A DNA stretch of 64,000 nucleotides from Styela clava (taxonomy: Eukaryota), in NCBI RefSeq assembly GCF_964204865.1, contig NC_135261.1:16244001-16308000 (forward strand), in the 5' to 3' direction. Positions 1-64,000 of this stretch are shown here, piece after piece; the first letter of the stretch is position 1, and every line of letters starts with the position of its first letter. Under the pieces are notes generated by a model. That model ran no database searches. It was not told the origin of the DNA and saw only the letters and a list, made by a program, of their open reading frames with translations. The translations under genes were made by a program, and so were the position numbers.

Positions 1-3000
1 GAGAATATTATATTGTTAGCTGGGTAGTCACCACAGGTGACCGTTGAATTCTTGCTACGCTTTTGAGATATTGTAAAAAATCAGAATTTTAACGCATCTT
101 TGAGGTGTGTTGTGTCATTCTTGCTGGAATACCCCATCATTTTATTTAATTTTGTGAGATTTAATATAGCGTTACTCGATAGACGTCAGTAGTATGTGGT
201 TTGTATATTTTTGAAAAGATCAAAAGTCTTGATATTGTCGTTTTATGACGCTTTTACATAAATACAGGCGAGGGCTAAATTTTCATATTTTGTGGTCGTA
301 GTAGGTTTTAGAATGCCTTAGAATCTGTAGGTGAACTTTAGTTAGAAACAGGCTTGCAAAATTCAAAAAATGATGGGACAATATTATATCAAAATTAGTT
401 GAACTTTCGTCAATAAAAATTGGATGCTTTACAATAATTTATCAAGTAAATATTCGGATGTTAAATTGAATGGCAGAATATTTGCAATAATTGCAAGATC
501 TAATCAATAAATTGATGATAAAATAGAAAAAATGAGTGTATATACAACAACAAAATTTCATTCGTGAATCGTTAATTAATTTATAGATCTGAAAAACTTG
601 AGTTATAATTTTGAAGTCTTACTGAAAAAGTAATTGAATTCAAAGCTTGCCAGATAAGCGTAATTTTCCATTCAAAAAACTGCAAGTTATTGTAGTGAAC
701 TTCCATCAAAACAGAGTCGGGGATTAGGCTATCAAACAAGCCGTGACTAATAAGATAAGTTGTTGGTAAAATTCTCTCGAAGTATAATCTCTATCTATTT
801 CCTGTTTTAGTTGTATGTAGAATCTATATTATGCTTTGACGAAATCTTATGCCAACTTTCAATTTCGTTGCAATAAGGAGGAAAGATATCATATGTATTT
901 ATATATATTCTAGTATTCTTCTATTCCATTTAAGTTCGTAACCGAAGTCATACACTGGAAACAAGACTAAAGGTAAATATGCATGTGAAACAAGTTGTTG
1001 GCTCATCCATAGATATAGCAGCTGTTTGCTTATCTTAAAAAGATTGGATAACATCCCCAAAAAATCGTATGTTGATATATTTGATAATATTTTTGAAGGA
1101 AGCTGTTTAAATAGTTACGTGGATTTATAGCAGACATACTAAATTACATTGAATTGCCTTGAAAGTCAACTCTTTTGGCAAACAGATATTAATCGACTGA
1201 AATACCGCAAAAAATAAAATAATCTTAAATAATTTCTTTGTGGTTTTAAATAATAATGACGGGGATTTGTCAGATCATCTATTTGATAATTCAGGGTAAA
1301 CGAATTATAGACAATTTTTTTCAAGTTCATCCAATGAATTCATCTTTTCGGGTGTCACAATATTAGGGTATTATTCACGAAAAGGAAGTAGAGTCGGCAT
1401 TTACTTTCAAAATTGAAATATATTTTTATGTTAAAAGTTGATATAGAGTTTTGGATTAATATTATGTCAGTTTGCGTATAGAAATACTTATAATAATTTT
1501 CAGATGGAATTTGCATAAAGGTGGCATTGGCGATGTTTATTTTATCAAATTAAAGTAATTCTTAAAGAACAATTATGTATCGTCGAGTCAACGACGCACT
1601 TCGCGAATTTCATTGTATTAAATTTTCAGCTGAGCTCACCATCTTTCTGACACATTCAATTTTAGATATCTTGTTAACATATCTTCGTTGCCGAGAAAGC
1701 TCTATAACGAATTAAAAAGACGTTTTAAGTCTATTAAGATACCAATATTGCTAAAAAAATATTATCTGATATATTTCACTTCATCTTATTGCGTCGTACT
1801 TTTAGTGGAAGAGTTAGGCGGTTGACAGGACTAGGAGTTCGGTCGCGCGTATATCGTAATTAATCGTAATTCATGTTGATAAGTATTTGATACCTGATGT
1901 GAGCGCTCATTGTTTTATTGTTGGCTTAAATCTTGCCTCTAGTTTTTTAAGGTTAAGCGCATCCCTGACGAATTAAAAAAAACGTTTTGCTCAGACATCT
2001 GAGTCAAATAATTCAACTTGTTGTTCGATGAGACTTATACTGCCATTATGAATAAACATCATTTAAAATTTCATTCTTAGATGCCAACATTCTCATAAAA
2101 ATGTAAAATTAGCATGCAACAGTTGTTTACAAGCATTGATGATATGCTCATATTAAAAACCTCTACTACATACGATTTCAATTAATCCAAATTAGTGATC
2201 ATTTTTGGGTATCCCTTTCCGAGTAAATGTGATTGTACCTATACGAATCAAATAAAATGGTAGATGGTCATGTATTTTTTATGTTCATTAATATGGAATA
2301 TCTGCAACTAATATATGTTAGTGATTAAAAAGCGATTGGATAATTGGATTATACAAGGACAGATTTGAGTAAACATTGCTATGACGCATTTCTCAAAGCA
2401 GATGGCGTTATATTATTAAATATTTATTTGTCAAATTGAATTTTTAAATATGGATGGTGGATCATTTGTTTTGCTAGAATATATTTTATGTTTTTCATAC
2501 AATATATTACTTAACTTCGAACTGAACAGATCTTCTACAATTCAAATTTAAACTGTCAGTGAAGGTAAAATTATTTATTAAATAGAATCACAACCACAAT
2601 AAAAGCTAATGTCAGATCATTTTTTGAGTGAAAAGATTTCGAAAGCAAATCATGAAAAATTTATTAAAAAGTATTACATTTCATATTCATATTTAATCTA
2701 GGTTTCAATTACAATGTCCAAATGCCGCTTAACAACGCACTAAATATCACATGACATTTTCAATTTTTATATAAAAGAAAGAAAATTTTACACACAATCA
2801 TTACAAGTCGACGTCGGAGAAAAGTGATCATTGGCTGCTTAAATATTTCAACGTGAAAGCAGTCTAGTAAAGTTATCAACCGAGGTAATGTGTCGTACTA
2901 GTGCTGACATGGGCAAAGTACAGCCCGCGGGCGTAATCTGGCCCGCTGGGTGATTCAATCTGGCAGCTCGGATGCTGCCATAAATTTATGCTTTTAACCA

Positions 3001-3825
3001 ATGCTGCATGCACTACGTACTTGCAATGGTGCAATAGGCTTGTTAGATTATGATTGTAGTCAGTGAAAGTTGTATTTTAGGTTTGCCGCGGGCTTTGATG
3101 TTATGGGGACGTTAACAAAACTTCACGTTTTCCCGCTCACTCGATTCGAAGGGGTGCTTTTCACACATCTTCCTTCCGCTTCGTGCGTTTGTCGTATGCG
3201 CCACGTGCAGCATCGAGTTTCAATTTAGTGCTCTCAAAGTTTTGTCAACGACCCCATAACGCTCTTCTAATGCTCTCTTTTTTGTACATAGCTCACGCAT
3301 ATTTGTAATGTAATTTAATCTATCGTTTCCCGATGGTTTCCAATAATCTGTCACTGTACCCTAATTCGTGAAGATTAATAGCTAAACTACACGGTCCACA
3401 AGTCTAAGTGGGCAACATTTTTGGACTTTGGTTCAAAAACCTTGTACTAGAGCAATGTCAAACAGCGCGATGTGGAATTGACAACGTTTTGATTGGAGCA
3501 GTTCATTACAGAACACAGCTGTAGCAATTAGCGCCAACAAATTTATGAGCAAAACTGAGTGAAATATTTATGGAATTGAGCCACAAATATAACAAAAATG
3601 ACAGTCTCTGAATTTCTCCTTACATTACATTGTTAGTCGACATGGTATTGATGCGTTGTTGGCAAAGCATGAACTATTTTGTTTTCTTCCATCGAATTTT
3701 CCGGAGTAATTATGATCAAAATTAATTTAAAGCAATGCTACAATTTATGTAGTTGTATATTTGTAATCTTTCTCATGTATCATTTTGTATCATTTTTTTT
3801 TTATTAATATCTAGAAGTTAAAATT

Positions 3826-6800
3826 ATGAGTGGCGATTATATGATGACAACCTCTACCTCACCGTCGTACACGCTTAGTGTCGTAATGAACACAACCATA
3901 AATGAAACTGAAAAATTACTTTTACAATTCGAAAAAGATCAAAAGTAAGTGTAAATGTAATATTGTTTCAATTTCATAAAGCACTAAATATAAAGATTAA
4001 AATTTGATTTTAGAATGTGCATAAATATATAAGAAACTGAATCTATTTGAAAATAGAAATTTTACAAGTAGAACACACTTAAAGTTGTACAACTGCATCC
4101 GAAAGAATTAGCCACCTGGCAATTGTAACTCTTATTAAGCTGTTTTTACCTTTATTTCTAACAAGCTTCTATGACTTCGTTTTGATATATCCTACCAAAT
4201 TTTACAACCTGGTTGAGATCGTGCCCTAAACGTTAAACTACAAAGACTTTAATCGAACATTGCCTACTTTTATGCGAACATGGTTAAGACGATGGACACA
4301 GACCACTGTATCACCACGTCCGTTGAGTTTTCATATCCATTTCATATGGATTATATATATTCTAATAAAAATGTACGTGCTATTCGAAAGGACATGGTTT
4401 TTGATTTTGTGTTTTTTGAACTCCAAATTTGCATTTTAGGGACCTGCAAGCTGTTTTTTCAAAAGGAGAGGAAGTCATTCTCTGGTTGGTTCTTGGAACA
4501 TTTGCGATATTTGGAATCATTGCAAACATTATAACATTCGTTGTCATTCAAATTACGCCCAAGCTTAACAGGTGGTTTAATAAATAACATATTATGCTTG
4601 ATCAAAATTTTACTATTTTTTTATGTTTTTTTTTCACTTATTTTTCTCTTTTACCTTAAATATTAATTTTGTACATTTTTTTCCTATGTTTTCAGATCAG
4701 TTTTCAATATATTTTTAATGAGTTTATGTGTTTCGGATTTTGTGTCAGCTGTCAACAGTCCATTTGTTATATACCGTGCAACTTGGGGCTTCTATGAGTG
4801 GTCGATCCCTCATATCTTTTGTAAGGTAAGGACAGTTGAATAAACCATTCTGGTTTGAAACAATTTAGGCTACAGGCTGACTACCAAGAACTAAACTCAT
4901 TAATTTCTTTATTACTCCTACAAAAATTAAGAGAATATATTTAATACCTGAACTTATGTTTGTGTATGATTGTAAAAAAAAGTTCTAATTATTTAGGACA
5001 AAAGTTATGTTCTCCCAGAATATGTCCCAATGACATTCTTTTTTGTTCTTTTTTGAATCACCAATACAAAAATATATGATGCCTATACTGAGTATTTAAA
5101 TTGTTTATATGCTTGATTATAACACCGAAGCTACAGCGGAGATATTTCAAATATAAAACTAAAATTATATATTTTTAATAAAAGTCGTGCTCCAAATATC
5201 AAAGTATAAAGGAGCTAACTAAATTTTATTAGCTAAACTATTGTAACGTGGAAAATAATCTTCGATGTACAGCATATTATTAACTGTTTGATACAGACTA
5301 AACGGTACCAACCCTGGTCCAGATAAAAACATTTTGCTCTCATTGGGGATTGATTAAATTTTTTTTCGATATTGCTTTTCAAATTTGCCTCCCTTTCTTA
5401 TATGTAACAAACGATCTAACTTATATTAAGCTTCACAGAATCATTTAAAATATCATATCAACTTCATATTACTTCCGAAAAAGCATGATTATATAAATTC
5501 TTCGTTATTTTTCAGTTGGCAATATCACTTGACTTCTGGACATCTTGTGTTACTATTCAACATATTTTAGTATTCTCTATTCTCCGATTGATTTCAATCA
5601 AATTTCCGCATCGCTTTGGAGTTTTAAAAGCTTTTCATGCTAAGGTTTGTTATTCTGTTTAATTTATATATATATATATATAAATATTGAATTTATTGTC
5701 ACGAATTAATTGCAATAGACTGAACTAAACTTATAATAACACGTGTTCAAATATTTTTATTTAAAATGATTGCTATAAGTAGGCTTGCACGTGATTTACG
5801 GATTTACGGAATTACGGAATTATTTCGAGTTACGGAAGCGAAGTTACGAATTACGTAAATTCGTAATTATTGGTGGAGCGCTTTCGCGATTGAAACGAGC
5901 TCTCTTTAGAGCAGTCAATTCCGTCGATTGTAAAAAATTAAAGTTTAATAAGTAGAAGAAGTTAGAGTTCCGGTATTCGCAGCTCTTTTTCTCTCTCTTG
6001 TTACGCAGATGGAGAAGGCATAACGCGTTGCCATTTATTGACCTATTATCAACTTATCTAGCATGGCAAATGTACATATTAAGCGTAGATATGGGATAGA
6101 ATTGTGTTGAGACCGATGGACGCCAACACACCTGGTTTCAACTTCTTCGGGTGAAATGACTAAAGAATGTAAGAGATCAACTTATAAAACATGGTCTATT
6201 TGTAAATGCCGTGATAATTAATTGTCGCGCTGATCAAACAGCAATATGACGACGGAAGAGAAATTGCGTAATGAACCAACGCAACTTAGTCTTTTCGGCA
6301 TCGGTAAAGCGATTCAGACGGCAGAGAAACAACAAAAAGACGGGATTTCCCATGTTTATTCTGCGCGAGATCCATTTTCTATTCCAAAACTTGATGTTCT
6401 GTTACCGGTTTTATCGTTATATATCTGTCCGGACTTGGCCCTTTTTTCACAATGCCTCGCACTATTTCGGCCAAATACGTCTCTACAATATCTTCAAGTC
6501 TTTACCAAATGCGGCAACTTATTTTGATTTATCGTCGACTCAAATACCACCGGCACTCGACCAAACTTGTGTCAATCTTAGCCGATAGGATTGTCGACTT
6601 GAGTTAGAAAAATTAATTAATATTTTCGTGAGTGCAAAATAAATGTCAACAAATGCATTGTTTTGCGATATAACTTTGTATTTTCGGAGAAGGCATGTCA
6701 TATAAGTACGGTATTTAAATTATGCTCAAATAATTAATAGTTGATATAAATTTATCGCAAATAATGTTATAACATTTAGGCCGCGAAATGATTTAGTGTA

Positions 6801-9800
6801 AAATGGAGCATGGTAATCGGAATATCGTCAATAAGTCGGCATCAATAATTATTATAAAATGCTAACTAGGTAGTAAAGTCGGATAATGTAAAAACACGGT
6901 ACAATAACAAGTCTTCGTCGCGAGGCAAGCGCAAGTATAATCAAACGAGAGAATACGCTCGTCGTTGATTTATAAATTAGAAACCCGGAATTTTTATTTA
7001 ATACGAAACTCGTATTAATACGTTAATACGATTTTAAAAAAGTCAACTATCGTTTCATAAATATATTACCACTTACCAGTGTTGGTAATGATAAAATTGA
7101 TCGCATAAAATTGGGTGATAAAGTTGATAAAGGAAAATCAAAGCTAACACGAAAGATAAAAATCAGAATAAAATTAATTTGAATTCACTCCTTGATATTT
7201 TTCTTTAGCATCTGTCGCCGGCGTGTAGTACTGGCGGAAATATGAAAACCAAACTGTCCCAACTGTCGATGTCCCATTCGGAATAGAAGTGGATTAAATT
7301 GGTTGTTATGATAGGTTTAAAAGTGTGAAAAAAATATCGCAATTACGGGGTCATTACGTAATCGATTTGGCCGTAATTACGGAATTGATTTTTGTCAATT
7401 ACGTGCAAGCCTAGCTATAAGCATAAGAAACAGTTTTTTATTTTTAAAAAAAAAGTAAAAGTTTGCAATGGTGTATATGAAATTTGTTTCTGAGATCAAG
7501 ATTCGTGGTGAGGCTGATGACATTGATTTAAAACTGCATACAATGAATTCCATTTTAACATAATTTTTAGGTCATAGTCATTGTCATCTGGATGGAAACA
7601 ATGGGCGCAAGTTTTGTCGTTTATTATATATGGCCTGGAGTTTTTCCTCCTGGTAAAAGAACACCTAGCGGTGCAATAAGTAAAGCATGCACTGCTCAGC
7701 CAGCATGGATTGGTATGCTCTTAGGGTACGTTCAGATCGGATTTCCGATCGTTCTATATGTACCTATGATAGCAGTAGTCATTGTGACTGCCGCTCTCGG
7801 TTACTTAATTTTTCAACGAAAAAGGAATCGGAATAAAGGTAAGATGATTTTTGTACATATTACCACTTTTTCATGCATAATCTTATGGTTCTGTATATAC
7901 CAATAATAACAATGACGGAGTATGCAAGCTTTTTGGGTTGAAATAATCCGAAGGCACAATGGAAAATCTTGTTGATATCACTAAAGTTCTCCTTAAATCT
8001 ATATCTACGAGCCCCCATTTTACCTATAATGTCTAATTGTCTATAATAGAGTTCTCTGCGAAGCGGCTGAAATTTTGAGTTCGTAGTAATCATCAACGCT
8101 AGGGTAAAATTATAGATAAACTGAAGGATTCATACTCAAATCATTTGAAAAAATAGTGAGGCGAAATGAAGATTGGTTATTTGTGCCGTACTTTCAAGTA
8201 CTTATTTTAACAAAGTTTTTATGATATTTTGAATTCAATTGCATACGAATTAGCCAAAACTATGCCTAAAAAATGGTTCTCATAGAATTATAAAAAGCAA
8301 TAAAAGTTGAACAACATATGCAAGCAAAGTTATCATAATCAATTTCTCTTTTATTCTACGGCGTTCCATAACAAGTTTTAGTTGCTCTGAAATTACCTTG
8401 ATTTGTGATTCACACGTTAGGCACTGAGTGGGATTTCTCATTGATCTTATTGCGCTGATTAGAGCTAGAAAGGGGCGAAATAAAATTTTGATCCACCTAC
8501 ACTTTGATTTATTTCTGTGTTGATATTGAATGCACATGTGAACTTGAATCGAACAGTGTAAGTAGGATGCCATGCTGCCTGAAACGATTATATTTTGGTG
8601 GTATCTCACGCAAATATATCTATTTTTAGTATCGAATCTTCAATCAGAAAAAGCTGCAACAAAGAAAGAGAATTTTGCCTTGATCCAGCTTGCTTTAATC
8701 ATCGCCTCGTTCATGTTGGGATATCTTCCCGATATCGGTAAGAATTTGTAATAAAATTTTAGTCGAATTTTACCTTTTCCAGGAGAATAGCTTGCAATGT
8801 CTCGAAAGTTTCACGTAGCGTTTCAGCACAGCATATACACTGTCTTGTAACGTTCTAGTTAGGATATCTATTGTAGATAGCCATGATGCTAGACTAAAAA
8901 GAGTTTTTATAATACTTTACTTTAGCCTACCGAATGACTGCAATCATTCTGAGAGCTTTTAATCAGAGTCTACCAGCTAGAGGCGAGTGGCAGTTTTCTG
9001 TGACATCACATTGTTTGCTGAGATTATCAGAATGTTTGAATCCGGTGTTTTACAACTTGGGATCGAGGTAAAGTGGAAAATATAATGAACGTTTTAATCT
9101 TATCAAAGACTAAAAATAGGAATTGTTTGCAATTTCCTATTGGATAAATTATCTCGATAGGTTGTTGCTGTAAAAAGGTCGATTCTTCTAGCAGCTAATA
9201 GAACAATTCATGGTTCGTAGTTCAATTCATAGTTACCTCCATATTGGTACACATATTTCTGGAGCGTACGATCCATTTCTCAATTTATATATATATATAT
9301 GCGTTTTATATATTTCACCCCAAATTTGCTATTTTGACCCATATTGTGCCACCTGGTGGCCTTCCGTCAAGCTAGTTCGCCATGGTTTGGACAGACCCGG
9401 TTCTCAGCTAAGGGCTTATTGTTGTCCGTTACCAATATAAATTCCTACAAGAAATGAACGAAAATTAGTGATTTTAATTTTATAGAAATTTCTGATTGTT
9501 TTCAAGAAAGCTGATTCTAAGCTTCTCATATTTGACATTCGTGTCCATGTAGCCTACTTGAGCACTGCTCTCAGGTTCCAGAAATAATAATATAAATGTT
9601 AAAATACCGTGCCGAAACTTGACAAGTTTAAACCAAGATATTGATTTCAACAAGAGGAGTTTAAATACAATTTTCCACATGCCGTTGACATTTTTCAATT
9701 GAATTTTACCACCGCAGATAAAACATGGCCTTACTATTTTTATTTTCAGCAATATGCGTAAAGCTACGTTCGCGTTCATGAAAAGAATCGTTCCGTGTAT

Positions 9801-9900
9801 GTTCGATGTGTCAAAACAAAGAATGACCACTTCTGGAAGGGCAATTCCGTTGGATAATAATACTGGGAGTTCTCAAACACCAAAGCAAACTTTCACCTGA
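3826..9900 (+). CDS. Class A (rhodopsin-like) GPCR, orphan; 8 exons, 392 aa
   Basis: Manually spliced GT-AG exons 3826-3944, 4440-4571, 4696-4825, 5516-5644, 7571-7838, 8630-8737, 8926-9067, 9750-9900 total 1179 nt, one open frame ending TGA. Motifs: TM1 GIIAN, TM2 SLCVSD, C3.25 (IFCK), TM3 end ILRL (DRY position), TM4 W, TM5 FPIVLYVP, TM6 FMLGYLP, TM7 CLNPVFY, helix 8 SNMRKAT. N-terminal sequons NTT, NET. Confidence 0.93.
5780..7413. mobile_element. Non-autonomous hAT-type DNA transposon in GPCR intron 4
   Basis: TIR TAGGCTTGCACGT at both ends; perfect 8-bp TSD GCTATAAG (5772-5779, 7414-7421); subterminal TTACGG/ATTACG repeats; no transposase ORF. Confidence 0.88.
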
Positions 9901-10232
9901 AATCAACCACCACTAATTTGATGTTTGTGAAATTGTGATAACGATTCGGTGAATTAGTAATCGGTGAATTACTGAATCAGAAATGTTGTTTTGTCAATCT
10001 GTTTCGTAAGTTATCGCGTTGTGAAGAAACAATTTGTACAACTTAATCATATCATGATAAATGGGACTTCATGGCGTGCTTTGGGTTATTCCGATTTACA
10101 AATGTTTTGTCAAGTTGTTATAGTTATTATATGAAATTGAATGTATATATGTGAAAAGAATGGACGTGTACCTCAAGATATGTATGTAGAAAAAAACATT
10201 TGAAATTCACTGTGTCATAACATAAGTAACGG

Positions 10233-10238
10233 AATAAA
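10233..10238 (+). promoter_or_regulatory. Candidate polyadenylation signal of the GPCR gene
   Basis: AATAAA about 330 nt after the stop codon; in AT-rich DNA this is weak evidence. Confidence 0.35.
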
Positions 10239-10637
10239 ATAGATGGGTATCTGTTTTTCCTGGAAACTATATACAGAATCCATAACATCCTCATTGGCTT
10301 CCGTCAATGAATTGATGTTCTTAGTATTTCATTTTATCTTTTTTTCTTTAAAACTGTTATGATTAGGTCTCGTGTTTTTTTTATCGTTTTTTGTTACTGT
10401 ATATTTTTCTTCATGAGGTGTATTTATACGTTCATTTATATTTCTAATTGCTTGATTCAAGCACTGCCAATGAGTGTAATAGTACGGTTTTCACATACTG
10501 ATATAGTGGGCTACACTAGATAGCTGATCTTCTCACAAATGCCATCGATATACAAACACTTCTGATGCTATTTTATGATTCAACGTTTAAATTATGTCAA
10601 TGCAGTACATTTCGTATACGACTTATTCTGTTCTGAT

Positions 10638-10643
10638 TTTATT
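10638..10643 (-). promoter_or_regulatory. Candidate polyadenylation signal of EndoU paralog A
   Basis: TTTATT on + (AATAAA on -) about 40 nt after the stop codon. Confidence 0.35.
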
Positions 10644-10684
10644 CAAATATAAATTTGCATGTTTCGTATTTTAATAATTTTTTG

Positions 10685-13600
10685 TTAGATGATGAAAGCA
10701 GTGCTAATATGATGCAGTCCGTTTTGTGGCAAAATTTCTGTCCACGGGTATGTCTGAATTTCAACATCGTATGGGTTTCCATCCAAATCTTCCAGAGAAA
10801 TTTTGCACCTGCGTTCAAATTATAATGAGTTTGACACGGAGGATATTGCTTGTAATATATGATGTTCTAATAATTTCAGGGGCATTTTTTACGGTATGTT
10901 CAAATAGATGAAAATCCCCGAATAAATATACCGCTATAAAAAAGAAAAACGGTAAATAAATTGTCGCATATTATGCTAGGTAGAGTTAAATTGAAAAGAT
11001 CACCAATTTAGGTAATCACGAAACTTTGAGCTGAATGACATGACCAAAAATACCTTATGCCTGGTCTCGTTAGAAAGCATAATGTGTAAACGCAAAATTC
11101 CCATTCCGGACTTGTCCCGACAAACATCGATGATATAGGCTTACGATGTCCTTCCCAAACAAATTGTATTTTCTGTCTTCCAGACTAAAAATAAGTTTTC
11201 GTTTGTTCGAAAACTGCTAGATTACAACGAATAACAGTATAGCTATAGGAATGAAATCTACGTCATGCAACGCTTTATTAGAATTTCTACTTTATAGTAC
11301 TAAGTAAGTACCAAGAACTAGTCGTATATCAGAGTTTTAACTTTTGTATAACAACTATTTTGTGTGAGTTACACAACTTCCAAATACCAAAAAAAAGTTT
11401 GCTCGAGTCAAGCTAGAATCAAGGGTGTTAGCGATATTTAAGAAGATTTATCGAAATTACCTCAAAGTTATCTTCTGGTTTATCCAAATGACCTCTATAA
11501 TCAATTTCCCCGTCTTTCTCGAGAAGATAATATCTCACCCAGTTATGGAAACCGGTTGTCTTATTATCATAATGTTCCCCAATAAAGATATGCTCAAACC
11601 TAAAAAAATTAGCATTGAATTGAAAATACAGATGATTCCATTTCATATTAAATTGTAGGGCACATCCACAAGTAGGGTATTTGGAAAATAACGAACAAAC
11701 ATACACAATTCAGCACAGCTTGATAGAACATATAGCATTAAATATTGAAAAGTGTCCCACTGTCCGCAACGTGCATAGAATTCAACTGATTTATTCAATT
11801 AAAATGCTCAAAAGTTCATTATCTGTTGCCTACGTGGTTGCAAATTTACACGATCTGTTTTCACTAAAAATTCACAGGCTTTGTTGATCGAGTACAAAAA
11901 AGAAAGAATACACACCCACTTGAGTCCATAGCTCCTTCTTTCCCTGAAAAACTTGCGAACCATATCTGTCGTAATATTTTCTTGAAATCACTTGTTCTGC
12001 CACATCCCGATAAACCTCGGAAATAGAAACATAATCATTGTATGATTTGCAGTATGCGTTTCTTTCCCCGATAAGTTGCTAAAGTAAGTGGGAATACTCA
12101 AACGAATCGTTGAGAACTTGAAAACTTTTATAGATCGCATTTGAGGTTTAAACTTAATGCAGAATAAAAAGTAACATTGTTGTTAAAATCACTGGATTTC
12201 GTTGTGATTTCAAAATGGCGAGATACTCTCGTTATCTTCACAAATGCAAATGAAGAGTTAACTTTCGACTGTTATTTTCAAAACAATCCTAGGATAATTT
12301 CACAATTGTTATTATTAACGATTTCGTTCTATTATCAGTATTTATATTACCATTGCCTGTCTCCCAGTTACGATGCAAGATGTGCAAAAATATTTGAGCG
12401 CGATTCGGGTAAGATTATCGTAAAAGACAATCTCGATTTACAAGCTTTCAATTTTTATTATGCCAGTTTTTGAAGTTAACAACTATGAATGATTGATTCC
12501 ATTTGTTATTAAATGGCCCACGACAACACGCTTGATTTGCAGGAAAGCTACATAAGCTGTGTACTCAATATAAAGTAACAAATTACTTAGTAACTCTACA
12601 TCATATCCATAAATCGCAGACACTATAAGTAATAACAAACTGATATCTTATCAACTTGTTAATCAGAATCCGTGCATAAAATACGTAGGCTACGTTTCAT
12701 CCCGATTAACAACAAATACTACGGTGGTGGCGACAGGATATCATGAAAAAATTACAAAATGCATGTAAAGATTACAGTTACAGTACAGTTCTGTAACAAT
12801 TTTAGAGAAATTCTTTGGCAGGCGATAACATTCATGAGTTTTTCAGTAACAGATAGTCTTCAATTAACCGAATATGATCAAATCAATACTTACCATGTTT
12901 AACTAAAAATTGCCGAAGAGCTTTTCCAACTGGCGTACTCAAAACATAGTTGATGAAAGCATTTTGTTCTTTCTTCTTGTTCTTTGTGAAAGTTTCATTT
13001 ATTCCTAATGCTTTTTCATAATTGTCAAATAAAGCGATGAGTTTTTGGAATGATTCCAATTGCAGAATTGATTCATTGACGTAGGTAAATAATCTGTGTA
13101 CAAAATTGAAAATTTACTTTACTTATTCATTCTAATATAGACCTATGAATATATTTTTATATCTGAATAATAAAATTTCGATATAACTGAAAACTCTAAG
13201 ACTTGACAAGTTAAAATTTCAGTTTCAATGGGTATTGGCAACTTTAAGAGGTGATCTCGTTACGGTTATTGCGCTAGTAAAACGCTTTCATATTATAACT
13301 TCTTATTATAAGAAATTTTGTATTGCTCCATATATTTCAAAACTAAATGTATAGAAACACGACTAATTACATTAAATAGCTGATTCTGTAACGGCATTGA
13401 AAATGTGGCAATAAATTATCCTAAACTATTCTCATAATATAATATTCATCAATATATTTATTAATGCCGCAAATTTCTATATCAATGAAATATATCCACC
13501 TCTCCTATTTCAATCAAGTTTTGGAAGCGGTGATCCCACCTTACCAACCCAATTTCAAGCACTCTTGTATATACCGAACTTTCTAATTGCAAGATCGACC

Positions 13601-15675
13601 ATGTTTTAATTCAACAGTTTTATTACTTACTTTCCGTCAGCTTTATCCACAGTGTTTCGCGGCGTTGTGAGTCCTTGTTTATTGAAAGTAAAATCCGTAG
13701 ATCGGGATTTAAATGTGTTTTCTTTCCAAAGTCGTTTGGAAAATTTAAATATCTCCAAGTTTGTCACTGAAATAAAATGTGTTTTTTCATGTTTATGAAT
13801 GTACCCAAAAGAATGTGAAGACCAAAAATGATTGAGTTATAACCTATGAAGTACTAGGCTATATATTTATGAAGGATGATTCGAAATTTGTACTGATCCA
13901 AACACCTTGTTTCACATTGATGATAAAGCCGTATTTGTTTCCGGATACAGAAAGTCTGGAAATTAAATTTGAAAAATGTTTGTTGAAAACTTCTACTTCA
14001 AGGATGCGCAAAACGGCGCAAATAGGTCCAACAATGCCTTTTTTAATTTTCATCTCAATAGCCTTTAGTCCTATAGTAGGAGTGACTTGTGCTCGTAGTA
14101 ATGCCCAAGCGATTCAAAGGGATCTTATAGACGTGGCACGCACTCGCGTATGTTTCTGAAAATGAAAACTTGTTCACAGAAAAGCGCAACAGAGCAGTAG
14201 GTTATATTTTCGTTAAAATGTGACCAATTCATTCATCAGAGAACACTAGTATATTACAAATTAAAATTCGAACCAGGTATCATTTTAGTTATGCAGATTT
14301 GCTACACGCTGTAAGAAAGAGAAGTAGTCATCCGTCTTATAAACATAAGCATTATTGCTTCTTACCACAACTCCCATTTGTAAATGCGCATTTCTGACAT
14401 CTTTCTTTGTCTGGCAAATATATTTGACATTTTTCAGCGCACATGGTATTTAAATAGGTGAGAGATTTCAGTACTATATAAATAAAAATATTTTGTTTTG
14501 CTCCGTTCAATATCTTGAAATGAAATGAAACGAATGCTCATATATACATTGTCTTAAATAGGGGTGAGTAATCTTTAATACAAGAGGGCCAGATATAAAT
14601 AACCGAGTGAATCTGCGGGCCACACCTTTATTTCACATGGGCTTTCTAGTAGTTGCAACCACAATAATGTTGGTTATTGATCATATGGCATCCTTTGTTC
14701 GCACAAGCTAACTGTAAAAGTATTGTGGATTCATAGGCATAGATAAATTGGACTCAGGTATAGGCTTCGCAACGCAAATGGAGTGGTATCACTAGATTAT
14801 ACCCAGATTAAACTAAACATAGGGATAGATGATAAATTGGAGATTGGATGACTCGCACGTACCTATTTAAATTTAATTGGAAACTCGTATCGCTGGTCGC
14901 ACATCATTCGAAATAGGCACATCTCCGCGGGCCGCATAAATTTTCCTCGGGGGCGCGTTTGGCCCGCGGCCGCAGGTTGCACACCCCTAGTCTAAAACGT
15001 TTTTGGTCTAACAAGAATGATAGTATTTGTTGTAATTGTTGAGATTAAATGGATTTGTTGCAAAAACTAGTATAAGCTATGGCGCACTTGTTTATCAAAT
15101 ATTAGTTAATTTTCTAAGTTCAACTAGAGCTAACATCAAGAAGATTTTATAGAGCACACAATAGTCATAAAAATGCTTACATAGGTTGACACATTTCCAA
15201 GAAAACATCATTCCCATGGCAACAATCATCATATGCTATACATTGTCTATTGCAATGACAAGAAAATTTTTCGTCGATTTCTTCAAAACATCTGCCTTCA
15301 CAGCTAAAAGACTCTGTGTTATTTCCATCTAAGAAGGTTTCAATGTTAAGACAGGCAAAAATTTGTATTATTATTTTTTGCGTATATTTGATACTGTGTT
15401 TTATTTTCAAACGCATTTAACATCAATTTACAAAATGGGACCGCTTTTGATATTGAGCTTAATATTGACCAGATAAACTTATTCCAAACTTGTGATGACT
15501 TACATAGCGAGCATTTTTATTTGGACATTTACTTGCCTTCTCTTTCCATAAGTCAAGCATTCTTACAGTTGTAAAAAATATTACACATACCTTGACAATT
15601 GCCTTGCCCAACGAATGCACAAATCAGGAACACGCAAATCAACACAACACTATTCCTAAAATATATCCCGGTCAT
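10685..15675 (-). CDS. ENDOU: EndoU-family endoribonuclease paralog A (signal peptide + SMB + Cys-rich module + EndoU), 9 exons, 379 aa; one non-canonical splice acceptor
   Basis: Exons 15675-15591, 15328-15181, 14442-14366, 13766-13631, 13093-12894, 12015-11916, 11599-11461, 11184-11054, 10808-10685 (1140 nt, no internal stops). Motifs: hydrophobic N-terminus MTGIYFRNSVVLICVFLICAFVGQGNC, SMB CEGRC..CHCNRQC..DCC..C, LFDNYE, SGFEHIFIGE, GFHNW, WEGHRK, GTSPEWE. The exon-3 acceptor reads AT instead of AG (14443-14444). Confidence 0.88.
14559..14989. mobile_element. hAT-type MITE in EndoU-A intron 2
   Basis: Ends TAGGGGTG...CACCCCTA; GCGGGCC subterminal motifs; 8-bp TSD GTCTTAAA/GTCTAAAA (1 mismatch). 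Confidence 0.75.
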
Positions 15676-15985
15676 TATTTCTTCAAGAGATGCTTAAAGA
15701 TTTTATAAACTTATCATAATCATACTTCATAAATTAAGAGATTGTATATAGTTACTTTACGTATCATGCAACATATAGCCGCCTGGGGGCGTAACAGTCA
15801 AAAACATTAAATTGAAGTATAAATATAAAACAACTGGCGCGTGGAATGTTTTGCAATCATAAATATCAAAGTGATGATACAAAGAGATTTATATTTATTT
15901 TTAAAGAAAGAGTAAAATGTTTCTATTCAGCAGAGATTCTTTAGCCGTTTCATAATTTTTAATGATATTCACGGACCACCGACAC

Positions 15986-17640
15986 CAGCGTTTCTCAACC
16001 TTTTTCGGTCGCGGACTATTTTCTCACTGGCGAAAACCTTTGAGGACTCAACGTGAGTTTATTGCAACCGTACTCTGTGTGAAGAAGTAATAAAACCAAA
16101 CACAACAGAATTTTACCGAATTTCAAAATCGGAAATGCTACGCAATTACGCCTTTGTTAAAAGGGCCGACTTCTTTAGTGTATAAATGGCCTTTTCTGTC
16201 GCACAATATTCAATCCTTGACAATGACAATAATTTAAAATGTGTTCTTATTTTAATTTAATTGTGTTCATGGTCACTCGCGGTTGCGTTGACTTATGACA
16301 AGGTAAAAGCATTACTTCTTTTAAATGCCACGGCAATCTGCGAACATAATAATGTGAGAATATATTGACCGGTTATATTTAGTTTTGATATAAATTATTT
16401 GCGATCTTGCGAATTTGTTATCGCCGTTGGTCAACTTGATTTAGTGCTTATTAAAAATATAATTAGTATATTAGTAAATAAAAATAAAAAATATTTATCA
16501 CCTTGTATTAATATTAATTTAATTGTGATCATTTCAATCTGCGGTTGTGTTGACGAAATAAAAGCAATACTATTCCGAAAATATCATGACAATCCGTGGA
16601 CCCAAAAATGCGTGGTAAAGTGCCCGATTATATTTTGTTTTGATTCGTATTTTTGTGAATTCGACAAATCTGAGCTGTTCGTACAACAGCAAAGCCAGAA
16701 GTCGACAACATTTTGTCGCTCGCAGGTCAAAATTAAAGGTTGCAAGTCATTGTTTGGCCGCGCATATTATTGGAAAGTTAAAAGCCGGACGTATGGCCAA
16801 TGAATCACATTTTTTCACACAGATCAGAAGTTAAATTTTAAGCAGTGCCCGAAGACTGACCATTTAAATATTGAACCAATTGCACTTAGCGTTCAATTTT
16901 TCTGCGTTTTGTTGCCATTGAATGCCTAATTATAATTAATTTATAGGCTCATTCAACGAGTAATTGTGAATTATATACTTGATCGGTTATGATATAATTT
17001 AGTCTAAACGTGCCGCAAAATAAATTCTGTCACGTAAAGAATATAATCGTAAAAACAGCTGTTTTGTTACTATAATTCAGAGAAGCGTCGCGGGCCTGAT
17101 TATATTGCTCCGTGGGCCGTAGGTTGTGGATCCAGCAGTAAAGCAGGGAAATGCCCTGATACGAATACTAAGGTAGCACCCGAAATTTTGCATTTGCAAT
17201 GTCTAAAAAAGCGTATTTAAGAAACTTAGGGTGTTTCCAGTTTTATTTTCAGTATTTTGTATTGCCGCTTTTCAATTTAGAAAATTTAGGTTGCCACCAT
17301 TGACACCTACCAGAAAAATTATTCCTTGAACAACAACGACTAAATCCAATCGTTTAATTAAACGACGCGCAAGTGAACTGTCGCGTCACCTGTTACCAAA
17401 TTTTCGAATAATAAATTGCTATTCTAATACTTGAATATTCGAATATGTGCCAAGCCCTACTCATTCAGTATCCATAAATTATTGACTCGATTAATTTTAT
17501 ATGAATAAACTTGCTTTTTATGTTTTGTGTAAATACTAACGTAAATCGTGGCTGATGGTTGGGTTTCGCAAAAACGTTTGCGGCCCGCAGTGAATTTCTG
17601 GCTCGTTGCGGACTCATTCAAACGCTCCGCGGACTCACTT
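15986..17640. mobile_element. Nested or degraded hAT-like MITE remnants
   Basis: hAT-like start CAGCGTTTCTCAACC at 15986; end-like motifs GCGGGCC..GGCCGTAGGTTG near 17090-17136 and GCGGAC repeats near 17608-17640; internal direct repeat near 16255/16515. Boundaries uncertain. Confidence 0.4.
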
Positions 17641-17709
17641 GACCTACACAATACTTAAACCTATTTAGGAGACTGAACGACGACTATAGAAAGTAAAGTT
17701 TAATATATT

Positions 17710-19330
17710 AATATATACACTCTTCATCCCACAAGTTGAGTTGTTGGGAACAAAATGTTGCATTTATGTGCATTCCGTTCCTGAAAATGTCTTATTTCGA
17801 CAAAATTGACATAGGCGAAAAACGTGAAATTTAACAACTTTCGAACTACAACAGCATGTTTATCCGATTAAGAGGGGCGAGATATTATTAATGATAATTA
17901 TTTTAGTATATACACTCCTCATTCCACAAGTTGAGCTGTTGGGAACAAAATCTTGCATTTATGTTTAAACCGTTACTGAATATCGTCACGCTAATAACCG
18001 AATTGCGTAAGTCATTTTTGGCGATTTTGAGTTTTTTTTTTATAAATTAGGTATTTATGTGATACTGCGCACCTGTCTGTTAACTCAGATTTTATTTTAA
18101 GAATTCCGAAAACCATAAAAATGGAGATTTAATATAACATGCAAATTTGTTTCATTATTTCGTCATAATGAATTATCATTGTTACCGCAGGACTATTGTG
18201 ACGTCACGAACGCAAAATAACCACTGCGAAGTATTTTCGAGTTTTTGCATCTCGGATTCTAGCTTAGCGCGTATTAATTTGAATTTATACTACAGTATAG
18301 GAAGGCATACACTTGTGATATTCACTGTCCGAGTCCAATACACCTTGGTTGGCTTTTATATTGGGTGCATTGCTGTTTTATTCTTTATATTTAATCTTAG
18401 TCTTATTTCGGTTGGTGTGCAGATCGTGTTATATTGATGAAATATATATTTTTAAGCATAAAAAATAATGTAATTGAAACTGATTATCTATTTTGGGGAT
18501 TTAACATTGTAGATACTGAGAATTACATTCGTTTTTGAAATGTTTAGTTTTCAGGACTGGTGCATTTAGTAAAGTTGCAAAATTGCGTATGTCCCCAAGT
18601 CATAGACACATTTCTGCCTAAGTCACAGTGCGCCATTATGACGTCACTTAACTGTGTCATACAAATTAACTTGAATCCGGTCAAAAAATTGAACCATGGC
18701 AAATTATTGTCTCTCAATGGCGTAACAATATCATTAGGAAATTTTTTACGTTTTACTCAAAACTGCTAAAAATGACTTACGCAATTCGGTTATTAGCGTG
18801 ACGATATTGTCCTATTTTGTCAAATCGACAATACTGTAGGCGAAAAAACGTACAATTTTACAACTTTCAAACTATAATAGCATGTCTATTCGATTGAGAG
18901 AGGCGCAATTTTATTATTGAAAAATTTAATAGTATATATGTTGTACATCATACGAGTTGAAGTGTTGGAAACAAAATTTAGCAGTTATGTGTAATCCTAT
19001 ACTGAATATGCCCTAATTCGTAAAAATCGACATAGGCGAAAAACGTAAAATTACAAAACATTCAAATTACAACAGCATTTCTATTCGATTAAGAGGGGCG
19101 AGATTTTATTATTCATCTCACAGGTTGAGTTGTTGGAAACAAAATTTTGCATTTTATGGGTATTCCGTTATACTGAATATGCCCTATTTCGTCAAAACCG
19201 ACATAGTCGGAAAACGTGAAATTTCACAACTTTCAATTTACAACAGCATGTCTAAACGATTAAGGGGCGAGATTTTTCATTATTGACAAATAATATAATA
19301 ACACAAGTTGAGATGTTGGGAACAAAATTC
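17710..19330. repeat. Tandem array of ~195-bp diverged units (about 4.5 copies), interrupted by a TIR element
   Basis: Recurring AGTTGAG..GTTGG.AACAAAA..GCATTTATG..GACATAGGCGAAAAACGT..AGCATGT.TAT.CGATTAAGAGGGGCGAGAT near 17730, 17925, 18950, 19120 and (partial) 19300. Confidence 0.85.
17984..18803. mobile_element. Non-autonomous DNA element with ~36-bp TIRs (copy 1)
   Basis: TIR CGTCACGCTAATAACCGAATTGCGTAAGTCATTTTT at both ends, flanked by ATAT on both sides; second copy inverted at 43781-44570. Confidence 0.88.
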
Positions 19331-20998
19331 ATTATTGAAATATCAGAATTATGTAACAAATTTAACGGTGGCGCCTGATTCTCATCAAATAATAAACTTC
19401 TCATTGATGATATGTGCATGACTGGTGTGAGCAAAATGCATTTTTTAATTGCCACTCTTTTCGTTATCAACCACAATAACAAAATAAATAAATAAAATTT
19501 TGATACGACGAAATAAAAAGGTTGGTTGTATCCGCCGAACTGGCGAAATTCAGTAGTCAGTTAAAATGGTCCAACAGAGACATCTAGCGACAGAAACGTA
19601 ATTCATAAATTCACTCGTTGACGTTGATTATTCCCGCATTCGTCATTGGAACAAGTGCAGTTTCAAGTATTTCGTGGAGTCTAGAGCAGCCGCAAAACCA
19701 TGGCGGGATTTCCAAACCATGGCCGCTATGACCAAACCCACGGCGACTGATTTTTTTAGCTGCCACAAACCAATAGCGAGCTGCCGTGGTTACCCTGGTC
19801 ACCCTGATGGTGATAAATATAGGGTAAGTTGGAACACTTTTCTTATGAATACAATTTTGATGTATTTGGGGTTATGTTTAGGTTTAAGTAGATATAATTC
19901 CGCATGATAGACTAAAATATTGTACATGACTTTGTAAATATACCGGTAATAGCGCCATAAAACCATGGCAAGAGACGCCACGGTCACATACAATTGTCAT
20001 CGTGTTGATAAAATTCCACAAACTCTATCAACTCAGATGCTAGCAGGAGCTTAGGAATCAAATTTATGTTTAAGATATTATGTTGCGCTGTCACACTTTT
20101 GTTTGCCTATCTTCTGGACTATATTTATATTACTTTTGTTATCGTGTATTTGTTTTTTTATTTTGGTGGAATACAACACTCGTACTTGCTTTTTGATTTT
20201 TCTTGTGGTCAACCTAAGTGTCTCTTGTCGAATACGCCCCCGAGGCGCCTGTTAAAATGAATTCAAATACACATGATAATCTAGAAGTGTTACTTTGCAC
20301 GTATGTTTTAAATTACATTATATATATAGTTAAAAACTTCTTATTTAGATGTGCAGTAATAATATTCGTGTTAAGTTGGGTTGTAGTCTTTTGTCGATGA
20401 AAATAGAACGAATCTCAATCCGGTTTACGATTTGTTATTTCGCAATTGAACTCGGCCTGAAACAAAAATTGATTTCAAATATAATGATCTTGAGTTGTTG
20501 AAGTACCGAAGTAATGAGGTGTTGATGAAACTTTATTACATAGCAGCTGTAGCCTATATGACAACTCGTGAACACATAGAGTGGCAAATTGTGATGGATG
20601 CGTTCTAATGTTCAAAAACATGGTTTTAATCCGTTAAACAAATAATTTCTTGAGTGTTTGAACCGGATTCGTGTCAGAACCTCTTTGCATAAACACGCCA
20701 AAAAAGTACAAAAACTGATTATTAAAAATAGTCATACAGTAATAGTGGAGTGCAAGAAATTAATAGATTTGAAAATTTAAGTTATCAAAGGAATAGAATA
20801 AAGGAAATTAAAGAAGTGTTTGTTTTGTATTTAATTAAACTACCTTTATTGTGAGTTAATTTACGTTCTAATTTCAATCTACCATGTGTTCCTTCGAAAT
20901 AGATTTAAAAACCATTCATTTCGCAGAAAAATTATTAGCCAGTAGGATTCCAAGAAGCTACTTTAAATTATTCTTTATTGTTTCAGTGAATAAGGTTG

Positions 20999-23900
20999 AT
21001 GGCGTATATTATGAATAGCTTCGTACAGATTTTCATCTTCTTGATTTGTAGTTTCGTTGGGCAAGTCATTTGTCAAGGTATGTGTAACATATTACGAATT
21101 CGTTCTATGAGAGAAATATATAATTTAGGGCGTTGAAGATTGAACAACATATATTGCATAATAATGAACTCCGTTCACCACATCTTGATCTCATGATGAG
21201 TTCTTTTGCGTGATATACGGTCTATCTACAACCAATATCATATTTATATGTACCTAACTCAATATACAAATACAATCATTCAAGTTATGTATCGTACAGC
21301 AAATCGACTTCATGTAATAAATGTATGACTGTGTGTCTGATCTATATGTGATTGGCTGTGTGCGTACTGTTGACTAAACCACGTTTCCAATCCTATTGCT
21401 TATTTTTTGTCAACGTCTATATATATGACTGCATTTTTTTTTATCTTGCCGTGATTCCAGGTGGAAGCGTTACAGATTTGGTGGGTTGCGAAGGTAGATG
21501 TTTTAGCAGATACAACAGTTCGTTTCCATGTCAATGCACTAAACGATGCATAGCGCACGAAGATTGTTGTGTCGGAAATAATGGTTACCTTAAAACATGT
21601 CAACCTATGTAAGTGAAATTAGGAAAATATATTAGTTTCTATAAGTTAGATTTCCAAGTCCAAATATAGAGTCTCTTGCCATGTTTTTATGGTAAGATAA
21701 ATAAATTGCAAAGATGGACTGACATCTATTGTTGTGTCGAAAGCTTCAACTATATTTAAATTTTTGGAATGAGCATTTGTTCAGTTTTGACTTATGGATT
21801 ATGACCGTGCTGATGGAGAAAACTGGAATTTTTTGCATTTATAACTTTAATCCGACACGACTATTGGATATGAAGTTGACCTATAGATTATTTTGTTATT
21901 AATGTGTTGTTGTTATAAGGCTATTACCAAAATTTGTTTTTCTTTAGATTTCATATTTGTTCCTCTTCGTGTCCATATACTTAGCATTTCTCCTTTGTTT
22001 CAGGTGCGCTGAAAAATGTCAAATTTATTTGCCGGACAAAGAAAAATGTCAAAAGTGCGCATTTACTAATGGGAGTTGTGGTAAGACGGCATATTGCGAT
22101 AATATATATTACATACAATGAAAAATGAGAATAGATATGTGCAAAAAACAAAGAAGTGGGAATATAAAGCCAATCGATAAGATCGGCAGATTGAGGCAAA
22201 GTGGGCTTATGCTGTGCTTCAGTCGTTCCTACTCACATTACCTATAATGAAACTTATTTTATTTCAGTGACAAACAAAGAGATATTTGAATTTTCTAAAC
22301 GATTGTGGAAAGAAAATACATTTAAACCTCGATCTACGGATTTTGTTATAAATAAACAAGGTTTTACAACTGACAAAAACACGACAGATAAAGCTGATGA
22401 AAAGTAAGTTGTAATCGTTGAATGATAACATAATATATATATATATAAATTCTGTACCAATTTCAGTGTTTTAAGCTTATTATTAGCTATAGGGTCAGAA
22501 GTAAACAAAATGAAATCAAAGTTGGTTTTTAATTACTATATTGTGATTTCTTTCTCGTTGATTGTATATGACTGCGATGTTTTCCTTCAACACTTTAACT
22601 TTCTTCTAGTTTCAAGTTCAGATCGTGTACATTGTACAGCATTGCTCTAAATATATTTCTTAATTAGCCCATTCAAGTAGCCAAAAGATACATTAATTGT
22701 TTAAAACGCTTGAAGCAATTTCTATTTAAAGTTATTCGTTATGTTGTTGTGTATTCTTATTTATTCCCATTCATTCACATCATTTGAGAACAAATTGAGT
22801 CTTTTATTAAAAGTGCTCATAAGCGTGTACATTTGAAAAAAATAGGAAACTTATCAAAAATACTCAAATTAAAACATCATTTATCAATATCAAAATTTTG
22901 CGTTAAAATCTGTGAATAATGTGTGGCCATGTGCGTGCATGATTCAAAATTTTTACCCGATTTTATTTGGATTTTCTAAAGTCCAAATAGGTATAATAAG
23001 TGTTTGGAAATGCAAACTAATAAAATCTGGTCAGCCATATAGAGGTATAGATGACCTTCGTGTTGAATGATAAGAAACAAGAATAAACTTCCCTAACGAA
23101 AATACAATCACATCTAATCATGCTAACCTTTGCCCTTTACTTTAGTCATTGTCTTTTTGGGGGTCTGATTGATTATTATGAATTTATCGAAAAACATTTT
23201 TAACTTTCAACAGATTATTCACCTATGTAGATGAATCCATTCTGCAACTAGAGTCATTTCAAAAACTCATTGCTTTGTTTGACAATTATGAAAAATCATT
23301 AGGAATAGATGAATCCTTCATAAACAACAAGAAGAAGGAACAAAATGATTTCATCAACTTTGTTCTGAGAACGCCAGTTGGAAAAGCTCTACGACAATTT
23401 TTATTCAAACATGGTAAGTTTTAGAATAATTATGAAATAAAGGATGATGATTGCTTTCAGGACACGAAATGTACATTTAGATCGTTTTGTATTATGTTGT
23501 TGTTGTTAGTCATTCTTATCTTCTTATGGTTTTGAAAAAAAATGATTTATTCATCAATTACCGGACCAATTGCTTTAAAATTTTCAGTGGTCAAAGATTG
23601 TATTACATTTATTCATTTCAAAAAGTTCTGTGGGTCTATGAAAATTGTTATGTGCGCGATAACCTCATCACGCTTGATTGATTGAGATTTTATCAAATAT
23701 GATTGAATAACCAGATTTAAACTTTTGATAATTCAGTATGACATAACCAATGCCATCCGACTTGCTTAAACGTGACCACACAAACTACAACCCAGTGTAC
23801 TTAAATAGTTGGTTTTTAATTTACCACAGGCTTGTCAGGATGTGGCAGGACAAGCGATTTTAAAAATATTTTACGAAAAATTTGGTTTGAAAATTTTTCA

Positions 23901-26900
23901 AGAAAAAAAGGAGCTATGGATACGAGTGGGTACGTAGTTCGTAAGCTACTGAGTATTTTTACAGACTTTGAGATGAGACTGTAAATGGATTTCCAATTAC
24001 TTTAGCATGATAAAAATCGCATTTTCTTCAAATAATTTTGACTTGAATTTATCAAAAGTGTAACCAATATAATGCTCGCTCAACCAATCATCTTGTTAGC
24101 GAGTTTTCTATTCAGAACGGCAACAATTATTTTTAGGTTTGAACACGTTTTTCTTGGAGAACATTATAATAATAAAACAAGCGGTTTCCATAACTGGGTG
24201 AGATATTATCTTCTCGAGAAAGACGAGAAAATTAACTATATGGGCCACTTGGATACACCGGAAGACAACTTTGCGGTGAGAAATTAAGTTGTTCTGAGAT
24301 TCCGTTTTTTATATTGTTTTCCTTCTGGCTATGAAGGCTCGTTTTTTTTTGGCAAAAACATGAATTAAGATATATGAATGACATAGAAAATTAGGTTTCC
24401 GTACCGTAACTATCTTTTTTATATCGAAAGTTATAGATATAATATGATAGGATTTACATATTTATCTCGGCGGAGAGGAAAGCCGATAAGGCGGCTTAAT
24501 CACATGGCAAACCACGGCCTCTCGTCCGGTTACCAGTCCATGTCGGGTATAGGATTAGTTAGCCCGGTATTTGTTTTCAGAAGCATGGACTTGGTGGTAG
24601 AGGAAGCCGTAAATAATGTTAAATGAGACAGCAGTTGACAATGTTAACTTCATTGCCTATTTTAAACACATTTATCAATAAAAAATCCTCTAAAGGTTGC
24701 ACTATTAGAGTATAAATCATATCTCGTGAGAAGGTTTTCACAATGTCCATCAAAATTCAAACTTCATTGACCAGCTGCTGATGTAGACATTTAAAGCTCT
24801 TGGAATTGAATCGTTTGTCATTTGTATCTATTACTTCCATTTAAAAATACGAAAAGTTTAGGAATTTACTTCAAGGCTCTGTTAAAAATATTGCACTTAC
24901 CACTTGTCGCACTTTTACAATTCAAATATTTAAAAAAATCATAAATTTGCAAAGCAACCTGAATGTTTAATATTTATGTTATTAGTTTCAATCCAGCCAT
25001 CTTACAAACATTTATCTATGGGAAATTTTTTCACAGCCTGGAAGGCAACGATTGCAGTTTGTCTGGGAAGGACATCGCAAGCGTTTAACGTCATTCATTG
25101 TTGGGACTACTCCAGAATGGGAATTTAGCGTTATCACTTTATGCTACTTGACGAGGCCCGGCATGAGGTAGATTCTAATAATAGTAGTCAGCTCAAAGTA
25201 TTTTAGAAAGGAAAGAATAAACATATGCTAAATAAAAAAAATACTCAAGGATCTGTCCAATTTTATTACAAACACATTTTACAATTTTGTTATTTATTTA
25301 TTTAATTTCCAATTCGTCTCACGTTTGTGTAACAGTATACAGCCGTAGAATTTAATGAACTTTAGCTCACTGTTTCAGCAAGATTCACCTTCTCAAAGAA
25401 TACATATTACATTCGCCCATGCCATGGCATAGGATCTCAATTCCTAAGGGACAATACGTCTCAACTGAATATGTATCGCAACTCAGTGACACATGCCATT
25501 GATGATGCGTAGACAAATGTATTGCCAAAATCTCATTGCTCTATACAAGGACAACCGAAACAAGTATTAAATTATAGACCTATATCGATTCTCTCAGTTC
25601 TTCGAACAGAAGTATTCGAACGCACAAGAGATTAATGAAATTTTTTGTGAAGCACGATGTAATGAATAAATCACAGTTTCGCTTTCAAAGCAAACATTCC
25701 CGATCACATGCAATTTTAGATACGGTATCCCATAATATTAATAATAAATTGGAAGAGGAAGAAAGAATATTTTAGTGCAACATTTTTGGACTTTACAAAA
25801 GTCTTCGATACTGTCAATCACAAAATCCTAATTTAGAATCCGTGGCATTATGGTATTGGTGCGGTAACAAATCAACTCCTCATCAACTATGTATACTATA
25901 AGACTGATAGATTCCAATATGTTCAATCTTGTACATATTGCTCATATTCTTTGCTTGTAACCCACAAGGTTCTTGTTTATGAACCTCATTATTTTTAATC
26001 CTAATTAATGATCTTGCTCGTAGCTCCACATTATTTTCAAAATTGTTAAATAGAAAAATAGAAAATTGGATGGAACTTAACAAACTGACATTAAATGTTA
26101 ATAAATCAAAAACTATGCTGATAACTCCCAATAAGTACAAACATAAAGACTGTCTGAATATTCATATGAGGGGTAGAATTCTCGAAAATTCTCATTCGTT
26201 CAAATATCTTGGCATCCATATCGATAATAAAATGCACTGGGACATTCATATAAATAGCATCGTTGTTAAATTATCGAAGTCGGATGGAATGCCTTATAAG
26301 CGTCGGCGGTACACATCCATATTAATTTTACGTATGGTTACTTTGCCTAGTTGCAGACCCATATTCTGTATGGTATTGCAGCTTGGGGTTCAGCAAACAA
26401 CCCTTATTGCATCTAATTGAAATTATTCAAAACCAGGGTATTCGTGCTATTACTGATGCGGGACCTCGGCCAAATCAGAAAATATAATTGGTGAAAATTA
26501 AAGATATTTATAAAATTGAGGTAATGAAAATTATGCACCAGCATCATAATAAAGAGTTGTCTGTTGCACTGACTTGTTATTTTGTGAAACGAATGCAATT
26601 CACTCATATGCAACTCGGCTATTTTCCAATAAGCTCCCATTATGTGACTTGCTATTCTTCGAATTGTACTTGAAATTCCATGAAGTTCATTCAACTTTGG
26701 AATATGCTCTCTTTTGCAATTCGTTCCAAGAACTATATTTTATTTAAACAAGTATTGAAATGTTTTTTTTTATCTCGATGCTAATATTTCTCAGTGAAAA
26801 TCTAGTTGATAATTCTGCTTTCAACCTTGCTCTAACACTCGTCTAAAATGTATTCATGTATTGCTTTACCAACCCCAAACTTGGATTAACTGTTGCGGTT

Positions 26901-27583
26901 GCTGGGAATTTTTTCTCAGCTATCTCGGCTTTGCAGCCTCATGCTTGACAACAATTTCATTATTGTGATTGCGCTCACTCGAGCACGACGTTGCGAGACA
27001 AAACTGACATATCTTTTCACTTCACACTTCTTTTCTGACAGACTCGATTTGATGGATATTTTTACATTTAAATATTTCTCTCCTGACTTACTCTCTCGAT
27101 GCGATTTATATTTCCCATTTATACATTTCTCTCTCGATTCAATTTACGTTTCCCAAATTTCTTTCATCCAACATGACATGTTTAATTAACAACTAGTTGA
27201 ATTATTTGACGTTTTTGACATCTTCTGCTGAACTTGCTTCTGCAATTATGGTGTCGCTGACACGATGACTTGATAGTCTTTCGCGGCTCCTCGTCAATTG
27301 CAGTCGAAGCATTGTGTGTGTTTTTTTGGGACTCGATTTATTAGTATTTTTGTTTACAATGTTTCATGTATGACGAAAATAAAATATCTGAATATCAGTT
27401 GAACGACAATGCCTAACAGTTATATGTTCTCCGTCTATCACATTATTTTTTGTACTTAGGTGTAAAGTCTCATTAGAAGACTTGAATGGAAGCCCATACG
27501 ATGTCGAAATTCAGACATACACATGGAGCAGAACCGCACATCAAAATGGGCTGCGTTATATCGGTACTGCTTACGTGTTATGA
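20999..27583 (+). CDS. ENDOU: EndoU-family endoribonuclease paralog B (signal peptide + SMB + Cys-rich module + EndoU), 9 exons, 377 aa
   Basis: GT-AG exons 20999-21077, 21461-21608, 22004-22080, 22268-22403, 23214-23413, 23830-23929, 24137-24275, 25037-25167, 27460-27583 (1134 nt, open). Catalytic His-His-Lys motifs FEHVFLGE, GFHNW, GHRK; C-terminal YIGTAY. Exons 2-9 have the same lengths as in paralog A. Confidence 0.93.
24446..24590 (-). mobile_element. SINE family, 3' portion
   Basis: Reverse complement matches the copies at 40105-40245 and 41100-41405 (GACATGGACTGGTAAC.GGACGAGAGGCCGTGG..CTTATCGGCTTTCCTCTC..ATAAATATGTAAATCCTATC). Confidence 0.75.
25430..26790 (+). mobile_element. Degraded non-LTR retrotransposon (CR1/L2-like) reverse transcriptase fragment in the last intron of EndoU-B
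   Basis: Frameshifted RT motifs in order: YRPISIL, QFRFQ, FLD..KVFDTVNH, PQGS..LF..LIND, NKLTLNVNKSKTM, FKYLGI.ID. Confidence 0.85.
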
Positions 27584-28349
27584 AGAATTGAGAGCAAGCA
27601 GAAAAGCGTAAATCTTGTCTAATATCTACCTAAAAAGAGAACATTAAGAATAGAATTAGCCAAAACTAATAGTAGCATGTACACATTGAAATTTATAATA
27701 TCTCACGCGAACTAACAAAATTGACGGCAAAAAATATTAACTTTGAATGTCAATGCATGGTTTGTCACGCATGGTTCGATTTTGCAATATTTGCCTATTT
27801 GGGATGCTATCTTTTAATCAATAGGCTTTTTTAGAACACGGGGCAACACAGTTTAGTAATTGTTGCAATATTTATATAAAAAAAATTATAACTTTAAAAA
27901 AACTGCTAGGAATAATGAAATTTCTTGTTTCAAGTTCGAACAAATATGTTTGTGGGGTAATTTTTTACCTTCTTTCTTGATAAATCGTTCTGCGTAGCGA
28001 CAAAAATCATTTTCAGTCAGGTCGTAAATTTGATATTTTCTGCTCTTTTACTTCTTTATCGTGCCTGTCCAATTATATAATACACAATAGATATATCAAC
28101 ACCAGGATCCATGTGAATTGATTTACAGTATATATATATACTAAACTACAACATAAAAATATATATGCTATTTTATATTTCATGATCATACATTTCTGTA
28201 ATCCGACACTTGGAAAAACAAATTACACAACCATGCAATACAATTTTATTAGCTAATTTGGGAAGAAAATTTTGGGTGAAATTAAAAATAGGACAATGGA
28301 ATTATTCTTGTCGTTTTGTTTTGTTCAAATCTGACTAGCTATTTTAGGC

Positions 28350-28735
28350 AGTGTGTTGTCGATGAGGTTTTGCGTTTTCCGTTTAAATTCCCATGAACAG
28401 ATGTTTTCACAACAAGTTTGAGTAAATCCCTCGCGCATTTTTCACCACGTTTGGAATGTCTGCATTTATGCGTTCAGACAGAGGTTCTGCTTTTATGAGT
28501 CAGAAACTTCGCTCTTTTGTTATTGGCGAAGGTATTGCCATGAAACGTTTGCCTGTGCAACTGTGTCAGATAATCCACGTCTGTATGTTCTATATACTTC
28601 GTTGGATGTCAAGACAAATTCTTTATAGAAAAATGAGCAAGAAGTTAAAAAGCGAACCTTTCATTGCTGGGTGAAGTCGTGCTTCTGGAAGCAAATTCAA
28701 AATATGCCCGTGTTCACTTTCCCAATGGCAGAAAA
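28350..28735 (+). mobile_element. Degraded LTR-retrotransposon (Gypsy-like) integrase fragment
   Basis: VVDE..RFPF, FGMSAFMRSDRGSAFMSQKLRSF...GI (integrase SDxGxxF core), then EVVLLEANSKYARVHFPNGR; interrupted by stops and frameshifts. Confidence 0.7.
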
Positions 28736-30540
28736 AAAACTATGGTGTCAAAATTGTACAGATAAACAAAGTACCAATGGTATAAAACATAAAGCATCAT
28801 GGTCGGGGACAAATTTAGACAATGATAGGTCAGGGATACCAAGTCATAAAGTGACCCATTTTTCGGAGACACGTCAAGTTACCGAAACCGACTTATATCT
28901 GTGCCATTATGCAAGGTTACATCAAACTCGCAAGAAATACAAGGCATGGCGTGGGCATAGTACAAATTGCTGGATGCAAAAAAATAGTAAAATGCTGAAA
29001 TTCGTGGCACACTTCGTACATATCTTCTTATAACACGTCGCATTCGTCGTCGGCGACGGGTTTTCTCAGTTTACATTTTACTATTCTATTTTGGTTAACA
29101 CCGTGACAATTTGTTTGTTACCTGATTACTAATACATATGATGTAACACCGCTCATCGTCCGGTTGCCAGCCCGGATAAGGTGTGACAGTAAGTAATGTA
29201 CCAGTTCACCGTTGTGGTTACATGGACTTGTTTGGACGGCGCAGATAGCGCTAGCCAATCTGTAGTAGGCAGCTTGCTTTATTACGACATCTCTTTATCT
29301 GCGATTCATAAACCAATGATGCACAGGATGTTTTCAAACTCAAGGAGTGTGTTAAATATTCAATCACATATTAGTTAACTTTTTAGGCGCACTAGTGCGG
29401 CGCGGCGGCACCTTTGAGAACCGCTGCCGTAGGGCATCTCGCGTTATAATGCAACATGATAGTTTCGAATTCTGAATCGCTTTCTTTGTATAATTCAGTA
29501 AACAGACGAAAGTTCAGAGCGTCCGCATATTATGCGAACTTTAGGACTTCACCTGAATGTCTACAATCCACACAGCACTGTGGATTCCTAACAATTCACG
29601 ATCAGGTTCATATGCATTTCATAAACAATGGTCAACATCTATTTATATTTCCTGTAATGAACTTGATACAATCACAAACCTTTGGTACTCAATAAAATCT
29701 TCATAATGGTGTCTTATTTTCGAGACAAAAACACTGTACTAGCGGACCCCTAAGTGACCGCGAACCCCAATTTGAGAATGTTTTAGACTTAGAAGGTATA
29801 CGAGAAAGAGATAGTAAGTGAAAAAAAAACTTATTTTTCAGGATTATGAAAATTAAAGAACAAGGAAGTCCGGTATACAATTAATATTTTCATTCGATTT
29901 GTTTTATCAATAAAGATAATAATATGTTTGAGAAGTAAAACCAGATAAAATTAATGTCTCCACTACCGCTCACTTTTTCGATTCCAAAATTGGCCCAATA
30001 TTTAAGCACATAAAACAATAGTACAATAAGTGTCTGTGAAACGATCTTGAAATCTGTGAAAAATTTGATCCTAAGTTAGGCTCCTTGGCGTAGTTATTTG
30101 ATCTTTGTAACTTTATATTTGAGCATTGCTCTCTTGTTCACTGATAGCCTGCATGCATCTCCATCGCGTAATTAAAAGTTATTTTAATATTATTTTAATT
30201 ATCAACCACGCACAATATATATACTTACTTGTGCGAAGTAGTTAAAGCCTTATCTCTACTTCCATTATTGCGTCATTCATTACGTCATATACGTAATTTG
30301 TATGTTAACGTTGGTGTGATCTGCCAGCGATAGGTAAATCCCGCACAGTGACATTAACAATATTATTAGGTAACAGTTGATTATTACGTCACAGAGAACA
30401 TTACAAATCACCGAAATAGCTCTAAATCTCAAATTATTCGTTTCGAGATATCGTGGACAATAATGGTTGTTTTATCGAGATATTCGAATACGAAAATGTT
30501 CCTTGCTTGAGCAAAGAAATTTGATTCAGAATAAAAGAAG

Positions 30541-33500
30541 ATGGGAGTAGGAGAAAAATTGAAGAGGTGGATCTTTTGCAGAAAAAGAGCAAAGGATTAT
30601 GAAGTTGATTCATCGCAAAGTTCAGATAGAAAAAAGGTTGTTAACATTTGAAAAAAAAAATTAATTGATGTTCATTATTGAAATTTAATGAAAGTTTAAT
30701 TACATGTTACACATTGCGAGCGAAGGCTCTCATCATATTTAGAGTCGGTTTAAAAGTTGTGATGAAGTAGTAGAAATCTCTCGTTCTCCGCGTACATAGC
30801 GTGGTGAGAATTAAGGGTTTACCCGGTGCATTGCTCATATATCCGAGACCGAGATAAAATTCTTTGTACATTCTTTAATGATATTAGCTACGGCGCTAAA
30901 TATCAATATGGGAAGAACGTTCAAACATACACTTGTTTAATTTTCCCCGATTTCGAAGATATAAATAAAATTTCAAATCAGGTTTTTGCTGTCGTCTCAT
31001 CTCAATCGGAATAAAAATGTGTGTTTGTGACGTCACACAAATATAATAATCATACTTCCCTAGGTAGAGCAATATTGATTTTGTAGGGCGTTGAGAGCGA
31101 TACTTGAATTAATAGTATTCACATAATTAAAGTAAAATTTTACAAAATAATGAACGGGTTGAAATATAGTATAGCTACTGAACTTACCGACTTTTTCGTT
31201 TTCTACAGAAACGTAATGCGAGGCTTCAACGGTGGATGTGGCTGGCGACACAAGTTTTGCTGGTTCGTAACTCTCATGCACACAGGCGATTGTCTGACTA
31301 GTTTATTTGGATTTGAATATGAAATTCAAGTTTAAGAATGTAGCGTTTATTATATTGGTGATGTAAACTTTCGGACTTCATTCTACAGTAATGTCAAAAT
31401 CTGGGATCATAATAACGATTTATTCACTGTTTAACTATCGTTTTAGTCGCCATTTTTCTGCATTGGAGGACAAAAACGTCCGAACGATGATTTTGATCCG
31501 ATAGTTCTGGATTTTGGTTTCGGCGACAATGAAATATGGATAGATCCAATGACTTATAACAATGAAAGAACTCAGGATAAAACAGCTGCTGGTGATAATG
31601 TAATAATGATTTTGTAATGTTTTTTTTGTGACAATTTTCTTAAATAATGAATGGTAGGACGCCTAACAGTTATTCAAGTGGAGCTCATGATTTTACGAAA
31701 ATTAGTGAATAATTACAGCAGTGAATAATTAAACGTTTTCAACTAAATAATATTAATTGCAGGTCAGTGTTTTATCTGGAGATTCTCTCGTGGTTCTGTT
31801 TGGTCAAAAGAAAAAGGAGGAAAAGTTGCTGAAAAAAGAACCTTTGGTATGAGATATCATTTTCATTTGAGTTATAAAAGATTAAACTAAAGCATTATGT
31901 AATACCAATGTGATATCAAATGTAAATGAGACCGTAACAAAATATTCTCAATATAAATTATTTTTAACTTTGATAGAACACAAATGAAATGTTTGTAAAA
32001 TAGAGTGTATTCTGTAATAGACTATTCCCATAATGTCATCCATTGAATACGTTTCTCTTTTATTCCAGGACATCGAGAGTATAAAAGTAAAAATTATTGA
32101 AAGAACGAAATCGTTCGAGGTTTGGTTTGTATAAAGTCTTTAAACAAATTTGTGATATTTGATTAATATCTGACGAAATATTCTTGTAATATTGCATTTC
32201 TGTAAAGACCCATTTATAAGTCTGTCGATAATACATAGCCACAAGCACAGTGTAGTGGTGGCTACCTTTAATGATCCTGGCATTCCCGATTACAGAAGCT
32301 CGATTATCGTTGAAATTCTGTTGTATAATTGACAACACCCGATTAATCTTTCAATATTTATAACACTCACCCTTCTTATAAAAAATATGGTACTCCGGTA
32401 GTAAGTATGTGAACCAAGATGGTGGACACCGGAACGTAGTATGTGTACCAGGTTTGGGTTAGGCCATAATTTCAGGTACAAATACTACGGGAATCATTTA
32501 GCTATTCCCCAAACTCGTAGTAGAACTAAAATAAGGAAAATTAGAATAAAATTATGGCTTAACCTTAACCTGGTACACATACTACGTTCCGGTGTCAACC
32601 ATCTTGATGCATATACTACGGGAGCGCCAAAAATAGTAATACGCAGTATTAAATTTATTATATAGAATCTTCCAGGAATGGTGTTTGATGAAAATGAACT
32701 CGTTTTGGAAAATTTGAAGGTAACACAAGTTGAGTTTAAATCTCGAAGTAGAAAAATTAATTTGAATAATGAACAATAATATTTCAACTATATATATATG
32801 ACTAATACTATGAGTTCAAATAGAAGTAATCGTATTTAGAGAATAAATACGCAACATTATTTATATATATTCAAGTAATCAAGTTAATGATGAAAGGCCT
32901 TTGCGCTATACGTTTCAAAACTTCTCATGAACAGGGTAAAGTAACATACCGTCGTCCAAAGACAGCACCTCCAACACGAGAAGCAGCTCGTTACTCACCC
33001 GCCGAAGCATTTTGGACTCCACTTGATGACACTGGTATTGGTCTTCGTCAAATTAATCAGGAGCTTCCAAGTCTTCAACAATATGTGGAAGCACGCGAGG
33101 TAAAGAAAATAAAAATAAGTTAAGAAATCAAATCACTGCACCATGATGCACAAGGTACCCAAAAATATGGAATTAATAAATTCAAAACAGCAAACAAATT
33201 TCATTATTTTCAAGTTAACATGTTATTAAAACAAAAACTTATTACGGTTTGTAGAAAAAGAGACGACAAAGAAGATCGGCCACGGCTCACTCTTTTCCGA
33301 GCAACATCAAAAAATCCAGCATGGAAAACTTGCAGGTTACTGAATGTGGTGTTTTCTATCATTATAAACTACTACTAAATGGTGTCTATATATATTAAAG
33401 AAGAAAATTGCTTATCTAAAGGGAAAACGGAAAAAAAAGAATTAGAAAAAAATTGTGGTCTTTGTGTACAACCATATACTGTACTGTAAATATACCGTAT

Positions 33501-34446
33501 GCCATATACTGTAAAGTCGTAGAAGTTGGTCGACACAAAATAATTTAATTAATTACTTATTCATAATTTGAGTTTTTTTCAGATTATGAAAGACGTTAAG
33601 TTAACGCTCGATCATGTATTGGATAAAGTTTCAATTTTACAAGAGGTTCGTTAAACACATTTGAGGTGAAAACGTATAATAGTTAGTTTAGAATATATTC
33701 AGCAGACCCAATGGTTTATGACCAGAGGAAAAGTACTTCTTTTATTTAATAAAAAACGATAGAATAGATTCAAATATATTCTTATTTATGATTTGTTAGG
33801 TTGAAAATGAAGCAAAAGATTTCATCAACATGATAGTTGACAGAGTGTTAGAGATTGAAGACATCAAAGAAATTCTACAATCTCCGTTAAACTCAGTGAG
33901 TGGTAAACTGTTGGCAGAATAACGTGAATTAGCATGATTTACTTGTGTATTGCTATAATACCATTATCATTTTTTCACAGTAAATTTCCAAACTATCCTT
34001 CATATGATAAAGCTATTGTTTCTCATTCAAATAAATAGCTAGCATATTCCAAGCTACACAACCTTATTGCTACTTATGACGTTTATGAAGTGAATTAATA
34101 CGAAGCAATTTCTTACAATCTCCTCATTTTGTTACGTCTACTTAATTTCAGGAAAGCGATTTGTTTTCATCAATGTCTTCAGACTGTGATAGTCTTGATA
34201 TAACCGATTTGTTGTGCGACATTGACGAAATTGAGCAGGTAAGAACATATGGTCGTAAGAACATAAGAATATATGGTTTTTGGATACACAGACAGTTTAA
34301 TTATTCGAAAAAGAGTGCTCTTGTAGATAAGCTGTTTTGGTATTTAATTAAATTTTTCTCTAACTTTGCAGAAAAGTAATCTTCAGCAACCATCCGACGA
34401 TAAAGAGAGTGGACAATGTTTTGTTGCTGATGATAACCAGCTCTAA
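30541..34446 (+). CDS. Uncharacterised protein, 12 exons, 352 aa, all introns phase 0
   Basis: GT-AG exons 30541-30636, 31209-31262, 31447-31599, 31763-31846, 32069-32119, 32666-32719, 32935-33099, 33255-33335, 33583-33645, 33800-33895, 34152-34238, 34372-34446 (1059 nt), each a multiple of 3 and stop-free. Starts MGVGEKLKRWIFCRKRAK, ends FVADDNQL*. No family recognised; individual small exons may be optional. Confidence 0.75.
32389..32628. mobile_element. Palindromic MITE with GG termini (Merlin-like family)
   Basis: Long inverted arms (AAGATGGTGGACACCGGAACGTAGTATGTGTACCAGGTT..) and 8-bp TSD AAAAATAT/AAAAATAG. Relatives at 42461-42669 and 57903-58006, partials near 9210-9268 and 39390-39505. 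Confidence 0.8.
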
Positions 34447-35965
34447 CAAATGAGATGAATACCGGGTTCTATTTATGATTTTCCTCCTTGTCTTTTTTTA
34501 TTTTCTCATGTATTCAAATACATTATTTTTGTCTCACTTTGTTGTTGTCACTTCAATTTAATTTCGGGTAATGTGAAAGGCGTGGTCATCACTTAAACTG
34601 ATTCTCTCTTGGCATTGCTGGTCTTGTCCAGTAGCCTATCGGTTTGGCAGTCCAATTTTGCTCTGTTCGCTTTTCTTATTCCAATGTGTACATTTTTATT
34701 ATTACATTTTTATTATTACAATTTTCAATAATTTGTTTTGAAAAAACGCCAGGAATCACTAGACTACTAGAGCATTTATACTCGATTGATTCTTGTACAG
34801 CGAAGAAATATATCACAGGAAATTCACATTAGGCAGAACTATGATACCATTATTGGCATTTTTATCAGAACGATTACGATCTTAATTGAGCTAACTTGCT
34901 TCATTGACAAATATGCACTTTACGAAGACTAATTGTAATGTACAATGACAGTTTGGTCTTCCACGCGGCTTCGTATAGCAAAAAGATTTTATGTTGTAAT
35001 AGGAATGAAACAGTCATCTTTTGTTGCGTGATATCCATTCTACGTTATTCTTTAAAATCATTAAAGTGGCTATGTCCGCTATGCTCGTCCTAAAAAAGCT
35101 ATGTCTCTACTAAAACGTTCTTAGTAAAATTGCTATGCCTCTACTGAAATCGCTATGTCCGCTATGCCTCTACTAAATGGCACTGCTCGCTATGTCTCCA
35201 ATGTGCGTCTTCTTATAATACTACGTTGAAACCTGATTTTACGGGTATATGAACACAAACAACTACAACTGTAGAAATATTGCCTGGGCAGTGGGCACTC
35301 TCGTCGGTACCAGGGAGGAAATTCGACTACATGAACTACTCGACTACCGAGAAGATTGATAAGTTGTCCGTATTGTCACATTTTCTATGGCGACGTTGCC
35401 TTTGTTGGCGTTTCTGAATTTTGTTTAGACGACGAATGTGAGCTTCGTAGCCGAATAGGAAGCCGACGGTCGCATGAGTCTCAACTCGCCTGCAAGGCAA
35501 TCGATATCTATCCAACCCTCACCAGCCGGACCAATTGCTCACGAAATTCGATATCATTGATCGAGTTGCAGGCAAATTAACTACTAGGTGGAGAGAAAGC
35601 ATGGTATCAAAAAGACTGTACAACCTTATCACACAGCGAGCTTTGCAAAGCAGGTGCGAAATACGGAGAGCAACCGCGCGAACTGATAGTGAAAAAGCTG
35701 CTGTCAGCATCGGTCAAAGGTCATGAAGTTGGTAATTGTATACAGTAGTCGTTGTCGTTGTGGCTTTCCGTGGTGTACGGTAATTCTGATTTTTTTATTG
35801 TTCTTCCTTTGTATGATTGTGTTTTATTCAAGTAAATATTCAAAATTTAAGAGTGTCTGTGGCATCTCGGGGTTTATTTAGGATTTCATATTGTTCTCTT
35901 TTATGCATGTGTTTGATTAAGTAAATATGTTACCATATTCCATACCTGTTACCGTACCGGTACCC

Positions 35966-36610
35966 CAGTCTGGATTTCATGGCCTTTTCGAACGAGAAAT
36001 CGGGCGTGCAATCAGAAATTCCCGCGTGCAAATAAGAATTTCTGGCGTGCAATTATAGCTCACGGCGTGCAAAACAACTGCGCCCGCTAAACTGATTTCG
36101 AACTAAGATACGGTACCTCTCAATACATCCGCGTAAAAATAAGTTGGATCATAGCAAAAATGGACGTTTGACCTTTGACCCCCAAAACATTATTTCTATA
36201 TTTTGTCACTAATTTTGAGAGTGTTTGTGCGACTTTAGATACCGGTACTGTTCAGTACATCCGTGTAAAATTATTGTATTAAAAATACGCTGAATCAGAG
36301 CCATAACTGGCCAGCGTCGGTGAGGAGGCGATTTTTCTCACGGGATTCCTATCATTCAACACGATATGGTGATTTTTGCTTCGCATTTTTCGATGAGGCC
36401 AAATCTTGCAAGCAAGTATTAGTCGACAATTGTGAAGTTATAATTTTTTGGCATCTTTATATTACTAGATTATTGATTTAAAAACTATTTAAACCGATTT
36501 ACATTGGTGAGCAATTGCAAATTTTTGGCGTGCAAAATTGAATTCGCTCGCGTGCATTTTTGTGGAGCGCTAGCGCCCTCGGGCGTGCATCTGCCATGGA
36601 ATCCAGTCTG
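35966..36610. mobile_element. TIR element inserted in an (ACCGGT)n-like tract
   Basis: Ends CAGTCTGGATTTCATGGC / GCCATGGAATCCAGTCTG (2 mismatches); GCGTGCA repeats near both ends; TSD not clear. Confidence 0.6.
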
Positions 36611-37813
36611 GCCGGTACCGGTACCGGTACCACCTGTCTGCCTGTGCTGTACCGGTAATCCAGTGAGATTTGTTGAAAAATTTAGTTTAAATGAAGTTGC
36701 GGCGTGTAACAATATTTTGTGTTTCTTGTTTTTAGTTTATAATGCACTGTTAGTGTGAGGCTCTTTTTTGACCAGGATTTCATTACCGGTATTCAGTCAG
36801 TTTTCAGGCTCGCACAGCCGTCTGGTTTCAGGACGCCTTGCTGACAGCTCTTGTCTTAGGGAGAGTTGATTATTTATATACTTCCGTAAGGATTACAAAT
36901 TTTAACCTGAAATTTGTGAAAACTAACAAAGATCTTCTTAAATCAGCAAAATCACAATAAAAATTTAAATACCAAAAATACTAATTTCTTGTGTTTTTTG
37001 TTAAATATTTAAATCTACCTAGTGAAAATAGTACATTTCCCTGTTTTAGTTTATTTTGCATTTATGCGTTAAAGAATCAACATCTCACAACTTTCGTTGA
37101 TTATCATAAATTTATTTGCAGTTTGGAAAATAACGGTGCACGAAGCACAGCGCGCACTGTTTCTTTTGACGTTATTCGTGTTTCACAAGCTTCTGTTGCA
37201 TCATTTTTCGAATTCTAGACATTAAGATTAAAGTGTCCCGGAATGGTTTAACACAAAGTTGGCAACCCTATCTGACAGCCTGACTATGTCACCAAAAATC
37301 ACGCAATGTAGCTAGGCTATACTGGTAATTCACTTGCTTCGTATATCATCTCTTTTTCTTATGGACAACTATAGTTTTATCTTAATACATGTAATAACAA
37401 GTACTACCAACACAAAATTACAATTTATATTCAAAATTTGATAAGCCAATCTCACTTTCAGACTTTCTTTTTTGGGTGACAACATTAACCCAGCCTGGTG
37501 GTTCATTGAAGTACCCTTCACAAATATTAGCTTCACTTTATCGTTAGTACTATTATTTACATTCTTGCTCACTCTCAGACACTAACATTTAGACTGGCAG
37601 GTTTTCTAGTTTTTATTTTTCATTTTCTGAGCCAAATATAGAAAGAAAAGGTATGAAAGAAAGCAGTTGATTAATGAAAAGCTGGTATTTTTACTCTATG
37701 GTTATGGCTGTATGGTAGTGATCATAAGAATACAGAAATACCTTTACTGCTTTAAATTGTTAATCTTTTCTGTTGATATTTTGCAGTGATTGTACAAGAT
37801 AATAAATAGTAAA

Positions 37814-40800
37814 ATGCAGCCTAATAACTATGTATCACCACCCAGTTCTGTATATTCATATCCTGGGTCATCTCACACTGGCCGAAGTTTGAAAAGTTCA
37901 CATAGTCAGGGATCTATAAATGATTATTCTTATACAATGGAAGATGTGCAATTCTCTGGAGTTGGTCGTAAAGCATGGTAAGTAAGAATACAACGGGCTT
38001 CGTGTAGTTTCGAACCAAAATAATTTCTAGTGGGGGTGGTGTAACAATTTTGCATATTCATATGTCATTTCTAACCACCACCTGACTACGTCATCTAAAA
38101 ATCAATTTGTGAAATTTAAATTGTGCCCCCACACTTAACAAAAAAATTAATCAAATTCTGTTCAAGTTCCAAACCCTGCTAACACGCTTAAAAACAGTGT
38201 AAAACCGTCAAAAAACACCAATATTTATGAGCAGTAAGTCTTTTAGTGGAACCTTTGTGTTTTGTTTGACTTGTCCAATCTTGAATTTACTTCTCAAAAT
38301 CACAAGTTTCAACATAAAATATTCTGAAGTTAAGACTTAATTAATGTTATAAAATATAATTTCCTTTGTGGTAAAATTTTCAGTAACTACCTGTTAAATA
38401 ATAAGTAATATTATATTATCTCTTGTTTATATGTTTGCTATTTCTAGTACCGGTATATCTCTGTGAAATAGGACATATTTTATTACCAGAGACTTTCAAT
38501 GACCTTTATTCCCTCAATAGTTGTTGTTTTTGTGCGTCTAATGTAATAGAATTTATTGGAAACTGAACCTAATTGTTTATTTTCTGGTATTTTTGCACAT
38601 TCATTGTGAATTCTGCTATAAAAAATATCCACTGATACAGAAAGAGCTCCCAATTTCGAACGGATGGGAATCTTTTTGGTTTGACAATTGCCTATCCAAT
38701 CCAAATGGATGAGTTGAAGGACATAGGAATTGTCCAATGGATTTCAATCTCATTCTAACATATTTGGGTTCGACCACCCACTGTTAGTTGTAGTTGGGTC
38801 ATTGGAAGTAGGTAGACAAATGGATATAAAATTTAACCTTTCAAAATATGTAATTTTATTTTAAGTGCAACTGGCATGGAAAAGTGTAAGAAATACATGA
38901 GACGAATATTCAAATTTCGACAAATGGATTTTGAATTTGCACTCTGGCAAATGTTGAATCTGTTCATTGCTCCTCATAAAGTGTAAGTTATTATGCTCAG
39001 AGAACTAGGAACTATATATATATATGAAATCAACAATATATGTTTACTTTGAGTTTATCCTGCTGTTGATTTAAAACACTTTATAAAGATTTCCTTTGCG
39101 ATAAAGTGCTTTGTTTCATATTGCATGAAATATCTTGAATATTCGGTACGATTCAGCCTGGCGGACTGTCTGATACTGCTACAAGATTCATTAGATGTGT
39201 TTCTTATCTATTGTTGTTTTGTCACATTCTTATACACAATATCTTTTCATCACAGATACAGAAACTTCCAATACAGAAAACGTAAGTATTTTTAGTTTCA
39301 GAAAGTTATTGATTCAAAGGAGACATTCTGAATTTTTTTAATTTTCATTTTTTCATTTGTCATTTTTAATAAGCTAGTAGAGATAATAGAGATGGCTGAC
39401 ACCGGTACGTAGTATGTGTACCAGGTTTGGGTTAGGAATAATAATTTAAAAAAAATAAATTTAAAATATAATAATTTTATTCCAATTTTCCTTATTTTAG
39501 TTCTAATAGGTATAGGCTACTTATTTTTATTAAATTCTCAAAACAGCTTGGTACAAGGCAAGATTCAAGTAAATCCACCATTTTTATCATTCTAGCGTTT
39601 TTGAATTTATCTGTGGTTGCTTGATAATATAACAGTGCTATACATTGAACATTTAGTATGAGTCCTCATTATACTGGTTTTTATGCAATTTATTTTGCCA
39701 TTCTGACATACATTAATAAATTTAGCTTCTGATATCAAAACTGTTCATGTATAAGTAATTAACCTATTATAATTAACACTATAATTAATTGATATTTGCT
39801 TGTAAGGTTTGTGCATTGACAATGTATGTTTATCACATCATGTTGTTATTGTTTATACGAAATAGAAATGTATTTTACTTTGATCAGATGTCGTGTTTGT
39901 TTAGTTTGTGTTAATAAATCATGCTTGTTAAAATGAGACGCATACCTTCCATATCGAAATGAAGCTCTTTATATTTTAGAAACAAAAAATCAGTTTGCAA
40001 GAGATGATCCTGCTTTTTTAGTTCTGATGAGCATTGCGTTTTGTGGTAAGATGATAGGTTATATATCTCTCTCTTATTAAGGGCCACTGCTATTAGGGCT
40101 TGGCAGTGTGGCGCATCTGAAAACAAATGACTGGCTAACTAATCCCATACCCGACACAGACTGGTAACTGGACGAGAGGCCGTGGTTTGCTATATAATTA
40201 AGGCGTCTTTCCTCTCTCCTGGGATAAATATGGAAATCCTGATCTGACCATACTATTTTGATCATTGCTTGTTATATTGCTATCGGTTATACTGTTTACT
40301 ATTGCTTGGATTGATTTTTTTCATTCATTTCTAGTTACTTCTATCGGATTCGGACTTACTATGGGACTATCTTGGTTCAAGATATTCAAGCTTCTGTTGT
40401 GGGTTGTTTTCATAGACTGTATTGCTGTTGGAATACTTATTGCTACTGCTATGTGGTAAGTGTGACATTGTTGTCTTGGGGGATGAGGTGGCCATTATTT
40501 CTTTCTTCCTGCTATTTACTGTACAACAGTCTGAAAATAAGATTATGCTGCATTGTCCCGTAAAATTCACTCATAAGTCATAACAGAGAAAATCTTTTGT
40601 TGGGACCTTTGAGAATCCGGAAGCTACATAGATATTTTCCTTAATTACAATCGACCGAAAAGCAATATTTTCACAATAGTATACCAGGAGAGGCTTGATT
40701 TTAAATTACACATCTGATGCTAATTCCATCCATCAAAATAATTGATGATACTACTGTAACTAATTTTAAATGTGTGTTCAATTCATACTATATGGAAATA

Positions 40801-42834
40801 GTAGTTTCTGATAAGGATAAGTCTCTGTTGAACTCTGATGATCATTTTGATCATTTTTATGTTGCAGTTACAACTGAGAATATAAATCCTGCTTATTTGT
40901 TGAGAATAGGTTATGCTTTGACCCTCTAAACATTATACACTGTTTCGATTAATTCTGAGAATTACATATTTAATTCAGATTACAAACTTTGGTCTTTCAC
41001 CAATAATAATTTATATTAAGCAATGCTCAATTATATGAACCCATAGGTGTGGTGACTAGTAATATAGCCATTGCAGTTTCAACGAAAATGCAGCCAAATA
41101 TTTAATGAATTTTATCGATGAGCGATGAGTGTTAGTAATATGCTCGCCACCTCATCTCTGTGTGGGCTCGCGGGTTCGAATCACATTCGGAGATAATCAT
41201 GTGCGAGGTGATTGCTGGACTACTCGTCGCCGTAGGGTCCACCATGAAATCCATGCATCTGAAAACAAATAATTGGCTAACTATTTCCATAGCCGACATG
41301 GACTGGTAACTGGACGAGAAGACGTGGTGTGCCATATGATTAAGCCTTCTTATCGGCTTTTCTCTCTACCTAGGTTAAATATGTACAGTAAATCCCATCC
41401 TAATCAGCAAATTTGGGGTGAAATAGCAAAAATAGAACTTTTCTTCTTTTGGTATTGAAAATTCGTTGGATTCGTAGAATATCGATTTCTGCACAACATG
41501 AAATAAAACAGCCATTAGTAAATATATTCATTGGTCCTTTTTCATTCAGTAATACTTCCATTGTCAATAACAGGTTAATCAGCAATAAATATCTTGTTCG
41601 GTACATCAAGGGGGGTGCTGATGTTGAGTGGGCTTATGCATTTGATGTTCACTTGAATGCCTTCTTTCCTGTGTTGATGATTTTACATTGCCTGCAATTG
41701 TTTTTCATAAATCGTGAGTTGATTTTATCTACCATGTTTTTGAATTCTTTCCCGGTATATAGGTAATACAACTATTCTCAGTAGGTTAAAATTTGTGACA
41801 GGAATTTTAGCTCAACATTTTGAAAAACTTGATAAAATTTGTGCATATTATAGTGTTGTGAATATTTTGTAATTGCTCTGTACAGCTGTTTGATATATTC
41901 ATTGCATCGATAAATATTCATAGTTGTATTGTCATCCTTGCCTCCCTTTTATTTCATGTTTCACACCCAATTTCCCTTGTATTATAATGATTGAAGATTG
42001 AGATTGGTTTGGAAATAATAGGCCCCAATACTAACAACATCTTGTTAGACCTCCCAACTTAGATCCTTTGTTTATTTTGAAAATGAATTGATCAAGGAAT
42101 AAATTTTTTGTAATTGTATTTTGTATACCGTATATTTAAACATTTTGAATATTTTTCTGATTAGCTCTTATTGTGAAGGATTGGTTTCTTTCTGTATTGG
42201 TGGGAAATACATTCTGGCTTGCAGCACTCGGATATTATGTTTATATCACTTTTTTGGGATATAATGGTGAGTATTTCGTTTATCTAAAAACTGAAAACAT
42301 TACTTTAGGAACGCCCTGCGTATTTTGAATATTATTGAAATATCATTTTGAATGACATTTTCCTTCGGATTTTTCGTCAAATTCTGGAGGCGTAACAATC
42401 TTATTTTAATTGGCATACATTTCTGATCATGGCTATATCCAGATTAATCCCATTGTAAATGGTACTCTCGTAGTGTGTGTAACAGATTAGGGTTAGGCCA
42501 TAATTTTATTCCGATTTTCCTTATTTTATCTCTATTATGAGTTCGGAGACTGTCTGTGTTAGCCAAGTGTATAGCCCTGCCCATAGGTTTCAGCCCTTTA
42601 CAAAACTTGATGTAAAGTAGGCTAAAAAATTGGTTACCTCCATATTGGTACACACACTTCTGGAGCGCCTTGTAAACTGCTTAGTTACTTGTTTTTTCAG
42701 TTCTACCATTCGTGAAGAAAAGCATTGTCCTGCTTTCTCCATTACTCTTACTGGGAACAACTTATTTCATATCGCTTATCACTCGATGGAACATCACTAA
42801 AGCATTACTCTGGTTCTATGAGAACAGGGTGTGA
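37814..42834 (+). CDS. UNC50: Protein unc-50 homolog (Golgi/inner nuclear membrane protein), 8 exons, 289 aa
   Basis: Exons 37814-37977, 38866-38982, 39256-39281, 39980-40045, 40335-40455, 41574-41713, 42165-42266, 42701-42834 (870 nt, open). Diagnostic sequences FRQMDFEFALWQM..VYRNFQYRKQTKNQFARDDPAFLV, DVEWAYAFDVHLNAFFP, YYVYITFLGY. Confidence 0.96.
40105..40245 (+). mobile_element. SINE family, 3' portion (UNC50 intron 4)
   Basis: Matches the body of the 41100-41405 copy. Confidence 0.7.
41100..41405 (+). mobile_element. tRNA-derived SINE, longest copy (UNC50 intron 5)
   Basis: Pol III B-box GGTTCGAATC at 41173-41182; body shared with other copies; ATCC-type repeat tail. 5' boundary approximate. 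Confidence 0.72.
42461..42669. mobile_element. Merlin-like MITE (UNC50 intron 7)
   Basis: Ends GGTACTC...GGAGCGCC; TSD TTGTAAAT/TTGTAAAC; same family as 32389-32628. Confidence 0.72.
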
Positions 42835-43662
42835 ACAGATATTACACAAAATTATTTTGTCTACACTATCTTATCAAATGTGCAACAATGCATCAAAATC
42901 CAGCAACTGAAAGTCTATTTCACTCTACTGAGTTATATAAACCAAGGATGATTATCAAAACTATATTTATTATTCCACTCTAGCTGGCTGTTATATCTTT
43001 TGGTGAAGTGATTTGGTTTTGCAAGTAATATGAGTAGTATAACCTTGCTAGTATATGTAGCTACCTTGCTATGAAAGCTTCGTGCTTTTTCTAAGAATAT
43101 GAGCATGGGTGATATCACGGAAAGACTGAAGTTGTGAGATGATGTAGTCAAGCTAGGAAAAGGTCGCATATTATACATGCATGCCTATGTTCATAATTTT
43201 GTCCACTTATACATTTACAGACCAAATGATTTCCCATGCCATCTGAACAAGTCGCTGGTGCGCTTATTTTTATATGACTCTAGAATATTCTTTTCAATTT
43301 TTCAGTCTTGTGAAAGTATATTTATTGTAAATACAACATGCTTTATTGGAAAATGCCTACAGTTTTGCGAATATTTAAGTTTAGAGGTGATAGCACTTTG
43401 TATATTAGTATAATTTCATTTCACCAAGCGGTTGTTGGATAACACAATCTGAAGGATCGGGAAACTGAATGATCAGCGATCGGAGTGCGCTGAAACGAAT
43501 AACCAGCTAACAAATCTTACGTGAACTGATAACCGGACGACAGGCAGTGATGCCCCATATGGTTAAGCTGTCTTATCGGCCGTTTATTATTGAAATCCTA
43601 CATTCTGTTTCTTAGGCTGGTAGCTGTGGCAACTTTCTGTAATTTCCATCCTTTGTTTTTGC

Positions 43663-45587
43663 CAGAGGCGTAGCCAGCATATTTTGCGCCCGGGGCAAAA
43701 TATAAAATTGGCGCCCCGGCCCCCACGTTTAATCATGTTTTCTATTGCATTTAATTGTGTATGTAAAAAAAATTATATTTCGTCACGCTAATAACCGAAT
43801 TGCGTAAGTCATTTTTAGCTGTTGTGAGAAAAACGTAAAAAAACTTCCTAATGATATTGCTATGCCATTGAGAGTCTTTAATTTGCCATAGTTCAACTTT
43901 TTGATCGTAGCCGGATTTAAGTTAATTTGTATGACGCAGTCATGTGACGTCATAATGGCACACTGTGATTTAGGCAAAAATGTGTCTATGGCTAGAGGAC
44001 ATACGCAATTTTGCAACTTGTCTATATGTACCAGTCCTGAAAACCAAACAATCCAAAATCCCCAAAATAGCTAATCTGTTTCAATTACATTATTTTTTAT
44101 GTTTAAAAATATATATTTCATCAATATAACACGCTCTGCACATCACCGAAATAAGACTAAAGTTAAATATAAAGAATAAAACAGTAATGTACTCTTATAT
44201 AAAAGTCAACCATGGTGAATTGGACTCAGACAGTAAATATCACAAGTGCACGCCTTCCTATACAGTAGTATAAATTGAAAATTATTAGCGCTAAGCTAGA
44301 ATCTGAGATGCAAAAACTCGAAAATCCTTCGCCTAGGTTATTTTGCCTTTGTGACGTCACAATAGTCCTGCGTTAACAATGATAATTCATTATGACGGAA
44401 CAATTGAACAAATTTGCATATCATACAAAATTTCTATTTTTATGGGTTTCGGAATTCTTAAAATAAAATCTGAGTTAACAGACAGGTGCGCAGCATTACA
44501 TAAATACCTATTTTATGAAAAATTCAAAACCGTCCAAAATGACTTACGCAATTCGGTTATTAGCGTGACGATATGTGAATTCAAATTTATATGTATTTAT
44601 ATATTTTATTATTTATTCAAAAATATATGTATATGTAAATTCAAATTTTAATGGAACATTTTATTTAAAGAAGAAGCAAAGCTATACAAAATAGAGCATA
44701 TGTCCCACTCAGTTACTGTCAAAGATGATCTACATAGTCTAAAATAAATTCATTTTTTCAATTTCACTGTCGTAAACTGGTTAACACGTCATCAAAATCT
44801 GTTTTTTTTCCAATGTTTCTCTTTCAACACTTATAAGTGCAAGATCACGGAGACGATCCTGTCCCGTTGATGCACGCGAATACGACAAAATAAGTTTCAA
44901 TCTGCTGAAAGACCGTTCACAGCTTGCAATTGAAACTGATATTGTAAACAAAATTTGTAGAGAAATTCGCAGATTGAATAAAACGTCGTCTCCAAAAGAC
45001 ACAATAAAACCAAGAAGAGCCAAAGGAGTTTCTGGTTGATCTCCAATTTCAGTGAAAAGTTCGTGGCCATTGATGTCCGTGTGGTAGAGATTTGCAAAAT
45101 CTGTGCAATCTCGACGAATTGTCGAAAACGGCATTGGGGTCTTTTAGCACAGTATAATATATTTTATGTAACTCTGCCGCAAAGTACGGTACTTTGACAA
45201 CAAAATACAAAACCACGTATTACTCAAAACATGTATTAACATCATTCAACCAAATTCCGTTTCCATTTGTCTCCAGCACAGAACTAATATCAACTTACAT
45301 CCGAGTGCGCAGGCAGTGCTTTGTTTTCCGGCCAGATTTTTTTGGCCATGTAATTACGATGGAAATCTGACCGTGCTATGTGCGTGATGACGTCGGCAGT
45401 CGTAAGTGGTCTGACCAAGTGTGCAGTTTGCCATGTACTAAGATTAGATGTCTGCCGCCGGTGCGATCTTGCTTGTGACCGTTTTTTACCTTTGTTGTGA
45501 AATTTTTGCCAGCCCCATTTTGGCGCCCCTGTACCTTGGCGCCCGGGGGCATATGTACCCCACTGCCCCCCCTAAGCTACGCCTCTG
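43663..45587 (-). mobile_element. Internally deleted hAT transposon with transposase C-terminal remnant
   Basis: TIR CAGAGGCGTAGC/GCTACGCCTCTG; perfect TSD GTTTTTGC; minus-strand hATC dimerisation motif ILFTISVSIASCERSFSRLKLI..DRL..LALISVE (44781-45134); empty site near 58064 in the duplicated unit. Confidence 0.92.
43781..44570. mobile_element. Long-TIR element copy 2, nested in the hAT element
   Basis: Same TIRs and interior as 17984-18803, opposite orientation. Confidence 0.88.
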
Positions 45588-46297
45588 GTTTTTGCCATAG
45601 TTATACAGTTGTTTATAGTTATATCATTGCGGAATAATTTACCAACTGTTGAGATGAATTCGAAAATAATGACCATCCGGTGCGACATGCGATGGTACCG
45701 TATAAATTGCTGGTTTGTGTTGTTTTCATTCAACATTTCCTCCGTTCGAACTACTGTATTTCCCCCCTAAATATTAAACAATTTTATATAAACCGTCAGT
45801 CTTTTTATTCTAGTCAGTCCAGCATCTGCATATAAAATGCTATATATATATATAACCTGGAAAAATTACCACGGGATAGATGGCCTGATTAGGTACCCCG
45901 CGGCTTCTAGTAAAACTGTGTGTTATTTTTCTGGAACTTTTGAGTTTTGGGTTTGCTAAATTGCTAAACCTTGAGTCGTAAATTCGAATAAGTCCTGTTG
46001 CATTTATGTTAGTTGAATTCCATATGGGCAAACATTTCAAATATTTTGTATGACAATACAGTATCCAAATTCTAATATTTTACTATCACCATCGGCCTAA
46101 GAAAAGGAGAAATCGAAATTTCGCCAAAGTTAAAATATTGCTGAAATCGAACTGTATAGTAAAGATTGAATCAATAGTAGTTAAAATCGCAATAGTATAT
46201 ATATGTAAAATAAAAGTCAAGTATGCGCTTTTTTGCTGTAAAAAGTGACGACCTCAACAACTAAAGCAATTGTATGATTATTGTATAGGGCTATATA

Positions 46298-46784
46298 CAG
46301 GGAATCCATACCGTCCTTATTTCTAAGGTTTGTCCTTATTTTTGGCTTATTTTTTAGCTTGCGTCCTTATTTTTGGCTTGCGTGTCCTTATTTGGACCTT
46401 ATATTGGAAGCTTTGTGTTGTTTGTCTTATCGCCAAAGCTTTATTGTGGCATCATAAAAGAAACACAATCTTATTTGGAACACAAAAAAGCAAGGCATAG
46501 ATAGGCATGAAGCATTGCTAGTGTGCCGATCCTTAGTTTTTGTCGTGGTGGTGGTTATTTTAGCCATTTAATTAAAAACGACCAAACGTAAGAAAGTTTT
46601 TTGTGAGTACGGGAAAGAATTCAAAGTTAAACGAAGCTTGAAGGGTAAGTGCTTCGCACACTCTGACGTCTGTAATAATTGTGACATCAACCTGGAGCCT
46701 ATAGAAAAGCCAGCTATTTCTGATCACAATGCAGAAATTTTTCCAGTCGTCTTTATTTTGGGTTCCAGATCGATGGAATCCCTG
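46298..46784. mobile_element. hAT-type MITE
   Basis: TIR CAGGGA(A/T)TCCAT; perfect 8-bp TSD GCTATATA; subterminal GTCCTTATTT repeats. Confidence 0.82.
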
Positions 46785-48043
46785 GCTATATAGGCAATAG
46801 GTCATAGGGAAATCACTGACTTGACCTTATGACGTAAGAATGTCTTTACTACTGTTGTAAACTTCGATTGGGTGCAGCTAGCTGAGGAATTTAAAGTTTG
46901 AAATCGTCGAAATGGGCATCAAAAACTTTTTAATGTTCAATTGTATTATTTTATCGGTTTTGTACTTCTTTGATCACTCCACCTGCAAAAAAATTCAGCT
47001 GTATACCTCATTGATAGCGTCTTTTAGAATATTTTCGATCACAATACCATAAATACCTCACGCATTTTCATTTTTTATAAATATATTTCACACTACACTC
47101 GGGCTACAGTTAGAACACATTCAAGTCTCTTGTGCTTATTACAATTAGGCAATATTTTCATTTTAGATTTCAAAAACGCATAGATTAGAAACACGACAGC
47201 AATGCTCAATTACACGAATACAATGGCCCGATAACTAATCAACCGTTATCTGATAATTTGAAAGCTTAGAATCTAAATTTTTAAATCGAGTTCCACCGCC
47301 AAAGCAATTCACATCCTTACCAACCGGATTACTTCGATTTGCTGAGAAGATCAACGCACGGGCATGGCGAAAGAGATCAAACATAATAGGTATCCTTTTC
47401 AAATTAAAAAAAAGCAAAATATTTGCTAAACATGGGGCCCCACAATACACAGATTAAATTTGAAAAAATAATAAATAATAAAATAAAAGCAACTTCTAGT
47501 GGCATCATTCATCACCAAGTGCCGGAAAATAAATTTAAATTCGATTGGTGCATTAGAGGCGATAAAAAGATATTTTATTAATAGGACTACGTCTTGCCCC
47601 AAAATAGATGGTAAATGATTTGAAGTATGTCTTAATTGATTAAATAAATGATTCTCAATATTCTAATTTACATGTATATAATTTTTGCCGATGCATTTGA
47701 GTTTAATTCATTTTTAATTTCAATATTCCAACTGTACATAAGTACAGTTGAACTGATATGGGTTTATTTTATACATTAATTATCGGTAAATGGTGAAGAT
47801 ATGCGATCGGAATCAGAACTTCAATCAACAACGGGTTGGTCTATATTCGACAGCTCATGTAGAATACTCATTATGTGAATAAAATGCAATGTCACTTTTT
47901 TGCTTTGAGATGTAATTTGATATTACAAATTCGTGGGAATTAAAAATCCCGGCTGCATTTGCCAGCACAGTCAGTAATTGATGCTACAGATATGCAAGTA
48001 ATTGAATGTATCCGAACAGTAAGATAAATTTAATTTTCATGTG

Positions 48044-50077
48044 TTATACTGGTGTCTGTTGCTTTGGTAACTCTTTGGTGTGTGTATCAGCGTCGGTCGG
48101 TCGTTGTATCGTTGTTTCTTCTTTTCGGAATAGCCGTCTAAAAACTTTTTTTTGTTTCTCCTCTCATGGTACTCTGTGGTACATTTCTAACATCATATTT
48201 GATGGTACCATGCTATTTCTTAATTGATTCGCAATAAATTTGTTTGTAACTTGATGTTTTGTTGTAGTTTTGGGGGCGATGATACCGTTAAAAGTACGGT
48301 ATGTGGCGACAAGTTTGAGAACCACTGGTCTAGTACATGATTTACAGTACTTAAATTATTCTGCCTGTACTCATGACATTTTTAATGTTCTTTCAACGCT
48401 AATATTTCAATATTATTTACTATATCCTCTGCTGCAAATACCTGATGCTTCACATCACTTAAACGCGATTAGTGAAACGGGAAGGCAATTGACCAATGAC
48501 TGATAGACTTGCGAGTTGCGAATTTGCAAATAAACCGTTTTTAATCATATTGAGTTTTGATCATCCGGCCCAGTAATCCAGTTAATTATCCGCATCCGCA
48601 CTCAGGAAAGTAATTTGCCACCCCTGCTCTAATATGAAAAAGTGGACATTTTTTGATTCAGTTTACTGTGATCGGCCACTGACGTGCTCAGAGGTACCCG
48701 TGAACTTACAACAAAGAAAAACTTTGCTCGTATATATTTCCCCGCGCTATTCAAGTAACGCTGGTTACGAGCCTTATAACGTTAAACAGTCATAATAAAA
48801 TTTGCAATAGCTTGCTATATCATGGCTTATTATAAATATTGATCGTAATTGTGGCCTGTTTCTAGGACTACTCTGTTATTCTATTTTAAGTCCCCATAGT
48901 TGCATAATTCTTTACCTTTTAAACTTTTTCTCCTCGTGCCTACCAGGATTACGAGATAAAATGTAAGCAGAGCAACGGGACATATTGGAAAGTACAGAAG
49001 TATCGGAAATGCGATATACATACATCGCCGTACGTGAATTAGCCTGAAATCATACAGATGTAATATTTTATGTATTTGTATACATTCTACACGGTATTTT
49101 AGAATTCGTTCATGAATATTTATACTAAACCCGACCTAGTCACGACCTTAATTCTGAGAAGAAGAAATTGGTAAAATTTGTCTTGCATGTTTATCCGATT
49201 TATCGAATATTTGACAAGGTGTGTACGGGTTTTTTGAAACCTCGAGTGAAAAATTGGTAATATGTTGTTTATTGTGTCAAACCTGATCTGAGCTACTTTT
49301 TATTTAACTTTTTATTTATTATAACAATCCAAACCCTGTAATAGAAGCTAAAAACTTGTTTCAGTCCTTGATTGATTTCGGACAAAACACAGAAAAACAT
49401 GAAGGAACCAAGTCTATACTATTTACTTTTAGTCTGATGTGTCGAAGATAGTTCAAGATATATATATATATATATCAACTATTAAATGATTTATAAAATA
49501 GGTAATGATGCTAATTTTGCAAATTGGGTAGAATAAGCATTTGTGTAAAAAAATGTAATTAAATTCGATGAAAGTACCGTAGGAAACCAAAAGTAGAAGA
49601 CAAAGTTTGCTAAAAACGTCTCCACCCAAATTCCCAATGCAAGTATCTAAAGGAGATAAAACAAAAAATATTATATTTTCTTTCAAACATGCTTTCAAGT
49701 TGAGGAATTTAAAGTAATGAAGCAAGAGGTTTACCTTTACTATATGGGGTGTGATCTTTTTCAATCTATGGGGAATTTTATTCCGATTATTCGTAATATT
49801 ACAAATACCAAAATATGTTGAATGGTTACGTTGTTCGTTCAAAAATCGACAGCTAGTGTTGTCTAAAAAATGAATATTCATAAGTTATACTGTGTAAAAT
49901 TGTACAAATTGTTTAAAAATTTTTTTACAAATGTAGTAAACAGTTTGTTGAATTTTCACTAAATATATATATTTATATTTCGCTATGATCTACCATAAAT
50001 CTAAAACAAAATTAACGTATGAGCTACAATACCTTACAGAAGAAAACTGGAAGAGAATATTTAAAGTATCCAAAGGT
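48044..50077 (-). pseudogene. GPCR paralog copy 1: 5'-truncated, internally deleted pseudogene
   Basis: Remnants: partial exon 3 (50033-50077), TM3 exon 49735-49862 with TGG>TGA at 49839-49841 and a 1-bp deletion, TM4 exon 49578-49646, TM5 exon 48916-49043, last exon 48044-48171 with an A-run frameshift. TM6 and TM7 exons are absent. Confidence 0.88.
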
Positions 50078-51961
50078 TATACCTGTACCTAATATGGTTG
50101 AACCGTCTTATCGACCTTTCTCTCCCGGGATAAGTATGAAAATAGTATATTCTGTGTCGTAAGGTGAGATTGTCATGTCAATGTAGGTAGACATTTTTGT
50201 ATTAAGCATTTTGTGTTAAAACGTTTTTTTCTGTAACTTCTGAGTTTTGGATTTGCTCAGTTGCAAAACCTTTTGTAACTAATACAAATTTCGGTCGTAA
50301 ATTCGAATAAATCATGATGTATTAATGGTAGTTGAATTTCAATGTTGTATGACAATACAGTATTCAAATTCTAATATTTTGTATGGCGATAGGTTGCAGG
50401 GAGGGAGAAATCGGACTTACGCTAAGGGTATTTAGTGATGATTGAATTAATATTAGTTTAAAATCACACTGGTATATATATGAAATAAAAGTCAAGTATG
50501 CGAGTTTTTTGCTGTAGAAAGTGACGACTTTAACAACTATAGAGCATATGTATATGCAAGCGAAAACTTTTGCGGAAAAAATTATTTGCATGAGGTACTT
50601 CGTATTATCATTTCATGCTCTCGAACTATCTTCAATTGCTTCATTTCATGTGGATTTAATCCTTGGATATATTTGCTATATTATACATTAAAGTCTATAA
50701 TCTAATTGTTCAATGTGCAACAATGACCATGTTTTATTGTGAGTGAAAAACTTGTGAAAACTTATGTTTCGTTTCAATTTTGTTTTGAAGAAAAAATGTT
50801 GTTTCGATTTCACCAATGTTTCGTAACTGCCCAACCCTGATGCTCACAATGGTGCCAACAATATGTACTTCTTTAAACTTTCCACCCAAACAAAATTCAG
50901 CATTATCCTTCATTGAAAGGCTTCTTTTTGATCATTTTTGATCACAATAACAAAAAAACCTTACGCTTTTCCATTTATATAAATATATTTCACACTATAC
51001 ACGGGCAACATAGAATACATTTAAGTCTATCGTTGTCATTACAATTAGGCAATAGTTTCATAATAATTTAAAAGCTTAGAATCTGAATTTTTCAATCGAG
51101 TCCCACCGGTAAAGCAATTCACATCATTACCCACTAGACGCGCATCGTTAAGGTAAAGCGGAAGAGCACTGCCTTCGATTTTGCTGAAAAAATCGACGCT
51201 CAGGCGTGGCGGAGGTGACAAACATAATAAAATAGAACGTATTCTTTTCGAATTAAACCAAGAGCAAAATATTTGTAAATATAGGGCCTCATAATACACA
51301 GATAAAACTTGAAAAAAAAAAAAAAAAAACTTCTAGCGGCATCATCCATCATCAAGTGCTGAAAAATAAACTTAAAATCGATTGGTGCATTAGTGACGGT
51401 GAAGAAAATTTAAATCAACAATCACCCTCACAACAACAGCGACAACAACAACAATTAAATAAACGATCTATACGTCTACTCCTTGCCCAAGAAAATAGAT
51501 AATAAATGATTTAAAGTATGTCTAACGTGAACATCAGTATTGATGCCCAATATTCTAGTTTACATGTATATCATTTTTGCTGATGCATTTGGGTCAAATT
51601 CACTTTAAATTTCAATATTCCAAATAAGTAAAAAGACGATCTGATATTGGGTTTATTTTATACATTAGCTGGAAATACTGAAGCTTAACAGAGGATATAT
51701 GGTCGGAATTAGAACTTTAGTCAACAACGAACTGGTCTATATTCAACGGCTTATGTAGAATATTTATTATCTGAATAAAATACAATGTCGCATTATTGCT
51801 TGGAGATATAATTTGATATTTCACATTAAAACACTACAGCTGCGATTCGTGGGAATAAAAGATACCGATTGCATTCGCCAGCACAGTTAGTAGTTAATAT
51901 TAGATATACAAAAAGTATTTGGATGTGTACGAAGAAGTACGATAAATTTTATTGTCATGTG

Positions 51962-54900
51962 TTATACTGTTGTCTGTTGCTTTGGTAACTCTTTGGAGGG
52001 TGTATCAACGTCCGTCGATCGTTGTATCGTTGTTTCTTTCTGGAAAAGCAGTCTGAGAACTTTTTTTGTTTCTGCTCTCATGGCACTGTGTAAAAATATT
52101 AAATGAAGTGAAATATATGCAAACTACATCTTGGTAAATTAATTATCATTGGTAGCAGTCCAACCCTCCCCAGCGATTATTTATTATAGCCTTCTTATAG
52201 ACATAGTTACAACGCGTAACTTTTTCAAAGACAGCTTAAGCTTAATGCCTTAATGAATTCGAAATGTATATCAATGCGTAATATTACCTGGATGCTAGAT
52301 TGTAGAAAATAGGATTGAGACATTCCGAGATTCTCACGAGCATGTGTGCCGCCATAGAATGCTGCCATAATAATCTACCATGATATCCTTGCCCCTGAAG
52401 TCTTGGCCACGAGACAACCATTATTCGATATACTAAAAAAATGTTAATGTTGTTAAAATATGCTACAGGTAGTATGTAGTATTTTACTATAATGATTCGC
52501 TAAAAGCAAGATGAAGCGCACTCACTCAAAAGCAAACGAAATTCACCTCTGCTGGGTCACTGTAAAAGTAAATAATGGCTTCTCCCATTTTGGTCCAATA
52601 TTATGTTGTTGTTTTTCTTGTTTATTGACACGTTTTTAAAAAGTCGCTTTCCTCTTTGATTACTGGACCAATTGCTTTGAAATTTTCAGTAGTGAAAGAT
52701 TTTTTTGTCAGAATGCTATTGCTTTTACTTATTTCAAAAATTTCTGTGGACCTCAAGTGATTCCTTTTTTTATGTGTCAGAATAAAAAATAGCGACCCCT
52801 TGTGACGTGTCCATATATTTGAGCATAGCTATCTTGTTGTATTTTATTCTGTCATTCGAAACCGATTTTGAAGTACATTTTACATCAAGTTTCAAGGTTG
52901 CGTTTGCTTTTGATAACATTGTGTTGGACAGTTTTGGAGTTTCAGTAAATGAGTTAAACCAGTGCTTTCTAACCGCCGGTCCGATAAGCGTTTATGCCGG
53001 TCCGCGAGAAATTTCGTTTTGTTGTTTTTCTGCCGTCTCAATCTCTTTACCAAAGACGAAGTAACGTTGGTTTATTAAGCAAATTCTCTTCCAAGGTCAT
53101 ATTGCTGTTTGATAAGTGCGGTACTAATGGCCCGGCGACGTCTTGGCGCCGAGTAATCACACTTTTCGCTTTTTCGGTTCCTATTCATCACGAAAGCGCT
53201 CCGTCGAAGCTCGAAAGATATAGAAACCTGAGAATCAGCATGCGTGCTTTTCCGCTCTGCTTTTCTTGATTAATATTACCACCCAAATAAAATGTTATGA
53301 ATATTAGTATGTTTAAACTAGAAAACGGTCAAGAACAGTATAATATTCCAGAGCTTCGCCTCGACATCCAGCAAGATATGAACTTGTTGCGACCCTTCAG
53401 GTGGTTACGAAACGCGCAACAAAAGCCTGGGCCGCTGAAATCTTTTCCATGTGATGCACAGCAGGATTTTGAGCCTGGTGCCAAGTACGTAACGACTTTA
53501 TCATTGTAATATGAATTCATTTTGTTTGCGGCGTCGATCAATTGCAGAGAGATAAATATGATGAACCCGATTAAACATCTACTTTACAGTCCAGATTTGA
53601 AAAAGAATCACTGTAACAATTCTCGAGCTCTCTTGATAACAAATACCCATCGCTAAGTAATCGAGCAATCAAACTGTTGTCCGAATTTTCAACCAGTTAC
53701 TTATACGAAAAAACTTTTTCAGCACTAGCTTCAATTAAAACGAACGAATTTTGATGCCTTGTTTGCAATACTGTAATGGAAACGAATCCACTGATTTAAA
53801 CGGTGGTTAATCTACCACACACGAACCTTTTTAGAAAAAAACGATAAAAATAACAAGTTTTAAAAATTTGGCAACATATTTTTAAAAGAAACGGATGAAA
53901 ATAAGCCTAGCAAATCTATAGTTCATATTTATTTATATATAGGATGATCATTTTTTCTTACCTATATCAGGCAAGTATCCAATCAGAAATGAAGCAAGAA
54001 TTAATGAAAGTTGTAATAGAGCGAAATTCTCTTTTTTGACATCAGTGTTCGATCTGGTATCTGTCAAAAGAAAATATAACAAATACTCAATATAACGACT
54101 ATCTCAAAAAAGTAAAATAATGCTTCCTAAAATCGAAAATCACACAAAACCTACATGTGAAAGTATAATTCTGCTTGTTTGAGCGAGGACACGCTCTAAT
54201 ATAAAAGTGGACATTTTTTGATTAGGTTTACTGTGACCGGTCACTGACGTGCGCGTGTACCCGTGAACTCACAACAAAGAAAAATGTTGCTCGTATTTCC
54301 CCGCGCTATTCAACTAACGCTGGTTACGAGCCTTTTAATGTTAAACAGTCATAATAAAATTTGCAATAGCTTGCTCCATCATGGCTTATTATAAATATTG
54401 ACCGTAATTGGGGCCTGTTTCTATAGGACTACTCTGTTATTGCATTTTTAAGTCCCCACAGTTGAATAATTCTTTACCTTTTATACTTTTTCTCCTTGTG
54501 GCTACCAGGATTACGAGATAAAATGTAAGCAGAGCAACGGCACATATTGGAAAGTACAGAAGTATCGGAAATGCGATAAACATACATCGCCGTACGTGAA
54601 TTAGCCTGAAATCAAGCAAATGTAATATTTTGTGTATTTGTATACATACTACACGGTAATTTAGAATTCGTCCATGAATATTTATAATAAATCGAACGTA
54701 ATCACAACCTTAATGCTGAGAAGAAATTAACAAAATTTCTCTGGTCTGTTTATCGTGAATATGTTCGAACTTTTCGGGAAACCTATAATTAAAAATTGGT
54801 AATAGGTTTTTATTGCGGTAAACCTGATCTGAGCTACTTTTTATGTAGTATAACAATCCAAACCATGAAATAAGAGCTAAAAATTTGTTTCATTGAATTG

Positions 54901-56526
54901 AATCATCACCTTCATTGAATTCAGAAAAAAAACGCAGAAAAGCGCAACGGAACCAAGTCAATACCATTTTCTTTTTGTCTCATGTGTCAGAAATAGTTTA
55001 AGAATGTATATATATCAACTATTAAAGGATTTATAATATAGATGATACTAACTTTGCAAATGGAGAAGTACAAGCATTTATAAATGTATTTAAATTCGAT
55101 GGAAGTACCGTAGGAAACCAAAAGTAGAAGACAAAGTTTGCTAAAAACGTCTCCACCCAAATTCCCAATGCAAGTATCTAAAGGAGATAAAACAGAAAAA
55201 ATTATTTTCTTCCAAACATGCTTTCAAGTTGAGGATTTAAAACTAATGAAGCAAGAGGTTTACCTTCACTATATAAGGTGTGATCTTTTTCAGTCGATGG
55301 GGAAATTTTATTCCGATTATTCGTAAGATTACAAACACCAAAATATGTTGAATGGTCACGTTGCTCGTCCAAAAATCAACAGCTAGTGTTGTCTGAAATT
55401 TGATATTTATAAGTTATACTGTTCAAAAAAGTACAAATGGTTTGAAAAGAAAAATTACGTTATGGTCTACCATAAATGTAAAACAAATTTAACGTATGAG
55501 CTACAATATCTTACAGAAGAAAACTGGAAGAGAATATTTGAAGTATCCAAAGGTTCGACGATACAGCACAAATGGACTGTAGCATGCTGATAAAAAATCA
55601 GAAACACAGAGACTCATCAACATAATGTTAAATGGAGATCTGAATTGAAAACAATTAGAACAATGAACTTGAAATCAAATATCGGGATTACGTTTCGTAT
55701 TATAAAAGTATTTGGGATTAGCAGTTTTGCAGGCAAATCGAGCTGTATGCTTTCGCTTGTAGAAAACGTTGTTCCAATTAAGCAGATATAATCTACGTTC
55801 ACCTTCGCCAGCCAAGTATGCCAGCGTTCGGTCAAATATTTGTTTCATTAACTTGTATATGTAAATATGTATATAAAATCATATGCTTTAGGACTCTTAT
55901 GAAAGTCTTTCGTGTTATTAAGAGAAGCAAAATATAATAATATTACTTTTTCAACTTATCTGATCCAGCAATTACAAAGAATGGCACAGCATTTGCAAAA
56001 ATTCCAAACACCGAAAACAAGCCAACGAATACAAGATTATTCCTTCAGAATATGTGAAAAGTTGTTTATCCAGATTTCCTCTAAAATAATAAATATATAT
56101 ATTAATCCATTTCGTTTCAAACGCCCACTTGAGCAAGATGAATTAAATCAAGCGTCGGGCGAACGATTGTGATACAAAAATAATTAAATTATATACAATT
56201 TAATGTCCATGTTGCTAATTTAATTGCGGTGAAAACGTATATTTATAGACACAAAGATCAAAAACGTATAAAGATAGGAAATTATTCATTATGGAGACGT
56301 CTTGGAAACAGAGTGAACTGCTCAGATTTGTATTCTCGTGGTTGGTATTGTACTTAGATACCAAGTTAAAGAAACGGAACATTTACTAAATATAATATAG
56401 TTCGTGGACCTCAAAGTACAATCCTTGTTAGAAAATCACTTACGTTATGTTAGCTCTCTCAGTTGTAAAATTATCCGAGATTGTTGTCTTTTTGTCATCC
56501 CAGTAACTAATAGAAACATTCTCCAT
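51962..56526 (-). pseudogene. GPCR paralog copy 2: full-length but apparently disabled
   Basis: Exons 56526-56444 (MENVSISYW..), 56070-55947 (TM1 GIFAN, frameshifted), 55639-55510 (SLCVSD..FCK; donor GT>AT at 55508-55509), 55392-55264 (DFWTS..ILRI), 55177-55109 (IWVET), 54605-54478 (FPILLYFP), 54060-53962 (GYLPD), 52432-52288 (CLNPIFY), 52085-51962. No intact ECL2 exon found. Confidence 0.85.
52961..53800 (+). mobile_element. Degraded hAT (Buster/Charlie-like) transposon in an intron of GPCR copy 2
   Basis: Start CAGTGCTTTCTAACCGCCGGTCCG; remnant YPSLSNRAIKLLSEFSTSYLYEKTFSALASIK at about 53640-53740. Right end not seen. Confidence 0.7.
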
Positions 56527-57039
56527 CGTTTTTTTATTGTTGTCAGTTTCCGCTCTTCACAAATTTACTTTATTACAACACAGTAAAAATAAAACATTAG
56601 AACATTACAAAAATGCTAGAAGTGAGAGTCGTTAAATAACTGAAGAAATATTTGTTGTGGGGTTTAAATATATAGGATGTTATGAAATAGGCAAGTAAAG
56701 GTAATTGCAATCAATTTAATTTGATGCTTAGTTAATATATATATATATATTGATTTAGGGTTATGGAATACCAAGCTGTAAATGAATTTTAAAATGCCGT
56801 ATATATAATTACCGAGATTTACTATCAATGATTATTTCAATTTAATTTCAATAATACCTAATTATACGACAAAGCTTTCACGATACTAACAAAATTTGGA
56901 TACGATTGGAGATTATATATGCAATACCTTCAAGTAAATATAATAATAACATTGACATGCTACTTTAATTCGGTAATCAGTAGTTTATTTCAGGTAACAC
57001 ATATTCAATTTATTGATGGATTTACGCCATAGTTGACAT

Positions 57040-57790
57040 TTCTATGATAACAGGATGTGAACAAATAATAAAACAAAATGATTTTGGCCACACTATCCTA
57101 TCAAATGTGCAACGATGCACCAAAATCCAGCAAGTGAAAGTCTCCATTTCACTCTACTGAGTTATATAAACCAAAGATGAATATCAAAACTACATTTAAT
57201 ATTCCTCTCTAGTTAGCTGTTATATATTTCATCTTTTGGTGAAGTAATTTTGTTTTGGCAAGTATGTGAATCCTGCTATCATTAATAATCTTGCTATAAA
57301 CGTTCCGAGCATTTTCTAAGCATAATAGCTGGGTGTACTATATAGGCTGCTATCACGGAAAGATTTATGTTATGAAATGTGGTCAAACCATGATACGCTA
57401 GCATAATATGCATGCCTATGTTCATAATTCATTGCTGTTGCGCTTATTTTTTGTATGACTCTGAAATATTCTTTTCATTTTTCAGCGTCTTATAAAACTT
57501 TATTTATTGTAATTATTGGAAAATGTCTACAGTTTTGCAAATATTCCGGTTAGAGGTGATAGCAATGTGTATATATATAAATAGAATTTCATTCAGACCC
57601 CATAGTCAGAATAACAGAAGATAAAATGGTTGACAATTTGGGGCCAAACGGTTGCTGGATAACACATCTAACAAAGAATTAGGGTGTTTAATGTACTGAC
57701 AAAAGGTAAAGACGGTGGCGCAATATTCTCGGCGTTCACGAGTGCACTGAAACAAATAAGTGGCTAATGTAACCGGACGATTGGCAGTGG
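57040..57790 (+). pseudogene. Duplicated fragment of the UNC50 final codons and 3' UTR
   Basis: TTCTATGATAACAGGATGTGAACA..TATCAAATGTGCAACGATGCACCAAAATCCAGCAA.. matches 42815-43570. Confidence 0.85.
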
Positions 57791-57902
57791 TACCGGTACC
57801 CCATAAGGTTGAACCGTCGTATCGACCTTTCTCTCCCCGGGATAAGTATGAAAATCGTATATTCTGTGTCGTAAGGTTAGATTGTCAATGAAGACATTTT
57901 TG

Positions 57903-58006
57903 GGACCTCCTGAAGTATGCGTATCAAGATGGCGCACAACCTGAACTCAGGTTGTGGACCAGGTTCAGGTTACGCGACATCTTGGTGCGCATACTTCAGG
58001 AGTACC
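57903..58006. mobile_element. 104-bp hairpin MITE (Merlin-like family)
   Basis: Near-perfect palindrome GGACCTCCTGAAGTATGCG..CGCATACTTCAGGAGTACC; perfect TSD CATTTTTG; empty site (single CATTTTTG) at about 50192 in the paralogous unit. Confidence 0.88.
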
Positions 58007-59164
58007 CATTTTTGTACTAGGCCTCAATTTGAGTTTTGGCAACTTTCGGAATTTCTAACCTTTGTATTTGCCATAGTTATTGTAATTTTTTTATACCATT
58101 TCGGAGTTTGAAATAATTTACCTGTTGAGATGAATTCGAAGATAATGACGATGCGGTACGTCATGGGCATGGGATGGTAGGCTACCTTATAAATTACTGT
58201 GTTTGTGTTGTTTTCATTCAATATTTCCTCCGCTTGAACTGCTTCATTCCCCCCACAAATATTGAACACTTTTATACAAATCCTCAGTCTGCTTATTCTA
58301 CTCGGTCCAGCGCCTTTGTATAAAATGCTATAGCCTATATAACCTGCTCAAATTACCACGGGACAGATGACCCGCGGATTCTAGTAAAACGTTTTTATCT
58401 GTAACTTTGAGTTTTGGATTTGCTCAGTTGCAAAACCTTTTGTAACTAATACAAATTTCGGTCGTAAACTCGAATAAGTCCTGATGTATTAAATGGTAGT
58501 TGAATTTCAGATGGTCAAAAATTGCAATGTTGTAAGAAAATACAGTATTCAAATTCTACTATTTTGCATGGCGATGGGACGAAGAGAGGGAGACATCGGA
58601 ATTACGCCAAAGGTATAATATTGCTGAAATCGAACTGTTTAGTGATGATTGAATTAATAGTAGTTTAAAATCACACTGGTATATATATAAAATAAAAGTC
58701 AAGTATGCCTGCTTTTTTGCTGTAAAAAGTGACGACTTTAACAACTAAAGCATATGTACGAGTAGTGAAGAAGCATAGGGGTTAGGTATATGGAAACCAC
58801 TGACGTGACCTTATGACGTAAGAATGTCTTACTACTGTCGCGTACTTCGACTGGGTGCAGCTAGCTAAGCGAAAATGGAATTTAACTCGGATTGGTATCA
58901 ATATGTTGTTCTTCATGAATTGGAAATTGAATTGGAAACCTATGGTGATACTGAAAATGAGACGATATATATATATATTTATATATATACACATATTCTA
59001 GTATAATGGGTAAATAATAATTTTGCACCGTAATCTGTGAAATTGCGATTTTATGATAATCAGTAGGCTACCTAACTAATAGAGTTTAATGCTTTTAGGG
59101 CCAAAGCAACAAGCAATGAATGTAGTTAACTTGATAGTTCATGGATTTTCTGCATCGGTAAAGT

Positions 59165-59519
59165 CAGGGGTGGACAACTTCTCTAGTCGGCGGGCCAGAT
59201 GTGAAAAAATGAAGTTCTCGGCGGGCCGGATTATTACAAAAATACTTCGGTATCCAATATTCATTAAATGCTAAACACTCTTAGTCAACTTTACGTTTCT
59301 TGGGATATTCCATGGTTAATAAAACTTAATATAAAATCTAATTTCTAAAAATCTATTTATATTTAGAATATAAATATAACTGATATCAGCAGTGGGGAAT
59401 GTTTACAACGCTCTCTGCTTTGACCTTATATTGTTTGTTTAACAAGTGTGCTAGGGCAATTGTTTATTTCACCAGCTCGCATGGGACCCGGCCCGCGGGC
59501 CGTATGTTGCCCACCCATG
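59165..59519. mobile_element. hAT-type MITE
   Basis: Ends CAGGGGTGGACAAC / GTTGCCCACCCATG; GCGGGCC motifs; TSD GGTAAAGT/GGTTAAGT. Confidence 0.75.
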
Positions 59520-61088
59520 GGTTAAGTATTTTGAATAAAAACAATGGTTTCGAAAATGTAGACCGATTTAAAAACACTCATTGAAAATACCATCGTCGAA
59601 ATAGGCACCAAATATTTTCAATGTTCAATTAAATTATTATACCCATCTTATAGTAAACAACATTTGAGCTAAAAGGTTGGATTGATATACCTACCGTTGA
59701 TTTATTATTCCTCTTTTAATGGGCTACAGGTAACGAGTTTATCAGAAGGAGAAGTTTGGCTAATGATTTATGTTCAAATGTTGTAAATGAATGTCTTTCT
59801 CTCACGTTTCTCTAATTGTTAACCCGGTTTCTTTCACGAGTACGAGTAGAAGATTGTAAAATTTCACTTGTGCAGTCTTTATCTTATTATTCTAGTTTTA
59901 TTTGGTCACCTTTTGCCAACAAGCAAAAACTTTTGCGGAAAGAATAACTTACATGAAGTGCCTTGTATTATCATTTCATGCTCTCGAACTATCTTCAGTT
60001 GCTTCATTTCATGTGGATTTAATCCTTGAATATATTTGCTATTATACATTAAATTCTATAATCTAATTGCTCCATGTGTCATAATGGCCATGTTTTATTG
60101 TTAGTGAAAAACTTGTGAAAACTTATGTTTCGTTTCAATTTTGTTTTGAAGAAAAAATATTGTTTTGATTTCAGCAATGTTTCGTAACTGCCCAACCCTG
60201 ATGATCACAATGGTGCCAACAATATGAACTTCTTTGAACTTTCCACCCAACCAAAATTCAGCTGTATCCCTCATTGAAAAGCTTCTTTGTGATTATTTTT
60301 TATCACAATAACATAAAAACCTTACGCGTTTTCATTTTTTAAAAATATATTTCACACTATACACGGGCAACATAGAATACATTTAAGTCTATCGTGGTCA
60401 TTAATCAGGCAATAGTTTCATTTTAGATTTTGAAAACGCACAAAAACACGATAGCAATACTCAAATACATGAATACAACGACCCAGTGGTTAGTCAATCG
60501 TTTTCTAATAATTTAAAGGCTTAGAATCCGAATTTTGTAATCGAGTCCCACCGCTAAGGCAATTCAATTCATTACCCACTAGACGCTCATCGTTAAGGTA
60601 AAGCGAAAGAGCACTGACTTCGATTTTGCTGAAAAGATCGACGCACAGGCGTGGCGAAGGAGATCAAACATAATAAAATAAAACGTATTCTTTTCGAATT
60701 AAACAAACAGCAAACTATTTACTAAATATAGGGCCCCATAATACACAGATAAAATTTGAAAAAATAATAAAAACAACTTCTAGCGGCATCATCCATTATC
60801 GAGTGCTGGAAAATAAACTTAAAATCGATTGGTGCATTAGTGACGTTAAAAAAATTACTTAACAACAATCACCCTCACAACAACAGCGACAACAACAACA
60901 ATTTAACAAAACGATCTATAGGTCTACTCCTTGCCCAAACAATGGTTTATAAATGATTTGAAGTATGTCTAACGTGAACATTCTCTAAATTGATTAAATG
61001 AATGATGCTCAATATTCTAATTTACATGTATATATATAATTTTTGCTGATGCATTTGAGTTTAATTCACTTTAAATTTCAATATTCCG

Positions 61089-61676
61089 AACGAGAATATC
61101 GCTCAGAGACCGAAGACTTATCGATCGAAAGTTAGGGGATCCCCAAAACAGCGCTCCTACTCCATAGTGACACCTTGTGTCCCAACACAAATTAAATAAT
61201 AACTCGCTTATTATACTGCATAATTCATCCTAAATCAATAGGCTTCTGGTACGACATATTATGAATGCACATGCAAAATCTGGAGCAGATTCAATCTCGC
61301 TTTCGTGAGATATCGCGTGCATCTAACAGACAGACAAATACCTATCAACATACTTAGCGATCAAAATCGATAGGTAATAAGTACATAGATGAAACGATAT
61401 TGGGTTTATTACTTATCGATCTTTAGAGGTATTTGTCTGTCTTTCTGTTAGATGCACGCGATATCTCACGGGAGCGATTTTTTTATCTCACTCCAAATTT
61501 TGCATGTACATTCATCTTATCTCGGACCAGAAGCCTATTGATTTTGAATGAATTATGTCGTATAATTAGCGAGTTATCAATTAATTAGTGATGGGACACG
61601 CGGTGTCACTATAGAGTCATGGATCGAAACCACAGTTTCGATCGATAATCTTCGGTCTCCGACCGATATTATCGTT
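61089..61676. mobile_element. Two oppositely oriented ~270-290 bp Helentron/DINE-1-like elements (61089-61377, 61409-61676)
   Basis: The two are mutual reverse complements, with a (CAGA)n microsatellite and terminal hairpin, sit in TT/AA runs without a TSD, and are absent from paralogous units. Third partial copy at 62676-62865. The class assignment is inference. Confidence 0.7.
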
Positions 61677-61980
61677 TTATACATTAGCGGCAAATAGTGA
61701 GGCTTAACAGAGGATATGTTGTCGGAATGAGAACTTTAGTCAACAACGGGGTGGACTATATTCGACAGCTAATGTAAAATATCCATTATATGAATAAAAT
61801 GCAATGTCACTATATTACTTTAAAGTATAATTTGATATCTCACATTAAAACACAGCAACTGCGATTCCTGGGAATTAAAATTACCGATTTCATCATCCAG
61901 CACAGTTAGTAATTAATTCTAGATAGGCAAAAAGTAATTGGATGTGTACGAAGCAGTACGATAAACTTTGTTGCCATGTG

Positions 61981-62448
61981 TTATACTGTTGTCTGCTGCT
62001 TTGATGACTCTTTGGTGTGTGTATTAACGTCCGCCGACCTTTGTATCGTTGTTTCTTCTTTTCGGAAAAGCCGTTTGAGAACTGTTCTTGTTTCTGCTCT
62101 CATGGCACTGTGTAAAATTATGAACTGAAGTGAAATATATGTAAACCATATCTTGGTAAATTAATTATTATTGGTAGCAGTCCAACCCTCCCCAGCGATT
62201 ATCTCTTATAAACTTTTCATAGACATAGTTACAATGCGTAACTTTTTTGAAGACAGCTTAATGCCTTAATGAATTTGAAATGTACATGAATGTGTAATAT
62301 TACCTGGATGCTAGATTGTAGAAAATAGGGTTGAGACATTCCGAGATTCTCAAAAGCATGTGTGCCGCCATGGAATGCTGCCATGGTACTCTACCGTGAT
62401 ATCCCTTTCCATAAAGTCTTGGCCACGAGATAGCCATTATTCGATATA
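61981..62448 (-). CDS. GPCR paralog copy 3, last two exons (intact; upstream exons probably beyond the window)
   Basis: Exon 62448-62304 YRIMAISWPRLYGKGYHGRVPWQHSMAAHMLLRISECLNPIFYNLAS and exon 62107-61981 AMRAETRTVLKRLFRKEE..QQTTV*, with canonical splice sites and an open frame. Confidence 0.8.
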
Positions 62449-62894
62449 CTAAAAAATGTTTTAAAGTTGTTAAAATGAGCTACAAGTAGTATGCGGTATT
62501 TTACTATAACGATTCGCGTAAAGAAAGATGAAGCGCACTCACTCATAAACAAAGGAAATTCACCTCTGCATAGTGTCTCTGTATATGATGTCTGAGCCGT
62601 CATTTTATTTATTGCTATTTATCGCCTTATTGTGGTGCTTTTTATTATTGCGCAAGTTTATATGGCGGTCGCGCCTTACTCGCTAATTATACGACATAAT
62701 TTAATCAATAGGCCTCTGGTCCGAGATATGATGAATGCACATGCAAAATTTGGAGCAGATTCAACCTCGCCTTCGTGAGATATCGCGTTCATCTAACAGA
62801 CAAACAAACAGACAGACAGACAAATACCTATCAACATACTTACCGATCTTAAGATCGATAGATAACAACCCCGATCAGTGTTGAAAAATATTCT

Positions 62895-63185
62895 ATGATA
62901 ACAACAAATAAAGAAGTTGGGTCATATAATTTTTTAGCGCAACCAAACATTTTCGCACCGCTTGGGCTGTATATCACACCGAGTAACGGTCAATCACTAT
63001 CAGTGTGTTACCTGTGCAAGGCTCCTGGGCACATCGCGACTAACTTCATGGCAAAAGCAATACTATGGATCCATATTAACGTATTGGGCGAAAATGTTCG
63101 GAAAGAATGGGTAATCAAGCCAAGAACGAGAAAATTGCCTGAGCGTGTATTACAGGAATGTGGGAAAAGTGATCCTGTTTCTTGA
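62895..63185 (+). mobile_element. Possible degraded retroelement gag remnant
   Basis: CYLCKAPGHIATNF at 63006-63047 fits a C-x2-C-x4-H-x4-C zinc knuckle with the last Cys lost. Confidence 0.45.
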
Positions 63186-64000
63186 ACGGTGACAACCCGC
63201 TGAAGGTTTCGTCACGCCATGTAAATGAGTTAAATAAGTACCTCGTCTCAAAAGGGTCTCCAACATTAGAATAAAAAGCTAGCCTGTGTGAGAGATATTT
63301 CGGATACAGACCAAAGACCCGGGATAGAAATCATTGGCAAAAGAGGTCGCACTGGGACTCGCAACAAACTCAAGCTACAACCAGTGCAGCAACAGCCCCG
63401 ATTAACTATATCAACCCAACTGGACTGAACAAGAGATGCAGCAAGGCCTGGATTTAGCGGAAAACTAGTACGGAAGTTGATAGAACCTGTCCATCAACTT
63501 CCCGAAAAAACGTTACCCTGTAAATATTTTAAAAAAAATTTAAAAAACTATGAAAACCTGCATCTGTTCACTTTTTTGGGGATGCCGAAAAACCCCGATG
63601 ACATAAATTTTATTGATTTTTTTTTCGTGTGGGGGGGGGGGGGGAACTAATGTATTTAAGGGTTGATGGAAGCGGAGCCACATTTTTGCTGATACCGGTA
63701 GCGTACCAAACTTAATGACAATGGAAACATCAAAACAGGCATACCCGCAAAGTTGGGAATACCGCCCACCCCTTACCATGAGTCTAAAAGGCCTAGGCGG
63801 ATTATGTGACGACTTTTTTGTAAGGTCCGACGCGAAAGGGCAACTTATAGAGTCTAAAGTAAGTACATATCCACCAAGCGTTTCTGGCCAAGAACGGAGT
63901 TCAAAAGGTCAGATATCAAAACAAACAAAAAGTGGCCGAATCCGTAGGATAGAGCCCGAGCCCTGACTCGAGGGGTAAAGTCTTGGACTTCCAGGTTGAA

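What the first reader, a model, noticed from the sequence alone, without database searches (positions are those of the whole stretch)
10685..27583. Head-to-head pair of predicted secreted SMB-EndoU ribonucleases with asymmetric divergence
Seen: two paralogs in divergent orientation, start codons 5.3 kb apart, with matching exon structure. Both have a hydrophobic leader, one SMB domain, several N-glycosylation sequons and intact His-His-Lys motifs. Established: vertebrate ENDOU/PP11 also combines a signal peptide, SMB domains and EndoU, and the catalytic fold is shared with XendoU and nidoviral Nsp15. Inference: a co-regulated pair of extracellular or lumenal RNases that has subfunctionalised, for example in mucosal or antiviral defence or RNA digestion. 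This is my best candidate for an undescribed system in this window.
Basis: partly seen in the sequence, partly recalled or inferred. Interest (0 to 1): 0.7.

Follow-up and report, generated by a model that had tools for sequence, protein, structure and literature searches.

The report
Duplicated sea-squirt EndoU RNase gene pair
Two back-to-back copies of a well-known animal RNA-cutting enzyme gene (EndoU) in a sea squirt are both spliced and keep their catalytic residues; they are likely an ordinary lineage-specific duplication, and one copy has lost an almost invariant arginine and carries an unusual splice site.

Summary
The pair is real: two nine-exon genes (379 and 377 aa, 73% identical) in divergent orientation, ATGs 5.3 kb apart, each leader + one SMB domain + EndoU domain. 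Both already carry RefSeq names as Styela clava uridylate-specific endoribonucleases. Spliced joints of both genes occur in four runs of one study; dN/dS is 0.18. The His-His-Lys triad, calcium-site acids and uridine-binding serine of human ENDOU are kept in both. Overall rates are symmetric (branches 0.13 and 0.11). The real asymmetries are SMB charge, an acidic core and Gly240 in copy A (Arg or Lys in 252 of 256 triad-intact homologues), and a GT..AT second intron in A. A five-cysteine linker marks a three-gene Styela subfamily whose third member lacks the triad. Co-regulation and a defence role are not shown; the spacer holds a high-copy repeat. Verdict: new, uncharacterised members of a known family; modest interest.

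The parts
10685..15675 (-). Gene A coding span, 379 aa (P0002). Exons 15675-15591, 15328-15181, 14442-14366, 13766-13631, 13093-12894, 12015-11916, 11599-11461, 11184-11054, 10808-10685
   Evidence: spliced joints
20999..27583 (+). Gene B coding span, 377 aa (P0001). Exons 20999-21077, 21461-21608, 22004-22080, 22268-22403, 23214-23413, 23830-23929, 24137-24275, 25037-25167, 27460-27583
   Evidence: all 8 joints in run X6
15591..15675 (-). A exon 1: hydrophobic leader, predicted signal peptide
   Evidence: hydropathy; helix 8-22 in the model; no SignalP run
20999..21077 (+). B exon 1: hydrophobic leader, predicted signal peptide
   Evidence: hydropathy
15181..15328 (-). A exon 2: SMB domain, 8 Cys, acidic (3 K/R, 9 D/E)
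21461..21608 (+). B exon 2: SMB domain, 8 Cys, slightly basic (5 K/R, 3 D/E)
14443..15180 (-). A intron 2, non-canonical GT..AT; B has AG at the aligned place; 0 of 5 AG dinucleotides in the 120 bases upstream are in frame
   Evidence: same letters in the contig of run X1
14366..14442 (-). A exon 3: five-cysteine linker (C-x3-C-x9-C-x2-C-x6-C), 96% identical in protein to B exon 3
   Evidence: no Pfam match; pLDDT under 50
22004..22080 (+). B exon 3: five-cysteine linker
11942..11944 (-). Codon for Gly240 of A, at a column that is Arg in 246 and Lys in 6 of 256 triad-intact EndoU domains (human R273 by the alignment); B has Arg (23901-23903)
10685..13766 (-). A exons 4-9: EndoU (XendoU, PF09412) domain with triad and calcium-site residues; core net charge -9
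22268..27583 (+). B exons 4-9: EndoU domain with triad and calcium-site residues; core net charge +1
15676..20998 (.). 5.3 kb spacer between the ATGs; holds copies of a roughly 195-base repeat (17623-18032, 18755-19337) found at 365 or more places in the genome

Best explanation
The two genes are an inverted local duplicate of an ascidian EndoU gene, both spliced and conserved, and each likely encodes a secretory-pathway, calcium-activated, uridylate-directed ribonuclease that would work like human ENDOU. Mechanism, by transfer from the human enzyme (inferred): the leader sends the protein into the ER; calcium bound at sites 1 and 3 (A: E182/E251 and D144/D282) orders E257, which locks H252; H252, H267 and K310 cut single-stranded RNA, with S314 reading uridine. 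Copy B is predicted to be the conventional enzyme. Copy A, which lacks the conserved Arg and has an acidic core and SMB, is predicted to be a weaker or differently targeted nuclease. The copies were probably kept through this tuning or through expression differences, not as an obligate co-regulated module. History: an older duplication split the conventional three-SMB gene (G000:C3) from a derived subfamily with a five-cysteine linker; that subfamily gave a triad-less copy (G000:C1) and the A/B pair.
For: Shown: matching exon structure, 73% identity, dS 0.86, dN/dS 0.18. Spliced joints of both genes in 4 of 4 runs laid, one study. Pfam XendoU E 1e-80 level for both. Model of A matches calcium-activated human EndoU, 9ftw, E 8e-31, rmsd 2.4 A. 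Residues named essential or uridine-binding in PMC11275989 and PMC11961692 (D179, E217, E284, H285, E290, H300, K343, S347) align to identical residues in A and B. Tree of 47 domains: A+B 98/90, A+B+C1 100/99. Linker motif in 4 of 293 collected proteins, all Styela. Leader-SMB-EndoU in vertebrates, amphioxus, Clavelina and the C3 paralog. Gly240 unique among 256; A core charge -9, with 6 of 247 at or below, B +1 at the median.
Against: No activity, localisation or tissue data. Secretion rests on hydropathy and homology; human and Xenopus EndoU are reported as cytoplasmic or ER-associated (PMC11275989). The role of the Arg at 240 is not covered in the papers I could read (0 hits for R273); that it binds RNA phosphate is recalled from XendoU work (R149) that was not held. 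The conventional C3 paralog is also acidic (-7), so acidity alone need not mean weaker activity. The GT..AT intron could make A non-functional in this animal. The tree is unrooted, C1 is a long branch (1.48), and few tunicate species were sampled.
Confidence: 0.72

Rival explanations
1. Copy A is a decaying duplicate, or the animal behind this window is homozygous for a splice-null allele of A.
For: A intron 2 ends in AT, no upstream AG is in frame (0 of 5), and skipping exon 3 gives a stop after 85 residues. A has lost a 97% conserved Arg. The acceptor letters in the animals behind runs X5-X8 are unknown.
Against: A has no stop or frameshift, its branch is no longer than B's (0.13 against 0.11), relative-rate tests with 9 of 9 outgroups are not significant, and A-type exon 3 is spliced to exon 4 in 4 of 4 runs. 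RefSeq lists the full 379 aa protein under two accessions.
Confidence: 0.12
2. The pair is a co-regulated secreted RNase module for mucosal or antiviral defence or RNA digestion, driven from a shared bidirectional region.
For: Divergent orientation; both spliced in the same four runs; ascidians are outside the reported range of RNase A (vertebrates only, PMC7297114), so secreted EndoUs could fill that role; SMB exon dN/dS is higher than the catalytic domain's (0.34 against 0.15, Fisher p 0.007).
Against: 5.3 kb spacer with a high-copy repeat and no alignable upstream sequence; an inverted duplication gives this layout without any shared control; dN/dS stays below 1 in every exon; no defence-type Pfam family among 107 neighbouring frames scanned; no paper found that links these genes to immunity.
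Confidence: 0.1
3. A's exons 1-2 are joined to B's exons 3-9, by trans-splicing or by an inversion between the near-identical linker exons, so SMB domains are swapped between catalytic domains.
For: One contig of run X7 runs from A exons 1-2 (0 differences) into exons 3-4 with 5 and 14 differences from A and then into B-like sequence. B exons 1-2 were seen in only 1 of 4 runs. A's own exon 3 acceptor is non-canonical.
Against: A and B share 32 bases across this junction (11 + 21), enough for a short-word assembly graph to cross over (word length 31 is recalled); A-type exons 3-4 are spliced in the same run; X6 shows the normal B exon 1-2-3-4 path; X1 shows A exon 3 in its normal flanks; contig holes prove nothing by the tool's own note.
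Confidence: 0.04

Closest known systems
Human ENDOU / PP11 (PDB 9ftw; PMC11961692)
   Same: Leader + SMB + XendoU domain; triad, calcium sites 1 and 3, relay Glu and uridine Ser kept; fold rmsd 2.4 A, 38% identity.
   Different: One SMB rather than two; extra five-cysteine linker; A has Gly at human R273; B has Asn at D315, a change the paper calls semi-conservative and which is the majority state here (156 of 256).
Conventional tunicate SMB-EndoU (Styela C3 gene P0020, Ciona savignyi P0127, Clavelina P0289, Ciona intestinalis P0133)
   Same: Same domain order where an SMB is present (3 of 4 carry one); the C3 gene has the same intron phases as A and B through the catalytic domain.
   Different: 34-42% identity to B; they form their own branch (98/89) and lack the five-cysteine linker.
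Xenopus XendoU (PDB 2c1w)
   Same: Same fold and triad.
   Different: 292 aa chain that matches only the catalytic domain; reported as cytoplasmic and ER-associated.
C. elegans ENDU-2 and Drosophila CG2145/Arlr
   Same: Invertebrate EndoUs reported as secreted and taken up by other tissues (PMC11275989 passage; PMC7904951 listing); paralog pairs with different N-termini are known in Drosophila (PMC5282483).
   Different: No SMB is described for CG2145 in the legend read; not a tandem pair of this architecture.
Nidoviral Nsp15 (NendoU)
   Same: Shared catalytic core only (Foldseek E 2e-3 or weaker).
   Different: 10-14% identity; lacks the eukaryotic calcium sites. The likeness gives no support to an antiviral role.

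Membership tests
Eukaryotic EndoU (PF09412) | XendoU domain above the Pfam cut-off | tested here: met
   273 and 268 bits against 32.3
Eukaryotic EndoU (PF09412) | His-His-Lys triad | tested here: met
   H252/H267/K310 in A, same columns in B
Eukaryotic EndoU (PF09412) | Calcium sites 1 and 3 and relay Glu (human E217, E284, D179, D315, E290) | tested here: met
   All identical in A; B differs only by D315 to Asn
Eukaryotic EndoU (PF09412) | Uridine-binding Ser (human S347) | tested here: met
   S314 in A, Ser in B
Eukaryotic EndoU (PF09412) | EndoU fold | tested here: met
   Model of A against 9ftw: E 8e-31, TM 0.92 on the target; B was not folded
Eukaryotic EndoU (PF09412) | Near-invariant Arg before the DSSGFEH motif (conserved, not formally defining) | tested here: not met
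   Gly in A, Arg in B; R or K in 252 of 256
Eukaryotic EndoU (PF09412) | Calcium-dependent uridylate-specific cleavage | not testable with these tools
   needs an enzyme assay
Chordate SMB-EndoU (ENDOU/PP11 type) | One or more 8-Cys SMB domains before the catalytic domain | tested here: met
   B is just under the Pfam cut-off on the full protein
Chordate SMB-EndoU (ENDOU/PP11 type) | Cleavable signal peptide and secretion | tested here: inconclusive
   hydrophobic leader, sequons and even cysteine count in B fit; no predictor or proteomics
Chordate SMB-EndoU (ENDOU/PP11 type) | One-to-one orthology with vertebrate ENDOU | tested here: not met
   four copies in this genome; A and B group with C1 apart from vertebrates and from the conventional tunicate branch: co-orthologues at best
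Bidirectional-promoter gene pair | Close, shared promoter with correlated expression | tested here: inconclusive
   5.3 kb repeat-bearing spacer; start sites and levels cannot be read from contigs

The most novel reading that the evidence does not exclude
Styela carries a private EndoU subfamily, marked by a five-cysteine linker, that has split into an active basic enzyme (B), an attenuated acidic enzyme made through a non-canonical GT..AT intron (A) and a dead pseudo-enzyme (C1); together they form a graded extracellular RNase system in a chordate without RNase A. At the extreme, A's SMB exons are trans-spliced or inverted onto B's catalytic exons (about 0.04).
Probability: 0.12. Interest if true: 0.55.

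Novelty: new member of a known kind. Interest (0 to 1): 0.25.

Why it matters
As it stands it is an ordinary duplication in a known family. Its use is as a natural experiment: two 73% identical EndoUs, one lacking an almost invariant arginine, and a triad-less third copy, would test what that arginine and the SMB domain do in animal EndoUs, which the papers read leave open. A GT..AT intron, if shown to be spliced in animals that carry it, would be a rare U2-type exception in an ascidian. If the enzymes prove secreted and inducible, they would bear on what served as extracellular RNase before vertebrate RNase A.

Tried and rejected
Rate asymmetry: relative-rate counts with 9 outgroups, chi-square at most 1.8; branches 0.13 and 0.11: rejected. 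Tyr-to-Phe at the C-terminal motif of A as a sign of decay: Phe occurs in 77 of 269 domains: ordinary. Positive selection on the SMB: dN/dS 0.34; non-Cys identity 11 of 30 against 15-20 of 27 in 7 vertebrate pairs, but an amphioxus paralog pair is as low (12 of 33): fast, not exceptional. Gene conversion over exons 3-5: synonymous differences are not uneven across 8 exons (p 0.18). Linker as a half SMB: spacing resembles the first four SMB cysteines, but Pfam finds no second stretch at E up to 5, the model is under 50 pLDDT there and the Atlas gave no usable hit: unresolved. Assembly error at the AT acceptor: the X1 contig has the same letters and no second allele; X1 may be the window's own sample, so it says nothing on other animals. 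X10 reads laid poorly (0 of 28 at 99% or more) and did not cover the site; a metagenome pattern scan found 0 matches. Closer orthologues in other species: none above 42% among the best 150 of 1604 hits; a search of shorter proteins gave 4 distant hits. Literature: searches gave 0 papers; no listed paper dealt with ascidian EndoU; the one supplement file of PMC9953650 had 0 hits. Earlier scan notes: 0. No complex prediction was run, as no binding is claimed.
Full report
Observation. I rebuilt both genes from splice contexts. Gene A lies on the minus strand (ATG 15675, stop 10685, 379 aa) and gene B on the plus strand (ATG 20999, stop 27583, 377 aa), with 5323 bases between the ATGs. Each has nine exons, intron phases agree at all eight positions, and eight of nine exon lengths are equal. 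The models equal P0002 and P0001 letter for letter, which RefSeq names uridylate-specific endoribonuclease-like and D-like of Styela clava. Exon 1 is a hydrophobic leader, exon 2 an eight-cysteine SMB, exon 3 a five-cysteine linker, and exons 4-9 the XendoU domain. A has five sequons and B six.

Both copies are spliced and conserved. Contigs of four runs from one study (X5-X8; RNA status is the tool's guess) skip the predicted introns. Six of A's eight joints are listed in all four runs. All eight of B's are listed in X6, six in X5 and X7, and five in X8; 70 further joints were not shown. X1 shows none of the three A joints in the stretch laid. Over the mature region dS is 0.86, dN 0.15 and dN/dS 0.18 (Nei-Gojobori). 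Contig depth was not used to compare levels.

Enzyme anatomy. The AlphaFold model of A (pLDDT 82.7, 47-sequence alignment) matches calcium-activated human EndoU (9ftw, E 8e-31, rmsd 2.4 A) best, then XendoU, and Nsp15 only weakly. I counted human residue numbers on the alignment and took their roles from PMC11275989 (first part of the text and passages) and PMC11961692 (passages and Discussion). Triad H285/H300/K343, relay E290, calcium ligands E217, E284 and D179, and uridine-binding S347 are identical in A and B. D315 is Asp in A and Asn in B, the majority state (156 of 256). Both are therefore predicted to be calcium-activated, uridylate-directed RNases. This step is inference from homology.

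What is asymmetric. Overall rate is not: relative-rate counts against nine outgroups are all non-significant and the branches are 0.13 and 0.11. By domain, the SMB exon is 47% identical, the linker 96% and the catalytic exons 64-85%. The SMB has more amino-acid change than the catalytic domain (dN/dS 0.34 against 0.15, p 0.007 on rounded counts), but an amphioxus paralog pair shows as low an SMB identity. By chemistry, A's SMB is acidic and B's slightly basic. A's catalytic core has net charge -9 (6 of 247 homologues at or below) against +1 for B, the median; the C3 paralog is -7. A has Gly240 where 246 of 256 triad-intact domains have Arg and 6 have Lys; these 256 come from 269 domain cuts out of 289 collected proteins. 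That this Arg contacts RNA phosphate is recalled from XendoU work that was not held; the papers read do not mention it.

The odd intron. A's intron 2 begins GT and ends AT; B has AG at the aligned place. None of five AGs in the 120 bases upstream is in frame, and skipping exon 3 gives an early stop. The X1 contig over 14125-14603 has no other letters, so this is not a consensus error, though X1 may be the window's own sample. A-type exon 3 is spliced to exon 4 in all four runs, and RefSeq lists the full protein under two accessions. The acceptor letters in those animals are unknown. A working non-canonical intron is the likelier reading, and a null allele remains possible. PMC4176328 (passages) mentions GT-AT for U12 introns; this donor is of the ordinary type. 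PMC13326754 (passages) concerns larvaceans and gave nothing on Styela.

Family context. The genome has four EndoU loci: A, B, a conventional gene on C3 with three SMBs and an intact triad (P0020), and a gene on C1 (P0138) whose triad reads Asn/Asn/Thr. A, B and C1 share the linker motif, found in 4 of 293 collected proteins, all Styela. In a tree of 47 of the 269 domains (26 named, 21 unnamed, chosen by me) A+B has support 98/90 and A+B+C1 100/99, beside a branch with C3, Ciona and Clavelina (98/89); the branch uniting all tunicate rows is 90/92 and drawn open, and the tree is unrooted. No protein from another species exceeded 42% identity. Leader-SMB-EndoU is common in vertebrates and amphioxus and present in Clavelina; PMC11961692 states that animal EndoUs often have signal peptides and sometimes SMB domains.

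Head-to-head layout. The two upstream regions align only through exon 1. The spacer holds copies of a roughly 195-base repeat with at least 365 matches in the genome. An inverted local duplication explains the layout without shared control. Among 107 of 138 neighbouring open frames scanned, Pfam found only UNC-50 and a hAT fragment.

A chimeric contig. One X7 contig joins A exons 1-2 to B-type exons 3-4, and B exons 1-2 appear only in X6. The genes share 32 bases across this junction, which would let a short-word assembler cross over, and X6 shows the normal B path. I treat it as an artefact but could not test it on raw reads.

Print. Searches for EndoU with Styela clava or Ciona returned no paper; none of the papers listed dealt with ascidian EndoU; one supplement file of PMC9953650 had no hit. 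PMC5282483 (section 4 and passages) shows that EndoU paralog pairs with different N-termini are known. PMC7297114 (passages) places RNase A in vertebrates only. PMC7904951 was seen as a listing only. Subscription papers were not searched.

Verdict. Real, annotated, uncharacterised members of a known family. Most likely both are secretory-pathway calcium-activated RNases, with A tuned down or retargeted (0.72). Decay or a null allele of A: 0.12. Co-regulated defence module: 0.10. Exon swap: 0.04. Interest 0.25.

Noticed in passing
G000:C1:10086000-10096100, minus (L004, L005; protein P0138): Third member of the linker subfamily: leader, SMB, five-cysteine linker, EndoU domain with the triad replaced by Asn/Asn/Thr while calcium-site acids are kept; a likely pseudo-RNase. 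A short duplicated piece of its exon 5 lies just upstream of the true exon (L004 6398-6324).
   Followed up: partly
G000:C3:14930200-14934900, plus (L006, L007; protein P0020): Conventional EndoU with three SMB domains and intact triad; groups with Ciona and Clavelina proteins.
   Followed up: yes
window 14366-15328 against 22004-22403 (run X7): Contig joining A exons 1-2 to B-type exons 3-4; B exons 1-2 seen in only 1 of 4 runs. Probably an assembly crossover at 32 shared bases; not tested on raw reads.
   Followed up: partly
window 25983-26417, plus: Reverse-transcriptase fragment (Pfam RVT_1, E 0.003) in B's long last intron; likely a decayed non-LTR element.
   Followed up: no
window 17623-19337: Roughly 195-base repeat that forms long tandem arrays elsewhere in the genome (for example C10 16.47-16.51 Mb and C16 15.02 Mb).
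   Followed up: partly
window 40262-40456 and 41422-41763, plus: UNC-50 family gene; two frames match overlapping profile positions (58-101 and 57-147), which may be a duplicated exon.
   Followed up: no
window 44784-45143, minus: hAT transposase dimerisation-domain fragment.
   Followed up: no
window 13836-14159: Stretch in A intron 3, absent from the shorter B intron, with open frames of 107 and 84 codons and no Pfam match; a second, 7-difference version is present in run X1. Possibly an inserted element fragment.
   Followed up: no
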